From a virus (taxonomy: Duplodnaviria; Heunggongvirae; Uroviricota; Caudoviricetes), in IMG/VR virus record IMGVR_UViG_3300012925_000006: DNA of 64,000 nucleotides; one strand, written 5' to 3'. The translations under genes were made by a program, and so were the position numbers. The notes beneath the pieces were generated by a model. It was given only the letters and a program-made list of their open reading frames with translations, was not told the origin of the DNA and did not search any database. This document shows, one piece after another, positions 1-64,000 of this stretch (its first letter is position 1; every line of letters starts with the position of its first letter).

Positions 1-135
1 AATTGATTGATTGATAATGTAGGATGAGGAGAATGGGTCAGGGAATGGTCGGAGATTGTTGTTAGTGGTATGGGGGGATACAATGGGAGGGGATTGCGGG
101 GTCTGGTTGAAAGAGGGGGGAGGGGGGGGGATAAG
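1..135. repeat. G-rich tract (runs of G5-G9) at the window start, atypical for this AT-rich genome
   Basis: Direct reading: gggggg, ggaggggattgcgggg, gaggggggaggggggggg within 60-130; G-quadruplex potential. Confidence 0.5.
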
Positions 136-523
136 CGAAATAATTAGTTGCAATAATCTTTTGGATAAGTCAAAACTAAATATAGTTAGTGAATTGTTAG
201 GACTATTAGCTACAACGTTGTACTTTAGCATTTCAATCTATTACTTATGGCCTGGAAGAAATCGGATCCCAACGCAACAAAACATAATGGTGCCTGTTCT
301 ATGGCCTTTGGCCGGCTATCACCCCTTTGGCTGCTGCCCGCGTTGCGATGAATTACATAATGGCGCTAAGGCACGTACAGAGGGCTGGGATCAGCATAAA
401 TTCAAACTACAGCAAGAAGCCTTAGAACTGGAACGCATTAAGGCTCATTTCGCCCCGGGCGGCAGAGGATATGAATTGAATAAACAAGGATTAGGCCACA
501 CAGATACGGCATTTCAATGGTAA
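56..523 (+). CDS. Hypothetical protein; N-terminal part probably not real (lies in the G-rich tract). C-terminal half looks protein-like with a CxxC pair
   Basis: Six-frame ORF; a later internal Met is the more likely true start. Confidence 0.25.
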   Translation: MLLVVWGDTMGGDCGVWLKEGGGGGISEIISCNNLLDKSKLNIVSELLGLLATTLYFSISIYYLWPGRNRIPTQQNIMVPVLWPLAGYHPFGCCPRCDELHNGAKARTEGWDQHKFKLQQEALELERIKAHFAPGGRGYELNKQGLGHTDTAFQW

Positions 524-532
524 ATTATAATT

Positions 533-724
533 ATGGCAAGGAAATATACATATACAACAGTTGATACATTACCGGCAGGAGCCGTGACCGTTCGGGAATA
601 CTGTAATCAACGCAATTGGCCTAACGTACAGAATTTCTACAATAAGATTAAGGACGGCAAACTGCCTGAGGTAGAGATCATTCTATATTGTAATACAAAT
701 TTTGTTGTAGCAAAGGCCGATTAG
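533..724 (+). CDS. Hypothetical small early protein (63 aa)
   Basis: ORF track; ATG start with an AT-rich upstream region. Confidence 0.45.
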   Translation: MARKYTYTTVDTLPAGAVTVREYCNQRNWPNVQNFYNKIKDGKLPEVEIILYCNTNFVVAKAD

Positions 725-838
725 TGGTTTCTGGGTATTTTTTAAAATAATCACTGACATGCTTGGAATAGCCCTTACAACGTTGTACATTTGAATAACA
801 AGACAGCTAAATAGTAAATCTTTTAAAAACTTATAATT

Positions 839-985
839 ATGAAAAAGTTCAAAGTATTCAAAGTAGGCCGCAAGTCTGGTCGCCGTTCTATTCTTCGCCG
901 TAATTTGAGCGAAGCAGAAGCCCGGCAAGTGGTCAAGTCTTACCCGAATAGCAATAGGTCCATGGTGTGCTATGCGGCCCAATAA
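839..985 (+). CDS. Small basic protein (48 aa, MKKFKVFKVGRKSGRRS...), below the ORF-track size cutoff
   Basis: Read by hand: ATG 839, TAA 983-985; fits the tight spacing of the small-gene array. Confidence 0.3.
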   Translation: MKKFKVFKVGRKSGRRSILRRNLSEAEARQVVKSYPNSNRSMVCYAAQ

Positions 986-1021
986 CGTTTATATCGTTCA
1001 TTAATTAATAAATTAAAATAT

Positions 1022-1198
1022 ATGACTTACAATCAATTTCAAACACTCTGTAAAGAAGCATGGAGGACTGAAGGACAAGGCAATAGCTCAATCTGTAGGG
1101 TTCACGAATGTCTTTTAAAAGCTAAAAAACATCCTGCTCAATCCCCTAATGATGTAATAGGCATAGCATGGAAAGTATATAAGGCTCTTTATCTCTAA
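1022..1198 (+). CDS. Small hypothetical protein (58 aa)
   Basis: Read by hand: ATG 1022, TAA 1196-1198. Confidence 0.3.
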   Translation: MTYNQFQTLCKEAWRTEGQGNSSICRVHECLLKAKKHPAQSPNDVIGIAWKVYKALYL

Positions 1199-1218
1199 TT
1201 AAATTAAAAACCAATATT

Positions 1219-1548
1219 ATGAGTTACAAATGGAAGCCATCAGCAGCAAAAAAACGCGAATTTGCTGAAAGAATGTCGAATCCTGAAGAACAAGCTGCTT
1301 ATGAGGCACGCAAACGGAGCAGGATTGAAGCAAAACAGGCGACAAGTAAATTTAGTTATGGATCAGCCGGGGGCAATTACGTCCCCACCCAAGCCCAGCA
1401 TAATTTCTGCCTATCCAATTGGCCTGCAAATACCACTCCTGAACAGGAAGATGCCCGAAATCAGGTGCTATACGGCTATAGCTGTCAAGAGAAGATACAC
1501 CACGATTATATCCATATCGTTAACGAATTAATTCGCTCTATTAATTAA
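1219..1548 (+). CDS. Hypothetical early protein (109 aa, Lys/Arg-rich N-terminus)
   Basis: ORF track; ATG 8 nt after an A-rich stretch. Confidence 0.5.
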   Translation: MSYKWKPSAAKKREFAERMSNPEEQAAYEARKRSRIEAKQATSKFSYGSAGGNYVPTQAQHNFCLSNWPANTTPEQEDARNQVLYGYSCQEKIHHDYIHIVNELIRSIN

Positions 1549-1568
1549 TACTAAATACCTAATAAGTT

Positions 1569-1781
1569 ATGAAAGGATTTGACACAAAACAACAAGCTAA
1601 TACAGCGATGGAATTGGCCTTTGGTCGCATCCTTAGAATGGGAATAAGAGAGACGAAAGAAGGGGATATTCAAGAATACTTTCGGTGTAGAGACATTATA
1701 TTTGATGCTGCCGAATATCTTGGAATGGATACAGCGTCGCCTTACGAACACAACTATCAAAGAGATCGAATTAATTACTAA
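1569..1781 (+). CDS. Hypothetical small protein (70 aa)
   Basis: ORF track. Confidence 0.5.
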   Translation: MKGFDTKQQANTAMELAFGRILRMGIRETKEGDIQEYFRCRDIIFDAAEYLGMDTASPYEHNYQRDRINY

Positions 1782-1801
1782 CTAAATAAACCTTCAGTGT
1801 T

Positions 1802-1984
1802 ATGAAATATTATAAAGGAATGCCCCTGAAAGAGTTCATTTACAAAAACTATGGATTCTCATTAACCTCTCAGCAACAAGAAGAGGCGCAAGCCGATTGG
1901 GACCAATTACAAGATCCTGCATTCTATTGGGAAGATGCCCATTCTTGCTATTTGGGTGAAAACTTCATTATCTATCTTAATTAA
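1802..1984 (+). CDS. Hypothetical small protein (60 aa)
   Basis: ORF track. Confidence 0.45.
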   Translation: MKYYKGMPLKEFIYKNYGFSLTSQQQEEAQADWDQLQDPAFYWEDAHSCYLGENFIIYLN

Positions 1985-2006
1985 CTCTTATATAAATACC
2001 TCTTTT

Positions 2007-2240
2007 ATGAAATTAATTTATCTTCAAAAAACAGAACGCCCAGCATATGAGAAGGATGATCAATATAGCCTCTCCGTAGAACTACCTAGTGGGAAAATCC
2101 AACAGGTCAATTGCGAATTCAAAGACATTGAACCCATTATCTTAGAGCTTCATGGTTTAGGAATACAGGGCCACCGCAGATATGATTCCATGAATGACAG
2201 CCATTTAACTGAATGGGAAATTCCTTCTTTAACAAAATAA
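2007..2240 (+). CDS. Hypothetical small protein (77 aa). Internal Met of ORF 1935-2240 is preferred because 1935-1984 overlaps the preceding gene
   Basis: ORF track plus start re-evaluation. Confidence 0.4.
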   Translation: MKLIYLQKTERPAYEKDDQYSLSVELPSGKIQQVNCEFKDIEPIILELHGLGIQGHRRYDSMNDSHLTEWEIPSLTK

Positions 2241-2251
2241 ACCCCTCAATC

Positions 2252-2359
2252 ATGAAAAAGCCCCTTTCCATAAACATTTTACTAGTCAGTTTATTTATTG
2301 GAGTATGTATATTGGCTTATTATTTAGCTCCTCAGTTTCCTAGTATTGTACGTAATTAA
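2252..2359 (+). CDS. Very small hydrophobic protein (35 aa, MKKPLSINILLVSLFIGVCILAYYLAPQFPSIVRN), single TM helix
   Basis: Read by hand: ATG 2252, TAA 2357-2359. Confidence 0.3.
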   Translation: MKKPLSINILLVSLFIGVCILAYYLAPQFPSIVRN

Positions 2360-2376
2360 TTATAAAACAAAACATT

Positions 2377-2604
2377 ATGTCCGATTTCAAAGCAAATAAA
2401 ATAGATTCTCTCTTGAGACGCAAGAGGCGACCTACTGAATACCGTATAACATTTTGGGACCACCATGATGATTATGTGGAATACACAACAATTGTAGGAC
2501 ATAAGATAGAAGCCAGAACTGTTGCTAATCAAGTAAAGAAATCTCTTTTTAAACTTGGGGTTATCCCTGGCAATTGCAAAACAACAATAGAAAAATCATT
2601 TTGA
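2377..2604 (+). CDS. Hypothetical small protein (75 aa)
   Basis: ORF track. Confidence 0.5.
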   Translation: MSDFKANKIDSLLRRKRRPTEYRITFWDHHDDYVEYTTIVGHKIEARTVANQVKKSLFKLGVIPGNCKTTIEKSF

Positions 2605-2640
2605 TCTATTTCTCTCTCGGCCTAACCCGATACCGTTTAA

Positions 2641-2877
2641 ATGGATCGGGATTTGGCAGTAAAATTAATTAACATGAAATTTAAATTAGAAATACGGGGC
2701 GAAACCATTGGTGATATTATGGATGAGATCAAAGATGTCGAACGCCGTCTAAAATCAGAAATAGTAATGCGTACTGGAGACAATACAGGATCACAGGACT
2801 ATGTTAGCACTTTTGAAATTAGAGAAGGCAATTTATCGCACCCATTTGTATTTAAAATACCCAACCATAAAAAATAG
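2641..2877 (+). CDS. Hypothetical small protein (78 aa)
   Basis: ORF track. Confidence 0.5.
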   Translation: MDRDLAVKLINMKFKLEIRGETIGDIMDEIKDVERRLKSEIVMRTGDNTGSQDYVSTFEIREGNLSHPFVFKIPNHKK

Positions 2878-2910
2878 AAAATATTTAATAATCTATTAAA
2901 ATAAAAAACC

Positions 2911-3111
2911 ATGTTACCTTTTGATCTTGAAAAACAAATGGAGAAAGGCACTCTGCTATATACCTTCAAAGATATGTTAGAATTAATGGCTTGGGCCTCC
3001 CTTCCAGAAGATACCCGGGAGGGATATACAATTGAATATTTCAAAGAAACCTATCCAGATGTATTTGATAAGAAAATAATTGAAGCAAATAGAATACTTC
3101 AATGCGCTTAA
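2911..3111 (+). CDS. Hypothetical small protein (66 aa)
   Basis: ORF track. Confidence 0.5.
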   Translation: MLPFDLEKQMEKGTLLYTFKDMLELMAWASLPEDTREGYTIEYFKETYPDVFDKKIIEANRILQCA

Positions 3112-3136
3112 TCACTATTTACTAAAATAAACTATT

Positions 3137-3361
3137 ATGGAAAATTTAAAATCAGCCGCGTCGGGCTTTACAGCACATTTTGACGGAGAAAATACTGACG
3201 TACAATATGGATTCACCAAATTAGAAAAGGCTGCATTAATGATAGCTCAGGGAGGAGTGGCAACTTGGGATGGGAAAGACGTGGACCCCACTAATTCTAA
3301 AATTTTCGCCTCCAACTGTGTTCTTTTAGCAAAATTAGTCCTTGAAGAAGCCAATAAATAA
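3137..3361 (+). CDS. Hypothetical small protein (74 aa)
   Basis: ORF track. Confidence 0.5.
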   Translation: MENLKSAASGFTAHFDGENTDVQYGFTKLEKAALMIAQGGVATWDGKDVDPTNSKIFASNCVLLAKLVLEEANK

Positions 3362-3479
3362 ACCTTATGTACCAATACCGTAAACAATATCGTTTATATC
3401 TATTATGGCCTGGATCTCCTTCTCTTTCATTTAGAGAATGGATTTCAGTGAATTATGTTCATCTTATAAACTTATAGAA

Positions 3480-3653
3480 ATGTCAGATTTAAAAATAAAT
3501 TGGGACGCTCTTCCAGAAACAACGCAATTAGAAATAAAAATAGAACACGATATTAAGGTATTAAATATCATATTTATTGCCGTAGCGATTTTTTTGTTCT
3601 TAGCTGGAACTGCTTGTATTATTTATTCATTCTACTTAGCTAATAAGATATGA
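3480..3653 (+). CDS. Small membrane protein (57 aa from internal Met MSDLKINW...; C-terminal TM helix IIFIAVAIFLFLAGTACIIYSFYLA)
   Basis: ORF 3438-3653; internal start preferred; hydrophobic segment read directly. Confidence 0.4.
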   Translation: MSDLKINWDALPETTQLEIKIEHDIKVLNIIFIAVAIFLFLAGTACIIYSFYLANKI

Positions 3654-3838
3654 CAAAAGAAGAATTATATGACAAACATTATCAGATGCTAAATACAAAA
3701 GGGCATACTTGTATAAGTGTAGAATACGCTATCAGTGTATTAGAAGAGGTGAGCCAAACTTTGTCAAATAAATTCATGACCAAATCAGCAAAAGATATTG
3801 AATTTAAAATTCAGCAACTTAAAAAAATTATATCATGA
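3650..3838 (+). CDS. Hypothetical small protein (62 aa)
   Basis: ORF track; start overlaps the previous stop. Confidence 0.45.
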   Translation: MTKEELYDKHYQMLNTKGHTCISVEYAISVLEEVSQTLSNKFMTKSAKDIEFKIQQLKKIIS

Positions 3839-3981
3839 ATGAAAACAAAATAGAACCACTATATACAGATAATGAGCTTGTTAAATTTGGGGACTATTGC
3901 CGGTCATTCGATAGAGATCCAGTCACTACCGAAGAACTATTGAAGCTTTATATTAATACTAGGATTCCGTCAACAATTTAA
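3835..3981 (+). CDS. Small hypothetical protein (48 aa); ATGA overlap with the preceding gene
   Basis: Read by hand: ATG 3835 overlapping TGA 3836-3838; TAA 3979-3981. Confidence 0.3.
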   Translation: MNENKIEPLYTDNELVKFGDYCRSFDRDPVTTEELLKLYINTRIPSTI

Positions 3982-4000
3982 GGATAGCTGGCAATCCCTC

Positions 4001-4038
4001 AGCCCTTGGACGAAAGTTCAGGGGCTTTTTCTTTGGAG
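4001..4038 (+). terminator. Weak intrinsic terminator for the + strand early array (5-bp GC stem agccc/gggct followed by tttttcttt)
   Basis: Hairpin plus T-run read directly. Confidence 0.4.
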
Positions 4039-4044
4039 TGACCC

Positions 4045-4078
4045 TATTAAAAAAGGAGGGCCATTCCTGGCACCTCCT
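4045..4078 (-). terminator. Intrinsic terminator on the - strand (9-bp stem ggagggcca/tggcacctcc with one bulge; T-run on the - strand)
   Basis: Direct reading; tttttt follows the hairpin on the - strand. Confidence 0.55.
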
Positions 4079-4107
4079 CTAGCGTTTAGCTATTGAAAAC
4101 TGGCTTC

Positions 4108-4329
4108 TTAATTCATGTTCAGGACGGGAAATGGCGCTTTGGAAACGATTTTAGATTGCTCCTGAAGCGCTACTAATATTCTGGCTACTTGATGGGAAAG
4201 GTCTATGTTGCCCATAAATCTGACGCATACAAAGGGATCTATTATTTCATTGAGCAAATCTAGTTGAGACTGCTTGGTACAACTTTCCACCCATTTTATG
4301 AACGTGTTCGCTGTGTCGTAAAGCTCCAT
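4108..4329 (-). CDS. Hypothetical 73-aa protein lying alone between terminators
   Basis: ORF track; bracketed by - strand terminators at 4045-4078 and 4346-4380. Confidence 0.4.
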   Translation of the reverse strand: MELYDTANTFIKWVESCTKQSQLDLLNEIIDPFVCVRFMGNIDLSHQVARILVALQEQSKIVSKAPFPVLNMN

Positions 4330-4345
4330 TTTAAATGATTTTAAG

Positions 4346-4380
4346 TGATAAAAAAGACCGGCCTCTCTACAAAGCCGGCC
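4346..4380 (-). terminator. Intrinsic terminator on the - strand (ccggc/gccgg stem, 11-nt loop, T-run on the - strand)
   Basis: Direct reading. Confidence 0.45.
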
Positions 4381-4482
4381 CTCCTAAACCTTATCTATGA
4401 AAATAATCAGCGAATGATCCAGATAGCCTATAAAGGTCTCCGGATTCCAAACCTAACTGCCTTATGAGAAAAAGATAAATTC

Positions 4483-4520
4483 ATTTTAAAAAGGAGCCTG
4501 ATGGAGATCCATCGGGCTCC
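4483..4520 (-). terminator. Strong intrinsic terminator on the - strand (12-bp stem ggagcctgatgg/ccatcgggctcc with one G-U, 4-nt loop, T-run on the - strand)
   Basis: Direct reading. Confidence 0.6.
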
Positions 4521-4572
4521 ACGATAGAACCCCTTCTATCTTTAAATCGACCCTATGAAAAAAGAACTTTAT

Positions 4573-4606
4573 TTTTAAAAAAGCCGGATTACTATTTCCA
4601 TCCGGC
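4573..4606 (-). terminator. Intrinsic terminator on the - strand (7-bp stem gccggat/atccggc, T-run on the - strand)
   Basis: Direct reading. Confidence 0.55.
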
Positions 4607-4943
4607 GTAAGCCATCCTTAGTTAACATCCTTATGGGCAATCTAGGAAGCGTCCCGCTCAAACTCAGATGCTTCGCCGTGACAACTATGTAGCTATTGCG
4701 CCACGAAAGGCATCCCCTAGTTTTGGCCGGAGGAAGCTACGCCTTTATGCTCTTCAATGATTTAGCCCTGCTGGATGATCTCCCCCACATCCTACATATC
4801 CCTTATTCATGCTACACCCACTGCGATCAGTAGCACAAGAGGCAAAGAATAAAGTTAACAAAATAATGCAGAATAGCTTAGTGATTGTTTTCATCTTGTA
4901 TTTTTTAGATGTTTTAAAAGAGGGTTACGGATGGCCTTTCATT

Positions 4944-5240
4944 TTAATCAATCCCAATATCTGCTGTGTGTTCAGAGGGGATTGTGCTGGCTGTGATCAT
5001 GTAGGCCGCTTCCGAAAATTGCTTATCGCTTACATTGTCCTTTGAAATTTCAAGATAATCAAACAATCCCAAGACTCTTGCACTTCCGTTATTCCACATG
5101 TTTTTGAGGGCCTTGGCAATAAGTCTTTCATGTGATCCGTCAAAGCCATTCAGGATTGCCTCTATCGCTACATTTGGAATTGTAATATGCAAAAGTTCGT
5201 GCATTAATTCATTCCTTACTATAGGGGTTGATGTTTTCAT
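4944..5240 (-). CDS. Small protein (98 aa) with an HExxH motif (NELMHELLHI); possible minimal zincin-like metallopeptidase
   Basis: HELLH read from the translation; last gene before the terminator cluster. Confidence 0.4.
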   Translation of the reverse strand: MKTSTPIVRNELMHELLHITIPNVAIEAILNGFDGSHERLIAKALKNMWNNGSARVLGLFDYLEISKDNVSDKQFSEAAYMITASTIPSEHTADIGID

Positions 5241-5500
5241 AACTTCATGATTATTGATTTTGAAGCATCTTCCATGCCTAGAAAGTAGTTTGCACTATCT
5301 TTATAAAGATGCGCTTTTTCGTTATTGGTTGGCAAGTATTTATATCCCGAATCAATACATCGATTAAAATTACTGCTTGCTTCATTGAATTCACCACGCG
5401 CAATTTCAAAGGCATCCTTCTTTGGCTTTGGTTCTGGCTTTGGCTCTGTACAAGAAATAAACAAAACGAGAAAGATGACTATAGGGGTTGTATTTTTCAT
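5237..5500 (-). CDS. Small lipoprotein (87 aa; signal peptide then Cys, ...VLFISCTEPKPEPKPKK)
   Basis: Hydrophobic N-terminus, lipobox-like ISC, Pro/Lys-rich linker. Confidence 0.5.
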   Translation of the reverse strand: MKNTTPIVIFLVLFISCTEPKPEPKPKKDAFEIARGEFNEASSNFNRCIDSGYKYLPTNNEKAHLYKDSANYFLGMEDASKSIIMKL

Positions 5501-5506
5501 GGCTAC

Positions 5507-6382
5507 TTACTTTATATTGAATAATGCGGAACCTCCTGTCATGTAGGTTGGTAGCTTACCGTCCCATTTTTCAGCCTTCACTAATTCGATGTAGTTGGGA
5601 GAGGCGCTTAATACTTGCGTCTTTACCTTAATTACTTCGGCATCAGCAAGGGCATTGATTACCTTAGACGCGCTATCTCCCCGGGCTGTTGCTATTAATT
5701 TATTGGCTTCGGCAATAGATTGCTGCAATTGCATCTTAGAGGTTTCGGCATCTTGCTTAGCCTTGATCTTTGCATTAATGGAGGCCGCAAGATTTGAATC
5801 ACTTGGAATAGGTTGTTTTGTGATATTGAAATTATCTACAATGAATCCCTCTTTCCCTAGCCTTTCTGTTAATGTGGCAGCAACGGTATGCTCGTAATAA
5901 GGAAGGTTATTTAATACAGAATCTACGGTCATGGTGCCTGATAAATCCTGCATAGTTCCTCTTACTACATTCCTAAGATAAGTACTTGTGATCCTATCAA
6001 GATCGTCTGTTCTATACTTTAGGTAAATTTTGCTAGCCTTGTTTGGATCAACTCGATAATTAAAGCCAATATCCATTTTAAATCCCGCGCCACCCAAACA
6101 AGATACTGTAATTTGCTGGCCTGTAGAGGCCCCTTCGCCGCCCTCTTCGCTCCAAACTACATGCTGTTAGGTAGTTGGAAGCGTTACAATGTAAGAAAAC
6201 CCGGGGAAAACGAAATTATATCCTGTGATAACAGGCAGACTATCAACGCCCCTATAATCCCCGGAATTACTTATTTTAAAGCCCACCTCCGTGGGGCTTA
6301 CCCGGTGACACCCCAAAAATATGAAAATAATGAATAAAACGGCTATCACTCCGGCGATGGTAATTGTCGATACTGATTTCAT
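5507..6382 (-). pseudogene. SPFH/band-7 (stomatin/HflK/C-like) membrane protein split by one in-frame TAA (6167-6169) into a 71-aa N-terminal TM part and a 196-aa C-terminal part
   Basis: N-terminal TM helix then RVSPTEVGFKISNSGDYRGVD...; C-terminal Ala/Gln-rich coiled region typical of SPFH; both ORFs are in the same frame (coordinate arithmetic verified). Confidence 0.6.
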
Positions 6383-6576
6383 TTCTGTTTTATTTTTTTA
6401 ATTAAGAAAAGAATTAAAGCCGCTATCATCAAAACAATAATAATAAGGCCGAATGTATTTTCGAAGGTTGATCTAGTACTCATTAAATGAAAAGATATAT
6501 CTGTTATCCAAAATACTGAAATAAATGCGAAAAGAACTATAAAAACAACGGCTATATCTTCAAAGTATTTTTTCAT
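6379..6576 (-). CDS. Small two-TM membrane protein (65 aa); start overlaps the SPFH gene
   Basis: Two hydrophobic segments and a basic C-terminus (KKIKQK). Confidence 0.5.
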   Translation of the reverse strand: MKKYFEDIAVVFIVLFAFISVFWITDISFHLMSTRSTFENTFGLIIIVLMIAALILFLIKKIKQK

Positions 6577-6577
6577 G

Positions 6578-6739
6578 TTACCGGCTTATGTAATCGTATA
6601 AATTATCGTATTGCTCAATAAACTTTTCTATTTCCGTAGCCAATGATTTTTTATTCTTCTTTGCAAATCGCATGGCATTTTTGTACGGGGCCTCCTTCGC
6701 TTTATAAGTTCTTACTTTTCTTTTTTCTGCCGTTTTCAT
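6578..6739 (-). CDS. Small basic protein (53 aa, MKTAEKRKVRTYKAKEAPYKNAMRFAKKNKK...); its TAA abuts the next ATG
   Basis: Read by hand; stop-start junction taacATG. Confidence 0.3.
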   Translation of the reverse strand: MKTAEKRKVRTYKAKEAPYKNAMRFAKKNKKSLATEIEKFIEQYDNLYDYISR

Positions 6740-6846
6740 GCTGTAAAGGTAATACGTATATCCATACTTCCAAATTTATTTTTAGGAAAATGAAAAACCC
6801 GCCTTACAGGGCGGGAAACTAAACAGTATATATGGAACAGAAAATA

Positions 6847-7380
6847 CTAAGATTCGTTCCTAGATAAAGCGCCTGAACTTGAAAGGATTACTTTACGGAC
6901 ATTAGCGGGTTGGATTGTATATAATGGACGGCGCACTCCTACAATCCTCTCTTTTGCAATACGGGCTATGTCATGCATATCTGATTGATTCCCACCCAAT
7001 CCGTGATAGGCTTCCGAATCTTCCCCTACATATTGTGTAACATGCCCTCCTCCTGATCGTTTAATTACCAATACATCACCTAACATAGCCAAATTAATAG
7101 GTATTTCAATTCCCCAGTGAAGCCATTCCAGTGCCGAAAGTAAGAGATTTGGATTGAATGGATGTCCGGCACGTTTTGCTACTATTCCCATGTCCAAACC
7201 GCACCAAGGGACAGAATCTGCCCCGTACCAGGATATTCCTAGTTCTTTAGCCCATCCCATTATGGCCGGATTGTCGCCGTTCCCTTGTACTTCTTGAACT
7301 CCATATAATTTAAGGGATTCCAAAAGCATTTTAGGCCCCGGTTCACTGAGAAGCCACTTGTATTGATCAGGCAAAGTCAT
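6847..7380 (-). CDS. Putative endolysin: CHAP-like / TIGR02594-type peptidoglycan hydrolase (177 aa)
   Basis: Motifs QGNGDNPAIMGW, VPWCGLDMG (candidate catalytic Cys) and GGGHVTQYVG (candidate His), as in CHAP/TIGR02594 phage hydrolases; sits inside a holin-like gene cluster. Confidence 0.6.
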   Translation of the reverse strand: MTLPDQYKWLLSEPGPKMLLESLKLYGVQEVQGNGDNPAIMGWAKELGISWYGADSVPWCGLDMGIVAKRAGHPFNPNLLLSALEWLHWGIEIPINLAMLGDVLVIKRSGGGHVTQYVGEDSEAYHGLGGNQSDMHDIARIAKERIVGVRRPLYTIQPANVRKVILSSSGALSRNES

Positions 7381-7490
7381 TGTTGAAATAGTTTATAATA
7401 TCCATATATAAATAAACAGATAGTTAATGCCATAAATAAAATCACAGCCAAGCATCCAATAATTACTTTATCTTTCTTGGGCCGATTCAT
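7377..7490 (-). CDS. 37-aa single-TM protein (MNRPKKDKVIIGCLAVILFMALTICLFIYGYYKLFQQ); its TGA overlaps the endolysin ATG (ATGA)
   Basis: Read by hand; translational coupling to the endolysin. Confidence 0.35.
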   Translation of the reverse strand: MNRPKKDKVIIGCLAVILFMALTICLFIYGYYKLFQQ

Positions 7491-7633
7491 AGAATCTTCT
7501 TAATAGCATCTTCAGCAGCTTTTAGGCGTGCTTCGAATGCTTTGAATTTTTCAGAATGCAGTCCTTGTGTTGATAAAAGAGTGGCGACAGTGCCAACTAC
7601 AATTCCTATGATTAACCATACATACCAAGCCAT
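7487..7633 (-). CDS. 48-aa single-TM protein with an amphipathic tail (MAWYVWLIIGIVVGTVATLLS...); ATGA overlap with the next ORF
   Basis: Read by hand. Confidence 0.35.
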   Translation of the reverse strand: MAWYVWLIIGIVVGTVATLLSTQGLHSEKFKAFEARLKAAEDAIKKIL

Positions 7634-7644
7634 ATGTTTTTATT

Positions 7645-8316
7645 TTATTTATGAGCAATTAAAAGAAAAGCTAATACCCCTGCAATTCCTGTTCCCAGTT
7701 TCGCCCAAAGATCCGCTAATTTGGCCCTTTTTACCGCTTTGTTGGCAGCTTTAGCCTGAGCCGAAGCGTTATCGGTAGAAAGCGTGAGAAGTGTCTTGAA
7801 TTGATCTATTTGTTTCCCCAATTCGATAATAACGACGTTCAGCCGGGCTATTTCTGCATCTTTGATGTTACCTATACTATCTTGCGCTATCTGTAAATTG
7901 AAGTTCTGTTGATTCAATTCGGTCCATTGATTCTTTAATTCAGTATATGCAGCTAAGAGTGCTACAGTATCTTTATTGTCGTAAAATTCTTTTAACTGCT
8001 TATATAAGATTACTACACTATCCTTAGTTATCTTGGTTTGCCCTTTTAAGATAGAAATTACATGAGATTGAGAGTCAATTTTATGCTTATACAAACTATC
8101 TCCAATCACCTTGGCCGTAATCAGGGAATCGTTTGATTTTGCTATGACAGTAGCGCGTCCTTTTATCGAATCATTTTTTTCCTTGTACGAATTAAGTGAA
8201 TCTTGTATTATCTGAATACTTGATCCCTTTCCGCATCCTTTGAAAATATAGAATACCAAGAAAATGGCACAAAGGATTACAATTCCACCAAATACCCATT
8301 TAGCTATTTTGCTCAT
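7645..8316 (-). CDS. N-terminal TM anchor plus long coiled-coil protein (223 aa); lysis-cassette membrane protein, possibly spanin- or antiholin-like
   Basis: Hydrophobic N-terminus, GCGKGSS after the TM, heptad-rich remainder; adjacent to holin-like genes. Confidence 0.45.
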   Translation of the reverse strand: MSKIAKWVFGGIVILCAIFLVFYIFKGCGKGSSIQIIQDSLNSYKEKNDSIKGRATVIAKSNDSLITAKVIGDSLYKHKIDSQSHVISILKGQTKITKDSVVILYKQLKEFYDNKDTVALLAAYTELKNQWTELNQQNFNLQIAQDSIGNIKDAEIARLNVVIIELGKQIDQFKTLLTLSTDNASAQAKAANKAVKRAKLADLWAKLGTGIAGVLAFLLIAHK

Positions 8317-8558
8317 GATTTAGGGAGTTGATTTGTATCTTGTACGGTCAATTTGCTGATAATACCCAGCGTCAAACCGGCTGTAATTGCATATCCTCCC
8401 AATGTTGTGACAATTGCCGGAATATGAGCCGAAGCGATTGCAGGAGTGGCCGTTGCCGCTATCCCGGTTGCAGTTAGTGTTACTCCAAGATTCTGTAATT
8501 TTTTAAAAAACTTAGGGCTTTCAGCGGACCACCTTGCAGATATTTCAGACCATCTCAT
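8313..8558 (-). CDS. Holin-like small membrane protein (81 aa, two predicted TM helices)
   Basis: Two Ala/Gly/Thr-rich hydrophobic stretches; overlaps the next gene by 4 nt. Confidence 0.5.
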   Translation of the reverse strand: MRWSEISARWSAESPKFFKKLQNLGVTLTATGIAATATPAIASAHIPAIVTTLGGYAITAGLTLGIISKLTVQDTNQLPKS

Positions 8559-8559
8559 G

Positions 8560-8832
8560 TTATTGTTTTTTATTGTTTTCTAAAGCTGTTATTCGTTGTA
8601 GTAATCCACTAATAGAGATATCGTTTGCATTTAAATGGAGCGAATGATCTCTTTGTTGAGCTTGAATTGTATTGATATTATCGGAATTATATCCCGTTGA
8701 CACTTCCATTCTGGCTACTCTGGAATCTAAGCTATTAAGTTCCTTTGCTCCCCACAATACTCCTGCCGTACAAAGACTAAGAAGTGTTGTGGTTAACATT
8801 TTATACCCAGATTCTTTTTGTGGAGTTGTCAT
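8560..8832 (-). CDS. Small TM plus coiled-coil protein (90 aa), holin/antiholin-like
   Basis: N-terminal hydrophobic helix, C-terminal ...LLQRITALENNKKQ. Confidence 0.45.
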   Translation of the reverse strand: MTTPQKESGYKMLTTTLLSLCTAGVLWGAKELNSLDSRVARMEVSTGYNSDNINTIQAQQRDHSLHLNANDISISGLLQRITALENNKKQ

Positions 8833-8863
8833 TGCTTTTATATATAAAAATAGTGTTTTTTAT

Positions 8864-10537
8864 TTAATTCGCTATCAGCCGCTGTCCCGGGCTATATTGG
8901 ATCACATTTGGAGGCAGCATAGTGAATGCAATTGTTACTGAATCACTTTTAAATCCATTGTCGGTTACTAATTCTTTAAATGAATATTGTCCCACAGGAA
9001 AGTTTTTTATTCTATTTGTTTTACCAGATCTAATCCCTAAAGAAACTGATGTTCCTGACATTTGGGTTATTAAATATGACATCACAAATACGTCGTCTGT
9101 ACTACCTGAAGCATCCCATACTAGATCATATCCATCCTGCCTTAAAGTTAATGCGGCTGTCGGCCCTGTGTTGGCAGGAATAGAATATGTATTGCAGGGA
9201 GTTCCGGAAGGATTTAGAATACAATATGGGCTTGTACTTTGAATATAAGCTAAAGCAGGGTCTGGGAACTGTTGAGTAATCCAAGGAATAGACCAGGAAT
9301 CTGGATATTGCGCTCCTATTCCTCCGTTCACTGGATTGGCCCCTATAATTCTATTTACTAACGGACCGAATTTATTTCTTCCCCAACTATAAAAATTTCC
9401 CAAGGAATCATTTCCATATGCAAACCAACTATTAGAAGGGGCAGTATTAACGGACATCCAATCCCTTTTTCCGGGGACTGGCTCTACTGGCACTATCTGC
9501 ATATGTTCATGAAACCCATTATCATAGTTATATGGTGCCGGAGATCCAGAGCTGGGACCGGGACAACATTTATATGCTCCCCAATCCAACATGTCTCCAT
9601 TGCCTATTGTCCCACAAGAATTGTCTCCCCATGACCACAAGGCTCCTGTCGTTAATATTGCATACGTGGTGGATGAATTTATCGATAATGATTTAGGGAA
9701 TGCCGGCAGCCCCAATGCTGATGTAATATCCTGAAATGAGCGTGTCATTGCTGTTGGATAGATGGCTATATAATCGTTTAAGTTTTGCTGACCAGTTGCC
9801 AAAGTATGTCCATTATCCAGCAATATTTCATTTATCAATCCATTCCCGGCAATGTCTGTTGCTGTTCGTCCTACTCCCAAAGAGATCAATGTTGGGGTGG
9901 TGGCTGCTGTGGTAGTTCCTTGCCCATTTATATAGCCGTCCCTATCGGCTCCCCATGTATATATATGGCCTAGTGAAGTCTTTGCAAGCATCCCATAACC
10001 ACCTTGGATCTTTGTAACTAACTCTCCACCCACATTTATTTGCACCCATCTTGTATTAACCGCAGTGCCAGCCGTCCCATCTCCTATTACATAGGATTCA
10101 AGCTCTCCAGCCCCATAAAGTTTGCCTGTGCTTGTAACTGCAAAAACATTCCAGAAAGCTCCCTTATTTGCATTTCCACTAAGATAAACTTGTATAACAG
10201 GATCAAGCGTGCCACCTAAGTTATCGGTCATGCATATGACAAAACTATTTTGATCTGTTTGTGTTCCATTTGGCACAACGCCATTTGGATTCTGCCCTTT
10301 GCAATATACGTTTCCTAAGTTGTCAATTAAACAAGCACTATGAGGCCCTCCAGCGACAAAAACAACATTGGTGGGGCTGGAAACAATCGTCGGTACAGCA
10401 TTATCAATTGTATAAGCCCGATGTGTGGAAGTATTCAGCAATAAATTAACATATTCCCCCGGAGATCCTAACCATTGAGAGTATGTCTTATACGAAAGAC
10501 AAATAAGAAAGAAGGATATGTATAATATATACTTCAT
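8864..10537 (-). CDS. Secreted RCC1-like repeat (beta-propeller) protein, 557 aa; possible receptor-binding / host-surface-interaction protein
   Basis: Signal peptide MKYILYISFFLICLSYKTYSQ; repeated GxxYxWG motifs (LGHIYTWGADRDG, ALWSWGDNSCGTIGNGD, NFYSWGRNKFG) typical of RCC1/BLIP-II repeats. Confidence 0.65.
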   Translation of the reverse strand: MKYILYISFFLICLSYKTYSQWLGSPGEYVNLLLNTSTHRAYTIDNAVPTIVSSPTNVVFVAGGPHSACLIDNLGNVYCKGQNPNGVVPNGTQTDQNSFVICMTDNLGGTLDPVIQVYLSGNANKGAFWNVFAVTSTGKLYGAGELESYVIGDGTAGTAVNTRWVQINVGGELVTKIQGGYGMLAKTSLGHIYTWGADRDGYINGQGTTTAATTPTLISLGVGRTATDIAGNGLINEILLDNGHTLATGQQNLNDYIAIYPTAMTRSFQDITSALGLPAFPKSLSINSSTTYAILTTGALWSWGDNSCGTIGNGDMLDWGAYKCCPGPSSGSPAPYNYDNGFHEHMQIVPVEPVPGKRDWMSVNTAPSNSWFAYGNDSLGNFYSWGRNKFGPLVNRIIGANPVNGGIGAQYPDSWSIPWITQQFPDPALAYIQSTSPYCILNPSGTPCNTYSIPANTGPTAALTLRQDGYDLVWDASGSTDDVFVMSYLITQMSGTSVSLGIRSGKTNRIKNFPVGQYSFKELVTDNGFKSDSVTIAFTMLPPNVIQYSPGQRLIAN

Positions 10538-10540
10538 TAA

Positions 10541-11092
10541 TTATGGGGACATAAATTTGTCAGCTATACCCTTGTATTTTTTCTTAGCTTTAACTAAATA
10601 AGTATCAGTATTTTTATGACATGCATTACAAAGAGTTCGTCCATTATTTACATTAAATCTTTCTTCAGGGAAATAAGCAAATGGTTTAATATGATCTGCC
10701 TCTAAATGGCCGGATACTTTTTCTTTTTCACCACAGATTAAGCAAGTATAGTTATCTCTTTCAAATACAGTCTTTCTCCAAATTTTATATTCTATAGATT
10801 TCCTAATTGTTTCATTTATTGATGTTACTCCCCCTTTCCAATTAACATTCTTATCTCCTTTATGATGTATCCCTCTTTTTATTCTAGATTCTATAGAATA
10901 TTTCTTTCCACTAGCAGCTTTAGACATTTTTAAAATAGCTTCCGGAGTATGCCCGATATTATTGTGCCCTTTATTGTGTCCATGAATAAATATCCTTTTT
11001 CTTCCCCTGCTATCTGTTGAATTGAATTCATTATCGCATCCACAAGCACAAATAATAGTTATTCCTAAATTATGCGTTCTTTCCCTTCCCAT
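10541..11092 (-). CDS. HNH endonuclease (183 aa) with an N-terminal Cys cluster
   Basis: C-terminal CLICGEKEKVSGHLEADHIKPFAYFPEERFNVNNGRTLCNACHKN matches the HNH motif (His-Asn-His, CxxC pairs). Confidence 0.8.
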   Translation of the reverse strand: MGRERTHNLGITIICACGCDNEFNSTDSRGRKRIFIHGHNKGHNNIGHTPEAILKMSKAASGKKYSIESRIKRGIHHKGDKNVNWKGGVTSINETIRKSIEYKIWRKTVFERDNYTCLICGEKEKVSGHLEADHIKPFAYFPEERFNVNNGRTLCNACHKNTDTYLVKAKKKYKGIADKFMSP

Positions 11093-11101
11093 TTTAAAAA
11101 A

Positions 11102-14100
11102 TTATGGAACCAAATTCCAATCAAATGAAACTGTACCTGTCAATCCGGCCAAATATGTCACATCAAAAGTTGTTGCTGTTTTATTAGTGACATAAAAAAG
11201 AGCAGCCGATAAAGCACTTGTTGGAGTAACATTTACTTTATAGGTACTATTTGATTCCGTTTTTCCAATTGTTACTGTAAACGTTGTAGTAGCTGTCCCA
11301 ACCTGAGAAACACTTCCAGAAGCATACCCTAAGTTAGATGCGCTTTCCAATATCCAATTAGTGCCATTATACACCAACGTATAGGTCACTCCATTGGGAA
11401 TTGCTGTCACCGTATTCCCTAGATTATCCTTCACCGTTGTTGCAAATGTCCAAGCGAATGCAGAAGTATTAGTATTGAAAATAGTCTGGGTATGGCCGGT
11501 ATTTGTAAATGGTATAGTCAAGGTTCTATTGGCTGTTATTACAGGAAGGTAAACATTGAATGACCCTACGGAGACGGTGGTATTTGCATCTGTAGCTGTA
11601 AGTCCAGAATACTGAGGAGTCCCATATAATGCCAATGTTCCTACAGGAGCCCCTATCGTTATATTGTCGTTTGATCTAATATCCACTTCCCCCAAATTAC
11701 TCGCATTTGTTCCAAGTTCTAATTTGAAAGATCCCCCTGCAATAGCCGTTGGCTGAATCAATGTTCCGCCCCAATAAATACTGTCAGTTGTTGGCGCTCT
11801 AAGACCATTGGCTACCTTTAAATTGAATGTTCCGGATTTTCTATGCGTTTGCCCAGTTGTGGGGTCTACTGTTACGATACTATCATTCGCTCCTGAACTT
11901 GTCAACCCAGTCAGCAACGGTGTTGCTATAGACGGAGAAGTCCCAAATACCAATGGTCCAGTTCCCGTTTCATCAGATATGACTCCTAACAATTGTGCTG
12001 ATGTAGTAGAAGCGAATTGCTGCAATCCTGTTAGTTTATCTGCTACTGTTATATTAGCGTCTGGGAAAGTGGCTGTTCTTGTAGTAGCTGTAGTAATAGA
12101 AGCAGCACTTAGGATAAGCAACTTGGTAGCATCTGAGTTGTTTTTAACTAATGCGGCATTATCCGCAAATGGAGGTGCGCTTCCAGCACCCGCATTAGCT
12201 CTATGCCAACTTCTTGTTGCAACTGTATCTCTTATGGATGCAGAAGAATCTATTATCCAAAGTCCTGTATTGTATTGCATTTGTCCGGCTACAGGAGTAG
12301 TAGTCGGAGGTCCTGCTGTAAATTGTATTGGCGCAAATCCTGCCGTGGCAGTTCCAGCCGAAAGTGTTAGCCACGCACTTCTGGTAGCATTTCCTATTGA
12401 AGTTTTGCCGTCGAATCCAACAGAAAATTTTGCGACATTAGCATTACATGCCTTAAAGAGAGGCATAGTGCTTACAGTTCCATTCACCGATAGTAATGCG
12501 CTGTAATAAGCTACATCAAAATCTGATCCAGGTGCGACGCTATATAACATTCCGGCTGCGGTTCCACTGGTTCCTTTATAATACCATACCGGATTCATAT
12601 CAGTGAAATTCCCAGATAATGTCCCAAATGAAAGATGAGCCGCCGCATATCCAGTTTGTCGGTTATACAGATTAAAAAGTCCGCTAGAACTAGCTACTAT
12701 TTCAGGACCACTAAATGCCAGATTCATTGTAGAATAGCTCTGTCTTGCTTCTCCGCGCACTCTTCCGATTGGGACCAATAATATTTCTAAAGATGATCTT
12801 TGTTCTAAACTATCAAAATGGGCATACTGAACTATAATATTTCCTTTTGTGGAATCATAGAATATTGACGGTTCAAAATAAGTACTGGCGCTATCTGATC
12901 CCAATAAACTGAATAGGGTTCTCCATTGATTTCCAAGACTAAGGGCATTATTTGGCTGATTAAAATCATAATCTTTAGTGCTAGTCAGTAAATCTAAATA
13001 TTTTCTTTGTGATTGTTGAGTAGCCCCCCCCACAGCTTTATTTGCTACTCCTATCATCCAATGCTGTCCATCAATAACAGCTACAGCCGGTTGAGAATAA
13101 GGCGTAGGCATTCCCATATTATAAGAACCCGTCCATGTAGCTCCATTATCTATAGATTGTGCTCCCCACATTTCATATTGAACATTAGTAGAGAACCCAT
13201 ATCTAATAAATTCCCCCGCAGCCTGTGTATCGGGTGTACGTTGCACTATATACATTAAAGGTTCATTCACAACACTATCAGGTGATGTGAATATTTGTGC
13301 AGATAGAGTCCAAGTGACTCCATTATCATCGGAATACATAAATCTTCCTCTAAAATAAGCCAATGACCGGTTAGTGATTTGCCCCAATGGAAAGAACAAT
13401 CGACCAGTTAATTGAGATCTAATAATCCTGTCACCGGAAGAATACCAATATGTACCCGATGCGCTTACTAGCGAATCTACGAATGTAAAATTATTTCCCC
13501 CATTCGTACTTTTCCATCGACAGATAGTACTTTGTAATGGAGTGGTTAAATACTTATTGTTAGTGAAGCAATATATATTACCATTGCCATCATTGTACAG
13601 ACTAGGAGTATTTGTATTTTGTGTAATATTCGGTATTCTTAATCTATTATTTACCCACGTTAGCCCATTATCTCCAGAGGTGGCTCCCCATATATTAGAT
13701 GGCCCTACATCACTTACATTGGAAGTATTAGAATTAGAATATAAAATCAACAAGCTATCTTTGCTTAATCTAATTATTGAACTTTGGTCCATTCGCCAGT
13801 GATTATTTACTGTATCAATCGCTTGAACTACTATTTTCTTAATCACATAAGGTTCAATTTTATATTTTCTAACACCGCTAGTATCTGTTCCATATACTTG
13901 ATAAGGTGGTGGAGTGGCAAGATCATTAACCAATTGCAAAGGAGTTCCAGATGATCCATTTCCTGTTATTGAATTTTGAGAGGTAACCGTTCCAGATGGA
14001 GTAGGAATATTTAATACTCCCGCTACAATGGACGCCGCTCCCGATCCAGTAGTTGTCAAGGAAACATCCGCAGCATTCCCAGATCCATCGTATCCTAACA

Positions 14101-15262
14101 GGGTATTGGCTGTATTTGTAGCCATTTTCCCAAGAGTAACGGCATTGTTAGCAATCTTCCCTGTAGTCACCGCAAGAGGTTGTATAGTTGCCACTGCTGC
14201 TCCCGGTCCTGCTGCTACTACATCTGTTGTCAGAGAGGTTATATAGTTTCCAGTTGCCTGTTTCCCGGCCAAATCTGTCACCAGATTAGTAACTTGGCTT
14301 TCTGCTATTTGGATCGCAGTATTGGAAGCTGCTGTTATTAATCCTTTTGCATTTACAGTAAAAGAACCGACATTGGAAGCCGTTCCGAAAGAACCGATGT
14401 TGCCATTTACGGTTGCTAAAGTAAGCGGAAGATTGGTCCCAGAAACTGTACCTGTAGCATCTCCGGAAGCGGTAGCAAGATTCCCCGACGCTCCATTACC
14501 AGCTATAGTTAACTGTCCTGCTGCATTATAGGTAAGATTACAGTTTGTGCAAGATCCTGCTGTTATTACAGAAGCCAAAGTAACGGGTATCGAAGTGGTC
14601 CCACTACCCGTGGCCCCTCCTGATAAAGTGATCGTTTGGTTTCCTGTTATATATCCCGGTCCATTTGTAAAAGAAGAAAGATTTGTAGGGAAAGTAGCCA
14701 AAGATAAATCTCCCCTAAAATATTGAGAAGTTGATCCAGTTGTAATAGTAGGTTGTTTCCCAGCTAAATCGGTAACCAAATTTGTAACTTGCGCTTCCGG
14801 GATTTGAATGACTATAGAGCCAGCAGCAGTATTCAATCCCTTTCCATTTAAAGTTATCTGTGCTACATGTGAGGCATCTCCAAAAGAACCGGTATTTGTG
14901 TTAACGGTTGCCAAAGTTGCGACTTGACTTCCAGTTCCGGGTCCGGCCAATACATCTCCTGTCAATTGATTAAGACCAGAACCTCCTGTTCCTCCTGAAT
15001 TCTTCTTAATCCATTTATTTCCTATTCTTGTCCACTCAACACTGTCAAATCCTGCGTGTAACCAAAGAATTGTAGTTCCTTGAAATTTTGGAATAAAGTT
15101 AGTATCTCTAAATGCTGGAATGTCCCCACTGTCTCTTTGAAGCCATCCAACACGATAATATCCTGTTGAATATGGGGCGGGTAATCCAGATGGAGCGGGT
15201 GGCTGCGCTTTCAAAGAAATACTTATCAATAAACAAAAAAATATTTTAAATAATAATTTCAT
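11102..15262 (-). CDS. Tail fibre / receptor-binding protein, 1386 aa, with BNR (Asp-box, sialidase-like) repeats and an internal ~170-aa duplication
   Basis: Signal-like N-terminus; Gly/Thr/Ser-rich fibre region; Asp-boxes SGDNGLTW, SDDNGVTW, SIDNGATW; repeated ...IQI(P/A)E(A/S)QVTNLVTDLAGKQ... blocks. Confidence 0.7.
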   Translation of the reverse strand: MKLLFKIFFCLLISISLKAQPPAPSGLPAPYSTGYYRVGWLQRDSGDIPAFRDTNFIPKFQGTTILWLHAGFDSVEWTRIGNKWIKKNSGGTGGSGLNQLTGDVLAGPGTGSQVATLATVNTNTGSFGDASHVAQITLNGKGLNTAAGSIVIQIPEAQVTNLVTDLAGKQPTITTGSTSQYFRGDLSLATFPTNLSSFTNGPGYITGNQTITLSGGATGSGTTSIPVTLASVITAGSCTNCNLTYNAAGQLTIAGNGASGNLATASGDATGTVSGTNLPLTLATVNGNIGSFGTASNVGSFTVNAKGLITAASNTAIQIAESQVTNLVTDLAGKQATGNYITSLTTDVVAAGPGAAVATIQPLAVTTGKIANNAVTLGKMATNTANTLLGYDGSGNAADVSLTTTGSGAASIVAGVLNIPTPSGTVTSQNSITGNGSSGTPLQLVNDLATPPPYQVYGTDTSGVRKYKIEPYVIKKIVVQAIDTVNNHWRMDQSSIIRLSKDSLLILYSNSNTSNVSDVGPSNIWGATSGDNGLTWVNNRLRIPNITQNTNTPSLYNDGNGNIYCFTNNKYLTTPLQSTICRWKSTNGGNNFTFVDSLVSASGTYWYSSGDRIIRSQLTGRLFFPLGQITNRSLAYFRGRFMYSDDNGVTWTLSAQIFTSPDSVVNEPLMYIVQRTPDTQAAGEFIRYGFSTNVQYEMWGAQSIDNGATWTGSYNMGMPTPYSQPAVAVIDGQHWMIGVANKAVGGATQQSQRKYLDLLTSTKDYDFNQPNNALSLGNQWRTLFSLLGSDSASTYFEPSIFYDSTKGNIIVQYAHFDSLEQRSSLEILLVPIGRVRGEARQSYSTMNLAFSGPEIVASSSGLFNLYNRQTGYAAAHLSFGTLSGNFTDMNPVWYYKGTSGTAAGMLYSVAPGSDFDVAYYSALLSVNGTVSTMPLFKACNANVAKFSVGFDGKTSIGNATRSAWLTLSAGTATAGFAPIQFTAGPPTTTPVAGQMQYNTGLWIIDSSASIRDTVATRSWHRANAGAGSAPPFADNAALVKNNSDATKLLILSAASITTATTRTATFPDANITVADKLTGLQQFASTTSAQLLGVISDETGTGPLVFGTSPSIATPLLTGLTSSGANDSIVTVDPTTGQTHRKSGTFNLKVANGLRAPTTDSIYWGGTLIQPTAIAGGSFKLELGTNASNLGEVDIRSNDNITIGAPVGTLALYGTPQYSGLTATDANTTVSVGSFNVYLPVITANRTLTIPFTNTGHTQTIFNTNTSAFAWTFATTVKDNLGNTVTAIPNGVTYTLVYNGTNWILESASNLGYASGSVSQVGTATTTFTVTIGKTESNSTYKVNVTPTSALSAALFYVTNKTATTFDVTYLAGLTGTVSFDWNLVP

Positions 15263-15265
15263 ATT

Positions 15266-17596
15266 TTAAAAATTTACCCATGCCGAACCATTATAGTAAG
15301 ACATTTGATGTAATGTTAAGTCATATACTTCCAATCCTTCGACAGGTGTTGAAATAGCTAATTTCTGAGTAGTGGTCATGGAGGGGGGCTTGAATCCTTG
15401 AGTTGTACTACTCATAAATAACTGAGCCGAAGGAGTAGCTGCTGTAGCGCCCATCCATATAGGTCCATTAAAATAATTAGCGGCTGTCCCGGAAATATTC
15501 AAATTAAATGAACCAGTTTTGGCCGATATTCTACCATCAAAACCCAATACAACCCCAAGACCTCCACTTCCTAAAGTCATATCATCACATATGTAGTGTG
15601 TGAATGTGTTTATATTAGTAAACGTTCCTCCTTGGCTATAAAATCCAAAACCGTGTCCCATAGTTCCGACTGGATTGAATACATTAGTCCGGGAATAATA
15701 TCCATTTAATATGTTCGTTCCTGCATCAATCTTTATCCCGGGCTGTATCCCTATCATATTCCTAGAGCCTTGCGTTGAAGCATGCTCCATAGTAATGTTT
15801 AACGCTATGAGATCGCCAGCTATCGTGGAAGTATCAGGCAATTCTATGTTAAGACGCCCGTTTACGTCCAATTTAGATGTAGGTGTCGTGGTTCCTATAC
15901 CTACAGAATCATTTGTTATGGTTGTGTAATTACCCGTTCTATTCCACGGACTCTGAACAATTGACCATCCGGTACGGGATGTTGGAGTATTTCCTGCTGT
16001 TTTTATATAAAAATTACCACCTGTCAAATCCATATAAGAATCTCCTACTTTTCCAGCAATATTTCCATTTGGCGTTCCCGATCCAGTATGAAAATTTTCT
16101 ATAGTATTGTCAGTTGCGGAATCTTGGGAAGCTATAAAAAAACCACTTGTAGAATCAGGAAGTAAATTACAGCCTCTAATAAATCTATTTCTCTTTGATC
16201 CTCCATGAAAATTCAACAATTGGCTGCTAGGCGCTCCTTTTATAGTACAACCACTGAAAGTATTATCAATAGAGCTTCCAAAGTTCATTGCCAACGTCTT
16301 AGAAGAAGAGTAAAAATCCCCTGAAAAAGATCCATTAATAATATTGTCAACCTGCGTATAGGCGCTGTCTACCGGAATGCTATTATTAGAGGACTTATAA
16401 TCTTTTTGAAATCCTAATTGAGGGCCAATGTCTACGCTATCTGTTACGGAAAAATGATCTACACTATTCCCGTATACATATCCTCCATTCCCTGTCCCAC
16501 CAAAATTTTGGACAGTATATGGAAGGCATTTCTTTTTGCTGCCCGACATTTTCACATTAGAAATAATGCAATATTCTCCCTGAGCATTTTCTACGCCAAT
16601 ATCTTTTGCTCCTTTTATAACTAAATTCTGAACAATAACATATGAACAACTACCCAAACTGACAGCCATCCCATAAAGAGCTTTGCCGCCCAATTCATTA
16701 AAATTACAGTTCAATATTCGACCATTTTTGACATATGGATTATGTCCATCCGATGCTTGAACTCCCAATACTTCAATAGCCATTCTCCCTACACTATCAA
16801 AAATGCAATCTTGAATATCCCAATCCGTTAATACGCCTCCCTGCCCACCTCTCTGTCCTATAAGCACTATTCCATCCGCACAACTATATGGCGCTTTTAT
16901 CAATAAATTATTAAAATGCAATCCCCTTGCAATTACTGCTGTAGTTGGAGCAAGTGTACTAAATTCGGAGATAACAGAAATTCCATTTGTATCCGGCCCA
17001 TTGGATCTATCTAATACAAAATTATTCTGCAATTTCATCGTAGATATTGTCACATTGGAGATGCTGTCTGTATGCAGATCAAATATCTTTGCGACTAAAG
17101 GATCACCAATAATAGCAGTCTTTACTCTATCTAATCCTGTTATAGACACATTACTGGCCGTTAATGTAATCGTACTGCTGATCCTATAAGTTCCATATGG
17201 TAATTGCCAGCATGTGCCAGATATATTAAATATCTGATTAAACAAAGGCGCATTATCCAGCACTCCCGTAGGATCTGCTCCGGCTGATAACACATTCAAT
17301 GCCCCAGTCATATCTCTTACCCATGCTCCTACCGAAGTCGATGGATTTTTGACTATAAATCCTGGAATTGGAGTAGCTGTAGAAGTGGCATCCCAACGAA
17401 ATCTACCTCCACCCCCATCCCCCGGATTACGAAAACCTTGTGTTGTTATAGCCAATCCTGGCGCACCAACCCTTGTAGAAAGACTTGAAATATTCCGAAA
17501 TGACAAAGAAGTCATATTATCTTGTGCCGATAATTTAATCGAAATAAGAATGAATAATATATATACTGTTTTTTTCATTATGCTCTTGCCGACCAA
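15266..17596 (-). CDS. Tailspike-like protein (776 aa), probable right-handed beta-helix polysaccharide depolymerase
   Basis: Signal-like N-terminus; long Asn/Gly/Ser/Thr-rich region with periodic short beta-strand motifs typical of pectate-lyase-fold tailspikes; lies next to the fibre gene. Confidence 0.5.
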   Translation of the reverse strand: MVGKSIMKKTVYILFILISIKLSAQDNMTSLSFRNISSLSTRVGAPGLAITTQGFRNPGDGGGGRFRWDATSTATPIPGFIVKNPSTSVGAWVRDMTGALNVLSAGADPTGVLDNAPLFNQIFNISGTCWQLPYGTYRISSTITLTASNVSITGLDRVKTAIIGDPLVAKIFDLHTDSISNVTISTMKLQNNFVLDRSNGPDTNGISVISEFSTLAPTTAVIARGLHFNNLLIKAPYSCADGIVLIGQRGGQGGVLTDWDIQDCIFDSVGRMAIEVLGVQASDGHNPYVKNGRILNCNFNELGGKALYGMAVSLGSCSYVIVQNLVIKGAKDIGVENAQGEYCIISNVKMSGSKKKCLPYTVQNFGGTGNGGYVYGNSVDHFSVTDSVDIGPQLGFQKDYKSSNNSIPVDSAYTQVDNIINGSFSGDFYSSSKTLAMNFGSSIDNTFSGCTIKGAPSSQLLNFHGGSKRNRFIRGCNLLPDSTSGFFIASQDSATDNTIENFHTGSGTPNGNIAGKVGDSYMDLTGGNFYIKTAGNTPTSRTGWSIVQSPWNRTGNYTTITNDSVGIGTTTPTSKLDVNGRLNIELPDTSTIAGDLIALNITMEHASTQGSRNMIGIQPGIKIDAGTNILNGYYSRTNVFNPVGTMGHGFGFYSQGGTFTNINTFTHYICDDMTLGSGGLGVVLGFDGRISAKTGSFNLNISGTAANYFNGPIWMGATAATPSAQLFMSSTTQGFKPPSMTTTQKLAISTPVEGLEVYDLTLHQMSYYNGSAWVNF

Positions 17597-18252
17597 TAAA
17601 TAATGACATTCCCGGCTCCTAAAGGAGGTGCTGCTCCATAATTAACATAAATATTTGTTGCATCTGCGGTCCTGCTAGCTATTCCAACTGCATCCGAACT
17701 TCCAGCATCGGCGCTTATAAAACTTGGGGTAGTTCCTAAACCATGAGGGATAATAAATTGCAATTGTGTACCTGTACCGCTCTGAATAGAATTTCCTGAA
17801 TTATATCCAGAAGGTACTATTGGAACGCTTCCTGATCCTATGTAGGCATAATAAACACCATAAGTCTGATTATTTGAAACTCCTTGATTAAAGGCAATCA
17901 CTATATCATTGGTATTATAGGCAATTGTATAGCTTATTTGAGTATTATCAGACTGAGGTAAGACGGCTCCATCTAAAACGACAAAAGCACTGAATTGTAC
18001 TATATTGGTTTGGTTAATGGTCAGGACAGTTTCTCCGGCTGCCAAAGGTGATCCAGACTGCCCTATCTTAAATTGAAGTAACCCAAATTTTAGAGATCCC
18101 AATATGCAAGCCTTAACATCAGCCCATACTCTCCGTCCATATTGTCCTAATCCTAATCCGCCCACGGCATTACCTACTAAAAAGTATTCGCTATCTGTTG
18201 GGCATCCTGTAAGTAATGGTAGGCCCGACGCCTCCTGATCGCAATCTGCCAT
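17578..18252 (-). CDS. Putative small tail fibre / receptor-binding tip protein (224 aa)
   Basis: Gly/Ser/Asn-rich composition; position just upstream of the tailspike. Confidence 0.4.
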   Translation of the reverse strand: MADCDQEASGLPLLTGCPTDSEYFLVGNAVGGLGLGQYGRRVWADVKACILGSLKFGLLQFKIGQSGSPLAAGETVLTINQTNIVQFSAFVVLDGAVLPQSDNTQISYTIAYNTNDIVIAFNQGVSNNQTYGVYYAYIGSGSVPIVPSGYNSGNSIQSGTGTQLQFIIPHGLGTTPSFISADAGSSDAVGIASRTADATNIYVNYGAAPPLGAGNVIIYWSARA

Positions 18253-18258
18253 GATACT

Positions 18259-18663
18259 TTAATTAAGATTTATATTACATCCATTAAAAGTCAATCCACA
18301 TCCATTCATCAAAATAATACACTTCCTTACTGGATTTATTTCTCCCAAAACAAGATTACACCCATTCAATTGAAGGTTACACCCATTTACCAGAATAATA
18401 CAAAGCGTTGGGCAGCACTGACAGGAAACACCCCTATATTGATTGAAGTCACTTAAAGATTTGAATTGGGTACTTCCAAACGAATGGTTATTATATTCTA
18501 TTACGAAAACACGTTTGGCTATAATACCCAAATCCTCGTCAAAACTTCTTACTATTGACACACCAATGGGAGTTACTTTGTCGCAAGGAAAATTGAAAAC
18601 CCCTTGAACCGACTGTATTTCCCCATCTATTGTATCTGCAATAAATTGTATTGACTTTGACAC
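18259..18663 (-). CDS. 134-aa protein whose C-terminus carries four tandem Cys-containing repeats (VNGCNLQ / LNGCNLV / MNGCGLT / FNGCNIN)
   Basis: Repeat read from the translation; underlying DNA repeat acatccatt/acacccatt x4 at 18260-18400. Confidence 0.5.
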   Translation of the reverse strand: MSKSIQFIADTIDGEIQSVQGVFNFPCDKVTPIGVSIVRSFDEDLGIIAKRVFVIEYNNHSFGSTQFKSLSDFNQYRGVSCQCCPTLCIILVNGCNLQLNGCNLVLGEINPVRKCIILMNGCGLTFNGCNINLN

Positions 18664-18749
18664 CCAAAAATTTAAGGAAAATTACGCAATATACGGGGCG
18701 TATGGGGAAGGCTAATAGGTTTGTATGACAATTTTTGGTCCACAAAACC

Positions 18750-20018
18750 TTAAATGAAGGCAATACCAGCCTTGTTTAATTTTTCAAGGGATTTCTTCGC
18801 TTTATCAAGAGAGTCTGTTTTTATGTGAGTATCGAAGCCCTGAATTGAATTGGCAACTTCTTTCGCATTTTTAACTGCCTCTTCCATTGAATTACCTAAT
18901 CCAACAACACTTCCTATATCATTCTCTTTCATTTCTCCCGGAGTATAGTACCAAGTTCCATCATCATCTATGCTGAGATTGGATATTTTTACAAAATCCT
19001 TATACTCATCAGGAACAATTATGGGTGATGGTCTTGTTTCTGAAATATCAGATTTTATTATCAATTGGCATCCCCATTTATATTTAAATTCTATATTTGG
19101 TATTCTCCCATGTGCAACATCCCACACTATTTCTGAATAATTAGTATATGCCTCTAAGGCAAGAGATGTATTAGGCTGTGGACATCTGTTTGTGTTATCA
19201 ATTAAAAAGCCTCTTTTATCCTTAGAAATAATTATTTCGTTGGAATAATGACCACGGTATCCCATATCATTAAATATAGAAGAAAATCCGTCATTAACTG
19301 ATCTAATTTGTTCTGGCAATAATTTATAATAAGTAAAAGTGCCAACATAACAGCAATTTTTTACTTCAATGCCACATAGGGAAATGTCAGGATACTGTCC
19401 ATCAATACAAAACCCATCGTATCCTATTTCTGCAACGGTTTCTATTGGATGCTCTATAATGTATATTTCTCTATTCTCATATAATCCCATATCATGACGT
19501 AATCTTATTAATTCTCTTTTTGATAATCGATAATCCTTATGCTCCCATGTCTCCATATCGCCTCTTAGTGAAGATTTTATATATCTACTGCCTTTGGAAT
19601 TCATTAATATTTGTTCCAATTCATCTAACCCATTTGCAATGGAATATAACCCTACTGGCAACCCTAAATTTTTTAATGTCTCTTTTATAAAAGATCGATC
19701 ATGTTCTAGTCTATCAGCAAACACACTACCAAAAACTGGTTTACCTATACTTCTAATATAATTTTGTAAATTAGGCTCTTGGGACGATGTGAAGTAAACC
19801 ATATCTACTTCATTGATGACAGAAGCCCATTCTTTAACTTTCACAATCCCCAGCACATTTCGACCAATATCAAATGGAGTATGTTCAGGGAATCCATCTA
19901 TTGTATAAGGGCAGTAATAATATACTGTTCCGAAGTCTCTACTTAGTCTTTGAGCTACTTCTATATAGCTCATATAATCATATACCAATACACTTTTATC
20001 CATTAGATCATTCCGCAT
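18750..20018 (-). CDS. ATP-grasp superfamily enzyme (carboxylate-amine/thiol ligase-like), 422 aa
   Basis: Size and layout consistent with pre-ATP-grasp plus ATP-grasp; catalytic-loop-like FLIDNTNRCPQPNTS (ExN-type with Asp), Gly-rich KPVFGS; overlaps the upstream peptidase gene (operon). Confidence 0.5.
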   Translation of the reverse strand: MRNDLMDKSVLVYDYMSYIEVAQRLSRDFGTVYYYCPYTIDGFPEHTPFDIGRNVLGIVKVKEWASVINEVDMVYFTSSQEPNLQNYIRSIGKPVFGSVFADRLEHDRSFIKETLKNLGLPVGLYSIANGLDELEQILMNSKGSRYIKSSLRGDMETWEHKDYRLSKRELIRLRHDMGLYENREIYIIEHPIETVAEIGYDGFCIDGQYPDISLCGIEVKNCCYVGTFTYYKLLPEQIRSVNDGFSSIFNDMGYRGHYSNEIIISKDKRGFLIDNTNRCPQPNTSLALEAYTNYSEIVWDVAHGRIPNIEFKYKWGCQLIIKSDISETRPSPIIVPDEYKDFVKISNLSIDDDGTWYYTPGEMKENDIGSVVGLGNSMEEAVKNAKEVANSIQGFDTHIKTDSLDKAKKSLEKLNKAGIAFI

Positions 20019-20455
20019 ACATCATTTATTTTTGAAGGTTGAATAAACCACCCTTTACCGTATCGTTCACTATACCAATTCTTTTCAAGCAACTCACAAT
20101 CCAATGTTTCTATTTCTCCGGTCGCTGGATTATATATAGTAAAGAATCCGTTCCCCTGACCTAATACAACTGAATAATGCCCCTCTTTCCCTTCTTCGTC
20201 CTCGTATTGATAATTTATAATTGCTGGCAAAAACTCCTGTAAAGAAGATATATGTGAATCGTACCAAGATACCCATTTAAAATTAAAATGAGATAGACCT
20301 TTCCTTATCCCATCATGGCTAGTGCCATCCTGTTCAGTCGTTCCCATTATTATTTCTAATTCTTCAGGAGTAACATGAACAGAATATAACCCCAAAAGGA
20401 AACGTAAGGCATATACCCCACAATTATATTCTTTATTTTGTTTTTGTGGAATCAT
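20003..20455 (-). CDS. Papain-like cysteine peptidase, C39-like (150 aa)
   Basis: N-terminal Q...NCGVYALRFLLGLYSV (Gln oxyanion, Cys nucleophile, as in C39 QxxxxCGxxA) and downstream GHYSVVLG (catalytic His) at C39/CHAP-like spacing. Confidence 0.55.
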   Translation of the reverse strand: MIPQKQNKEYNCGVYALRFLLGLYSVHVTPEELEIIMGTTEQDGTSHDGIRKGLSHFNFKWVSWYDSHISSLQEFLPAIINYQYEDEEGKEGHYSVVLGQGNGFFTIYNPATGEIETLDCELLEKNWYSERYGKGWFIQPSKINDVCGMI

Positions 20456-20949
20456 AGACTTTGCAGGTAAAGATTATATTGCTCACCTTCTCCGTACCAA
20501 TTTTCGAACTTTTCAATGACTTTGGCTCCAAAAAATTCCTGCAATTTAAGGCTTACCCCATCTCTTGCATGACCTAATGCAAATTCATACCCTTTTTCTT
20601 TCCATAAACCTAAGCAGTAAGCCTTCAATATTTTTCCGTAGCCTTTATTTTGGTAATCCGGCAAAATGGTAGTGCTAAACGCATAAATACAATTTTTTCC
20701 ATACCAATCGGTCAGACCATCTTCTAGTTGCTCTTCGTCTGCCGCCCAATCCTTCATGGTATCCAATGGCAGATAATAAGCCTCTCCGATCAATGCCCCG
20801 GATTCTCCATCCACCATGTAAATAAACTTAGCACCATCGTCTTTTAACTCCTGCTTACTTTCTAAATCCCATTGAAGATTTTCTGGATAAACACTTTCGA
20901 AGATTACGCTGTCTTCAAGAGAAACATTACTAGTAAATTTTATTTTCAT
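20452..20949 (-). CDS. GNAT-family acyltransferase (165 aa)
   Basis: Acyl-CoA-binding motif A YQNKGYGKILKAYCL (Q/R-x-x-G-x-G/A) and the surrounding GNAT-like beta/alpha pattern. Confidence 0.65.
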   Translation of the reverse strand: MKIKFTSNVSLEDSVIFESVYPENLQWDLESKQELKDDGAKFIYMVDGESGALIGEAYYLPLDTMKDWAADEEQLEDGLTDWYGKNCIYAFSTTILPDYQNKGYGKILKAYCLGLWKEKGYEFALGHARDGVSLKLQEFFGAKVIEKFENWYGEGEQYNLYLQSL

Positions 20950-20958
20950 ATATTTATT

Positions 20959-22338
20959 TTAAAAGTGACCTTCATCCTTAAGAGCCGAAGCCATATAGAT
21001 TCTGGGGGCCACGTGTGCCCAAATATCATCTTTAGAATCTATTTTTTCTCCTTTGTGTGGGTGTTCTTTTAAAAACTTATCATCCTTCAAAAGACCTTCT
21101 TCATTATATTTTTTCAATAACTTTTTAACCCCGCCTTCCCCACCATTAAAAAAAACTAATGAAAAAAAATCTTCTGCTTTTTTTGACAACTTAATGCCTT
21201 TCTCGGAAGCTTCCTTGTTAACATAATCCTTTCCGAATTTCATTAAGGCTGCCTTTGCTTTCATGCCATCTTCTACTGTTTTAAAATCATTTTCACTAAA
21301 TTCCCCTGCATTCTTTTTTCCTCTAAACTTTGACGCAAATTCTTTTGGCAAATAGCCTCCGGAGACTAATTCTGGAAATCTATTGGCAAAGTCAGGGACT
21401 CCCATACTTTCATTCCCATTTATAGGAAAGTCTTTATCTCCATAAAATGCCTGATAACCGAATTCTCCCGGTTTTTTGTGCCGTGTATCCAATCCTGATT
21501 TATCTTTGAAAAGCGCACTTGCCCCTTCCTGCATGGCACTTGAATATAATAAAGCAGGATCAATACCATATTCTTTAGCGGCTTTTACTGAAATGTTTTT
21601 CATAGTATCCGATCCGCCCCGGGGAACTTCATTTACTTTTAAAACCGTATCCCCTCTCCCTTCTAAATCTCCGTATTTTTTTGACCAGTTTTTCAAATAA
21701 TTAACTCTTGATGCGGTATCGTTATAATTAGGCAACGGTATCCTATCGCCTTCCCCATCCTTCAACTTTTCTGGCCCCTCCTTTTTAGGATCTTCTTTAA
21801 CTACTTCTTTTGTCTTTCCTGTAGAATCAGAGACGGGGAGGGTTGAAAAATCTTTCATGTACGATTCGACATCAGTTCCATAGTTTTTATCTCCTTTTTT
21901 AAACTCAGGATAGTATTGCCTGGACATTCCAGAATTTAAAGGTGTCCCCGGTTCTGATGTCTCTCTTTTTACATAATCAGAACTTAACTGTTTTCTTAAT
22001 ATCCTCGTCTGTTCAGGCGACATGCCAGCGAATGACTCCCCTGATCTTAATTGTTGATGCTCATATTGGACATTTTGGATCATGTCAGCATTGACAGTAG
22101 TATTTGGGTTCTCCTTGCGATACTTTTCAAGATACGAAGCTCCTGCATTTTGATCGGTTTTATCCAAATCCTTTGACCCCGCCACGCCATCTTTCTGCAT
22201 AGCATCCAGAAAATTATTCCAGTCCTTTCGTTGCACTGCCGTAGTAGGCTTATACCCTTTAGGTTTAGTATCCTTCTTTTTGGGGCCTTCTCCTCCTCCA
22301 TCTCCTTCAGGACTATATAATTTAATGATTCTCATCAT
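20959..22338 (-). CDS. Virion-associated protein with a lytic transglycosylase (SLT)-like domain, 459 aa
   Basis: AAKEYGIDPALLYSSAMQEGASALF resembles the SLT catalytic-Glu region (E-S/G-x-x); Lys/Glu-rich flanks; lies between giant structural genes like T7-type ejection proteins. Confidence 0.5.
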   Translation of the reverse strand: MMRIIKLYSPEGDGGGEGPKKKDTKPKGYKPTTAVQRKDWNNFLDAMQKDGVAGSKDLDKTDQNAGASYLEKYRKENPNTTVNADMIQNVQYEHQQLRSGESFAGMSPEQTRILRKQLSSDYVKRETSEPGTPLNSGMSRQYYPEFKKGDKNYGTDVESYMKDFSTLPVSDSTGKTKEVVKEDPKKEGPEKLKDGEGDRIPLPNYNDTASRVNYLKNWSKKYGDLEGRGDTVLKVNEVPRGGSDTMKNISVKAAKEYGIDPALLYSSAMQEGASALFKDKSGLDTRHKKPGEFGYQAFYGDKDFPINGNESMGVPDFANRFPELVSGGYLPKEFASKFRGKKNAGEFSENDFKTVEDGMKAKAALMKFGKDYVNKEASEKGIKLSKKAEDFFSLVFFNGGEGGVKKLLKKYNEEGLLKDDKFLKEHPHKGEKIDSKDDIWAHVAPRIYMASALKDEGHF

Positions 22339-22399
22339 TTTAATAAAATATTCCTAAAATTACCATTTTTCAACTATTTTACCTATAAAAGTATCCATT

Positions 22400-23374
22400 A
22401 TGGTCGAAACACCTATTTTCTCTACACTAGAAGAAATCAGCAACTATTTTGATACAGAAGAAAAGGCAAATAAATACCTATCTTTTATAAGGTGGGGGGA
22501 ATGGGCCAAATGCCCCCATTGTTCTAATCCAAAGGCATATTTCATAGAAAAAGGGAACCGTTATAAATGCGCTAATCCAGCTTGTTATAAAAAGTTCAGT
22601 GTTACAACAAATACACTAATGCATGCAAGTAATATTACAATTAAAAATTGGCTGCTTTTGGCTTTTGTTTTTAGTAAAAAAACAGGAAGAGGATATAGCT
22701 GGGATTTGCAAAATACAATCAAATGCACACCCACTTCCGCATGTTATGCAAAAGAAAGATTGGATTTTGCGTGGAAATATGTTGTAAGAGAAAACAAAAA
22801 TAAACATGAATTATTCGATCAATTATTAATATGTCTTTGTAATTATGGCACTCATTTAGAAGAATTCAAAAAGGTTAAATATGCTAACTACTTCTGGCAT
22901 ATACAAAATATTGATAACATATCTGATCCGAAACAATATGATAGATTAGTAAGATATGCTGAATTTAGAATGATACGGTGTGAGTGGATATATTTAAATT
23001 TTTGTTCCGGGGAAGAAGTAATATCTGAAATTCTTTTATGGATGTCTGATAACTTTATAAAAGAATATAATGCAGATTCGATAGTCAAAATAATTAATCA
23101 GACTATTCAAAGAATGTGGATGCAATGGGTCAATGCTCATCCAAATGTTGCTGAAAGATATCATAATTATAAGCTAAATTTCAAGAGAAATGGAAGGCTT
23201 AATTTAAAGCCTTACTATATAGCCGGATTGATAAAATCAACAAAAAAATATAAAGAGATAAATATAAAAGAAATTCGTTCTGACAAACAATTAATGAAAG
23301 ATTATAGGGAAAGGTTAAAATCAAGAAGAGATAAGCTCCATCAAATTTATGATTGGCATAGTCATTTCGATTGA
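22400..23374 (+). CDS. IS1595-transposase-derived zinc-ribbon/HTH protein with no recognisable DDE catalytic domain (324 aa); possible domesticated regulator
   Basis: N-terminus CPHCSNPKAYFIEKGNRYKC..C.KKFSVTTNTLMHASNITIKNWLLLAFVFS..KTGRGYSWDLQ matches the IS1595/ISXO2 zinc-ribbon plus HTH; no (V)E(V/I)DE-type DDE motif downstream. Confidence 0.6.
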   Translation: MVETPIFSTLEEISNYFDTEEKANKYLSFIRWGEWAKCPHCSNPKAYFIEKGNRYKCANPACYKKFSVTTNTLMHASNITIKNWLLLAFVFSKKTGRGYSWDLQNTIKCTPTSACYAKERLDFAWKYVVRENKNKHELFDQLLICLCNYGTHLEEFKKVKYANYFWHIQNIDNISDPKQYDRLVRYAEFRMIRCEWIYLNFCSGEEVISEILLWMSDNFIKEYNADSIVKIINQTIQRMWMQWVNAHPNVAERYHNYKLNFKRNGRLNLKPYYIAGLIKSTKKYKEINIKEIRSDKQLMKDYRERLKSRRDKLHQIYDWHSHFD

Positions 23375-23582
23375 AATTATAAATTGGGGAATGTTCTTTT
23401 TGCCTTTCATCGAGATTTGAATTAGAATTTCCAACTTCATTTTCTAATGGCGAGCGCAAGAACATTCCCGTAGAACCATACATGATTTTATTCATATATT
23501 GTCATTTATATGTCCTGTAGCTATCACAAATACTGTGATTTCATCAGAACAACTTTCTATTTGAAAGAACTTTTTTAATGGG

Positions 23583-23620
23583 ATAAAACAAGAGAACTTT
23601 TAATCATCCTCTTGTTTTAT
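23583..23620. promoter_or_regulatory. Perfect 12-bp stem hairpin (ataaaacaagag ... ctcttgttttat, 14-nt loop) in the convergent intergenic region; no T-run
   Basis: Direct reading. Confidence 0.4.
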
Positions 23621-23734
23621 GAGGGACATCCATAACATATAGATCCCTAAAATACTTAGGGGTACGTATGAGGATTCTTGCCATAGACTATTATTTTACT
23701 AAATTAAGTATAAAAGATAGGGCATCCTAATTAA

Positions 23735-26700
23735 TTATTGAGGATCTTCCTTATTTTGCTTGTAAATATCGGCTATTTCTTCATCCAGTTCTTTTAATTT
23801 AGCCGACCGCTGCTCTTCCTTATCCTTTTTGGACAAACTAATATTTGTCATTATTTCAGTTATTTCTTCTCGATATGCTTTCTGGGTTTTAACAGCGGCT
23901 TTATAGTACGCCTCTGAAAGTTCTTCTTTTTTGTCCCCGTATATTGTATGACCACCAATAGAAATATACTTTAAATGATCTGATAAATTGAATGCCTTAC
24001 GTTTCATTGGATTGCCATCAACATCTACATCCTCCCATTGACTAGCAGGCTTTAATCTATCCAATATTTTACCTCCCAAAAACGTAACTAATTCTGCCTG
24101 AGGGATAGAACCAACAACATGCTCTATTTGAGCTACTGCCGAATTGGTAGCCGACTCAACCGTCTCTTTCCCATCGATGATATTATTCCCATACACCTGA
24201 GATAGCCCTAAGCCCATCCCTAAAGGAGAAAAGGCTGCAGTATGTTCAATTACCTTTGCGGCCCATTCCGGCATCTTCCAATCACCAATCCTTATTTCAG
24301 AAGTTTTAATTTCGTCAATTCCTAAATCTTCATCTCTTTTCTTTTTCTTTAGGTCTTCGGCAGATTGTCCTTTATGCGCCCATCCTCCAAATGCAGCATG
24401 ACCTAACAATCCTAAAGCATATAATCCCATTCCAAAGCCTCCCTTTCTAAATGATCTTAAAATAGTAGCTGCTTTATCTGGATCAATTTTATTTAATTGC
24501 TCTTGTAACTCAGTTTTAAATTGTGCAGCATTTTCGGGAGTATATCCATCCTGCAACACTATTCCTTTAGCTTTGTAATATTCCCTTGCAGCCATTACAC
24601 TGCTAGTGATGGCCCCTAAAGTATATTCCATAATACCTTCTCTAATCATATTTACAGGAACTCGGGTAATGGCTACATCTGCTCGCATTAAATAAGCCAA
24701 TCCCTCTCCAAGATGCCTGATTTTTGTATCATCCCTTCCTATTCTTTCCACCGCATTTGTCGCCTGATTCCAGGCATTCGTTATCCAATTCCCTTCTTGG
24801 TATTTACCACGTTCATAATCCAGATAACTTGCATGACCTATTTCTATTATTTTTTCCGGCTTTGAAATATCTATCCCATTAGCCACTGCCCCTTCCAGAC
24901 GGGCCATGAATCCACTAGCAAATTGTGCTCTAGCAGAGAAGTTTTTTAAAGCACCATGCGATCTACCTACGAAATTTAATAGATATTGATAATTGTCTAG
25001 GCTTCTAAGTGATTTCCCATTAAGAATATTTTTCCCTCCCTCCCGGTCCCATGCCTCACGGTCAAAATCTCCAAACTGCCTTTCTATCTGTGAGGATCTG
25101 TGCAAAAGAACCGATATGCCTTCTTTGATGGAAGACCCAGCAATAAACTGGTAAACAGATTGCCCTATTGCATCTATCAAATCATTGTCTTTTTTTTCTT
25201 TCAGTTTTGACAATGTTTTTTCTTCCTCCTTAGAAACATCTTCTTTATTTCCTATTTTTTTATCGATTTCTCCTTTTAATTGATGATAATCTTTAGAAGA
25301 CTGTTCATATTTATTGCTGGCATCAGCATATCTTTTCTCCAATTGCTCTTGACTATACTGCCTAAGATACGCTTCATATGATTTTTTAATTGACTTAAGG
25401 CTTTGACTTTCTCCCCCTAATTTAGCCTGTTCGGTAATAGCCTTGGTAGTTTCAAATGGCAACGCAGCGAATCCTTTTCCAAGGGTAAGTTTAGTCAAAG
25501 CTTCCAATTGAGGTTTTATTACGGCAGACGCTCCAACTTTTAATAAAGTAAAAGGGCTTCCGATCATCTTGGCTACCATAGCTCCCCTCGCAAAATCAGC
25601 AATCCTTTTGAATTTAGACTTATTTTCCTTTTCATAATCCCTCTTCTTATTTCGATAAAGTTGTTGTATAGCGCCCTTATCCCTTTCCAGTTTGATCAAT
25701 TCGGCATCTGTCTTGGTAAGACCTACTACTGGTTCGTCCTCATATTCTCCTTTGGATATTTTCTGAAAATAAGACTCCATATCTCTTTTTGCCTTATCCT
25801 TTGCTCGTTGCAGTTTGATATCTTGGACAGATTCGTCTTTATCAGAAACAAATTTATCAATGACTTTTTGAAGAGCCTTGTTCAAGTCTCCTATTTTAGC
25901 CATATCTCCTGCGGTAGTCCGGGTAAATTCGCTTTTAACTGCTTTCAGAATGGACAGACCTCCATCTAATGTTTTTTCTTGACTAATAGCTGAATTTGGG
26001 TCTAACTTAATTTTAGAGGCGTCCAATTGACCTTTTAGCTTAATCAATGCTTTTTTAGTCGCTGAGGACAAGCTATCATCCTGTAGTTTATTGTCAATTG
26101 TCTTTCCTAAATCGTCAATCCGATCATTGTGTGATTTTGCCCGTTGATCATAGGTTGCTTTGGTGTATTTATCTTCGGATGAAGTTTTAACATTCAGTAA
26201 ATCCATTATAATCTTCTTCTCTTTTTCCTTAGCTTCAATATCCTTGTCGAATGGGGTTTTTGATTTATTACTTCCACGATGATATAACTCCTTCTTTTCT
26301 CTCAGGTCATTAATATCTTTTTCAAGTTTAGTAAGCTTAGTAAAGTTTTTTTCTGATTCCTTTAATGCGGTTTCTAATTCCTTTTTGGTAGGCTGCTTAA
26401 ATTCATCTTCTTTAAGATAGGCTTTCCGTAAAGTGGATTCATCAACATTTGGAAGTACTTTTTTCAGTCCGGCTGTTGCCTCATCGATAATATCTTTGTT
26501 TTCGGTCAATCCTAAATGACTTTTTACATAATCCCGAATAAGATTCTTTGCTACCATATCATTAGTAATATCCGTAGCATTGTTTGACACTGCCAAATCC
26601 TTAATCTTGGCTAAAGATGTTTCCCGGATAGATTTTTCGTTGATTAACTTTTCGTCCAAACCGGCTTCTGTCAATCCTTTTCTTATATGAGTACGTAGTT

Positions 26701-29700
26701 CCTTTTCATCAATTCCATCCCCTTTAAACTTTTCGATAGCAGCCGAAATAATATCAGGAATACGTATATCTCCGGCTGCTATTTTATCAGCAATCCACCG
26801 GATAGCGTCGGCCACATTTTTTTGAATGTTAGCCCCCATCCTTTGCGTACCTTCTGGTAAATTAGCCTGACCAAACTTCTCAAATTTATCGGCAAATGTT
26901 TTAAGGCTTGCAGCTACTTTACCAGCCTTTTCCTTATTAAATTTTTCTGGTTTTGGGGCCTTCCCGGAATCTGCTTTAGCCTTTGCCAATTCTTTGTCGA
27001 ACTTCTCCTGCATCTTTTGGATCTTCAATTCATTCTCAAGTTCCATTATAGCCCTTTCCTTTTCCCATTGTTCGGCTGTAAATTCTAAATCTTTTTCAGT
27101 AAGCTTCTCGCCTCCTTTTGATTTCATGAGATCCATCCTACGAATTTGTAAGCCATGTTCCGGATCATTGGATATTTCCGATTGGAGTATATTAAATGCC
27201 CGACCAGCTTCCCCCCCTGGATTTGTCACCCGGACAACATTGTATAAATCAGCATTTAGGTTGGCAAATTCAGTTTGAGCCGCCAGCCTTTGCATTAGAT
27301 CAGCCGAATCCCATCCCTGTACACTACCCATTCTCCGTAATGTCTCATTTTTGAATACATTAAAGACTGCATTATCTTCAGAGGTAGGGTTAAACAGTAC
27401 TTTATTGTCCAATCTTGTCACGAATTCATTTACTCTGGATTTCAAGGCATCATATAGTCCCTTATCCGGATACATAGTCTGAACATTCGATAACCCTTTT
27501 TCATATGTTTCGGACCATTTTATTTTACCTTGCTTTTCGAACAATTCTTTTGCACCCTCTATCTCTCTGTTCTTTTCTTTTCGAACAGACGTAAATTCCT
27601 CCTTTGGACTTTCCTTTACTACTTTTGGTTTAGGAGATTCCGGAGGAGGGATTTCCCCAGCATCTTTACTTTCAGATTTCTCCTCTTCAGGCTTATTTAC
27701 TGGCTCTTCTTTTTTGACTGATTCTCCCGAAACTTCTTCAGTATTGACAATTGGTTTTTCTTCGGGAGTTTCTGCAAGTCCTCCATTTTCAATTTCTTTT
27801 CGGGTTGGTTCGTCTGAGTTGATGAACTCTTCGAGGGCTGGCTGCTCATTATTTTTGGATATTTCTTTTAAATGAATTTGATAGGCCAAATCTTCGGCAA
27901 CGGGTCCGGTAAAAGTTCTGCGTTCTCCTTCTGGGGTTTTCATACGGACATTTACCACATTCCCATCCTTGTCATAAAGAATAGCATCGGTAGGATCTTG
28001 TCCCCTTGCTTCAAAAGGATTTATGTAGGGTTTACCTCTTACCGTCAGGTTTCCCTCTGGATCGGTATCAACGACGGACTTTTCAGTTCCGATACCCAAT
28101 TCTTTAGCGGACTTGTCGCCTAGTTTATCAGCATTGCCTATCTCATATTCCTTATTAGTTCCTTCCTCCTTGAATATTATAGATTGCCCATCCTGAGATA
28201 GTATTCCTTTCTTTCCTTTATAGGTGACAGGCTTGCCAATCATTTCGCTTATAGTAATATTATCTTCCGGACTGGCTTTTAATTCAGTCCGTTTATCGTC
28301 GATCATTTTATCCTGTTCGGCCTCACTCAACTTAGAAAACTTTTCTTTTTCTTCGGGAGTAAAAAAGTCTGATTGTGAAAAATAATCATCCCTAATATTA
28401 GGCTTATATTCTCCTTCAGGAGGTTTGCCCGGTGTCGACTCTTTTTTGGCTTCAGTTGGTTCAGCCTTTTCTTCCAGTGGATACATAACCTTTGCTAGGT
28501 CTACAATATCATCCCCATATGCTATTCTTGCTTCAATTTCAGCATCCGGACGTAGTGAAATAGATCCGTCGGCATTCCTACCTAAAGCCTGATCAGAAAC
28601 ATCCTTAAAGAATGTCTCCGGATTCTTTTTAGCCACCTCATAATAAACTCCTAACTTTTCTTTATTTTCTTCGATAAGATTAAGAGAATGTTCTTCAATG
28701 CCTTTCCCCTCAACTACAGATTCATTCTTTGCCTCTACATGTTCTTTATACTTCTGTGAAAAGTCCTTATCATCACTGGAATGGACTCCTTCAACAGTCT
28801 GATCAATAATCCATTTGCCTATGGTTCCTTCCTGATCTAAAACCTTGAATGATTTATCAGACATAAATATAGGCTGCCCCTGATCATTGGTCAGGTAATG
28901 GTATTTTGCTTCTCCATTGGAAACTGCCTTTGCCTGTTCCCTATACTCTTTTGCCTTATCAGAATAAAGGGATGAAAGGCTTTTATTGTCTTTATTCTGT
29001 TCGGCCAAGAAATCGTGTTGATCTGCAAGGGCCAAATTATGGGCTTGGTATAAATCATTTATTTTAGCGGGATCAAGATTAGCGGATTTTATATTCCTAT
29101 CTAAATTGACGCTGTATAAAAGCTGATTCTTAGTATCAGACAATTGCCTTTGCCCGGCTTCATCCAATGTGATAGGGTCCGTATTAAATATATGTAATTT
29201 CAATGCGTCCCGTAAGAAGTTCCCACTACCGGACATTTCTTGCTGTAAGGCATAGTTCTGAGGGATAAGGTTTCTAAATTCTCCTTCGGATGTGTGGATC
29301 ATTTTAGCCCAATTATCCACAGATTTCATATAATCCCCGGGTGCATGTAAAAGAGACAATCCCCCACCTACGACCATTCCGTTTATCAAATTGTCTTTGA
29401 AGTCTTTAGACTGCATATAGTCCCAAAAGTCAGTCTTTTCTCCTTTCGCTTCCTTCATATTGGCATAGCTTTCATATCCCTGCCATGTAAAGAAAGGCTG
29501 GGCAATAGCGGCTCCTGCCAATCCTTTACCTGCTGTTGCCAATAAAGAAGGTTTAGCTATATTCTTAGCCTTTAAAAGAGTACCGGACGTAGCGGCCATC
29601 ATTAGGACATTAGGGAGAATGCTACGCTCCATATCTCTTGCCATAAAATGAGAGGCATCCTCTTCTGTCAACATATTTCCCTGTGCATCTCTTGTGTTTA

Positions 29701-31594
29701 GGAGTTGATTATACGTTTCAAGACCTCCCTGAGCGGTAAAGAGACCAGCATTAGCCAACCATGATACATAATGAGGTATCCCCTCTCCTTCTGTAACAGA
29801 ACTTACGGCAACAGCACCAGCAATTACTGGCACCATTGAACCTATTTTAGACATCCAAAAATTGGGATCTTTTAGGGATTCCAAACCTTTCCAATTCCAG
29901 GTAGCAGCTATATCCGATTGACTGATGCTTGGTGCGGCTATTTCTTTTGCCTCAAAATTCCTTACGTTTTCTCCTCCCCACTGTGTTTTATTGAAAATGA
30001 ACTTTGAAAATCCGGCTGCAAGCCCATTAGTGGATTCTACCAATGATCCTAAAAAAGCTCCATACTTCTTGGCTTCCTGATTGGATTGCTTCATTGAGGC
30101 TGCTACCTGTTCACCACCAATCCTTTTAGCAATATCATCCATCCCCTCTTGATATCCCTCCATCATATTGGTATACTGGTCTTCCGAAAGACCGGCCACA
30201 CCAACCCTTCCATCTTTGTATACGGTAAGATTAGGGTTATGTGTTCTCAGACCTTGTATAAGATAATCTTGATATTGCGTTTGGGTACGTTCATTTATTT
30301 TCTTTATTTCATTGTCGTAATTATCCTTTATTTTTTTCAATGCCGGATGCTGTAACACTTCCGCATCTATTTGTTTTCTCGCTACGGCATCTGTCATAGT
30401 GCCATCATGGACACGCTGAGCATATTTATGAGCAATTGACACATAATCCTGATTTTGATTAAAAATTCCATTATCAGCATTATAATATCTCTGCCCCGTC
30501 TTCATAAACTCCTTGTCCCTTTCTGTATTCACTCTCGCTTTTACGGCATCTACATTCTCTTTGGAGAAATATTCATTAGCCTTTTTTTGAGCCGTGAATG
30601 CTTCTTTAATCTGAGGATTTTTAGAAATATAATCCTGAGTGAATTTATCTTGTTCTTTTAGGACAGGAACCTTATTCAATTCGTCAACGACTGATTTAGT
30701 AAGGTCAAAATAGGTACGCTCTTTTTTATCTAGATCTCCGGACACTTGTGCATTAACAACATCATCTCCTTTTTTATTCATAATGCTGTCAACATTTTTA
30801 GCTATATATTCGACAGATTTAGGAGTGAGTTTATGGGTTTCAGAATCCCATTTTAAAGGCATGTCTATTGAAATAATATCTGAACTGCCATTAGGGTATT
30901 TAGTTTCATTGTCATAAATTTCGGTCCAAGTGGCTCCCGAAAATCGTTCTTTTAAATTATCTAACAATTCAGGGACTATCCTTTCTTTCTGGGCATCATA
31001 TGATTTCTGTATTTTTGAACGGACAATAGATTCTTGTCCTTTTAAATCCTGCATTTGCTTATCATAATCCTGAATATCTCCGACCATAGATTGACGGGTA
31101 GATAATTCATCCATTTTCTTTTGTAAATCATGCTGATCTTTTACTGCCTTTATAATATTTACGACAATTGGAGCAGTAGATGCCTTTTTAAGATTGGCCC
31201 CTTTGTTATTGATAAGATCGGATATCTGAGCAGATGTTAATCCATTCCAGTCTTTTTTATCCGAAGAACCGCTACTAGTAGCTTCGATATCTTCTTGAGT
31301 AAGTGTATTGTTTTTATAGTTCTTCTGAATCTGTTTTCCTTGTTGTAAACTTGAATCCGAAGTATTTACAGGTTGCTCCGTTTTCTGAGCAGGTATAGAA
31401 TCCGAAGGAGAAACTGAGGAAATGGAAGCGTCTTTTTTTTTTACTTCCTGCATTGGTTTTGCGGCATCAAATGCAGGTTTCTTCCCATTTACCTTAACAG
31501 GTTCAAATGGTTTATTAGGATCAAATGAAGGCTTCTTTTTAGGAGGCTGTACCTGATCAGTCTGAATGTCTTCTATGTTTTTTTCTGTTGCCAT
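23735..31594 (-). CDS. Giant virion protein (2619 aa): tape-measure-like or ejection/internal-core-like
   Basis: Uninterrupted ORF; long Lys/Glu-rich coiled regions, Gly-zipper membrane-like segments (AGAVAVSSV, GGFGMGLYALGLLGHAAFGG); sits between tail genes and the SLT protein. Confidence 0.85.
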   Translation of the reverse strand: MATEKNIEDIQTDQVQPPKKKPSFDPNKPFEPVKVNGKKPAFDAAKPMQEVKKKDASISSVSPSDSIPAQKTEQPVNTSDSSLQQGKQIQKNYKNNTLTQEDIEATSSGSSDKKDWNGLTSAQISDLINNKGANLKKASTAPIVVNIIKAVKDQHDLQKKMDELSTRQSMVGDIQDYDKQMQDLKGQESIVRSKIQKSYDAQKERIVPELLDNLKERFSGATWTEIYDNETKYPNGSSDIISIDMPLKWDSETHKLTPKSVEYIAKNVDSIMNKKGDDVVNAQVSGDLDKKERTYFDLTKSVVDELNKVPVLKEQDKFTQDYISKNPQIKEAFTAQKKANEYFSKENVDAVKARVNTERDKEFMKTGQRYYNADNGIFNQNQDYVSIAHKYAQRVHDGTMTDAVARKQIDAEVLQHPALKKIKDNYDNEIKKINERTQTQYQDYLIQGLRTHNPNLTVYKDGRVGVAGLSEDQYTNMMEGYQEGMDDIAKRIGGEQVAASMKQSNQEAKKYGAFLGSLVESTNGLAAGFSKFIFNKTQWGGENVRNFEAKEIAAPSISQSDIAATWNWKGLESLKDPNFWMSKIGSMVPVIAGAVAVSSVTEGEGIPHYVSWLANAGLFTAQGGLETYNQLLNTRDAQGNMLTEEDASHFMARDMERSILPNVLMMAATSGTLLKAKNIAKPSLLATAGKGLAGAAIAQPFFTWQGYESYANMKEAKGEKTDFWDYMQSKDFKDNLINGMVVGGGLSLLHAPGDYMKSVDNWAKMIHTSEGEFRNLIPQNYALQQEMSGSGNFLRDALKLHIFNTDPITLDEAGQRQLSDTKNQLLYSVNLDRNIKSANLDPAKINDLYQAHNLALADQHDFLAEQNKDNKSLSSLYSDKAKEYREQAKAVSNGEAKYHYLTNDQGQPIFMSDKSFKVLDQEGTIGKWIIDQTVEGVHSSDDKDFSQKYKEHVEAKNESVVEGKGIEEHSLNLIEENKEKLGVYYEVAKKNPETFFKDVSDQALGRNADGSISLRPDAEIEARIAYGDDIVDLAKVMYPLEEKAEPTEAKKESTPGKPPEGEYKPNIRDDYFSQSDFFTPEEKEKFSKLSEAEQDKMIDDKRTELKASPEDNITISEMIGKPVTYKGKKGILSQDGQSIIFKEEGTNKEYEIGNADKLGDKSAKELGIGTEKSVVDTDPEGNLTVRGKPYINPFEARGQDPTDAILYDKDGNVVNVRMKTPEGERRTFTGPVAEDLAYQIHLKEISKNNEQPALEEFINSDEPTRKEIENGGLAETPEEKPIVNTEEVSGESVKKEEPVNKPEEEKSESKDAGEIPPPESPKPKVVKESPKEEFTSVRKEKNREIEGAKELFEKQGKIKWSETYEKGLSNVQTMYPDKGLYDALKSRVNEFVTRLDNKVLFNPTSEDNAVFNVFKNETLRRMGSVQGWDSADLMQRLAAQTEFANLNADLYNVVRVTNPGGEAGRAFNILQSEISNDPEHGLQIRRMDLMKSKGGEKLTEKDLEFTAEQWEKERAIMELENELKIQKMQEKFDKELAKAKADSGKAPKPEKFNKEKAGKVAASLKTFADKFEKFGQANLPEGTQRMGANIQKNVADAIRWIADKIAAGDIRIPDIISAAIEKFKGDGIDEKELRTHIRKGLTEAGLDEKLINEKSIRETSLAKIKDLAVSNNATDITNDMVAKNLIRDYVKSHLGLTENKDIIDEATAGLKKVLPNVDESTLRKAYLKEDEFKQPTKKELETALKESEKNFTKLTKLEKDINDLREKKELYHRGSNKSKTPFDKDIEAKEKEKKIIMDLLNVKTSSEDKYTKATYDQRAKSHNDRIDDLGKTIDNKLQDDSLSSATKKALIKLKGQLDASKIKLDPNSAISQEKTLDGGLSILKAVKSEFTRTTAGDMAKIGDLNKALQKVIDKFVSDKDESVQDIKLQRAKDKAKRDMESYFQKISKGEYEDEPVVGLTKTDAELIKLERDKGAIQQLYRNKKRDYEKENKSKFKRIADFARGAMVAKMIGSPFTLLKVGASAVIKPQLEALTKLTLGKGFAALPFETTKAITEQAKLGGESQSLKSIKKSYEAYLRQYSQEQLEKRYADASNKYEQSSKDYHQLKGEIDKKIGNKEDVSKEEEKTLSKLKEKKDNDLIDAIGQSVYQFIAGSSIKEGISVLLHRSSQIERQFGDFDREAWDREGGKNILNGKSLRSLDNYQYLLNFVGRSHGALKNFSARAQFASGFMARLEGAVANGIDISKPEKIIEIGHASYLDYERGKYQEGNWITNAWNQATNAVERIGRDDTKIRHLGEGLAYLMRADVAITRVPVNMIREGIMEYTLGAITSSVMAAREYYKAKGIVLQDGYTPENAAQFKTELQEQLNKIDPDKAATILRSFRKGGFGMGLYALGLLGHAAFGGWAHKGQSAEDLKKKKRDEDLGIDEIKTSEIRIGDWKMPEWAAKVIEHTAAFSPLGMGLGLSQVYGNNIIDGKETVESATNSAVAQIEHVVGSIPQAELVTFLGGKILDRLKPASQWEDVDVDGNPMKRKAFNLSDHLKYISIGGHTIYGDKKEELSEAYYKAAVKTQKAYREEITEIMTNISLSKKDKEEQRSAKLKELDEEIADIYKQNKEDPQ

Positions 31595-33069
31595 TATTCG
31601 TATTTACCCGTGGAAGGATTCCATGTATAAGTGTATCCACCTTGCTGAACTGTTTCTGATTGCCCTTCAGGTAATGGAAATTCTTCTTCTGATTCATCTC
31701 CACTTTCTTCGTCAGGAGCATTTATTTCTTTTTCTGTAGCTGACACTCCCAATGTTTCCTTTCCAAACCTTGCTGTAAACTCTGTCTTTGAAAAGGTCTT
31801 TGTTTTTTTATCATCAATCCCAGAATTTGGATCTCCTTTCTTTTTATAAAAAACAGCTTTCATTTTCTCTCCGTCTTCACTCACCAAAATATCATCTGGG
31901 TTGACTTGTTTTTTGAGAGCGCCTTCTATATGACCATACGCTTTTAAAGTAGGTTCGGAAACTCCTATTTTATAATAGGTGCCTTCGGAGGTAGGAACTG
32001 GCGTTCCTGTTTTGGCATCATCTACCATTTTTCCTACCATTACCTTTAATGCTCCTATCTTACCATATTTGCTCTCGCCACGTAATTTAGATTTTAATTT
32101 TTCAACCTCTTTGGCCCCCCCTATTTTCATGCTCTCAATGGCCTTATCAAAACCAAATTTCAGGTTCATTTCCTGTATTTTAGCTTTGTTTTTAAACCCT
32201 TGAATAGCGAAAGGATCTCCTACCTGTTTGGTGCTTTCAATTTGATCCGGCTTTTTCCACGGCATTACTGTTTCATCATAGAATCCCTTTACTGGGTCTT
32301 GCGGATATTTTTTTTGATATATTTGTTGTAATTGAGGGGGAAGAGACTTGAATCTATCAGCAACCTGTGAACTTATTATTACCCCTCTTTGATCAGGGCT
32401 ATTATACATTTGATCGGCCAATGTCCTGTATTGCTTTTCATCATATCTTATTCCGGATACAGTATTCAAATATTTTCCATCAGGAGACAACCCAGTTTGC
32501 GCGAATTTCTGAGGAATTATAGCATTAATTTGATTCCCTATCTCCTGAGGGTTATACAGAGAAGGAAGTTTTAAAGAATATGCCTTTCTTGTTCCTAATG
32601 GCTGTTTTAGATATCCATCCAAAAGAGATTTATTGTCCGATATATTCAAAGTAGGATCTCTATCAACATACATTCTATGGGCATCATTGAATATCTTGTC
32701 TTGAACGCTCTGGGTAGACAATCCCCTAAGTTCTCCTATGCCTTTTTCAACATCAGCCATTTTACCACCAAAAAATCCTTGAGGATCATCTGCTATTTTT
32801 TTGAATATTTCGGCAGATTTTTTCTCTAATAAAGGTCGGTCCTCTTGTGCTACCGGCATCCCCTTCATTTCTCCCAACTCTTTGAAAGTATCTTTCAGTC
32901 TTTCAGAGAAAACAGCATATTTCCTCCAATCATTTTCCGCTTTCTGTTGAGCGAATTGATTGGCGTATTTAGCAATAGCACTACTATCTGTCACTACGGC
33001 AGGCGTTCCGGTTCCCCTTTCCGGATCAACGGAAATATTCGTAATTTCTGATAAAGTAGGTTCTGCCAT
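31594..33069 (-). CDS. Structural-module protein, 491 aa (function unknown)
   Basis: ORF track; start/stop coupled (ATG of downstream giant gene overlaps). Confidence 0.6.
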   Translation of the reverse strand: MAEPTLSEITNISVDPERGTGTPAVVTDSSAIAKYANQFAQQKAENDWRKYAVFSERLKDTFKELGEMKGMPVAQEDRPLLEKKSAEIFKKIADDPQGFFGGKMADVEKGIGELRGLSTQSVQDKIFNDAHRMYVDRDPTLNISDNKSLLDGYLKQPLGTRKAYSLKLPSLYNPQEIGNQINAIIPQKFAQTGLSPDGKYLNTVSGIRYDEKQYRTLADQMYNSPDQRGVIISSQVADRFKSLPPQLQQIYQKKYPQDPVKGFYDETVMPWKKPDQIESTKQVGDPFAIQGFKNKAKIQEMNLKFGFDKAIESMKIGGAKEVEKLKSKLRGESKYGKIGALKVMVGKMVDDAKTGTPVPTSEGTYYKIGVSEPTLKAYGHIEGALKKQVNPDDILVSEDGEKMKAVFYKKKGDPNSGIDDKKTKTFSKTEFTARFGKETLGVSATEKEINAPDEESGDESEEEFPLPEGQSETVQQGGYTYTWNPSTGKYE

Positions 33070-33072
33070 CGA

Positions 33073-33837
33073 TTATACGCTTAACGGATAAAGTGAAGTA
33101 TTTGACATATCATCTGCATTCTGTATTCCTCCTGATCCTGCATTTGGATTCAAGGTTGGAGATGGAGCAGCACCCGTTCCACCGATAGCAGCCGTTTGAG
33201 GCTTAGTCCATCTGTCCGCTGTATATGGATCTTCAATACCCACCTTTTGTTTAGCAAATAAATTTTTCAATAAACTTGAATTTTGATTCGCTGTAGCAAA
33301 TGATGTTAAGGAGCCATACCCCGTATTTATCGCGTCTTGAACATTCAGCGCATCAGCGGCCCGGCGTTCAGTCAATTCCTTCAGTTTATTCTCATAAGGC
33401 TGATATTCATTGACAGCCCATTGTGTCGTCTTCTGGCCTGCCAAATCTTTATTGGCGTTCATATAATACTGGATATTCTTTTGGTGCATTTCAGCATCCT
33501 GAGCGCCTATAGCACCTAAACTACTTTGATACCCTTGTAATAGACGCGACACATCATTAACACCACCGCCTCCGGCCTCTACGGATGAAAGGCTTGTTCC
33601 AAGACCTCGTTGAGCTTCTGTAGTCAGAAAATTCTTCGTATCTCCCGATAAACCCTGACCAGCTTGCCCAGCAGCTATATTTTGATTTTTATAATATTCA
33701 GATTGAACCTGTTCGAAAGGCTTTTTAAGAGATTCGGCCTCTGCTCTATCCTTTTTAGCCTGTTGGCTGGCTTTTACTCCTTTATAAATCGAGGTGCCGA
33801 TGCCAACTACAGCGGTTCCCGCAGCGACGTAACTCAT
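33073..33837 (-). CDS. Structural-module protein, 254 aa, Gln/Gly-rich
   Basis: ORF track. Confidence 0.55.
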   Translation of the reverse strand: MSYVAAGTAVVGIGTSIYKGVKASQQAKKDRAEAESLKKPFEQVQSEYYKNQNIAAGQAGQGLSGDTKNFLTTEAQRGLGTSLSSVEAGGGGVNDVSRLLQGYQSSLGAIGAQDAEMHQKNIQYYMNANKDLAGQKTTQWAVNEYQPYENKLKELTERRAADALNVQDAINTGYGSLTSFATANQNSSLLKNLFAKQKVGIEDPYTADRWTKPQTAAIGGTGAAPSPTLNPNAGSGGIQNADDMSNTSLYPLSV

Positions 33838-33854
33838 TGGTTTTTAATTAAATT

Positions 33855-34304
33855 TTAATTCATTTCTTCTTCAAAAAAGAGTGGTGGAAACAATATCCGA
33901 TCTTCAATCTTTTTGACTGCCTTATCAAGAGCCTCTTGACTGCTATCCTCTGGTTGTTCCTCTGGTAAAATAGCATGTGTGGTTGTCCAAATACATTCCT
34001 CTTTTATAACTAGGATTCGCCGCGTCCCTGGCTTCGTAACCCCTAAAAAAGGAGCCTCTAAGATATTCCACTCATTATCCGTTTTAACTGATACAACACC
34101 TTTGAAAATATTGAAGGGGTGCTCTGTCTTATGGACTCTACTTACAATAACTGAATCAACCGGCATAATGATCCCCCTGACATAAATACCCGGAGTAAAT
34201 AGATGAATCCATTTGCAATCTGCTTCATCCATCTCTCTAAGAGTTAATTCCAACGCATCTACTGAGCTTGAAATATTAGGCAATATGTCTTTAATTTCTT
34301 CCAT
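33855..34304 (-). CDS. Hypothetical protein, 149 aa
   Basis: ORF track. Confidence 0.5.
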   Translation of the reverse strand: MEEIKDILPNISSSVDALELTLREMDEADCKWIHLFTPGIYVRGIIMPVDSVIVSRVHKTEHPFNIFKGVVSVKTDNEWNILEAPFLGVTKPGTRRILVIKEECIWTTTHAILPEEQPEDSSQEALDKAVKKIEDRILFPPLFFEEEMN

Positions 34305-35140
34305 TAATTAATATTCATTATAAAAAATGAATTTTCATTATATGAATCTTTAATATTTCCCATATAATACCTATAAGCATCTGAAAAAGAATGTTTTTTC
34401 AAATATTTACGCAAACCGCTCGTCTTTATATTGAATTTAAAAGACCACTCAATCAGGTTCATATATAAACCATTATATTCTATTTTAATATTTAGTCTAT
34501 TTTTAGTTGTAAAGGATTTTTCAAAACTCCATCCCCGATGACGCCTTAGCTTTACTAAATTGCTCGGTATTTTCAGTTCTTCGCACCATGAACTTAATGT
34601 TTGTGTTTTGTTTTTATAGGTAACCAATATATTATTACTCTTATTATTATTCTGTTCTTTTGGAGTAGCCCATCGACAATTATTTGGTTCGTAGTTGCCA
34701 TTGTTATCCGGATATCTATCTAAAGAATGATTTGATGTCGGCCTTAATCCCATATCCTCGAAGAAATTTTCGAAAGATTCAATCCACCGATCGCAAACTG
34801 TAATTCCCCTACCACCCCATTCATCATATCTGTCAAAATCCTTATTGTAACACCGGCCTTTCATTCTTACCCACGTATTATGCTCTGCGGTATGAGACAT
34901 TCCATGCTTAGTTCTACCACACCCACACGTTTTTGTCTTGCCGGCTTTTGCTTGCCACATTCTCGTATTAAAAATCTTACCACATTCACATTTAAAATCT
35001 GCAAATCTACTTAAATGACCCATATTCCCATCTCCCTTTAATTGATCATTCCCCAGATAGATTAAAAATCCAACGCGATCCCCTATTTTATATGATATTT
35101 TTTTACCCATAAAGATCAAAAAAGATAATCCTTTTGCCAC
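34304..35140 (-). CDS. HNH-family homing-endonuclease-like protein (278 aa), paralog 1 of 3
   Basis: Shared block NTWVRMKGRCYN..YDEWGGRGITVCDRWIESFENFFEDMGLRPTSNHSLDRYPDNNGNYEPNNCRWATPKEQNNN with ORFs 46422-47069 and 59774-60463; N-terminal Cys pairs. Confidence 0.6.
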   Translation of the reverse strand: MAKGLSFLIFMGKKISYKIGDRVGFLIYLGNDQLKGDGNMGHLSRFADFKCECGKIFNTRMWQAKAGKTKTCGCGRTKHGMSHTAEHNTWVRMKGRCYNKDFDRYDEWGGRGITVCDRWIESFENFFEDMGLRPTSNHSLDRYPDNNGNYEPNNCRWATPKEQNNNKSNNILVTYKNKTQTLSSWCEELKIPSNLVKLRRHRGWSFEKSFTTKNRLNIKIEYNGLYMNLIEWSFKFNIKTSGLRKYLKKHSFSDAYRYYMGNIKDSYNENSFFIMNIN

Positions 35141-35466
35141 AAATTGCTGATTATGAAGGTACTAATTTGTGATGATATTTCAATCAATTTTTCTTTAAAA
35201 GCTGGCCTAAGGACAAACTGACCTATAGCTACGTTTTTTGTTTCCGGATTAACAATTAGCGTAAAATATCCGCTCAAATTACCATCTGAATTATTAACAG
35301 TGTATGGCAGCACATTGGCCGTCACTAAAGATACCTGAGAGTCGGTATATTGCTTAATAACCACACCTATTTGATTCTTTATTTGAGGAATAGATGCCCT
35401 CGAATCGATAAGAACACCGGGGATCATTCGGTTGAACTCCTGACAATATCTGAATTTATAACTCAT
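35116..35466 (-). CDS. Hypothetical protein, 116 aa
   Basis: ORF track. Confidence 0.45.
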   Translation of the reverse strand: MSYKFRYCQEFNRMIPGVLIDSRASIPQIKNQIGVVIKQYTDSQVSLVTANVLPYTVNNSDGNLSGYFTLIVNPETKNVAIGQFVLRPAFKEKLIEISSQISTFIISNLWQKDYLF

Positions 35467-38400
35467 TTCTTAATGGGCTGACTAAAGGTAAACAAATAAA
35501 ATAAGTCAACTAATTGAAAATACTGATCCCCGCCCGTTCCAACAAATCGACAAATAAAGAATGTTCCGAATACTCTTTTTCCATCTAAAAGCGTCGATTG
35601 GAACAATAATTCAGGTTTTGGATTTGGGTAGCTCACCATGTTGCGCAATACCTGACTATAATATAAGTTTTCTTTTCTCTTAAAGTAGTTGCTCCCTAAA
35701 TATGAAAAGCTAAAAGGTTCATCACTATAGATAAGATCAATTAGAAATGATAAATTACAATCGAAAGATATAGATTGTAGTATTTTTACCGCCTCTATTT
35801 GCTTGTTAAAATTAACCATTAATACCGGCTCTGTTAATTGCCCGTAGAATGTCAAGAAGGATACATTCCCTTTATTGTGTGTATATGGTTTACCGGCTGC
35901 GTAAGTGATCATTTCTAATCCAGTAGCATTCCCCATTATCGTTCCAAAAGATTCAGGTGTAAAATTTGCGCATGGTATCCATCTTTTTGAATCGATTGAG
36001 TATCTTACAGTTTCCTGGTATCCTAATTGCCAATTCCTTCGTTGATTAACATAAGATGAAAGGTCATTGGTATTCTGACGACGCGGCCTAAAAGTAAGAT
36101 AAATATTTTTTCTTGGAATATCAATCCCGCATATCACATCAAATCGGCTTGATTTATCATGTGTTAAATTCCAATTAGTTATAAACTGCGTCTTTTTAGT
36201 CAGGAATGCTTTGATACCAAATTTACGACCTTCTTGATCTGTAATATCCGATATGTCATTAGCAGACGAATAATTACATATTACATATGCCTCATTTTTT
36301 CGATCATACCAGAATACAAATTTATCGTATATTATTAGGGTCCCAGTATCTTCGGCAGCCATCCCGTAAATGTCACCTACTTTTTGAGAGGGAGTGCTTA
36401 ACCCATTATCCAAATTAACTACCATTACTCCCTGAGCATTTGGATAGGTAAAATGGTAATCGAATGTGGTAGTGAACCAATCATTTTCACAAACAAATAA
36501 AATTATGTTCCCGGTAGAAATTAAAGCCAATATGCCTCCAAAATTGTTTTTACTAAAATCTTTTCTGTTGGCACTCGAAAAAGTACCCAATCCGTTTACT
36601 GTACCTCCTGTAATAAAAGCATTGGATCGGATAACATCGTCTTTGTATATTAGCTGCTTGGCATCATCATTTTTTGTCAGTTGTCTACCACCACTAGTTA
36701 TGTTTGCCCCAAAGGTATCGCTGATATTAGGCGATTCGAATGGATGGGAAAAGAATTTGTCCCCGACCAATGGTATGGTGATATTTCGGGAGAATAAATA
36801 AGTATCCCAGAAATTAATATCTATCGAAGTTGGGTAATTATAAAAAGGTTGCCCATTACTATACCCTCCAAAATCAGCAATTTCTCCGTTCACAATCGGC
36901 TTCCATTCTAATTCATTGAAAGGAATTTCAGTTTCTGCACTCTGTTGGGAAGGAGTATATATTTCAATCCAAAATCCTGTATTCCCTATTATATTATCTA
37001 ATCTGGCATCATACCGGACATAAAAGGTTATATTTATAGAATTTTGAACTGTTGCAATCGTCGTTATTGAAGGCGTATCAGCAGTATTGACCGTAGTTGT
37101 ATTTGTGACATTATTATTAATGGTCGGATTGGTGTTAGTGTTGGGAATGATCCCGGCTGCCATAGCTGCCTGATTATAATTAGTCCCCAATATCTGCAAG
37201 TCTAAAGGATCTCCAAAACCGGCAATATCGAATAATTGTCCATTCCCATCATCCAATATTCTTAATCTATCTTCCGGTGTAAACTGATAAGATGCTAGTA
37301 AAGAAAAATTCCTACTGACATTGTTATTATACAGGGACTGAATGGATATACTACAAAAAACGGCACTTGCCACATCACTAACAACTCCTCCATTATTATC
37401 AATGTATTGAATACTGTCTCCTACCCATTGAATATATTTTTGAATATTTAATTGAGGCGATACGTATGGAGCAAACCACTTCATATCTGGATCAAAATTC
37501 AGAGGTCCATTAACCAATAATCTAAAAAACGTTGCCAATGTATCATTTCTCACCAAAAATGAAGGAACAGTGGTATCTTTTATAACATTAACAAATGTTA
37601 ATCTTCCTGCCAAATCAGCCGCTACTATTCCAATAGAATAAGCTCCATACTCTTTAACGCTGTACTGCGTTCCTCCCTGTGCATTTACTCCCAATATTAA
37701 AGGGATAGGATATACTCTTTTGTTGCAATTAGTACAAGCTACCAAGGATTCATTATAATGAAATAATGGCACTTGACCACAATTAGAAATTGTAATTAAA
37801 AAGTTACCTCCTGCGTTCACATAGACATTACTGGAACGTATAACATTTAATCCGTTGTGAATAACCAATTCAAAAGTTCCATCTGATTTTGTAAGGACAG
37901 TAGTGCCATCCACTATATTTATGGCAACATTTGAATAATTAATAGTTCCATCAAGGCTAGTTATTTTTCCGGTATATAAAACTCTATTACAGTCTCCTAT
38001 AACCCCTCCATTATGATCCGATAAATAAGCCGGGGGATTGGGCCTCCATCCGGAACCTGATTGGCTTGTCGGAACTACAAAAGAAGAGGGAGCGCAATTT
38101 ATATTACCAGTAAACTTAATATCCTCTACATTCGAATTAGCAGCCTTGGTATAGGCAAAATAAAAACCGTTGTGGTCGGTATATGTTCCCGAATCATCAG
38201 CCGCCCTTCCTGATAGTGTATACGGGAAAAATTCAACCCCTAAAGGACTACTGGGCGATTCTTCTAAATATCCCTCAATAAAACGAAATCTTTTATTCCC
38301 ATTATTAGTTCGATAAGGGCAATAAACATAAAATAAATCTTGACCGTTCCCCCATACGTCAATGTCATTATTCGTACAATCCAACTCCATTTCCTTCGAA

Positions 38401-40220
38401 TAAGTCACTATTGCCGTTGGCCTAACTACTCTTATATTAATAAAAGGAGTTGCGCTTCTGGAATTGGCAATTCCCTCAATATATGTGCTTGTATTCCTGT
38501 AATCGCCACTACTTGCCACGTTGTGCCTTCCTAAAGTAGCAACATATCTCCCAGCCGGTACTATCAAATCAAATACGCATACAAAATATCCCAAAGATGT
38601 ATACACATTTTGCACAAAGGTCAATACATCGGAGTTGCTAAAATCCAATGGATCTACTATCTTAACTAAACTATTATCGTTATTCACCTGATACCATGTC
38701 CCGTCTGCATAATATGGCGTTCCTTTTAGATAGCATCTAAATCCTCTTTTATCTGCAAAATCAAGATCAAATTGCTTACTCTCGCTAACGGCAAATGTTG
38801 CTACTTCACCGGGTCCATTAGAGGTAGATCCGAATCTTATTGTAGTGTCTTGCCCTACATAATATCCAACTTGAGAGATATAGGCAAAGTCATCCTGGCA
38901 TCTTGCCACATAAGCATATAATCTTATTTTTCTAAGGGGAACAGGACAAACGGCATTAGTCTTTTCAACTACTACTGCATCTAAGTTTCCTGTTATCCTA
39001 CAAGAAAAATTATCATATCCATAACGGTTGTTTCCTAGCAAAGCCGCATTACCCATATCGGTAAACCCATGACTCGTTTGAGGAAGATCATTCTGTAATG
39101 CAACCGTATCAATTACGGGAATATCCGCTAACTTAGAATTGTCAAAAGTATACTTAATCGTATTAAATACCGGATCATACTCCATCCCCTCCCAAGCCCC
39201 ACTTCGTAACCAATAATCCGTCCCGATAACTTCCAGATCATTTATCCCGCAATTGGTATACTTATTAATTCGATCATATTTAAACCATGCACCCCATGAA
39301 ACAGTACTAGCTATCCCATAAGTATTTTTAGCTGTTTTACGAACATATAAATCTATGCTCTCTACCATGCACGATCCGGCATATAAAGTCAATAGAGCAT
39401 TTTTAGATAGAACGTCCGGACTATTCAGAAAGTCTTCTGACTTGATAATTAAAGGCAATGAATATGGAGATAAAGAAGTAGTCCTTCCGTCTGTCATATT
39501 AAAAACAATGGCAAATTGAAATCCCTGATCAACAAGCCTATTTACCTTTATCTTATCGGCATCTATATTTTTAATAGTAATGACTTGGGGATTATACATA
39601 GGTGGTCGTACGGCCCATTCTACTAATTCCCTTCTATCAAAATGAGGGGGTAATAATGCCCAATAAGGATACAAAGAAGCATCAAATCCATTCGTTTTAA
39701 GGGCTGCTATAACATTTATCCATTTCTGCCAAGAATTACCATCCGTCAATAATAGATACTTGGCTATTATATTCCCATCCTTGTCATTGACTATCCATAG
39801 TCTCACCCGGTGAGATGCAATAAAATGTTCATGATCATCTGTAAATTGTAATGAAGGGTCTTCAATTACTTTAGTCCATAATCCAGTATTTCCGTCAAGG
39901 ATATAAATACCGAATTGCCCTTCACTATTATAATTGAATGAATAGTTTTCTTGAGTAAGTATGCTTTCAAATGATCCTATGTTTTTATTATACCCTCCTG
40001 GCAACAATACATCAGGAACAGCGACATTACTTCTGGAAGGTGTGAGAGACAAACAGTTCTGACCCTCTTGCATGGTATTATTACTGCCATTACCAAGTTC
40101 AGGATTACCATTAATGGATGATTCGACCCCCTTCATGAATATTGACTCCTCAGGGAGCATATTTTCTAAAGAGACATCTGTATTTAAAAATCTAGGTAAC
40201 TGTTTATCTTGTTGCTGCAT
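35463..40220 (-). CDS. Large virion structural protein (1585 aa), baseplate/tail-fibre-like
   Basis: Uninterrupted ORF; Asn/Thr/Ser/Gly-rich beta composition; structural-module position. Confidence 0.8.
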   Translation of the reverse strand: MQQQDKQLPRFLNTDVSLENMLPEESIFMKGVESSINGNPELGNGSNNTMQEGQNCLSLTPSRSNVAVPDVLLPGGYNKNIGSFESILTQENYSFNYNSEGQFGIYILDGNTGLWTKVIEDPSLQFTDDHEHFIASHRVRLWIVNDKDGNIIAKYLLLTDGNSWQKWINVIAALKTNGFDASLYPYWALLPPHFDRRELVEWAVRPPMYNPQVITIKNIDADKIKVNRLVDQGFQFAIVFNMTDGRTTSLSPYSLPLIIKSEDFLNSPDVLSKNALLTLYAGSCMVESIDLYVRKTAKNTYGIASTVSWGAWFKYDRINKYTNCGINDLEVIGTDYWLRSGAWEGMEYDPVFNTIKYTFDNSKLADIPVIDTVALQNDLPQTSHGFTDMGNAALLGNNRYGYDNFSCRITGNLDAVVVEKTNAVCPVPLRKIRLYAYVARCQDDFAYISQVGYYVGQDTTIRFGSTSNGPGEVATFAVSESKQFDLDFADKRGFRCYLKGTPYYADGTWYQVNNDNSLVKIVDPLDFSNSDVLTFVQNVYTSLGYFVCVFDLIVPAGRYVATLGRHNVASSGDYRNTSTYIEGIANSRSATPFINIRVVRPTAIVTYSKEMELDCTNNDIDVWGNGQDLFYVYCPYRTNNGNKRFRFIEGYLEESPSSPLGVEFFPYTLSGRAADDSGTYTDHNGFYFAYTKAANSNVEDIKFTGNINCAPSSFVVPTSQSGSGWRPNPPAYLSDHNGGVIGDCNRVLYTGKITSLDGTINYSNVAINIVDGTTVLTKSDGTFELVIHNGLNVIRSSNVYVNAGGNFLITISNCGQVPLFHYNESLVACTNCNKRVYPIPLILGVNAQGGTQYSVKEYGAYSIGIVAADLAGRLTFVNVIKDTTVPSFLVRNDTLATFFRLLVNGPLNFDPDMKWFAPYVSPQLNIQKYIQWVGDSIQYIDNNGGVVSDVASAVFCSISIQSLYNNNVSRNFSLLASYQFTPEDRLRILDDGNGQLFDIAGFGDPLDLQILGTNYNQAAMAAGIIPNTNTNPTINNNVTNTTTVNTADTPSITTIATVQNSINITFYVRYDARLDNIIGNTGFWIEIYTPSQQSAETEIPFNELEWKPIVNGEIADFGGYSNGQPFYNYPTSIDINFWDTYLFSRNITIPLVGDKFFSHPFESPNISDTFGANITSGGRQLTKNDDAKQLIYKDDVIRSNAFITGGTVNGLGTFSSANRKDFSKNNFGGILALISTGNIILFVCENDWFTTTFDYHFTYPNAQGVMVVNLDNGLSTPSQKVGDIYGMAAEDTGTLIIYDKFVFWYDRKNEAYVICNYSSANDISDITDQEGRKFGIKAFLTKKTQFITNWNLTHDKSSRFDVICGIDIPRKNIYLTFRPRRQNTNDLSSYVNQRRNWQLGYQETVRYSIDSKRWIPCANFTPESFGTIMGNATGLEMITYAAGKPYTHNKGNVSFLTFYGQLTEPVLMVNFNKQIEAVKILQSISFDCNLSFLIDLIYSDEPFSFSYLGSNYFKRKENLYYSQVLRNMVSYPNPKPELLFQSTLLDGKRVFGTFFICRFVGTGGDQYFQLVDLFYLFTFSQPIKK

Positions 40221-40223
40221 TTA

Positions 40224-41354
40224 TTATTCAATTATCCAGTTCCGATCTCTTCTATGATCTATATACGACGGTATGTATACAGGGGGCGATAACATCATTC
40301 TCATTTCATCAATGGTATACTTGTTAAGTTCCAACAAAAGCCCCCATTTATACCTTGAATACTTTTGACAATTGATAGCAGCACTTTGCTGTTTCTTATC
40401 ATTAAACTCAGCAGCGAAACACTGTAACCCTGCCATGAATGTTTGCTTTGCCACAATAGGTATTTGCATGTCCTTTAAATCTACATCATAATACCACCGG
40501 ACCAATACTTTATCAAATCCGAAATTATGAGGAAATATTAACCTTTTACCTCCTTCCTCTATATTGTAGATATTTTTAAATTCTTTCCGGCAATGATGAT
40601 AAGAACCACATTGAACGCCAAACCATTCTAATTGAGAGCTTACAAAATATCTCCATGTGTCCACTTTTGGATCTTTACAAAATGAATTAGCATCACCACC
40701 AAAAGGAATACCATCCGTATTTTTTATCCCACAAGCATTGCATATGTTACGTTCGTTATCTTCCGTATCGCATACGCAACAATTTTCATCCACTTCAACT
40801 TTACAAAGTTTAATTGATTCTGTGTATAAAATAGTCCCAGTCCAAACATTATCTGTGTATATTCTTTTAGGATATTGAGTTTCCGAATAAAAAAACCCAT
40901 TTGAATCCACGGCCTTCCTATCTACACAAGAAAATGAAATAGGATCTCCATTGGGCAAAAAATCAGATTTAGTGGATACAATAGCCTCATACCCTTTAAT
41001 GAGATTACAGAGAGAGTATCCACATTTCTTTTCGCAGGCACAGTCTTTCATGGCATCTACCGAAACTATATCTTTATGTAGTCTATCATTACGAAATAGA
41101 GGCCATATCACACCATGATGATCAATAACGCTCACTGATGCAACATCAATGGTATTTGATGGAAGATTAATTGTATTCGTCCTCTTATTGATCTGGAATA
41201 ATTCTCTCTTAGTTTGCTTAACTGTGGTCAAATTAAGGTCAAGGAATATATCCGTTGTACAATCGAGGTATAATCCTTTATTACGTTGTAAAATATCCCC
41301 ACTTCTCAAGCAGAGACTTTTTATTATATCAACGGCTGGTTCAAATCTTGGCAT
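40224..41354 (-). CDS. Cys-rich structural-module protein (376 aa)
   Basis: Clusters CACEKKCGYSLCN and NCCVCDTEDNERNICNACG read from the translation. Confidence 0.65.
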   Translation of the reverse strand: MPRFEPAVDIIKSLCLRSGDILQRNKGLYLDCTTDIFLDLNLTTVKQTKRELFQINKRTNTINLPSNTIDVASVSVIDHHGVIWPLFRNDRLHKDIVSVDAMKDCACEKKCGYSLCNLIKGYEAIVSTKSDFLPNGDPISFSCVDRKAVDSNGFFYSETQYPKRIYTDNVWTGTILYTESIKLCKVEVDENCCVCDTEDNERNICNACGIKNTDGIPFGGDANSFCKDPKVDTWRYFVSSQLEWFGVQCGSYHHCRKEFKNIYNIEEGGKRLIFPHNFGFDKVLVRWYYDVDLKDMQIPIVAKQTFMAGLQCFAAEFNDKKQQSAAINCQKYSRYKWGLLLELNKYTIDEMRMMLSPPVYIPSYIDHRRDRNWIIE

Positions 41355-42023
41355 TTATACTAATTGTTGTTCTTGCTGTGTCAATCTATTCTTCAACTGA
41401 ATAGCCTGAGGTGTCTGGAATGAATTATCTGTTTCTTTTCCGATAAATCCGGGTATCCTTAATGTCATTCCTAATACCTGCTGTGATATATTAAACCCAA
41501 TATCCAATGGAATATTTATATCTGGTCTATCAAAAGTTGATTCTATTTCCAAACCCGTTACACATGGCGGCAAATGATATGTATTAACCCCCATCCCCTT
41601 AACCACAAAAAATTCGAAATCTGAAAACTTTGAATTACCTATATAAAAGTTCTCTTCTCCTGGTTCAACCTGTGTCAATGTATCCCCTATACTCTCATGG
41701 CATCCTACGGGATAAATGTTGGTAAAGTGTTCATTTTTAGGGAGCATATACAAATCTTCTCCGGTCAAATCGGCCCTTCTCATACCCCTACTATCTGCCG
41801 GAGAGAGAGTAAATTTCTTTATAGATAGCTCACTTGAATAAAAATAATACTCTCTTCCATCATTCATTTTCCTTGCCTCATAAGCAAGCAGGCGGGTCAT
41901 ATTTGAATATGCCATCTTAGCCATCTGTAATATATCCTGTTTTTTAAACGTAAGCCCGGCACTAGACACTCGGCCTTCATTATAAAAACGGAAAATCACT
42001 TCACTGAGCTGGGTTAATGTCAT
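41355..42023 (-). CDS. Hypothetical structural-module protein, 222 aa
   Basis: ORF track. Confidence 0.6.
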   Translation of the reverse strand: MTLTQLSEVIFRFYNEGRVSSAGLTFKKQDILQMAKMAYSNMTRLLAYEARKMNDGREYYFYSSELSIKKFTLSPADSRGMRRADLTGEDLYMLPKNEHFTNIYPVGCHESIGDTLTQVEPGEENFYIGNSKFSDFEFFVVKGMGVNTYHLPPCVTGLEIESTFDRPDINIPLDIGFNISQQVLGMTLRIPGFIGKETDNSFQTPQAIQLKNRLTQQEQQLV

Positions 42024-42397
42024 ACTTTTTTATAAAGATAATAGTTCATATAAACCAGAGAAAAAATGTCTGCAAAGAATACTGGCACTTCAACCCATTT
42101 AAACTCAAAAAAATAAATAATCAACGGCCAATAAGTTATTGCCCCATAAATACTACTCATACACTTGATGCATGTCCATAATGGTTTGGACCAATACCTA
42201 TATTTGTATTTTTCAAAAAACTTTGGCGAAACCATATATAAAATATTTCCCTGAAAATTTATCTTGTTATTTATGTCATCTTTAATTGCACTACCCTTTA
42301 AACTTTCATGAATACCATTTATCATAATAGCCTGTAAGAAGCACATCAATCCAAAACCTATTAAAAATAAAATATCAATTACTAATTGTTGCATCAT
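42020..42397 (-). CDS. Membrane protein (125 aa, several hydrophobic helices)
   Basis: Hydrophobic segments read directly. Confidence 0.5.
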   Translation of the reverse strand: MMQQLVIDILFLIGFGLMCFLQAIMINGIHESLKGSAIKDDINNKINFQGNILYMVSPKFFEKYKYRYWSKPLWTCIKCMSSIYGAITYWPLIIYFFEFKWVEVPVFFADIFSLVYMNYYLYKKV

Positions 42398-42632
42398 ACA
42401 ATTTTTCTATAAATATATTCAATTCCAGTGGTGTATAAAAGAGCATTTTACAAACTCCATTCAAGATACAGTAACCTTCGTCTTTATATTCAATCATATC
42501 TTTTATCTCAAATTCCTGTATAGGTTCGAATAACGGCCTATCTAAGTAATAAACAGATTTATATTTTTCTTCAGTAATGCAGGACCCGGCCATTAGTCCT
42601 CCCCAATCTTGTATTAATCTATACAATATCAT
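42375..42632 (-). CDS. Hypothetical protein, 85 aa
   Basis: ORF track. Confidence 0.45.
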   Translation of the reverse strand: MILYRLIQDWGGLMAGSCITEEKYKSVYYLDRPLFEPIQEFEIKDMIEYKDEGYCILNGVCKMLFYTPLELNIFIEKLYDATISN

Positions 42633-43372
42633 AATATGCCTGCCTCATTAAGAACACGGCTAAAATTAGAAATATTTTGATCACTAGAATAGGCTCCATA
42701 CAATGCCAAAACACCTCGATAAAGATATGGGAAAGCATTACTTCCCCATATACTTTCTATACTTCCTTCTTTTTTAAACAAATAAGTATCATCCGGATTT
42801 GTAAAATACGAATACAAAAAAGTAGGCTCATTCCTCACATACATGATAAAACACTTGGAAATGTCATAAGGGCAGACACGAAGCTGTTTTTTTCCAGTAA
42901 AAAATGCTACTGGTTGCTCATACGTTGGCTTATTGTATGTTGAAGTGGTAAGGTCTGCAAATTCGGATTGGTCTATTATAAGGACACTCTGAAGCCTACA
43001 CCCTCCCTTTAACATTCCTGTAGTAAAGTTCTGAGGAGTTAATGGTTCTATATCCTTGCACTGTCCATCACTTTCAGGATTAGCGAAGATCATTGGGCCT
43101 CCCAAAAGTCCTCTATAGTCTTCCGGCAATTGGACGAATCCATTTGTTGCCGGAATCATTATAGTACTTATGAATGGATCTAATACATCGATTGTTTCCT
43201 GATTTTTTGGATATTGTTTTGATAGTGAAGTAATTAAAAAGCTAGTAACCGTATTGAACATGACAGAGAAGACCGAAGGAGGCAAATCTTGGTTTGCCTC
43301 CTTGTTTATAGTCGCAAGAATTGCTTGCAGTACATTATCGAGTGTTGACTTATTAGGTTCTGTTGTAGCCAC
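42629..43372 (-). CDS. Hypothetical structural-module protein, 247 aa
   Basis: ORF track. Confidence 0.6.
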   Translation of the reverse strand: MATTEPNKSTLDNVLQAILATINKEANQDLPPSVFSVMFNTVTSFLITSLSKQYPKNQETIDVLDPFISTIMIPATNGFVQLPEDYRGLLGGPMIFANPESDGQCKDIEPLTPQNFTTGMLKGGCRLQSVLIIDQSEFADLTTSTYNKPTYEQPVAFFTGKKQLRVCPYDISKCFIMYVRNEPTFLYSYFTNPDDTYLFKKEGSIESIWGSNAFPYLYRGVLALYGAYSSDQNISNFSRVLNEAGIL

Positions 43373-43383
43373 ATTTTTTTATT

Positions 43384-46300
43384 TTAGCATCCCGTCAAAC
43401 TCCATATTATTGTTATCGAATCAGAACTTAAATAAGAATCTGATGGGAATGAATATGTTCCAGATCCAAAAGTATTTACAGAATGAGTGAACACATTATT
43501 CTTGTAAAGACATAAAGTAGCCGCAGATCCATTGCTTACTTGCACATTAATTGCTCCTGTAAATGCAGATGAATGAGTACCGAAATAATCATTTCCGGGT
43601 GTTAAAGATCCCGGAAGAGCAAATCCAGGTATGCCGGTTATGGCTAAAATATTACCAGTCCCAGAACTTGTATTATTGAATGCAACTACTAGATTAGACC
43701 CTCCACAATTACTTCCTGTCGATGAAATTACTACCCCTGTCGATGAATTAAGATTATAAATAACTCCATCTGATATATTTTCTATAAACGTATACCCAGT
43801 AACAGGAGTGGACAATGAACTATCTATATACATAGTCTGACCAATGGCAAATCCTCCATTAGTATACAATGTTATTCCCGGAGCAGAGCATATCGTACCA
43901 GAACTAGTATCCAATCTGAAAGCTCCTGCCGTTCCAGCAGAACAGTTGTTGCCGGTATTACCACCTACCACAGCAGTTCCGGAATTGATATTATATATCT
44001 GGCCGCCAGATGCTATAAATAAATGCCCTGACGCAAGAATGGTTAATCCGAGATCGGTATACATAGTAACGCCTGTTCCGAATGGTGCGCTAGAATACAA
44101 GGTCACAGGGGAATCCCCGCATATAGCATATATCACACTATCCACTAAGAAAGGTCCACTATATACAGTTGAGGATGGGACTAATACCTGCCCAACAAAT
44201 CCAACACCTCCGCAGTTATTTGTTATAAATATGTCATATGTTGAGCCGGGCATAAGACCGGTAATCACATAGGGAGGGCTGGCTGCCACATTTCCGCTTG
44301 GAGAAATTAATAAACTGCTTGTGGATATGATATAAGACGGATTACTATGTAATTTATACCTTACTGTAACTGTCTGTGAAGCAGCAGGGGTAGTAGTAAA
44401 TCCTACTCCATATATACCTATATTAGTTCCGGAGACTATACCTGAATTGATTGATGTAATATCTGGACATGTGCCGGGAATCGTACAATCAATGGCACAA
44501 TAAGCAGATTTTACGTCACTATACGTATTGATAGCAGCGATGATCCCAAGAGCAGCCTGACGACCCGTAAGTTGGGTACAATTACCCCCGACAGATGCCA
44601 TATACCAATCTGTGGTATTATTAAATGCGGCAGTCGGATTGCTGGCAAAAATAGCTTGTATTTTTGAACACGTAATCCCAGTTAATGTATTTATTCTATT
44701 TACGATATTACAAATAGCCGTAGCAATTCCGGAATTATAAACCCCCTGAGACACTGGATTTAGTCCTGTTCCTGTGTATGTTGTAGTAAAAACATTGCCG
44801 TTATAATCAAATTGGCATAATGTTAAATTAGCTCCTAAGGCAACCTGCAATGCTGTAATACCGCAAAATTTATCTATAATAGCCTGTAATACCTGAACAA
44901 GTGTTGCATTGGTGGACGAAAACTGGACCGTCAAATCTGGACCAGTAAAAGATATAGTAGAAACTGTGTTTGGATTCGAATTAGTTTGAACCAAAAGGAC
45001 AAGACTGTTAATGGACACCGAAAAAGTCCCTAAGGTGAGGCTATTTAACCAACTGGCAATACCAGATACATTGGTAGCCAATAAGCCTCCCGGAGCCGTG
45101 TATGTAGCTCCATTAATGACTATGTTAGATATCAAGGTAGAGCTATTCACCAATTGAGTAATCGTATAGTCCGATTGCGTAAGGTCAATGATACACTTCC
45201 CATCAAGTCCTTGAATACTTCCCCCTCCTGATCCTGTAATAAGAGAATTTAAAAAGGTAACCAGTGTAGGATTACCGGCAATGGTATTCAATATGGTAGT
45301 TGAAAGTTGCGTGTAATTAAAAGATAATTTATATTTAGTAACACCTGATACGCTATTGTCAAGAGTGATGGAAAAAGATGTGTCACTTGGATCGCCCTTT
45401 ACGACTTGATATATATTAGAAGAAACTGTGAATGTTTTTGTACTTCCAGACTGAGAAGGAGTAACCGTTGTTCCATTAATCCCCGTCACTACGATACTAT
45501 ATACAGACGGATTTGTCGGGTTCATCTCATTTTGATGAATGGATTTTACACCACAATCACAGTTCAATATTTTTTTGATCAATTCGGCTTCTGTAGAGGC
45601 ATCTTGACCATTTATTTCCTTGTTAATCCCCATGAACAAGGGAATGGAAATATCCTGTAATAATTGCTTGGCATTAGCTCCTTTAGCATTATCACAATTA
45701 CGTAAATATTCACTTTGTACGGATTCTATGCAGCACATCAAATCTCCCATCCTGTCTGTACAGGTAACATCGAATGGTGATGCCGTCAAATATGTTACGT
45801 CCACGTATATATCGTCTCCTAAATTATACTCTCCGACTGTAGTACAATTTATTCTATATGATCCAGTATAAATTACATTGTTGGAGAATGGAGTGCTAGT
45901 AAATGTAATGGGATCGACTGTCCCAACAGGATATGAAAGAGTTCCCGTTTTAGTTACGACATAAGGTGTTTGATTATTATAGACCAATAACGTCAACTCC
46001 TTTATGGTTAACGTATTATTTGAACAATCAGATATTAATTGAAACAATCCGGGAACAAATCCTCCATCCGTTACACCAATAGGCTGGCAAACTTTTTTAT
46101 AAATAGGAGTAGTTTGGTAAATAGATCCATTTGCATCTTTAATGGCCCCAATAATCTGATATTTCTGAAATAAAAATGCGAAATTAACGTTACTTAAATC
46201 AAGAGAATACGTTGTAGTAGTGCTTGGATTTGGTATCTGAGGGGCCGTAAAATCAATGGCAGATAATATCACTCCGTCTTGATCAATTAGAGAGAAACTA

Positions 46301-46440
46301 ACGCCTAGTGTAGATCCCCCACCGCCACCCTGATAGGTAGAAGCCGAAATATCAAACAGCATATATCTCTGATAAATATTCAGAGTTGCTTTAAAAGAAA
46401 AAGTACCTATATTCCCACTATTTACAACGATTGATGGCAT
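43384..46440 (-). CDS. Large virion structural protein (1018 aa), Thr/Ser/Gly/Asn-rich, tail/fibre-like
   Basis: Uninterrupted ORF; composition typical of beta-rich fibre proteins. Confidence 0.8.
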   Translation of the reverse strand: MPSIVVNSGNIGTFSFKATLNIYQRYMLFDISASTYQGGGGGSTLGVSFSLIDQDGVILSAIDFTAPQIPNPSTTTTYSLDLSNVNFAFLFQKYQIIGAIKDANGSIYQTTPIYKKVCQPIGVTDGGFVPGLFQLISDCSNNTLTIKELTLLVYNNQTPYVVTKTGTLSYPVGTVDPITFTSTPFSNNVIYTGSYRINCTTVGEYNLGDDIYVDVTYLTASPFDVTCTDRMGDLMCCIESVQSEYLRNCDNAKGANAKQLLQDISIPLFMGINKEINGQDASTEAELIKKILNCDCGVKSIHQNEMNPTNPSVYSIVVTGINGTTVTPSQSGSTKTFTVSSNIYQVVKGDPSDTSFSITLDNSVSGVTKYKLSFNYTQLSTTILNTIAGNPTLVTFLNSLITGSGGGSIQGLDGKCIIDLTQSDYTITQLVNSSTLISNIVINGATYTAPGGLLATNVSGIASWLNSLTLGTFSVSINSLVLLVQTNSNPNTVSTISFTGPDLTVQFSSTNATLVQVLQAIIDKFCGITALQVALGANLTLCQFDYNGNVFTTTYTGTGLNPVSQGVYNSGIATAICNIVNRINTLTGITCSKIQAIFASNPTAAFNNTTDWYMASVGGNCTQLTGRQAALGIIAAINTYSDVKSAYCAIDCTIPGTCPDITSINSGIVSGTNIGIYGVGFTTTPAASQTVTVRYKLHSNPSYIISTSSLLISPSGNVAASPPYVITGLMPGSTYDIFITNNCGGVGFVGQVLVPSSTVYSGPFLVDSVIYAICGDSPVTLYSSAPFGTGVTMYTDLGLTILASGHLFIASGGQIYNINSGTAVVGGNTGNNCSAGTAGAFRLDTSSGTICSAPGITLYTNGGFAIGQTMYIDSSLSTPVTGYTFIENISDGVIYNLNSSTGVVISSTGSNCGGSNLVVAFNNTSSGTGNILAITGIPGFALPGSLTPGNDYFGTHSSAFTGAINVQVSNGSAATLCLYKNNVFTHSVNTFGSGTYSFPSDSYLSSDSITIIWSLTGC

Positions 46441-47069
46441 TTCATTTTATTATTAAAATGATGATATACTTGTTCAAAACTTTCTCCTTTATTTATCCTA
46501 TACGAGATTGCACCATGATTAACTCCAAACTTATCAGCCCAATCCTTTACAACCATCTTAACTCCTAAATATTCAAACCATACGTTACTCCGTCTATTTC
46601 TTGTTTGCTGACCTGCTGTACCCCATCTACAATTACTCCGCTCATAATTACCATCTTCGTTATTCGGGAACCTATCTAAACTATGCCCTAAACTTGGCCT
46701 TGGTCCCATATCAGAAAAGAAGTTTTCAAAACTATTCTTCCATCTATCACAAACTTTTATTCCCCGACCTCCATAATTATTATATTCAATATCATTCTCA
46801 TTAGTGCATCTTTTATTCATTAAAGACCAAATATTATACTCTGAGGTAGATGTCATACCGTGAGTCCTATTTAATTTTTTTATAAATTCGTTTCTCAGGC
46901 ATCCACATGATTTTGTTGCTCCTTTTTTAAGATCTCTCCCAATTACCTCCTTATTGATCCCACACTCACATTTGCATAACCAATAAACCTTACCATTCTT
47001 GGACGCTCCTTCTCCTATAACCAATAATCTTCCATATTTCTTCCCCACTAAATCTATTTTCCTACTCAT
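46422..47069 (-). CDS. HNH-family homing-endonuclease-like protein (215 aa), paralog 2 of 3
   Basis: Block YNIWSLMNKRCTN..YNNYGGRGIKVCDRWKNSFENFFSDMGPRPSLGHSLDRFPNNEDGNYERSNCRWGT shared with the other two paralogs. Confidence 0.65.
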   Translation of the reverse strand: MSRKIDLVGKKYGRLLVIGEGASKNGKVYWLCKCECGINKEVIGRDLKKGATKSCGCLRNEFIKKLNRTHGMTSTSEYNIWSLMNKRCTNENDIEYNNYGGRGIKVCDRWKNSFENFFSDMGPRPSLGHSLDRFPNNEDGNYERSNCRWGTAGQQTRNRRSNVWFEYLGVKMVVKDWADKFGVNHGAISYRINKGESFEQVYHHFNNKMKCHQSL

Positions 47070-47174
47070 AGATATTCATTTACACTAAATATACGGATAA
47101 TTATCAAAAAAGCCCCCGTGATTGGAGGCTTTTGACCTGTTTTACCACAGGATATAATATTATTAATCAATTAG

Positions 47175-47762
47175 TTAGTTGGCACAAACACCAGCGGCCA
47201 CCGTATCTGATCCCATTGCAACTATAGTCGTATAGTATGATTGGAATTGATAGTGGCTGACACCTGTGATATGACTCTTCACCAACAAGCTGCCTCCCAA
47301 AACTTGATTTTGATAATCCAAGGAGGCCTGATTAATATCATTAACTCCGCCACTATCCAACCGCTGGATACAGAACGTATTAAGTGTTAAGGGAGTGAAT
47401 GCAGGCGCAAATCCACCATATTGGTTTGCTATGATAGCTGGGACTGCTCCACAACAGGCATCACAAGCAGATTGAAATGCTGCCAAGGTAGTTACATCTA
47501 CCATTACGTCCTTATTGTCCTGTTCAATCCAGAAACCTGATAGCGTATTGGCATCCAATAACTCAACGGAGCTAGGCGCAAAAGTTACAACGTAATCAAT
47601 AGTGGTTCCATCTCCTGGGAAAAGCCTTCTCAGAAGCCAAACTGGACGGGGGGAAAATGCCTGTAGGCGCTCGCAATTGATGGAAATTTGAGTGCCAGTA
47701 TCACCATTGTAAGTACTTGTAGTACCATCATAAATTACATACGCATTTACTAAATTAGGCAT
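47175..47762 (-). CDS. Hypothetical head/tail-junction-region protein, 195 aa
   Basis: ORF track. Confidence 0.55.
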   Translation of the reverse strand: MPNLVNAYVIYDGTTSTYNGDTGTQISINCERLQAFSPRPVWLLRRLFPGDGTTIDYVVTFAPSSVELLDANTLSGFWIEQDNKDVMVDVTTLAAFQSACDACCGAVPAIIANQYGGFAPAFTPLTLNTFCIQRLDSGGVNDINQASLDYQNQVLGGSLLVKSHITGVSHYQFQSYYTTIVAMGSDTVAAGVCAN

Positions 47763-47768
47763 CTGTGA

Positions 47769-48758
47769 TTATTTAAGTGTATCAGTAATTTTTTGCAAAC
47801 TATTTACTGCTTCGTAAACTTCTGGCTCTAAGCAGTTTTCAAAAATCCAATCCAGCATTTTTTCTCCTTTTTCAGGCACATCAGAAAGGAGTAACTCTTT
47901 TTTATTAGTGCCAGCGGCGATATGGCCGTCTTTAGTCAAATCAAACAGTTTATAAGATCGGGCTTTTTCGATAACAGCCGAAACATTGGTCTTATACTTA
48001 TTGATCTTATTGGCAAAATCCTGTGGGGCCTGATCAGCTTGATTCTGAAGCCATGTATACAATTCTCCGGCATCGTCCTTATTGACATTTTCAGATTTGA
48101 TCACATCTTTGACAATCTCAAATAGATTACGAACGGATTCTGGCTTATTGGCAGAGGCTTTTACGATTAACAGGCAGTCCGATTTGGTATCAATCAATTT
48201 ACTTGCCTGATCCGTATTATCATCTTCTGTCACTTCTGTATACATCCATCCATCTGCTTCTGGATTACAGGATATGCTCTTGTCATTATGGTGATGTATT
48301 TTAAGCATCTCGATAAGGCCCTTATGTTCGTCTTCATCATAGGTATTATACCCATGTGAGAAGGTGATTAAAGAAATTGGATCTCCTCCCTCCAAGAAGC
48401 CATCTACGACCTTTACGCCTAGTTTGGTGTCTTGATAATCCTTATCGATAGTCTGATAACCGGGGATGTACCTAGCACGAATCATCGTACCTTTCTTATC
48501 CCCCCATTTCAGCCACTTTATTTCCCCCTGATATTCATCATCGTCAACACGCAGTATTCTGTCAGGAATGGCCCCCTTTTTGTTTAAACGAACACCCCAT
48601 GCCTGAGTGCCGTTAGGGATACCCAAGACTCCTACTTGAATGGATACGGGACTAGTAGTTCCTTTAATAATGTCGTTCCGGCCTTTTTCAAGGAACCCGG
48701 CAACGGCATTACTGCCCTCTCTTTTCCTTCCTGCGTGTATGCGATATTTTTGACCCAT
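47769..48758 (-). CDS. Hypothetical structural protein, 329 aa, directly downstream of the capsid-like gene
   Basis: ORF track. Confidence 0.6.
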   Translation of the reverse strand: MGQKYRIHAGRKREGSNAVAGFLEKGRNDIIKGTTSPVSIQVGVLGIPNGTQAWGVRLNKKGAIPDRILRVDDDEYQGEIKWLKWGDKKGTMIRARYIPGYQTIDKDYQDTKLGVKVVDGFLEGGDPISLITFSHGYNTYDEDEHKGLIEMLKIHHHNDKSISCNPEADGWMYTEVTEDDNTDQASKLIDTKSDCLLIVKASANKPESVRNLFEIVKDVIKSENVNKDDAGELYTWLQNQADQAPQDFANKINKYKTNVSAVIEKARSYKLFDLTKDGHIAAGTNKKELLLSDVPEKGEKMLDWIFENCLEPEVYEAVNSLQKITDTLK

Positions 48759-48770
48759 AAATGATTAATA

Positions 48771-50237
48771 TTAAGCTACCTGAGCGTTTGATGCACCTCT
48801 CCAAATCATTCCCAAACGAGTAGGAGCATGAATTTCCATGCCGAAGGTATCTTTGATACCAATCCGGAGATTCCTTTCCAGGCGTTCCCTGGCATCGTCA
48901 ATCCATATTCTCATATCCTTGCCGGGTTCTGCTCCTTCGATGTTGACGAATTCAACGATTGGAACACGATTCCCCATTGTATCAGAGAAGGCTTTCAGCG
49001 GCAACAGCATAGCGAAATTAGAGAGGATATGACCGTAGCGATAAGAATCGAACATATCGACCTTCATAGCCCGGAAATTATATTCGTTATATGTGAAATC
49101 CTTGAAATCGAAGTAGGTAAAGTTACGGCTACCTTCACCACCTTCACCGAACAGACGGTATTGGTAACTTTGTTTCTGATTGCGAACTATTGCCGCAATT
49201 GCTTCGCTCCAATCGATGGCGAAGTTAAAATCATGCGCCAACAGGTAGTCATTCGACCCATTGATCTTACGAAGATTCTTGATCATGGTGAATAACAGAC
49301 TCTTGAACGATCCAGACATGAAGTTATCGTAAGAGAAGTTAAACATACCATATTTTTCAATGGTCGGAATCATTCCGTTGAAACCTTCGCTCTTTTGGTA
49401 ATCTCTCTGGTCGAACAGGGCTTTTAAGTTCCTGTTCATAATCAGCTTTCCTTCTGCCTTTTGGCTCAGTTGAGGAGCATACCAATAGTCGATAGAATTA
49501 CCAAATGGATCAAGACCCTTCTTGATAAAGAAGTTTTTATTGTAGACAAAGTTGTCAATTTCAGATTCATCTACAGCTAAGCCGTCTTCATACTTTTGCA
49601 CCCAAGACTGGTAAAGAATAGGAGGATTTCCTACTTCACCATGTGTCTGGATTGGACCAGTCGCATTAATGTCGTAAGACTTCATGGGAGACTGAACCAG
49701 AATGTAAGTGGCTTTAGTCGTAAGGTCAAGCACTTCTCCATTAATAGGCGAAAGCGTAACACTAATATTTCCGGCAGCAGTTTCGGTAACACCTGTGATG
49801 TTTACCTTCTGACGGTTGTGTTTGAAAAATCCTTGAAAACCGGCAATAGGCTTGGAGAAGAGCCCGTTCTGACTCATGGAGAATCGATTAATAGCAACGG
49901 TTACAGACTGGCCGCCAACTGGGACGCCAGCAGAAGACTTTAAAACGGAAAATGCCGCTGTCTCAAAAATGTCATATTCAGCCCAATAGAAGGTATTAGC
50001 CTTGACCATTTTCTTGTCAGTTCCCAAAAGGGCTTGAATCTGGGACCATAGACCCCACAGACCGCTATCCTGATAAGGGAGTACAATGGAGGCTTCCCCA
50101 CTGATATTACCCCTAATTTCCGGATTAAATACCATCTGAGCTAAAGGGTCATACATCTGCAAAGCAGTTTGCCCTTTAATTGTCGCATCAATGGCATAAG
50201 AGCCGCCTTCTGAGAAAAACTTATTATAATCTGGCAT
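48771..50237 (-). CDS. Putative major capsid protein (488 aa)
   Basis: Position right after a scaffold-like acidic coiled-coil gene and downstream of the portal-like gene (classic portal-scaffold-capsid order); no motif-level confirmation possible. Confidence 0.45.
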   Translation of the reverse strand: MPDYNKFFSEGGSYAIDATIKGQTALQMYDPLAQMVFNPEIRGNISGEASIVLPYQDSGLWGLWSQIQALLGTDKKMVKANTFYWAEYDIFETAAFSVLKSSAGVPVGGQSVTVAINRFSMSQNGLFSKPIAGFQGFFKHNRQKVNITGVTETAAGNISVTLSPINGEVLDLTTKATYILVQSPMKSYDINATGPIQTHGEVGNPPILYQSWVQKYEDGLAVDESEIDNFVYNKNFFIKKGLDPFGNSIDYWYAPQLSQKAEGKLIMNRNLKALFDQRDYQKSEGFNGMIPTIEKYGMFNFSYDNFMSGSFKSLLFTMIKNLRKINGSNDYLLAHDFNFAIDWSEAIAAIVRNQKQSYQYRLFGEGGEGSRNFTYFDFKDFTYNEYNFRAMKVDMFDSYRYGHILSNFAMLLPLKAFSDTMGNRVPIVEFVNIEGAEPGKDMRIWIDDARERLERNLRIGIKDTFGMEIHAPTRLGMIWRGASNAQVA

Positions 50238-50270
50238 ATTCCTAAATTATTAGAATTAAACTTTTCTGAT

Positions 50271-51284
50271 TTACTTTCTTAATTGACGCCTAAGTGCCAA
50301 GTCATTTTCCTGGACCTCCTGTGCTGCATTTATTTTTCCTTCGGCTCCCGGCACATTCATATTTCTTACTATCGCAAAAGGCTGTTCAGCCCCTACAGTG
50401 GACCCTTTTGTTACTCCAAGTCCTTTACCGGCCTCAAATCCTTTTTCAATGGCCTTTTCGAAATAATTTATCTTGATATAACCATTTATCTTTTTGGCTA
50501 TTTTGTCGTTTAGTTCCTTTTCCTTGCTTTCACTATGAGCGTATTCATTATATGTCTTAGGATTTCGGAACATCTTACCCACTTCATCTTTCAGTTCTTT
50601 ACGCTGATCAGCAGTCAATTCGGCTTCAATATGAATTTCTGTTTCCCCATCTTTTACTTTATGGAAACTTAATTTCTCCGGAGTATTTGCGTCAATAACT
50701 CCATCAATGAACTTATTAAAACCGGGGATTTTTGAATTTAGGGTCTGGTAGTCTTTGAAGTCTTTCTGAGCAACTTCAAATTTTGATTCGAGTGGAGATC
50801 GTATTTCCTTTGCCTCTTTAGCGATCTGCTTTTCAGCCCATTTTTTTTGAGCGACATTTTCGCTTTGTAGTGGGTATTGAGTATCGAAGGCGGCTGCTAC
50901 TTCTTCATCGTCCGCATCCGAGTTATCTTCCCGATATGATTTAGTGAATTCATCGCGGACTATTTCTACATCTTTCCGTCCCCTTAGTGATTCCAGTGTA
51001 GAGTATTCTTCAACCGCAAGTAGGGTATTATCTGCTGAAAATTTAAGAAAGTCGGCTTTTTCTCGATTGGCCTGATTAATCTTTTCCTGAGGATCAATGT
51101 TTTCTTCTTTCTGTTTAGTCAGGAATGTCTTTAATTCATCAGGTGAATTGAAGCCATACCCTTTTAATTCATCCAAAGTTATCAATGGGACTTCAGGAGC
51201 TGCGGGAGTATTGACTATAATCGCATCAGTACCACCAGCGCCGGCCTCCGAACCATCATTGTAAATAAATCTTGGGATATACAT
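50271..51284 (-). CDS. Putative scaffolding protein (337 aa, highly charged coiled-coil)
   Basis: Lys/Glu/Asp-rich helical composition; location between portal-like and capsid-like genes. Confidence 0.5.
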   Translation of the reverse strand: MYIPRFIYNDGSEAGAGGTDAIIVNTPAAPEVPLITLDELKGYGFNSPDELKTFLTKQKEENIDPQEKINQANREKADFLKFSADNTLLAVEEYSTLESLRGRKDVEIVRDEFTKSYREDNSDADDEEVAAAFDTQYPLQSENVAQKKWAEKQIAKEAKEIRSPLESKFEVAQKDFKDYQTLNSKIPGFNKFIDGVIDANTPEKLSFHKVKDGETEIHIEAELTADQRKELKDEVGKMFRNPKTYNEYAHSESKEKELNDKIAKKINGYIKINYFEKAIEKGFEAGKGLGVTKGSTVGAEQPFAIVRNMNVPGAEGKINAAQEVQENDLALRRQLRK

Positions 51285-51376
51285 AAAGAATTGAAAAAGT
51301 ATGCTGTAAAGTAAAGTTGATTTATTTGGAATTTGATAAAAAGAGTATATTTGTAGACCAAATAACTTTTATTTGA

Positions 51377-51592
51377 ATGGATAAAAATACCGAAAGATAC
51401 CCCGTCATAAGAGTTCGGATAACTCCACATGAAGCAAAAATATTCAAAGAATTAAAGGATCTATACGGATTATCGGCTCGGAGAGTTCTTGAACTAAGCG
51501 GCTCTTGCGATTGTAAAGAACCAGTTGTTGATACTTATAAAAAAAAACAGGTAGTTATTCCACGTAACATACTTTCAAAAAAGAGATCATGA
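51377..51592 (+). CDS. Ribbon-helix-helix-like (MobC/CopG-style) small DNA-binding protein, 71 aa
   Basis: RYPVIRVRITPHEAKIFKELKDLYGLSARRVLEL resembles the RHH beta-strand plus two-helix signature. Confidence 0.45.
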   Translation: MDKNTERYPVIRVRITPHEAKIFKELKDLYGLSARRVLELSGSCDCKEPVVDTYKKKQVVIPRNILSKKRS

Positions 51593-52317
51593 ATAGAGCC
51601 GTAGAAATCGCTCGTAAAATCAGTAAAGATTTAGGAAAAAACTGGCTATCGGAATTAAAGGAAATAAATCTTTATAATACATTCGCTGTTATATATCGGG
51701 AAAATCTTACCATATCAAATGCTAATGCCATCGTAGCGTTCATTATCTATGCCTTTGACCCAGATAGCCCGTGGATGGATTTACGAAAGGACCGATATGA
51801 AAATAAATCAAAAATATTATCCTCTTTGGGGTTCATTGAAAAATCGGATTTATTCAAATCTCTAGTTAATGGATCAAATGAAAAGGTAAACGATTCCATT
51901 CTATACTATTTAGAAGACCTTACTAATTGGCGATGGCCCACAATATTTAGTCTCATGGATTATCATAGTCGGATGATCCGTTTCGCTAATCAAAAAACAG
52001 AAGAGGAGAAAAAGTTCGATGTAGAAAAAAAAGATGGAGAAAAAGAAACACTTACCGAAGACTATGCTATCGATAAAATTGCCAAGGTAAATCAACAGAA
52101 AGGAGAATTATTACAAAAAGCCATCGAATCCAGAAAAAAGGCTGATGAACTTTTAGACGAAATAAGAAAAGAATTCGTCAACACGGACCACGCGACTCAA
52201 ATAGATATGGGCTTTGCGTTCACGGATACAGCTAAGAAACCAGTAGATATTCTTTCATGGAGGAATTTTATTCGTCAGAGAAATTTAAAAAAATCTATTG
52301 TTGTTGCTGAGGGCTGA
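51589..52317 (+). CDS. Hypothetical 242-aa protein co-oriented with, and overlapping, the RHH gene (moron-like insert)
   Basis: ORF track; 4-nt overlap with the upstream RHH gene. Confidence 0.5.
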   Translation: MNRAVEIARKISKDLGKNWLSELKEINLYNTFAVIYRENLTISNANAIVAFIIYAFDPDSPWMDLRKDRYENKSKILSSLGFIEKSDLFKSLVNGSNEKVNDSILYYLEDLTNWRWPTIFSLMDYHSRMIRFANQKTEEEKKFDVEKKDGEKETLTEDYAIDKIAKVNQQKGELLQKAIESRKKADELLDEIRKEFVNTDHATQIDMGFAFTDTAKKPVDILSWRNFIRQRNLKKSIVVAEG

Positions 52318-54790
52318 CGGCATCAAATGTTTGATTACCCCTTTCAAGTTGGGCCTTGTTATTATCTGCAACTAATTTGTTGTTCTTTATCTGCTCTTTG
52401 CTCTCGCTCATCGTGTGAGCTTTCGCCGTATTCAATGCATCATCAACTGCTATATCTGCTTTTGCCTGAGTGCCAATATTAACATCTTTGGCCTGCCCTT
52501 TCCCTTGTACAAGCATCATAGCAGTTTTTAATTTTGCCTGCTCTAATTCCATCTGGCGTTCATGCATTAATTCTTCCTTATGGGCATTCTCTCGTTCTTT
52601 CTGCTTGGCAGCAACCATTAGAAGGGTATACGCATACTTATAATTTATGGATACTACCCCCATTACCAAACCAACGGCATCATAGGAAACCTTTTCTTCT
52701 TGCGCCATCCGATTAGCCAATTCGATAACATACTGCTGGTTAGCATGTACATCTTCCAGGGATACGGTCAATCCAATTTCTTCTAAATTAGTATCTTCCA
52801 AACCTTCTAGCATCCAAACCTGGGCATTACCAACCACTGACGCAAATTCATCAAACCTTTTTTTATATTCATACCTTTTTTTCTCTTTAATCATGCACAT
52901 AATATGCTGCACGCATCTTTCTCCGAACATCACAAGGAATTCTCTTACCCCTTTTTCTATGAACCATGTGCTATCCTGAGAAGCGACAAGCGCTGCCTGT
53001 ACACCGGCAACGGGAGTTCTTGGCTTTGGTTGACTAAGATCATTCTGACCAAGACATATCACCATCTGAGAATATAAGTCAACAATTATTTTAAGATACC
53101 TTTCGGCTCTCTCAAGCTGACCATTTTTTATTGGAATGACAAAGTGTGAAGGATCAAATGGGAGTGGGTTGCCCTGCTTATCCGTCATTTTAAGAAAGGT
53201 CATATTCCCTTGCTTAATTTGTCTCATCACCTGCAATGTAGCTGCTACCCCTGTTCCTTTACCGTCTTTATTAGCTTCTTCCACTCCATTCAGCACTCCT
53301 CCTAAAAACTCTTCTGCCAAGGCAACCGCATCTACATCATTTATAAGACAATTTTGAAATTTATGCCATGCCGTATGTATTTTAGGCATGAATGCCTGCT
53401 CAAGATCGGTAAAAGAAGGTCCTTCATCTTTCCATATAACCAGAGTGCTTTTAGCATACCTCATATCGATGCCGTAACGATACATATCCACATCCTTTTT
53501 TAAATTGAATATATATCTTGATTGCCATGCCCAATCAATAGCGGCATTATTATTTAATTTTCCATCGGGAGGAGGTACATAATAGAAAGAATACCAGACA
53601 TTATATATTTTTTGTTCTGCCTGAATATCATTTTTACTTTTTTCTTTTTGATCCGGCAGCCAACTTAATTTAGCAGGTTGCATTATTTTTACTTTGCCTT
53701 GAGTATCCTTAACTGCGAAGTTTTCAGCATCTTGAGTAAGACAGGACATATAACCAATCCTTATCTTGGCATTACTTCCTTTTACGGAATCCGCTTTTGT
53801 CCAAGCTATCCCATGCTGAGAACCTGAATTTTTGTTAAGCTCAAAAACTTCTTTTAATTCTTCATTATTGAGAGTAGTTCCGAACTGTCTGACAAATTCG
53901 GAAAATGTGATGTCTTTTTCATAATACCATCCAACAATATCTTCCCCATTGAAGGTACTGAATGGACTAGTCCGTAATACATCTGGTTCGAGATATTCTA
54001 CAATTCCACGACCAGTTGTTTCATCTGTATACCACCTGCCACAGGATTTATTAAAATTTACTATATCCCTACTGAAATGCTCTGAAACAATTGCCCATTT
54101 ATTTAAGTTTATGAGATAGTGTTTGATACCCATCTCGAAAGCACGTTCTAAATCACCCTTGTATACATAAGTCTCATAAAGAGCAAGATCCTGCTTATCT
54201 CGTATTTCACTTTTTATATAGTCAAGGAGATTGTCAATACTATCCACCACGTTAGCGCCATCTTTCCCCTTACCTAATGATTTTACATAATTATATGGGG
54301 ATTGACTTTCTTTTATCGGGGGGAGGCCAATTTGTTCATTGACCTCATTTATCAATTTTCTAAACTCCCGCTGCCAAATCATTTTATCCTTATCCTTCTG
54401 CTTTTGGGATTTGGCATATTTATCTATTTCATTGACCTGTATTTGATTTTCAATACCAATTTTATTCAAACGGGCATATAAATTATTTCGGAGATGTACA
54501 TTAAATGGGTGTGCTTTCCAATCTGAGGCGAAGTATTCGGCTGTTCCTCCTTTTCCTTGGGGGGTCCGGGGATCTATAATGTTTTTATAAACATCCGTAT
54601 CTAATTCCAATTTCTCAAGCCTTCTATAGTCTTTTTTTCGTTCCCTATCTAGGAATTGAACATAGTTTTGTTTGGCATAGAACAAATTTTGCGCTGCCCA
54701 GAGGCGGTTTTTGAATGCAGGGTCAAAAAAGTTGAGGTCCGTATAAAACCAAGTACGGTCCGTAATTAATGGAGGCTTTTTTTCTGCCAT
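52295..54790 (-). CDS. Putative portal protein (831 aa)
   Basis: Size, acidic/Gln-rich C-terminal tail (...AVSPQQQQ), position upstream of scaffold- and capsid-like genes. Confidence 0.4.
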   Translation of the reverse strand: MAEKKPPLITDRTWFYTDLNFFDPAFKNRLWAAQNLFYAKQNYVQFLDRERKKDYRRLEKLELDTDVYKNIIDPRTPQGKGGTAEYFASDWKAHPFNVHLRNNLYARLNKIGIENQIQVNEIDKYAKSQKQKDKDKMIWQREFRKLINEVNEQIGLPPIKESQSPYNYVKSLGKGKDGANVVDSIDNLLDYIKSEIRDKQDLALYETYVYKGDLERAFEMGIKHYLINLNKWAIVSEHFSRDIVNFNKSCGRWYTDETTGRGIVEYLEPDVLRTSPFSTFNGEDIVGWYYEKDITFSEFVRQFGTTLNNEELKEVFELNKNSGSQHGIAWTKADSVKGSNAKIRIGYMSCLTQDAENFAVKDTQGKVKIMQPAKLSWLPDQKEKSKNDIQAEQKIYNVWYSFYYVPPPDGKLNNNAAIDWAWQSRYIFNLKKDVDMYRYGIDMRYAKSTLVIWKDEGPSFTDLEQAFMPKIHTAWHKFQNCLINDVDAVALAEEFLGGVLNGVEEANKDGKGTGVAATLQVMRQIKQGNMTFLKMTDKQGNPLPFDPSHFVIPIKNGQLERAERYLKIIVDLYSQMVICLGQNDLSQPKPRTPVAGVQAALVASQDSTWFIEKGVREFLVMFGERCVQHIMCMIKEKKRYEYKKRFDEFASVVGNAQVWMLEGLEDTNLEEIGLTVSLEDVHANQQYVIELANRMAQEEKVSYDAVGLVMGVVSINYKYAYTLLMVAAKQKERENAHKEELMHERQMELEQAKLKTAMMLVQGKGQAKDVNIGTQAKADIAVDDALNTAKAHTMSESKEQIKNNKLVADNNKAQLERGNQTFDAVSPQQQQ

Positions 54791-55065
54791 TGTTCACTTG
54801 TTTATACGACAAACAGGCAATGGATATTTCCACCGCCTTTAAAATATTTCAGACGCTTTTTTAGACGGTAGCGAAGACTAAGGCATTCCCTACCACTGTA
54901 GCATATACTACTGCCGTAGTCATAAATAACAGAATGTCGCCACTCTGCAATGTAGAACCGATAGCCCCAGCAGCAGAGGTGATATTAGTGGTTCCTACTT
55001 GATAATTATTACGAATAATGCGTAGCATTTGCTTGTTTTTTAGGACTTAAAGATAGGGTTTTTTA

Positions 55066-55782
55066 TTATTCTACAACTTTTTGATCAGAATTTACATAGA
55101 GGAGGACGTCATCGGAGCATATGCAGTCTATTTTTAATCCTCCTGCTTGAATGCTAAATATGTCATAATCATGGACATGTATTTCATTTCCCGGGAAGAT
55201 TCCAAACTTATCTTGGCTTTCTTTTGAGGATGTCAAAACTTTACGGGTATAGTTACTTTCCGTCTCATTATACAGGATTCCAGCGTCGCTTACCCTGGCA
55301 ATGACATTAGGCCTTTGCTCCAAAAATACATACGGTTCCCGGGAATACACTTTCCCATCTCGAACCACTCCTAAGAGCATGGAAAGGGTATCATAATCTC
55401 CTTTACAGTAGGCCAACTGATCACGGGGACTATTCTGGTTGGCATAAGCAATTAAGTCTTCAGTATGGTAGACCGTGACAGCTTCCAACCAGTAAACGGA
55501 CCCATCATCATCTTTATAAACTATCCGTTCATCCATATTGCATAGCTTATAATCTATAATAGCCGTGTCGCCTACTTCAATACCTTGTACATTGTCTGCA
55601 ATAGCTTCTACAATGCCTTCTTGAACGAATAGAGTAGCTTTTCTATCGTCAAGGTCTTGCGCTCCTACATTCGTAAAAAGACGAACCTTAGACCCATCAT
55701 CGCGGATAATATCCTTAGTGAATATACTGTCTCTTGTGTCATTAGTAATCCGTATAAACACTTTATCTTTTAAAAGTTTCAT
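55066..55782 (-). CDS. Hypothetical protein, 238 aa, between the terminase-position and portal-like genes
   Basis: ORF track. Confidence 0.6.
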   Translation of the reverse strand: MKLLKDKVFIRITNDTRDSIFTKDIIRDDGSKVRLFTNVGAQDLDDRKATLFVQEGIVEAIADNVQGIEVGDTAIIDYKLCNMDERIVYKDDDGSVYWLEAVTVYHTEDLIAYANQNSPRDQLAYCKGDYDTLSMLLGVVRDGKVYSREPYVFLEQRPNVIARVSDAGILYNETESNYTRKVLTSSKESQDKFGIFPGNEIHVHDYDIFSIQAGGLKIDCICSDDVLLYVNSDQKVVE

Positions 55783-55783
55783 A

Positions 55784-57766
55784 TTACTGTCTTTTTACTA
55801 TTATTTCATTAATTAGTTCCCCCATTGTCTGATTTGATTGATCAGTCAAATTAGTGAACTGTATTTGTTTAAGTCCTAATTCCAGATAAATTTCAGTCAT
55901 TGTTGGATCAAACTGAGTAGTATTGTTAATATCGAAATTAACGTGACTTCTAAGCGCATCTTCAAAAGGATGGATAGCAACATGATCCTTTTGATCCTCT
56001 TCTTTTGGTGGTGCATATCTTGACTGCATAAGAGATAATCCATCTTGCTTGGCTTTAGCATTACTCTGAGATACGCCATACAATCCATCTTCTCCTTTCA
56101 TTAAAAATCCCAACATTCCGGCATCTCTAAAATCTTCATATACATGGGGGACACTCCTTTCATGCATACAAGGATACCCCATGAACTTACAGGCTTTTAT
56201 TATTTCTTTATTTACTTCTCTTGGATCATCCGGCCTCCATAATAAAAAAGCAACTTTTTCGTCTATAGCTCCTGTATTATAATAGTCTAGTTTTTTATGC
56301 CCCATGAGACAAGCCTGAGAAATATTACTACTGCTAGTAAGTAATTTTGGATAATTAATAGGATCATATCCGAAACACCCTTCCACATTGACAACAGGAA
56401 AAAACAATCCACCTCTTTTTATAAACCTGTTACTTAAATTTACTCCTTTTTCGAGTGAAAAATAAGGATCTACGGACCATAACCAAGGTCCGGTATCACT
56501 CGCCTCTCTATATATCTTTCCTTCTTTTTCTATAAGGATACTACGTACATATGGCCTATTTCTTGGCAACAATCCCTCTATTCCGTCTATCCTATTTTGC
56601 ATTCTTATCTTTGGAAATATTGTAGAGGTTGAGGAAGATAGCAACGCATGTTCCTTGACTAAAGGAAGTTTGTATAAACTGAAGATATGTTCCTTTGTTC
56701 CTTTCTGATATTTATTATGTTCATTTTGAATCCATGCTTCGGCCCTCTCTTTATCCACGATGCCGAATTTATCTGTATACTCTTTAGGAACGTACTGAGA
56801 ATGGATAGCAGAAATAAAATACTCCCAGTTTCCGGATACCGTCTTTCCAAACTCATCTTTTCGTAAAGGATTTGAATTGGCTATAAGTTTATGCCAATCC
56901 ATTGTAGCTTTAGCGGCATCCTTGGAATCACCCGAAGAACTCAGGCAATCAATCATCCCTTGTTTTCTGAAGTTCTGAACAACCTTTTTATTGACCTCAA
57001 ACATTTCATAAGGACTAGTATCTTCTACCTTCGAAAATTCATCAAGAATTGATTCTATTGCCTCTAATCCGTCCGTGGCTTTAGCGGTCGTAGGGAATAT
57101 ATTAATTTTACCTCCCATCCATTCTTCTCCTTCCTCCTGAATCATATTGGACGTTAATTCAAGGGCTTTCCTTGGCTTCTTTCCGTTGGGAGCATAATAG
57201 TCTTCCCGCATCCATTTGGGTCTTCTGGAATAGCTGTCAATGATCGGAACCATATAGCTTGCTTGGGCCTTATCTCTAGTATCACTCTGAATCGTTACAT
57301 AATTGGAAAAGTCACTGAGCATTTTATACTGAGAGAGGGAACACATGATAGTTGTCATTTTAGCCCGGCGTGGCTTTATCCATGTTCTTCCGGTACATGC
57401 GGCCTCTTTTTCTGTCAAATCGATAAAATAGAAAACATTTCGCTCGTCGTCGAAATACATCAGTTTGGCAGAATTATAGGTACAGTATGTTAAATGATCA
57501 TAATTCAGGCCCGTCATGTATTTTAACTCACCATTTATGAGTATAAAAACCCCCTCTATCCATCGTTGCCGTTCCCTTTCAATATATTCAATTCGATCTT
57601 TGGCAGACATCCTTTTTACATCCATAATGGGAGGAGTACGCCAAAATTGATCGTTTTTTTTATGCTGATAATTTAGAATGAGCTTTTCATCTGAAGGCTC
57701 CTTGATAGGTACAACATATTGATATAGGCCATTTTGAAGAGTAAGTATTGTTTCGCTGACAGCCAT
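55784..57766 (-). CDS. 660-aa protein at the expected large-terminase position
   Basis: Gene order only; no canonical Walker A found by eye (only a doubtful ..KPRRAKMTT..); function unconfirmed. Confidence 0.35.
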   Translation of the reverse strand: MAVSETILTLQNGLYQYVVPIKEPSDEKLILNYQHKKNDQFWRTPPIMDVKRMSAKDRIEYIERERQRWIEGVFILINGELKYMTGLNYDHLTYCTYNSAKLMYFDDERNVFYFIDLTEKEAACTGRTWIKPRRAKMTTIMCSLSQYKMLSDFSNYVTIQSDTRDKAQASYMVPIIDSYSRRPKWMREDYYAPNGKKPRKALELTSNMIQEEGEEWMGGKINIFPTTAKATDGLEAIESILDEFSKVEDTSPYEMFEVNKKVVQNFRKQGMIDCLSSSGDSKDAAKATMDWHKLIANSNPLRKDEFGKTVSGNWEYFISAIHSQYVPKEYTDKFGIVDKERAEAWIQNEHNKYQKGTKEHIFSLYKLPLVKEHALLSSSTSTIFPKIRMQNRIDGIEGLLPRNRPYVRSILIEKEGKIYREASDTGPWLWSVDPYFSLEKGVNLSNRFIKRGGLFFPVVNVEGCFGYDPINYPKLLTSSSNISQACLMGHKKLDYYNTGAIDEKVAFLLWRPDDPREVNKEIIKACKFMGYPCMHERSVPHVYEDFRDAGMLGFLMKGEDGLYGVSQSNAKAKQDGLSLMQSRYAPPKEEDQKDHVAIHPFEDALRSHVNFDINNTTQFDPTMTEIYLELGLKQIQFTNLTDQSNQTMGELINEIIVKRQ

Positions 57767-57830
57767 TTATCGCTCTATTTTACGTGTTTTTAGTACCCAG
57801 CAGTATACATGAAATGGGACTGATTATTTA

Positions 57831-58628
57831 TCAGCAATTTACAGCGTATTTATTTATGATCCCGATTAAAACATCCTTACCAAGAGAGGTTATTTTGAGG
57901 ATTGCTTTCTTGGATACCCCATATTTCTGCACATAACCACGTTGTTGAAGTGTACCAAATGCTGTTTTTATCTTGGTTGGGCTGGATTGATAGGCTCTCT
58001 TAAAGGTTTGCTGGTAAATAGAGCTACTGGGAACCTCTTTCCCGGAGAAAAGAGTCATTAAAACGTATATTTCTGGGATATTCAATCCAGTCTGGGAAAC
58101 GATCGTCTTTTTGTTTGATTCCCAATAAGTTAAGAACTTAATTATGTATTCTCGCTCCTCAGTAGCCTTGGCAACTTTATTTTTTGGAGAATTCTTAGCT
58201 TTTATGAGATAATTATAAGAAGGTGCCGCACTCAGGTCATTTAAGTACTGTAGGGAATCCCCTAATTCTTTGTTTCCGATAACTAACGTTCCACTGAGAA
58301 TAATAGTCTTTGCCTGATCCTGGCTATAATCTCGTTCTTTTGCCGCCTTACGAAGCTCCATGAACTGCCCTGGTGTCATTCCCCGGTCTTCATCTTCAAT
58401 TACTATCCAGAATCGTTTATTTAAAGCCCTCCAAAGGATGTATAGTTTTGCCAGAAATCCCAGTTTGCTAGTCGAGTTTGAATTGAAAGCGCCACCCTTC
58501 CGGAATAGTTTAAAAATAACATCCTTCGGTAAGGCGTCTTTTGCTTCCGGAGTTAAATGCGGGAATTGATCTACAAAATAGAGGTCAAGACTCTCACATG
58601 ACAAATCAAATCGGGTTAAATAGGGCAT
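57831..58628 (-). CDS. 265-aa protein with a C-terminal winged-helix-like segment; possible small terminase / DNA-binding packaging protein
   Basis: Position immediately upstream of the terminase-position gene; weak. Confidence 0.3.
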   Translation of the reverse strand: MPYLTRFDLSCESLDLYFVDQFPHLTPEAKDALPKDVIFKLFRKGGAFNSNSTSKLGFLAKLYILWRALNKRFWIVIEDEDRGMTPGQFMELRKAAKERDYSQDQAKTIILSGTLVIGNKELGDSLQYLNDLSAAPSYNYLIKAKNSPKNKVAKATEEREYIIKFLTYWESNKKTIVSQTGLNIPEIYVLMTLFSGKEVPSSSIYQQTFKRAYQSSPTKIKTAFGTLQQRGYVQKYGVSKKAILKITSLGKDVLIGIINKYAVNC

Positions 58629-58805
58629 TTATTCGTTCGGCTTAGATTTTAGAGTATAACATGGATTTCCCGGACACCCTCCCCTTTCTGAATAAAATAG
58701 AATTTTACCACAATCACAGATTCTTTTATCTAAATGAACATCCTTTGACTGTGGAATTTGACCATCAACACGGTGAGCTTCTTTACATTTAATTTCCTGT
58801 TCCAT
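58629..58805 (-). CDS. 58-aa Cys-rich zinc-ribbon-like protein (MEQEIKCKEAH...CDCGK...GGCPGNPC); its TAA abuts the ATG of the next gene
   Basis: Read by hand; tight stop-start coupling. Confidence 0.4.
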   Translation of the reverse strand: MEQEIKCKEAHRVDGQIPQSKDVHLDKRICDCGKILFYSERGGCPGNPCYTLKSKPNE

Positions 58806-59781
58806 TTTTTATACTGTTTATCATTGATAACATTGTTTCAAATCTGTGTTTCCAAGTATGATTATCTAAGAAATTAGATTCTTGGAGTAAAGATATTTTA
58901 TTAATCATTCCATGAAAGACTGGTTCATTTAGATAATTGTTGCATATATTTTTCAATTCCCAAAGTGTCTCCCAATATGGCATCGGTTTAAATGAAAAAT
59001 CTTCTTTAAGTCCAGTGTAATATTGAGGAATCGTAAGTGTTCCACAAGCCATTGCCCTCCATTGCCTATCGCTACAATATCCGTTTCTTTTGTAATTATT
59101 GTGGGTAATGGCAATCTTACATCCGTTATAAATATTCACTTCTTCAATTGGATTGACCATTTTACTACCGGGTTCCCATGCTATCCCATAAACACCGAAT
59201 CTATCTCCAAATTCAGCCTTCATAAAGTTAACCATTCCTACCCGTTCCTGTGCTTGTTCAAATTCAAGGTTAGTATTGGCATAATTATTCCCTATGAAAA
59301 CTATCTCCGGATATTTTATATCATCAGGAAGAACAATAGGTCGGTACTGATCGGTATCACATGAACTATGAAGATGTCCAACAGTATTTATTCCTCGCCT
59401 CTTTGCCTCTTCTACATCTTCATGGCAGGCAAATAGTGTAAGTCCAAAATGGGTAGCAACATCATAATACCATTCTGTTTGTTCTGGACCTCTAACATCA
59501 AAAGTAAAATTAACAGTAAACCCACATTTTGATAACTCAATAGCCGTTTCTTCGTCACATATAGAATCATTTTGAAATTGACAGAATATCAAGTCAGGCA
59601 TTATCTGTTTTGCGGCAGCAATCATTCGGCCTTGACATCCCAAAATCCCCTCATTAAATCGAACCGCCTGCCAATCAAAAAAATGATACTCGATAAATCC
59701 AGACCCCCTAAATCCTTTTTCCATTCCTTTAGGTGAATGTGACGGAGCTTGTATGCCTATATGGAGGACGGATTTATACAT
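58789..59781 (-). CDS. CgeB-like / DUF3880-type glycosyltransferase (330 aa)
   Basis: C-terminal ...KIAITHNNYKRNGYCSDRQWRAMACGTLTI resembles the conserved CgeB-family glycosyltransferase C-terminal region. Confidence 0.5.
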   Translation of the reverse strand: MYKSVLHIGIQAPSHSPKGMEKGFRGSGFIEYHFFDWQAVRFNEGILGCQGRMIAAAKQIMPDLIFCQFQNDSICDEETAIELSKCGFTVNFTFDVRGPEQTEWYYDVATHFGLTLFACHEDVEEAKRRGINTVGHLHSSCDTDQYRPIVLPDDIKYPEIVFIGNNYANTNLEFEQAQERVGMVNFMKAEFGDRFGVYGIAWEPGSKMVNPIEEVNIYNGCKIAITHNNYKRNGYCSDRQWRAMACGTLTIPQYYTGLKEDFSFKPMPYWETLWELKNICNNYLNEPVFHGMINKISLLQESNFLDNHTWKHRFETMLSMINSIKNGTGN

Positions 59782-60463
59782 TTTTCATATTTTTAGTTGC
59801 CAATCGTTTTATAATATCATTCGAAGATTTTCCTCTTTTTAGACTGCCAGTAAATGTTCTATAATTTATTCCGAAATAATCTGCCGCATCCTTGGCAATC
59901 ATTTTATGGCCGTCAAATTCGATCCAGATATTAGTTCTTTTGCCCCTAGACTGCTCTCTTGTCGTCCCCCACCTACAGTTTTCTACAGTATAATTTCCAT
60001 TTATGTCAGGCCATCTATCCAAACTGTGTTTACTAGAGGGCCTACGTCCCATGTCTTTCAAAAAACTATCGAAACTATTTACCCATCTTTCACACACTTT
60101 TATTCCTCTAGCTCCGTAGTTTTTATATTGCTGGTCATTTACATCTAAGCACCTAGACTTCATATGTGACCAAGCATTATATTCTGGGTTAATGCTATTT
60201 TTTGGACATAACCCATGTGTTGTATTGGTCGATATTAGTATCTCTTTTTTAAAACAGCCACACGACTTGATTATCCCATTTCTTAATGCCCCTAACAAAG
60301 CATTAACCTTTGCTCCGCAATCACAAATGCAAACAATCATCCTACTTTTAATACCTCCTGATGAATAATGCGGCTCTCCTTCCTTTAAACAGATTAGTCT
60401 TCCGTATCTTTCTCCTATTACGTCTACTCTATTTCTCATCAATAATCGCTTTTGGTTTATCAT
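59774..60463 (-). CDS. HNH-family homing-endonuclease-like protein (229 aa), paralog 3 of 3
   Basis: Block YNAWSHMKSRCLD..YKNYGARGIKVCERWVNSFDSFLKDMGRRPSSKHSLDRWPDINGNYTVENCRWGT. Confidence 0.65.
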   Translation of the reverse strand: MINQKRLLMRNRVDVIGERYGRLICLKEGEPHYSSGGIKSRMIVCICDCGAKVNALLGALRNGIIKSCGCFKKEILISTNTTHGLCPKNSINPEYNAWSHMKSRCLDVNDQQYKNYGARGIKVCERWVNSFDSFLKDMGRRPSSKHSLDRWPDINGNYTVENCRWGTTREQSRGKRTNIWIEFDGHKMIAKDAADYFGINYRTFTGSLKRGKSSNDIIKRLATKNMKNV

Positions 60464-60472
60464 ATGCCATAA

Positions 60473-61120
60473 TCAATATTTATATATATCTAATTTACTA
60501 AATTCTTCGAAGGAAGGAAATTTGTCACTTTCTTTTCTGAGGACCGAAAATATATTATATCCATCCACAAAGTTTCCAGAGGCAGCGTTTTCTCCAAGCT
60601 CTAATATTGAGTATCCAGCATGTTTAACTAGCCCGGTATAAAATTCCTGTGTCAGATATGTATATCCATGCTGAGGCCAATTTTTTGTTTTCGGATTGAC
60701 ATTTACCATAATTCCTCCTACCTTCAAAAGATTATGCTTATTTAGCCAAAAATTATAAAATCCTTCAATGATCTTTTTTTCTCCTTTTGGGTAGACGGAA
60801 TTAATATGGCCTTCATGAAAAGAAACCGTTTCGTATTCATCTGCTTGAACTACATGTTCACCAAAACCTATATCTGTGACAAGATCAAACTTAGCTCCTA
60901 TTGAAATAGGATAAGCAAGATCCAGCCTGAGAGCATTATTGTCACCTGCCAAATCTATACAAACATAATCTGATACCCCTTTCATACCATACCAACTCGA
61001 AATAAAAGGAGGAATAATCGATCTCGTTGTATAATCATTTTGCGAACCAGTGTCCAAAACGGACATTCCCGGCTCAATATATTTTTCTATTAATTTTATT
61101 TCATCCTGAGTGTATCCCAT
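60473..61120 (-). CDS. Possible class I SAM-dependent methyltransferase (215 aa)
   Basis: Motif-I-like VLDTGSQ and an acidic DLVTDIGFGEHV segment; weak. Confidence 0.4.
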   Translation of the reverse strand: MGYTQDEIKLIEKYIEPGMSVLDTGSQNDYTTRSIIPPFISSWYGMKGVSDYVCIDLAGDNNALRLDLAYPISIGAKFDLVTDIGFGEHVVQADEYETVSFHEGHINSVYPKGEKKIIEGFYNFWLNKHNLLKVGGIMVNVNPKTKNWPQHGYTYLTQEFYTGLVKHAGYSILELGENAASGNFVDGYNIFSVLRKESDKFPSFEEFSKLDIYKY

Positions 61121-61123
61121 AAT

Positions 61124-61858
61124 TTATATTATTCCTCTATTTACTAAAATCGGCTCCCCGTATTCCTTTGTTACATCATGTGGTTCATAGCACAGAGTGC
61201 CGTAAGGTAATAATGGAATATTTCTTTTCCCAAGAATAAGCGACAAGCAAGGCTGATCCCCCCTATGACCCAAGAATCCAGGCCGAACGCTACCGTTTTT
61301 CATATTAAAAGAAACGCCGTCCAAACACATTTTCATCCATTCTTCGAAAATATCTATTGTGGATGGATGGTCAAAATCAAAGAAAACAGCACAGCACATC
61401 ACTTGATTCATATTTTCTAAGTGCATTTCAGAAACTCCTGATCGTTCCAAGGCAAAATCGCTTACCCAGTTCTTTAGAGGAAATCCAAGGTTATCAAAAG
61501 CACAGACTCCATGTTCCTTGGCATAATCCCAAAGAGGTGCCATATCGCCAACCTTAGTAACAGTACTATCACACCATGCTATACGCCTAAAACCAAGCTC
61601 ATATGCCTCCCATATAAGGAAAAGTTTAAAACCATAATTTACCTCTTCCATATTGTAGCTCTTCCCGTATTTTTCTGTTATTGGTAAAGATCCCAACAAT
61701 ATTTTAACGCCAAGATATTCGTCAACATACGAATCGGTGCTTCTCAATAAGAAATCCCCATCATATCCGGTTTCTTTAAACGTTCGGATGAGACGCAAAA
61801 TAGCCTTGTTATACATTTCCCGACCTGATGAACTAAAGCTAACTATACATTCTTTCAT
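61124..61858 (-). CDS. Hypothetical protein (244 aa) inside the glycosyl/methyl-transferase cassette
   Basis: ORF track; overlaps flanking genes (operon). Confidence 0.5.
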   Translation of the reverse strand: MKECIVSFSSSGREMYNKAILRLIRTFKETGYDGDFLLRSTDSYVDEYLGVKILLGSLPITEKYGKSYNMEEVNYGFKLFLIWEAYELGFRRIAWCDSTVTKVGDMAPLWDYAKEHGVCAFDNLGFPLKNWVSDFALERSGVSEMHLENMNQVMCCAVFFDFDHPSTIDIFEEWMKMCLDGVSFNMKNGSVRPGFLGHRGDQPCLSLILGKRNIPLLPYGTLCYEPHDVTKEYGEPILVNRGII

Positions 61859-62517
61859 TTTGTGTAGATTCTGTTCTCAGCGTTTGTATGAATCAGTTTA
61901 AGTCCATGACTAGAAAGGAGGCCATCATACAATTCTGCATTCTTCCCATTCCATTCTATGATTGCCATTTTTGTTCCTAGTTTCTTGAAATCTATTTGGG
62001 GTACTACCTCAGGCTCCATCCCTTCTATATCTATCGTAATAAATTCAAACTTATCATAATAAGATTTGGTAAGAAGAGATGTAAAATATAAGACAGGGAC
62101 TTTCATTTTTTCGAATGGCATATTCAATGAAATCCATCGATCCATTTCATCTTTTCTTATAGATGACACTAGTGCAACGTCACCAGTTCCCAATAATGTT
62201 CCAGATTCATTGAAATCAATTTCTCCATCGTAAGACCCTATTGCTACATTTAATAACTGCAATCTTGGATTTGAAGAATGCAGACTTTGAAGACGTTGAA
62301 AAGCCTTAGGGCTGGCTTCTACAAATGTTCCCACCCATCCTCTTTCCACTAATGCCAGAGAATTAGATAGCGTTTTTCCGTCATTGGCTCCGATATCAAG
62401 GAGTGTTCCTTTACTTTCACCGAAATACTCTAAAATGATTGACTCTTCTTTATTTTGTGAATAAGACATAATGAAAATTTTAACGCCTTCATCGGGGTCG
62501 GTTGAGTAAAGCATCAA
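61855..62517 (-). CDS. FkbM-family methyltransferase (220 aa)
   Basis: LLDIGANDGKT (FkbM motif I), FVEASP, ITIDIEGME, typical of Methyltransf_21/FkbM sugar O-methyltransferases. Confidence 0.65.
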   Translation of the reverse strand: MMLYSTDPDEGVKIFIMSYSQNKEESIILEYFGESKGTLLDIGANDGKTLSNSLALVERGWVGTFVEASPKAFQRLQSLHSSNPRLQLLNVAIGSYDGEIDFNESGTLLGTGDVALVSSIRKDEMDRWISLNMPFEKMKVPVLYFTSLLTKSYYDKFEFITIDIEGMEPEVVPQIDFKKLGTKMAIIEWNGKNAELYDGLLSSHGLKLIHTNAENRIYTK

Positions 62518-62648
62518 AACCAGTGGAGGTAGAAACTTTCCGATTCCCTTTGAAGGCGTTTATTTTTAACTAAAAGTGTTGCTGAAATTCATGTTTTAAT
62601 TTGCTTTACTCAAACCGAAAGTAAATACTATTATAGAATCGACCAAAT

Positions 62649-63230
62649 TTATTTTACCGGAACAAATTGGTAAACGTACATCGGCGCTCTTTCGATACGA
62701 TATTCCGTTTTTATTTCACCGGACTGATGAATAGCCAAGGCAAATGCATAATCTTCAAATTGATAAACATCAGGGAATTTGAATTTTTTAGCTATACTGG
62801 CCCTAATTCCAGTTATGTGATTCGGGAAGCGAAAATACACCTCCTCTCCTTTTTCATCCCTCCCTGTTCTATATTCATAGTCTTTACTTATATGCCATTT
62901 TTTTTCCATTGAACCATTGGTCAACATTATTCCACTCATTCCAAAACAATCCGCATCACTTTGAGCGGCAGCCAAAAGCTCTTCTATGTAGTAATCTGGA
63001 ACAGCATCATCATCGTCAATACTAATGACATATTTTCCTGTTGCCTCTTGAAGTAATTCATTTCTCTTAGTCCCGGTAGGTTTTTCTCCCCCATCCTGTT
63101 TTACATTAATTTCTACTAAATCTTCAACATCTAATTTTTTTATCTGTACTTCAAGATTACGTAATAAAGAAGCCAACATTCCGGTTCTCTTATGAAGACT
63201 ACAAATGAGGATACTTATGATAGGTTCCAT
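62649..63230 (-). CDS. Family-2-type (GT-A fold) glycosyltransferase (193 aa)
   Basis: N-terminal ISILICSL...R plus DxD-type ISIDDDD motif. Confidence 0.6.
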   Translation of the reverse strand: MEPIISILICSLHKRTGMLASLLRNLEVQIKKLDVEDLVEINVKQDGGEKPTGTKRNELLQEATGKYVISIDDDDAVPDYYIEELLAAAQSDADCFGMSGIMLTNGSMEKKWHISKDYEYRTGRDEKGEEVYFRFPNHITGIRASIAKKFKFPDVYQFEDYAFALAIHQSGEIKTEYRIERAPMYVYQFVPVK

Positions 63231-63238
63231 TTTTTATT

Positions 63239-63928
63239 TTAAAGAGTATATAATCCAAAGTTTTCTGCTTTTCTTTTTTGAAAGGTCATTCCATCTTGCG
63301 CGTACATATTTCTTTCTTCGTTCTTGGCGTATAACGCATCCATCTGAGACATTCCCCATACTGGATGGAAATGATCATATATTTTCATAGGGATAAAAGC
63401 ATATTTGTTTCTGATTATAGACATCCACGTAAATTCATTATCAGCGCTCACTGATTTATATATGGGATTGTATAACCATCCGTCACGTTCGAAATATTTT
63501 CTCCCTAAAATACTAAGGGTTATTAATTCGTGCTTGGCGTGACTATCCGGGAAATGCAACACTCCGTCCATATCAGGGAAATATTCCTTCATTCTCTCGA
63601 CGATAATAGTATCGAATCCTTTAACAAGGAACTTCATATCATCGCTCATTACTATGCACACATCCCATTCTCCAGAAAACTCCATATCTCTTGATATAGC
63701 ATTTATCTTCCCGGTAGATGTTCCATATATAGCCCTTACCTTAGGATAAAGGATAAGTCTTTCTTTTATCTCTGGCGCGGTCATTGATTCATCGGTAAAA
63801 TCAAAGGTTGCCAGTATTTCAAAATTATTGTGGGTGGATAGACTATGAATATTATCCAACGATTCAAAAAACTTATTTGGCCTTGATCGGCTGGCAAATT
63901 TGTAAAGGATTTTTATATTATCGTTCAT
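63239..63928 (-). CDS. Putative glycosyltransferase-like protein (229 aa)
   Basis: Acidic MSDDM (DxD-like) motif; weak; operon context with the GT2 gene. Confidence 0.35.
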   Translation of the reverse strand: MNDNIKILYKFASRSRPNKFFESLDNIHSLSTHNNFEILATFDFTDESMTAPEIKERLILYPKVRAIYGTSTGKINAISRDMEFSGEWDVCIVMSDDMKFLVKGFDTIIVERMKEYFPDMDGVLHFPDSHAKHELITLSILGRKYFERDGWLYNPIYKSVSADNEFTWMSIIRNKYAFIPMKIYDHFHPVWGMSQMDALYAKNEERNMYAQDGMTFQKRKAENFGLYTL

Positions 63929-64000
63929 TTTTGTATTTATTGGCTGTTTGTTCTGAGGAGAATTGAATAAATCCTTTAGCTGGCGAATGATCCTGCCATG

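Follow-up and report, generated by a model that had tools for sequence, protein, structure and literature searches.

The analysed DNA, hereafter the window, is a 64,000-nt stretch in which the minus strand from 6382 to 5507 forms one 291-codon frame (MKSV...YIVTLPTT*QHVVWSEEGG...LFNIK*) with a single internal stop. According to Pfam PF01145, phrog_200, and the homologues described below, this frame (5507..6382, minus strand) represents an SPFH/Band_7 (prohibitin-like) lipoprotein gene that is broken at codon 72 by a premature TAA (6167..6169, minus strand), with C as the following base (6166). The natural terminator is a TAA as well (5507..5509, minus strand), and homologues share the C-terminus ...FNIK. 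The frame is thus divided into a 71-aa ORF starting with ATG (6167..6382) and a 196-aa ORF downstream of the stop (5507..6097, minus strand) that starts with TTG at 6097..6095 and has neither the signal peptide nor the first SPFH strands. Gene callers annotate this C-terminal piece as a protein of either 196 aa or 189 aa (ATG start). The sequence-only reading of this DNA had already placed the 71-aa and 196-aa ORFs in a single frame with the TAA at 6167–6169 between them, which is confirmed on the minus strand. The length of 267 aa that it gave for the full-length product, however, omits the 23 codons between TAA and TTG. These are conserved as coding sequence across the family and are part of the gene, and a read-through product would therefore have 291 aa.

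The window also contains a terminase large subunit (55784–57766) and RCC1/PKD tail-fibre-like genes. Upstream of the SPFH gene, on the same strand, there are small membrane proteins and a TIGR02594-family protein (6847..7380, minus strand; 86.8 bits compared with a cutoff of 70.55), which corresponds to the lysozyme end of phrog_1259 and is likely a cell-wall hydrolase (endolysin). The earlier placement of the SPFH gene beside a lysis cassette is borne out by these neighbors: in this uncultivated Bacteroidota phage, the gene comes last in the late/lysis block. Three related loci (L003, L004, and L008) share the gene arrangement tail fibre, small genes, lysin, small TM genes, SPFH. The immediate upstream neighbor is a 65-aa protein with 2 TM segments and a charged KKIKQK tail (6379..6576, minus strand), the stop of which overlaps the SPFH start (ATGA). 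Its homologues directly precede the SPFH gene in 6 relatives with 35–82% identity (L003 9823–10008, L004 9820–9972, L006 3–155, L008 9820–10002, L046 2819–3007, and L047 2757–2936). The match of this protein to the Pfam PspC/LiaI TM region is weak (2e-4, below the cutoff). Together the 65-aa protein and the SPFH protein look like a conserved two-gene cassette, in which the former is a candidate holin-like or NfeD-like partner.

Downstream of the SPFH gene, the window encodes 2 small predicted lipoproteins on the minus strand: an 87-aa one located immediately after it (5237–5500, ...LFISC-TEP) and a 46-aa one (4754–4894, ...FFASC-ATD), the latter having weak homologues downstream of SPFH in L003, L006, and L008. 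Both may be spanin-like or other envelope proteins, and the nonsense mutation in the SPFH gene might affect their expression through polarity. A terminator-like GC-rich hairpin with a T-run follows the TIGR02594 hydrolase gene (6798–6815, minus strand), which suggests that a 53-aa gene, the 65-aa gene, the SPFH gene, and the small lipoprotein genes may form their own transcription unit. A promoter/terminator scan of 3800–9000 yields counts at or below those expected from shuffled sequence, this hairpin being its one notable item. As for nucleotide similarity, the only detectable stretch within the 11.5-kb locus L008 is the SPFH gene itself (L008 10085–10840 compared with window 6295–5540, 79%), while the tail-fibre and lysis genes beside it are too diverged from the window to be found by blastn. 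The SPFH gene is either under unusually strong constraint or exchanged among these phages. Two further observations concern more distant genes. An HNH endonuclease (Pfam HNH, 2.5e-7) is encoded at 10541–11092 (minus strand) between large tail-fibre-like genes, in a region where 4 consecutive genes (776, 1386, 183, and 557 aa) share one frame, each TAA being followed by a start a few codons on. On the same contig just past position 64000 (L009 8443–8986), small adjacent genes carry precomputed Pfam matches to Acb2_Tad1_hairpin and Tad2-like, and are candidate anti-CBASS or anti-Thoeris sponge proteins of the phage early region.

When the 2 pieces are joined through the stop, the resulting protein matches Pfam Band_7 (PF01145) with an E-value of 3.4e-19 and 70 bits (cutoff 23.6). 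The alignment covers residues 27–226 and profile positions 2–172 of 176, and is continuous through the stop, whereas the C-terminal piece alone reaches 49.7 bits and covers profile positions 52–172 only. PHROG phrog_200, annotated as "lipoprotein", matches residues 5–286 of the joined protein (profile positions 80–351 of 379) with an E-value of 2.8e-53. A tblastn search with the joined protein matches 815 phage records, 587 of which have at least 80% of the query in one place, and among the matches listed each alignment is a single piece spanning residues ~25–287. A large protein collection contains 354 homologues with E-values of at most 1e-10; the full-length ones have 283–308 aa, and the best are 84–92% identical and 288–291 aa long. 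Among the 120 of these 354 that were listed, the sole short entry is P0058, which is the 196-aa fragment of this very genome. A Band_7 match that spans the stop, single-piece tblastn alignments, and uninterrupted homologues together show that the 2 ORFs originate from one SPFH gene. In public records, the annotation of separate 71-aa and 196/189-aa "genes" should accordingly be corrected to a single SPFH lipoprotein gene in 2 pieces.

Scans of the joined protein against PADLOC and NCBIfam give no match, and it is thus neither a known defence-system component nor a named equivalog. In particular, no HflK/HflC equivalog model of NCBIfam/TIGRFAM matches it, and the name "HflC" occurs only as a JGI COG-style label. 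The paired K/C arrangement is absent at the locus, where the gene is single with no adjoining paralogue, and no FtsH or NfeD partner gene is seen near it. Modulation of FtsH by the phage SPFH protein, which was suggested in the sequence-only reading, is speculation. The window protein falls within a subgroup of Bacteroidota phages with members known from metagenomes and MAGs only, and its closest genomic homologues are located on Bacteroidetes MAG contigs. Since blastn of positions 5000–7500 against cultured phages yields no DNA-level match, the phage has no annotated close relative.

The N-terminus of the protein consists of a hydrophobic stretch (residues 8–23) followed by L-G-C25. Because this stretch ends in Cys25, which is invariant in 46 homologues, it is a predicted lipoprotein signal peptide (residues 1–24, 6308..6382, minus strand, ...IFIFLG-C-HRV) with the lipobox cysteine encoded at 6310..6308. 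Phrog_200 and many of the GenBank phage homologues are likewise annotated as lipoprotein. The initial description of this segment as a plain TM anchor is therefore replaced by that of a signal peptide. The next part of the protein is the SPFH domain (residues 27–226 in the Pfam alignment, 5705..6304, minus strand), within which the stop falls, followed by a long C-terminal helix, the counterpart of the coiled-coil element of SPFH proteins (residues ~196–260, 5603..5797, minus strand) suggested by Foldseek matches and by the structure model. The latter is an AlphaFold2 model (pLDDT 76.5) of P0001, a homologue with 92% identity that stands in for the window protein. In the model, the signal peptide forms an N-terminal helix, which is followed by the beta-rich SPFH domain and by helices including a long one at residues 193–257. 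Strands 60–66 and 70–74 of the model flank Q69, which is equivalent to codon 72 of the window, so the stop lies inside the SPFH domain.

A Foldseek search of the P0001 model against PDB retrieves prohibitin, HflK/C, stomatin, erlin, flotillin, and QmcA–YbbJ with a probability of 1.00 and E-values from 3e-12 to 1e-7, the alignments spanning 246–305 columns. TM-scores to prohibitin, HflK/C, stomatin, erlin, and QmcA range between 0.45 and 0.61, and prohibitin is also retrieved (1e-4) when PDB sequences are searched with the profile. SPFH proteins build membrane-attached rings or cages, in which the long helix serves as the ring- or cage-building coiled coil. By analogy, the conserved long helix suggests that the phage SPFH lipoprotein may also form a ring or cage.

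This architecture bears on whether the gene has been split into 2 working products, namely, a 71-aa lipoprotein stub and a separately started cytoplasmic fragment of 196 aa (TTG 6097) or 189 aa (ATG). Such a split would be consistent with the in-frame TTG and ATG after the stop and with the annotation of both pieces by gene callers. According to the model, however, the stop falls between 2 strands of one sheet, and neither piece would be a complete fold; the C-terminal piece without a signal peptide would also reside in the wrong compartment, the 23 codons separating it from the stop are conserved as coding sequence, and none of the 44 related loci described below is split. As it lacks the signal peptide and the first SPFH strands, the 196-aa piece is probably non-functional, and the 71-aa product should be non-functional as well. 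We thus regard 2 working products as extremely unlikely, and the separate expression from TTG 6095–6097 that the sequence-only reading had left open is not supported.

With tblastn, which does not depend on gene callers, the gene was compared among 44 related loci taken from IMG/VR, from GTDB genomes, and from look-ups. None of the 44 has an in-frame stop within the gene. In the protein alignment, the stop falls on the first Gln of the PTT-Q-QHVVW motif, which is at least 90% conserved. Among the 43 loci that cover the site, 34 encode Gln (CAA or CAG), 7 Met, and 2 Ala or Val. According to the codon alignments, the 5 nearest relatives, which include an NCBI MAG contig (L003), a contig from JGI 3300049433 (L004), and 3 Logan contigs (L005, L006, and L008), all have CAA in place of the window TAA. 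The comparison with orthologs thus reveals a sense codon at the position of the stop in 43 of 43 covering loci and CAA in the 5 nearest, as one would expect if a sense codon had been lost in the window only. Given these codons, the stop is a private change produced by a single C>T transition at 6169 of the minus strand (G>A on the plus strand), replacing the ancestral CAA (Gln). The only broken relative, L035 (IMGVR_UViG_3300009430_000009), is affected at a different site: at 3460–3480 it has a frameshift in an A7 run (GGGAAAAAAATTAG), so that the gene there is a pseudogene or, alternatively, the homopolymer was misread in sequencing.

The TAA is present in several public records. In JGI 3300015054, it is found in a 78,811-nt contig and in 2 short redundant contigs (L001 and L002, contigs 1155977 and 1155980), which differ from the window solely by homopolymer indels at their tips. 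A 1635-nt JGI contig encoding P0124 likewise duplicates the SPFH region of the long contig. The existence of several short duplicates suggests that the phage was very highly covered in the sample or is micro-heterogeneous there. The stop is also present in the ENA contig ERZ27253145 k141_2950566 (78,847 nt, MEGAHIT-style), which is 100% identical to positions 1..11548 of the window; the window starts at position 19 of this contig, on which gene calling divides the SPFH gene into 71 aa and 189 aa. A further entry, under SRR5882762, contains the truncated 189-aa form. Since the JGI, ENA, and SRR5882762 records are probably derived from one sample, their agreement represents reproducibility across assemblers rather than biological independence. 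As for other alleles, the homologue search of the protein collection returned no intact one with more than 92% identity. Exact-pattern scans of viral_contigs and metagenome_contigs with a 27-mer that spans the stop, its mutated base set to N, matched nothing, the source contig included, and so recovered no allelic variants.

These records bear on whether the TAA is an artefact, or a minority variant raised to consensus, in a genome that truly carries CAA and an intact gene. Several facts are in line with such an error: the sequence is a metagenomic contig, the short redundant JGI contigs with homopolymer indels at their tips indicate error-containing or heterogeneous reads over the region, the sequence downstream of the stop is perfectly intact, the A7 frameshift of L035 shows a lesion in the family that could itself be an error, and the JGI and ENA records may share reads and thus lack independence. 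However, the change is a substitution outside homopolymers and recurs in the long JGI contig, 2 short JGI contigs, the ENA contig, and the SRR5882762 entry, with no intact allele closer than 92% identity in the protein-collection search. The other genes of the 64-kb window are unbroken and its long ORFs are intact, which argues for a good consensus. An intact gene behind an erroneous stop is consequently an unlikely explanation. Of the 2 causes named in the sequence-only reading, nonsense mutation and sequencing error, the mutation is favoured, while a pure assembly artefact seems less likely than that reading allowed because the TAA recurs in JGI, ENA, and a third catalogue entry.

The remainder of the gene shows no sign of decay. 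With regard to columns conserved in at least 90% of 46 homologues, the window protein retains 129 of 130 (all 24 upstream of the stop and 105 of the 106 from there on), the only miss being the stop itself, and many intact family members miss more such columns. Beyond the TAA at codon 72, the SPFH gene contains no further stops or frameshifts. Synonymous sites, in contrast, are saturated: 119.8 of 146 differ from L006, and dS exceeds 1 versus the nearest relatives. Downstream of the stop, dN amounts to only 0.016–0.11. The conservation of the 219 downstream codons despite synonymous saturation implies purifying selection for essentially the whole history of the lineage, and, together with the 129 retained columns, it implies that the lesion is very young. 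As a rough estimate, zero changes at ~240 constrained nonsynonymous sites place the stop below ~1% of neutral divergence, unless the stop is unreal or read through. A comparison of dN/dS gives no date relative to a sister lineage, as synonymous sites are saturated with respect to every relative compared. Continuity of homology, CAA in close relatives, and the absence of further decay thus agree with the earlier diagnosis of a recent nonsense mutation or error in one gene.

The same integrity of the 219 downstream codons is what continued translation would yield, and it is the sole observation that would favour an expression-tuning allele. In that reading, a near-cognate or suppressor tRNA-Gln of the host would decode UAA-C, through leakiness or as a programmed event, and a little full-length periplasmic lipoprotein would be produced in addition to the 71-aa stub. 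Cases are known from other phages in which stop-codon recoding is concentrated in late and lysis genes. TAA-C is a comparatively weak termination context; among natural TAA stops of the window it is rare (3 of 47), and the ancestral residue, Gln, is inserted by known stop reassignments, both of which are compatible with readthrough. If readthrough did occur, the mutation would tune the expression of a membrane scaffold associated with lysis instead of creating a null. On the other hand, the TAA-C context is as expected for a stop newly arisen from CAA-CAG, and CAA>TAA is the most trivial one-step path to a stop. A programmed signal would be conserved, whereas this stop is unique: it occurs in 0 of 44 loci and in none of the 120 listed homologues save the genome's own fragment P0058. 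The RNA fold around it is no stronger than that of shuffled sequence (z = −0.59), and relatives do not retain the small hairpin whose loop contains the stop.

Stop usage in the window also speaks against reassignment. In a simple set of non-overlapping ORFs, TAA terminates 47 of 71, followed by TGA (20) and TAG (4), which confirms the earlier statement that TAA is the ordinary stop for most genes here, the SPFH gene included. The standard code gives unbroken, very long ORFs of 2619, 1585, and 1386 aa, and no other interrupted gene is found within the 64-kb window. The other coding-strand ORF pairs that share a frame and are separated by a single stop are ordinary abutting genes, the second start being at most 6 codons past the stop in all but one pair. 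ARAGORN detects no tRNA genes, either within the window or along the contig as far as 73,248 of 78,847. Since TAA is a normal terminator, no tRNA is found up to 73,248, and no other gene is broken, genome-wide recoding or phage-encoded suppression is unlikely. A stop-codon-recoded genome was thus rejected, having one in-frame stop in 64 kb, no depletion of TAA as terminator, and no tRNA up to 73,248. A programmed readthrough site was rejected as well, as the stop is not conserved and relatives all carry a sense codon. Programmed readthrough, raised in the sequence-only reading, consequently finds no support: the stop is unique among 44 loci and ~350 proteins, TAA terminates the same gene, no tRNA gene is found, and the fold is ordinary. 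Readthrough in either form, leaky or programmed, appears very unlikely.

Based on the above, the TAA is quite probably genuine and represents an ordinary, very recent nonsense change (CAA>TAA) by which an accessory phage gene for an SPFH lipoprotein became a null allele. The Gln codon 72 would have passed from CAA to TAA by one C>T transition, and translation would stop after 71 residues, leaving, after cleavage, a lipopeptide stub of ~47 residues that comprises three or four beta-strands. The remaining SPFH domain and the oligomerising helix would not be made, so that the gene would be knocked out, and the phage would tolerate the mutation because the gene is accessory. Three points here are inferences, namely, the presence of the allele in the reads, the lack of any full-length product, and the dispensability of the gene. 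The allele suggests that this widespread gene can be lost while the phage still reaches an assemblable abundance, in keeping with an accessory role. Should the phage be cultured, the natural null allele could serve as a comparison point. The role of phage SPFH lipoproteins, a strongly conserved family found very widely (815 phage records), is a more interesting question than the stop itself. A literature search for their experimental function found none; their role has been called unclear (PMC13239085), and control of lysogeny has been proposed speculatively (PMC10269572).

Among known systems, the closest are the phrog_200 phage lipoproteins, which include those of Pseudomonas D3112-like phages, Stenotrophomonas phages Pokken and Piffle, Erwinia vB_EamP-S6, Klebsiella KB57, and Vi01-like gp200. 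They have the same size as the joined protein and 28–35% tblastn identity to it over ~90% of the length, and are recorded as "lipoprotein" in many cases, or as "prohibitin family protein". What sets the window gene apart is its premature TAA. The function of phrog_200-type proteins is still unassigned in the literature (PMC13239085, PMC10269572). Staphylococcus phages form the largest group of tblastn matches (275 records). In Kayvirus (Staphylococcus phage K-like phages), the lysK–tgl lysis region encodes MbpS, an SPFH-domain membrane protein (PMC7150955), for which the proposed role, an aid to Sec-dependent export of Tgl, is speculative. It resembles the window protein in domain and location, as both are SPFH proteins in or next to a lysis module and by a small holin-like membrane protein; the host of the MbpS phages, however, is Gram-positive.

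As for cellular proteins, the modelled structure resembles prohibitin PHB1/2, HflK/C–FtsH, QmcA–YbbJ, stomatin, erlin, and flotillin in the succession of N-terminal anchor, SPFH domain, and long helix. In contrast to these cage-forming SPFH proteins, to which its identity is 12–18%, the phage protein has a predicted lipidated Cys anchor instead of their TM helix. With regard to the lesion itself, the allele is similar to ordinary nonsense pseudogenes of phage accessory ("moron") genes in that it consists of one transition in an otherwise unbroken gene, is lineage-specific, and has no accompanying signal. No feature distinguishes it from them, and it appears to have been caught very early, before other decay.

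Follow-up and report, generated by a model that had tools for sequence, protein, structure and literature searches.

The ATP-grasp ligase encoded by this phage belongs to the core genes of an uncultivated lineage. The GNAT acetyltransferase and the C39-type cysteine peptidase encoded just upstream of it are accessory. All three genes lie in the window, by which we mean the whole 64,000-nucleotide stretch of DNA that was analysed. The best explanation of the setting is that the source phage belongs to an uncultivated lineage and that the trio are late genes of a block of ejection-protein and tail-fibre genes. Our best guess is that these enzymes of the ejection-protein block are produced late and modify a protein of the host or of the phage, and we give this reading a probability of roughly 35%. 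The folds, the intact active-site residues, the synteny, the split between core and accessory genes and the swapping of cassettes are directly established.

Layout of the locus

The trio is on the minus strand and runs head to tail. The GNAT gene (165 aa, 20452..20949) comes first, followed by the C39 peptidase gene (150 aa, 20003..20455) and the ligase gene (422 aa, 18750..20018). Inspection of the junction letters puts the GNAT ATG 9 nt after the stop of the preceding gene, which encodes a 459-aa protein (20959..22338, minus strand). The GNAT and C39 genes overlap by the 4 nt ATGA. The overlap between the C39 TAA and the ligase depends on where the ligase starts. It is 16 nt with the ATG at 20018 and 1 nt with the ATG at 20003. 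The later start gives a protein of 417 aa, and the identical JGI protein P0001 is 417 aa long, which is consistent with it. An earlier reading made from the sequence alone had described three overlapping minus-strand frames packed like an operon. Its coordinates are right and the 9-nt gap and the overlaps bear out the packing, with the proviso that its 16-nt overlap may be 1 nt. Scans for promoters and terminators found sites no more often than chance.

Every gene in the block is on the minus strand. A giant 2619-aa protein (23735..31594), presumed to be an ejection or internal virion protein, is the conserved landmark upstream of the ligase block. A conserved 134-aa protein (18259..18663) is downstream of the ligase. 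A conserved small protein of 224 aa (17578..18252) follows, just upstream of the tail-fibre-like genes. Two large fibre/spike-like proteins of 776 aa and 1386 aa (11102..17596) form the downstream edge. The larger has a BNR_2 sialidase-like domain, and relatives have large fibre-like ORFs at the equivalent position. The large terminase is nearest to those of Flavobacterium phages named as podoviruses, at about 24% identity.

The smaller neighbours are conserved proteins outside the profile libraries. The 459-aa protein and the 224-aa protein both have homologues at the matching position in relatives; in most loci those of the former sit before the slot that precedes the ligase. The N-terminal module of the 459-aa protein is conserved, with a GGG motif near residue 15; only some relatives have the C-terminal half. 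The protein has no Pfam, PHROG, NCBIfam or PDB profile match. An SLT domain had been read into it from the sequence, and neither Pfam nor the PDB profile search supports this. The 134-aa and 224-aa proteins match nothing above threshold in Pfam, PHROGs or NCBIfam. An alignment of 13 homologues of the 134-aa protein, drawn from loci with and without C39, shows it equally conserved in both. Its N-terminal domain is followed by a C-terminal tail with almost no Asp or Glu, in which there are one or two Cys repeats of the form NGCxLxxNGCxVxLN.

The giant protein of the window has no Pfam or PHROG match and no recognisable PolyVal domain. In one relative the giant protein at the equivalent position has a Kinase-PolyVal domain. 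Another relative encodes a further giant protein, downstream of the ligase, with an ART-PolyVal domain.

The ligase is a PurD-like ATP-grasp enzyme

The ligase was recognised by fold and by profile alignment. Its AF2 model has a pLDDT of 92.5. The best Foldseek match in the PDB is GAR synthetase (PurD, 2yw2), which covers the full length at E=4.6e-21 and TM 0.73. Biotin carboxylase and PurK come after it. At E<=1e-3 the model has 685 matches in the PDB, and the best 50 of the 685 are all ATP-grasp enzymes. The AF2 model and Foldseek thus agree on a three-domain ATP-grasp fold, as the sequence-only reading had proposed. An hhalign comparison with E. coli PurD and the PDB profile search are both co-linear across residues 9-392. 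Identity to PurD in the fold comparison is 12-15%.

Sequence models alone do not reveal this. No Pfam ATP-grasp family matches at E<0.1, there is no PHROG family, and no curated ATP-grasp model in Pfam or NCBIfam is matched above threshold. The NCBIfam purD model TIGR00877 gives a partial match at E=2.9e-5, with 23 bits against a cut-off of 288. In the BFVD viral fold library there is no full-length match, and the best TM is 0.47.

The ligase has the length (about 420 aa) and the full-length domain order of the PurD/PurK/PurT/biotin-carboxylase branch. The residues E105, R108, K148, R152-G153, E197, E218, K220, E261, D274 and R278 are invariant across the family. K148 corresponds to the ATP-binding K145 of PurD and R278 to its catalytic R290. 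The LE..(K/R) motif and the acidic Mg ligands also appear to be common to the two. The segment FLIDNTNR, picked out earlier as a likely catalytic loop, does align with IEFNCR of PurD. The loop itself differs. PurD has E-x-N-x-R and the phage family has D-x-[T/C]-x-R, so that the canonical Mg-binding Asn is Thr or Cys in every member examined. Because of this replacement the chemistry may depart from that of standard ATP-grasp enzymes. The position of GNGGREHA in PurD reads YDYGNY in the phage family, and that of RFGDPET reads R-x-P-x-P-P-T. In our best explanation, the 422-aa protein descends from PurD and is a catalytically competent ATP-grasp ligase of the carboxylate-amine kind.

A phage-only family in virion modules

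We compared about 60 loci with related ligases. The ligase has 181 close homologues, and an exhaustive search collected a family of 1470 clusters at 50% identity. Two homologues bear the pipeline label 'phosphoribosylamine-glycine ligase'. Among deposited phage genomes we found only one weak relative. A scan of 185,579 bacterial and archaeal genomes by short peptide patterns, which can miss distant relatives, yielded no relative. PurD differs from the family in this respect, since the phage ligases are on phage contigs and in virion modules. Judged by these sequence comparisons, the family is large, phage-only and previously undescribed, and it is always found within virion gene modules.

A homologue of the giant protein precedes the ligase in most of 56 loci. 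In more distant phages the ligase comes after the portal (L040, L053 and the Aquificae JCS virus) or after tail-fibre or virion structural genes (L042, L047 and L051). Wall hydrolases are sometimes close by. A CHAP protein is encoded directly downstream of the ligase in five loci (L007, L008, L013, L014 and L064), and weak SLT-like and NlpC/P60 matches flank it in L005. The Aquificae virus has a holin and a lytic transglycosylase just upstream of its portal.

The ligases of some relatives have inteins in three invariant motifs, an argument for a conserved enzyme that works. Among the best 150 family members, about 7 are extended at the N-terminus by a segment with HAD motif I; for two of these Pfam confirms the HAD assignment. 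An acylphosphatase domain (E=6e-14) is present in one member. Literature searches turned up nothing on this gene set in phages, in agreement with the earlier statement that its function is not established.

The GNAT and the C39 peptidase

The GNAT matches Pfam Acetyltransf_1 (PF00583) at E=3.3e-5, with 24.6 bits against a gathering cut-off of 20.7. It has the Q/R-x-x-G-x-G/A acetyl-CoA motif as Q100-x-x-G103-x-G105 (QNKGYG), which is invariant in 16 homologues, as are E56, H127 and Y161. The first assignment of this protein was therefore correct. Against PDB profiles it gives weak matches to the protein acetyltransferases RimI, Naa50 and MYST. We found 40 GNAT homologues on contigs shared with C39. 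The most distant GNAT relative (41% identity) is in a bacterial-looking polyketide/radical-SAM setting without C39, so it is uninformative on the cassette.

The 150-aa protein matches Pfam Peptidase_C39 (PF03412) at E=4e-15, with 56.3 bits against a cut-off of 22. The residues Q6, C12, H93 and N109 are invariant in 14 homologues and supply the Gln/Cys/His/Asp(Asn) catalytic set. It is thus papain-like and of the C39 type, as had been suspected, and its Cys-His site (C12, H93) is intact. The AF2 model has a pLDDT of 90.7. Foldseek matches it to the peptidase domain of ComA (TM 0.74/0.81), to PCAT1, to LahT150 (rmsd 2.0) and to the endoisopeptidase PeiR (TM 0.75). The TM range for ComA, LahT150 and PCAT1 is 0.74-0.82, which places the protein in the C39 fold. 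Delivered toxins are also among the fold matches (9l5u and the CdiA-CT domain 8ssk). In a PDB profile search the top match of the family is PeiR (E=2.5e-4).

ComA, PCAT1 and LahT150 share the Gln/Cys/His and Asn(Asp) set with the phage protein and superpose at an rmsd of 2-3 A. The phage enzyme differs from them in that it is free-standing, has no ABC transporter and no Gly-Gly leader substrate that we could identify, and comes from a lytic-type phage. Its similarity to the pseudomurein endoisopeptidase PeiR is just as close. No Gly-Gly substrate was seen to co-vary with C39; the GGG of the 459-aa protein and an NAVGG in the 224-aa protein are conserved in genomes without C39 too. The bacterial-genome scan by short peptide patterns found no relatives of the peptidase.

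Exchangeable partners of the ligase

The GNAT and C39 genes are always paired in ligase loci. We saw the pair at 9 places on 8 distinct contigs, and each time GNAT comes first, C39 second and the ligase third (the GNAT gene call in L063 is only a 107-aa fragment). This is a minority of the loci. Most ligase relatives have neither gene, so the trio is not an obligate unit and the ligase is not regularly inherited together with the other two. In close relatives the slot just upstream of the ligase holds instead either p128, a 128-aa protein with the motif HELxE...D...EH, or an M28-like protein. p128 and the GNAT-C39 pair never co-occur. In a rough tree the partner types are interleaved among sister ligases. 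GNAT and C39 are a separable two-gene cassette, one of several exchangeable partners. It must be noted that the slot contains homing endonucleases in some loci, so GNAT and C39 could be an unrelated hot-spot insertion.

The other partners are harder to place. p128 matches nothing above threshold in Pfam, PHROGs or NCBIfam and has no related PDB chain. Comparisons of p128 with C39 by hhalign, with the protein encoded before the ligase in the Aquificae virus and with the HAD-type extensions of the ligase showed no relation. The M28-like call comes from one sub-threshold Pfam match (E=0.012) and motifs read by eye; the PDB profile search gave it no support.

What the enzymes may do

We propose that the trio is made alongside the ejection proteins and is probably packaged or delivered with them. 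Once delivered, the enzymes would act on a protein target in the host cytoplasm, which contains ATP. At the expense of ATP, the ligase would make first an acyl-phosphate and then an amide, and so would attach an amide-linked group. The substrate of the C39 enzyme would be a peptide or isopeptide bond at a site of small residues (Gly-Gly type), and that of the RimI-like GNAT an amine, which it would acetylate. The fast exchange of partners may reflect an arms race over the target. Packaging, the target and any cooperation among the three enzymes are inferred.

There is a partial precedent. Passages of Iyer et al. 2017 (PMC5512222) argue that polyvalent proteins are packaged and injected, and likewise solo RimI-like GNATs encoded among late structural genes. 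As in the systems those passages describe, GNAT and peptidase genes here lie close to a giant, presumably virion-associated protein, and giant proteins of relatives have PolyVal-type kinase and ART domains. The likeness is not complete, since in the passages searched 'ATP-grasp' is used for RNA ligases only, and neither 'papain' nor 'C39' is found anywhere in the paper. Two points count against a protein target. The nearest relatives of the ligase (PurD, PurK and biotin carboxylase) are all small-molecule enzymes. The HAD and acylphosphatase fusions suit a phosphorylated small molecule or a glycan as substrate at least as well as they suit a protein.

One can imagine that nothing is packaged and that the ligase modifies a phage structural or ejection protein late in infection, by amino-acid addition or by an isopeptide link. 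C39 would then remove a propeptide and the GNAT would cap the new N-terminus. We consider such virion maturation possible but unlikely. The ligase is always in morphogenesis modules, and in some lineages it is post-portal, the usual place of head-maturation genes. The genes of the trio look translationally coupled, and the constant pairing of GNAT with C39 suits cleavage followed by N-acetylation. However, no conserved cleavage motif follows the presence of C39, most relatives have neither C39 nor GNAT and cope, and it is difficult to accommodate the fusions to HAD and acylphosphatase.

Those fusions fit better with another scenario that we also hold to be unlikely, and to a similar degree. 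The ligase would join a carboxylate to a phosphorylated amine of a small molecule or glycan (or the reverse), a phosphatase would remove the phosphate, and GNAT and C39 would be unrelated hot-spot genes. PurD is the top fold and profile match of the ligase, and its partial NCBIfam match is purD. There is precedent in the Campylobacter jejuni capsule, where the ATP-grasp amidoligase Cj1438C is followed by the HAD phosphatase Cj1435 (PMC11800379). Some of the phage ligases have this same combination as a fusion. The window ligase does not have a HAD partner, and no glycan pathway genes were seen nearby. The homing endonucleases in the slot and the sialidase-like domain of the adjacent fibre-like protein also favour the idea. 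On the other hand, the GGREHA-type N-terminal motif of PurD is not conserved. Auxiliary metabolic enzymes are usually sporadic and are rarely core genes within virion modules. Some partners have peptidase folds (C39 for one, possibly also the M28-like protein), and GNAT, C39 and ligase follow each other in this strict order in every context seen.

A role at the cell wall seems somewhat less likely again. C39 would be a peptidoglycan endo(iso)peptidase like PeiR and PeiW, enzymes of the archaeal-virus type, and the GNAT and ligase would modify amines or carboxylates on the stem peptides of cytoplasmic precursors. Their combined action would weaken the wall for entry or lysis. The profile and fold matches of C39 to PeiR agree with this, and the wall hydrolases described above recur within a few genes of the ligase. 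This proximity is weak evidence, because virion-associated lysins are expected in any ejection block. The fold matches of C39 to bacteriocin double-glycine peptidases are equal or better, an ATP-dependent enzyme could not work in the periplasm, and the SLT assignments in the 459-aa protein and in L005 are below threshold.

We regard as improbable a more specific proposal, in which the whole ligase family is an unrecognised component of virion and ejection modules that carries out ATP-dependent protein ligation, delivered with the ejection proteins or acting on them. In one version for the C39-bearing lineage, cleavage by the double-glycine peptidase would leave a glycine exposed at a C-terminus. 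Just as its PurD ancestor activates the carboxylate of glycine, the ligase would then turn this residue into an acyl-phosphate and couple it to an amine. The resulting glycine joining would amount to a ubiquitin-like conjugation made from different parts. p128, the M28-like protein, GNAT with C39, and the fused phosphatases would tune or edit the ligation.

The sequence-only reading had likened the trio to a microviridin or graspetide cluster and to peptide tagging. Microviridin clusters include a role for a GNAT, so the enzyme classes (ATP-grasp, C39 and GNAT) are indeed alike. In such a RiPP cluster the ATP-grasp enzyme would cyclise a precursor, C39 would remove its leader and the GNAT would acetylate the product. 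C39-ABC transporters are the commonest neighbours of graspetide ligases (PMC8939145), and a small Cys-rich protein adjoins the ligase here. We nevertheless find this very improbable. Graspetide macrocyclases are RimK-type proteins of 300-350 aa (roughly 320), whereas the phage ligase is a PurD-like, four-domain protein of 422 aa with N- and C-terminal domains. It belongs to a different ATP-grasp clade, and no model of RimK or of graspetide ligases matched it. Most genomes have the ligase without C39 or GNAT, and an ABC transporter is absent. In its tail the 134-aa protein has almost none of the Asp/Glu required for lactone or lactam rings, and the protein is conserved regardless of C39. Reading the ORFs of at least 20 aa between 17.5 and 23.8 kb by eye, we saw no evident precursor, neither one with a Gly-Gly leader nor one that combines a leader with a core of Thr/Ser/Lys and Asp/Glu, so the analogy is unsupported. 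What stands of the first interpretation is the three folds and their tight packing.

It is hardly credible that the ligase is a true PurD, an auxiliary purine-biosynthesis gene, since against the label of two homologues and the partial TIGR00877 match stand a score far below the equivalog cut-off, 12-15% identity, the absence of the N-terminal and RFGDPE-type signature motifs from the alignment, and the place of the gene as a core gene in a structural module.

Implications

Our preferred reading remains that of late-made, protein-modifying enzymes of the ejection-protein block. The broader idea, first raised from the sequence, that a virion or host molecule is covalently modified may still be right. 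To our knowledge, ATP-consuming enzymes are not expected among virion and ejection genes. The ligase family is abundant and conserved across very different phages, yet it is absent from Pfam and PHROGs. Our analysis corrects a tempting wrong annotation, as a RiPP cluster or as PurD. The mutually exclusive partner cassettes are a natural experiment on function. The substrate of the ligase could expose a new step of infection or assembly. Such a step could be the tagging of proteins, the modification of a host target during entry or a change to the envelope.

A putative PurD-derived ligase

The 422-aa protein (18750-20018, - strand) was called an ATP-grasp ligase in the sequence-only reading, and its AF2 model (pLDDT 92.5) is indeed a full-length ATP-grasp enzyme. 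It matched no Pfam or PHROG family. Its closest structure is the GAR synthetase PurD (E=4.6e-21, TM 0.73), with biotin carboxylases and PurK next, and the family profile aligns co-linearly with PurD. The segment FLIDNTNR falls on IEFNCR of PurD, so it can be kept as the catalytic loop it was thought to be. K148, E197, E261, D274 and R278 are invariant in the family. The usual Mg-binding Asn of ATP-grasp enzymes, however, is replaced by Thr or Cys family-wide, and the N-terminal substrate motif of PurD is not conserved. We argue from the fold match, the alignment and these differences in loop and motif that the ligase is probably derived from PurD, and is neither PurD itself nor a macrocyclase of the RimK/microviridin type. 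A true PurD role does not fit the model score or the motifs.

The 181 close homologues come from metagenomic contigs, many of 60-100 kb and the longest about 100 kb. HMMER, run exhaustively, gave 1470 cluster representatives, and 847 of these reach E<=1e-30. No relative turned up when 185,579 prokaryotic genomes were scanned with sequence patterns, and the only one seen among deposited phage genomes is weak and belongs to an Aquificae hot-spring virus. About 7 of the best 150 of the 1470 representatives have an N-terminal extension of 120-135 aa bearing the HAD motif DxDxT, and in two of these (P0229, P0263) the HAD domain is confirmed by Pfam; one family member (P0262) has an acylphosphatase domain (E=6e-14). 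These fusions hint that the substrate is phosphorylated or that an acyl-phosphate intermediate is edited.

In relatives (L024:7715-10081, L045:6396-8675, L035:2045-4450) the ligase is split at three different sites by inteins that carry LAGLIDADG domains. All the sites are within invariant motifs: after E197, after K220-D221, and between T276 and C277 in the catalytic loop. Some 12 of the best 150 of the 1470 representatives are 758-812 aa long with two matched stretches, as expected of intein carriers; the window copy is intein-free. This placement within invariant motifs argues for a conserved working enzyme. GIY-YIG, HNH and NUMOD3 genes are scattered across the ligase region of relatives, and the window has a separate HNH endonuclease (10541-11092, -). 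Three paralogous window genes (46422-47069, 59774-60463 and 34304-35140, all -) resemble an inserted ORF next to the ligase of relative L010 (tblastn E 1e-27 to 1e-41). They have no Pfam match and may be homing-endonuclease-like.

Genomic setting

Neighbours were mapped for 56 fetched ligase loci. A homologue of the window's giant protein precedes the ligase in most of them. One relative has a Kinase-PolyVal domain in the giant protein at that upstream position, and in another a second giant, on the downstream side of the ligase, bears ART-PolyVal (L007:1-4590 and the ENA contig of P0156). No domain was recognised in the window's own 2619-aa giant. In distant lineages (26-35% identity) the ligase follows the portal in L040/L053 and the Aquificae virus, and at L042, L047 and L051 it follows tail-fibre or virion structural genes. 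Since placement beside giant, portal and fibre or structural genes recurs, the ligase is a conserved resident of virion modules. Cell-wall hydrolase domains also recur near it.

The minus-strand order in the window is the 2619-aa giant, a plus-strand insertion, the 459-aa protein, GNAT, C39, ligase, a 134-aa and a 224-aa protein, and two fibre-like proteins. The insertion (22400-23374, +) is a lone gene, encoding a zinc ribbon of the IS1595 transposase type (Pfam E=8e-9; phrog_25593), that breaks an otherwise minus-strand late operon. The window phage is very divergent. Apart from phrog_25593, only its large terminase (55784-57766) has a PHROG match, and the nearest cultured relatives of this terminase are Flavobacterium phages named as podoviruses, at ~24% identity.

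The claim of three minus-strand ORFs overlapping head to tail was exact in its coordinates, and the 4-nt and 16-nt overlaps were read from the junctions. The 459-aa gene (20959-22338, -) stops 9 nt before the start of the acetyltransferase GNAT (20452-20949, -, 165 aa), which shares ATGA with the peptidase C39 (20003-20455, -, 150 aa). The C39 stop TAA is within the first codons of the ligase, an overlap of 16 nt, or of 1 nt should translation begin at the second ATG (20003). A gap of 86 nt separates the ligase from the next gene. Simple scans for promoters and terminators gave no excess of sites over chance.

Several flanking proteins deserve description. The 459-aa protein and its homologues have a conserved M..LYSP...GGG(E) in residues 1-20 and then a Lys/Pro-rich stretch, and their C-terminal half is absent where relatives carry a separate CHAP protein. 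An SLT domain had been assigned to it, which Pfam and PDB profile searches did not bear out. The 134-aa protein (18259-18663, -), which matches no family, combines a conserved N-terminal domain with one or two NGCxLxxNGCxVxLN repeats towards its C-terminus, usually ending Leu-Asn. Its conservation downstream of the ligase does not depend on the partner cassette. Both fibre-like proteins (15266-17596 and 11102-15262, -) have a hydrophobic, signal-peptide-like N-terminus ending SAQ or KAQ, which is unusual in virion proteins; the larger (11102-15262) carries a BNR sialidase-like domain. Beyond them is a 196-aa protein (5507-6097, -) in which Pfam finds an SPFH/Band 7 domain (E=1e-12).

Partner cassettes

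The assignment of the 150-aa protein as a C39-type peptidase is solid. Pfam Peptidase_C39 matches at E=4e-15, and Q6, C12, H93 and N109 are invariant among 14 homologues. Its AF2 model (pLDDT 90.7) has TM 0.74-0.82 to the double-glycine peptidase domains of ComA, PCAT1 and LahT150. Its similarity to PeiR, a pseudomurein endoisopeptidase, is just as strong (E=2.5e-4, the top PDB profile match; TM 0.75), and papain-like delivered toxins are among its fold matches. The GNAT call also holds (Pfam Acetyltransf_1, 24.6 bits, threshold 20.7), with an invariant Q-x-x-G-x-G acetyl-CoA motif. Against PDB its profile gives only weak similarities, all among protein N-acetyltransferases (RimI and Naa50, for example).

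GNAT and C39 are always found together. They adjoin the ligase at 9 places, which are 8 distinct contigs (the window, L004/L030/L062 as one contig, L007, L008, L063, L064 and two others recorded without DNA). The GNAT call in L063 is only a 107-aa fragment. Outside this count, the contig L061 stops just past the pair. Order at these loci is constant: giant, 459-like, GNAT, C39, an occasional homing endonuclease, ligase. Both genes are strongly conserved, with identities of 63-83% (C39) and 55-76% (GNAT). The proposed trio thus does co-occur, but most ligase loci are without GNAT or C39, and it is not a unit.

The commonest ligase neighbour is p128, a 128-aa protein in the slot directly upstream at ~17 distinct loci (e.g. 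L013:7609-7998). Its invariant motifs are GDY, HELxE, D, ExG, Y (as PY), H (as EH) and E, and searches of Pfam, PHROGs, NCBIfam and PDB detected nothing related to it. At the most distant ligase locus, L006, p128 lies immediately downstream (7248-7628; E=3e-33), so the pairing is old and outlasts rearrangement. At three loci there is a 190-aa protein that weakly matches M28 peptidases (E=0.012), which a PDB profile search did not confirm, and about a dozen carry none of these partners. Among mapped loci p128 and GNAT+C39 are mutually exclusive, and the window is without p128. In a rough neighbour-joining ligase tree, where some labels were inferred by pairing contigs of equal length from different searches, sister branches mix the partner types: L008 (C39) pairs with L013/L014 (p128), L037 (p128) with L038 (M28-like), and L001 (p128) with L045 (M28-like). 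The pattern is one of cassette swapping directly upstream of a fixed enzyme.

Possible functions

We rank first, at a probability of roughly 0.35, a scenario where the enzymes would be synthesised together with ejection proteins, probably enter the host beside them, and there alter a protein in the cytoplasm. We favor this because giant proteins adjoin, C39-like folds occur in delivered toxins, partner turnover is conflict-like, and Iyer et al. 2017 (PMC5512222) propose packaging for solo RimI-like GNATs encoded among late genes. A role in maturing a virion protein is ranked second and seems unlikely. Amidation of a small molecule or glycan with a phosphatase step, ranked third, is similarly improbable, and is favored by the PurD ancestry, the phosphatase fusions and the precedent of Cj1438C/Cj1435 (PMC11800379). 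A cell-wall-directed set is more doubtful still. A CHAP protein is directly downstream of the ligase in five loci, L005 has weak SLT-like and NlpC/P60 matches nearby, and a holin and a lytic transglycosylase are encoded near the ligase of the Aquificae virus. Across these readings, no Gly-Gly substrate co-varying with C39 was found, and the Gly run of the 459-aa protein is conserved in genomes with and without C39. C39-ABC transporters are real neighbours of graspetide ligases (PMC8939145), but the suggested analogy with RiPP/graspetide clusters fails because the ligase clade differs, no precursor was found, a transporter is missing, and the linkage is not obligate.

The folds are known; a literature search found no treatment of the ligase family, its virion-module placement or the partner system, and these are undescribed. 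What remains is a predicted ATP-dependent amide ligase fixed in virion/ejection modules, whose exchangeable partners are hydrolases or a transferase.
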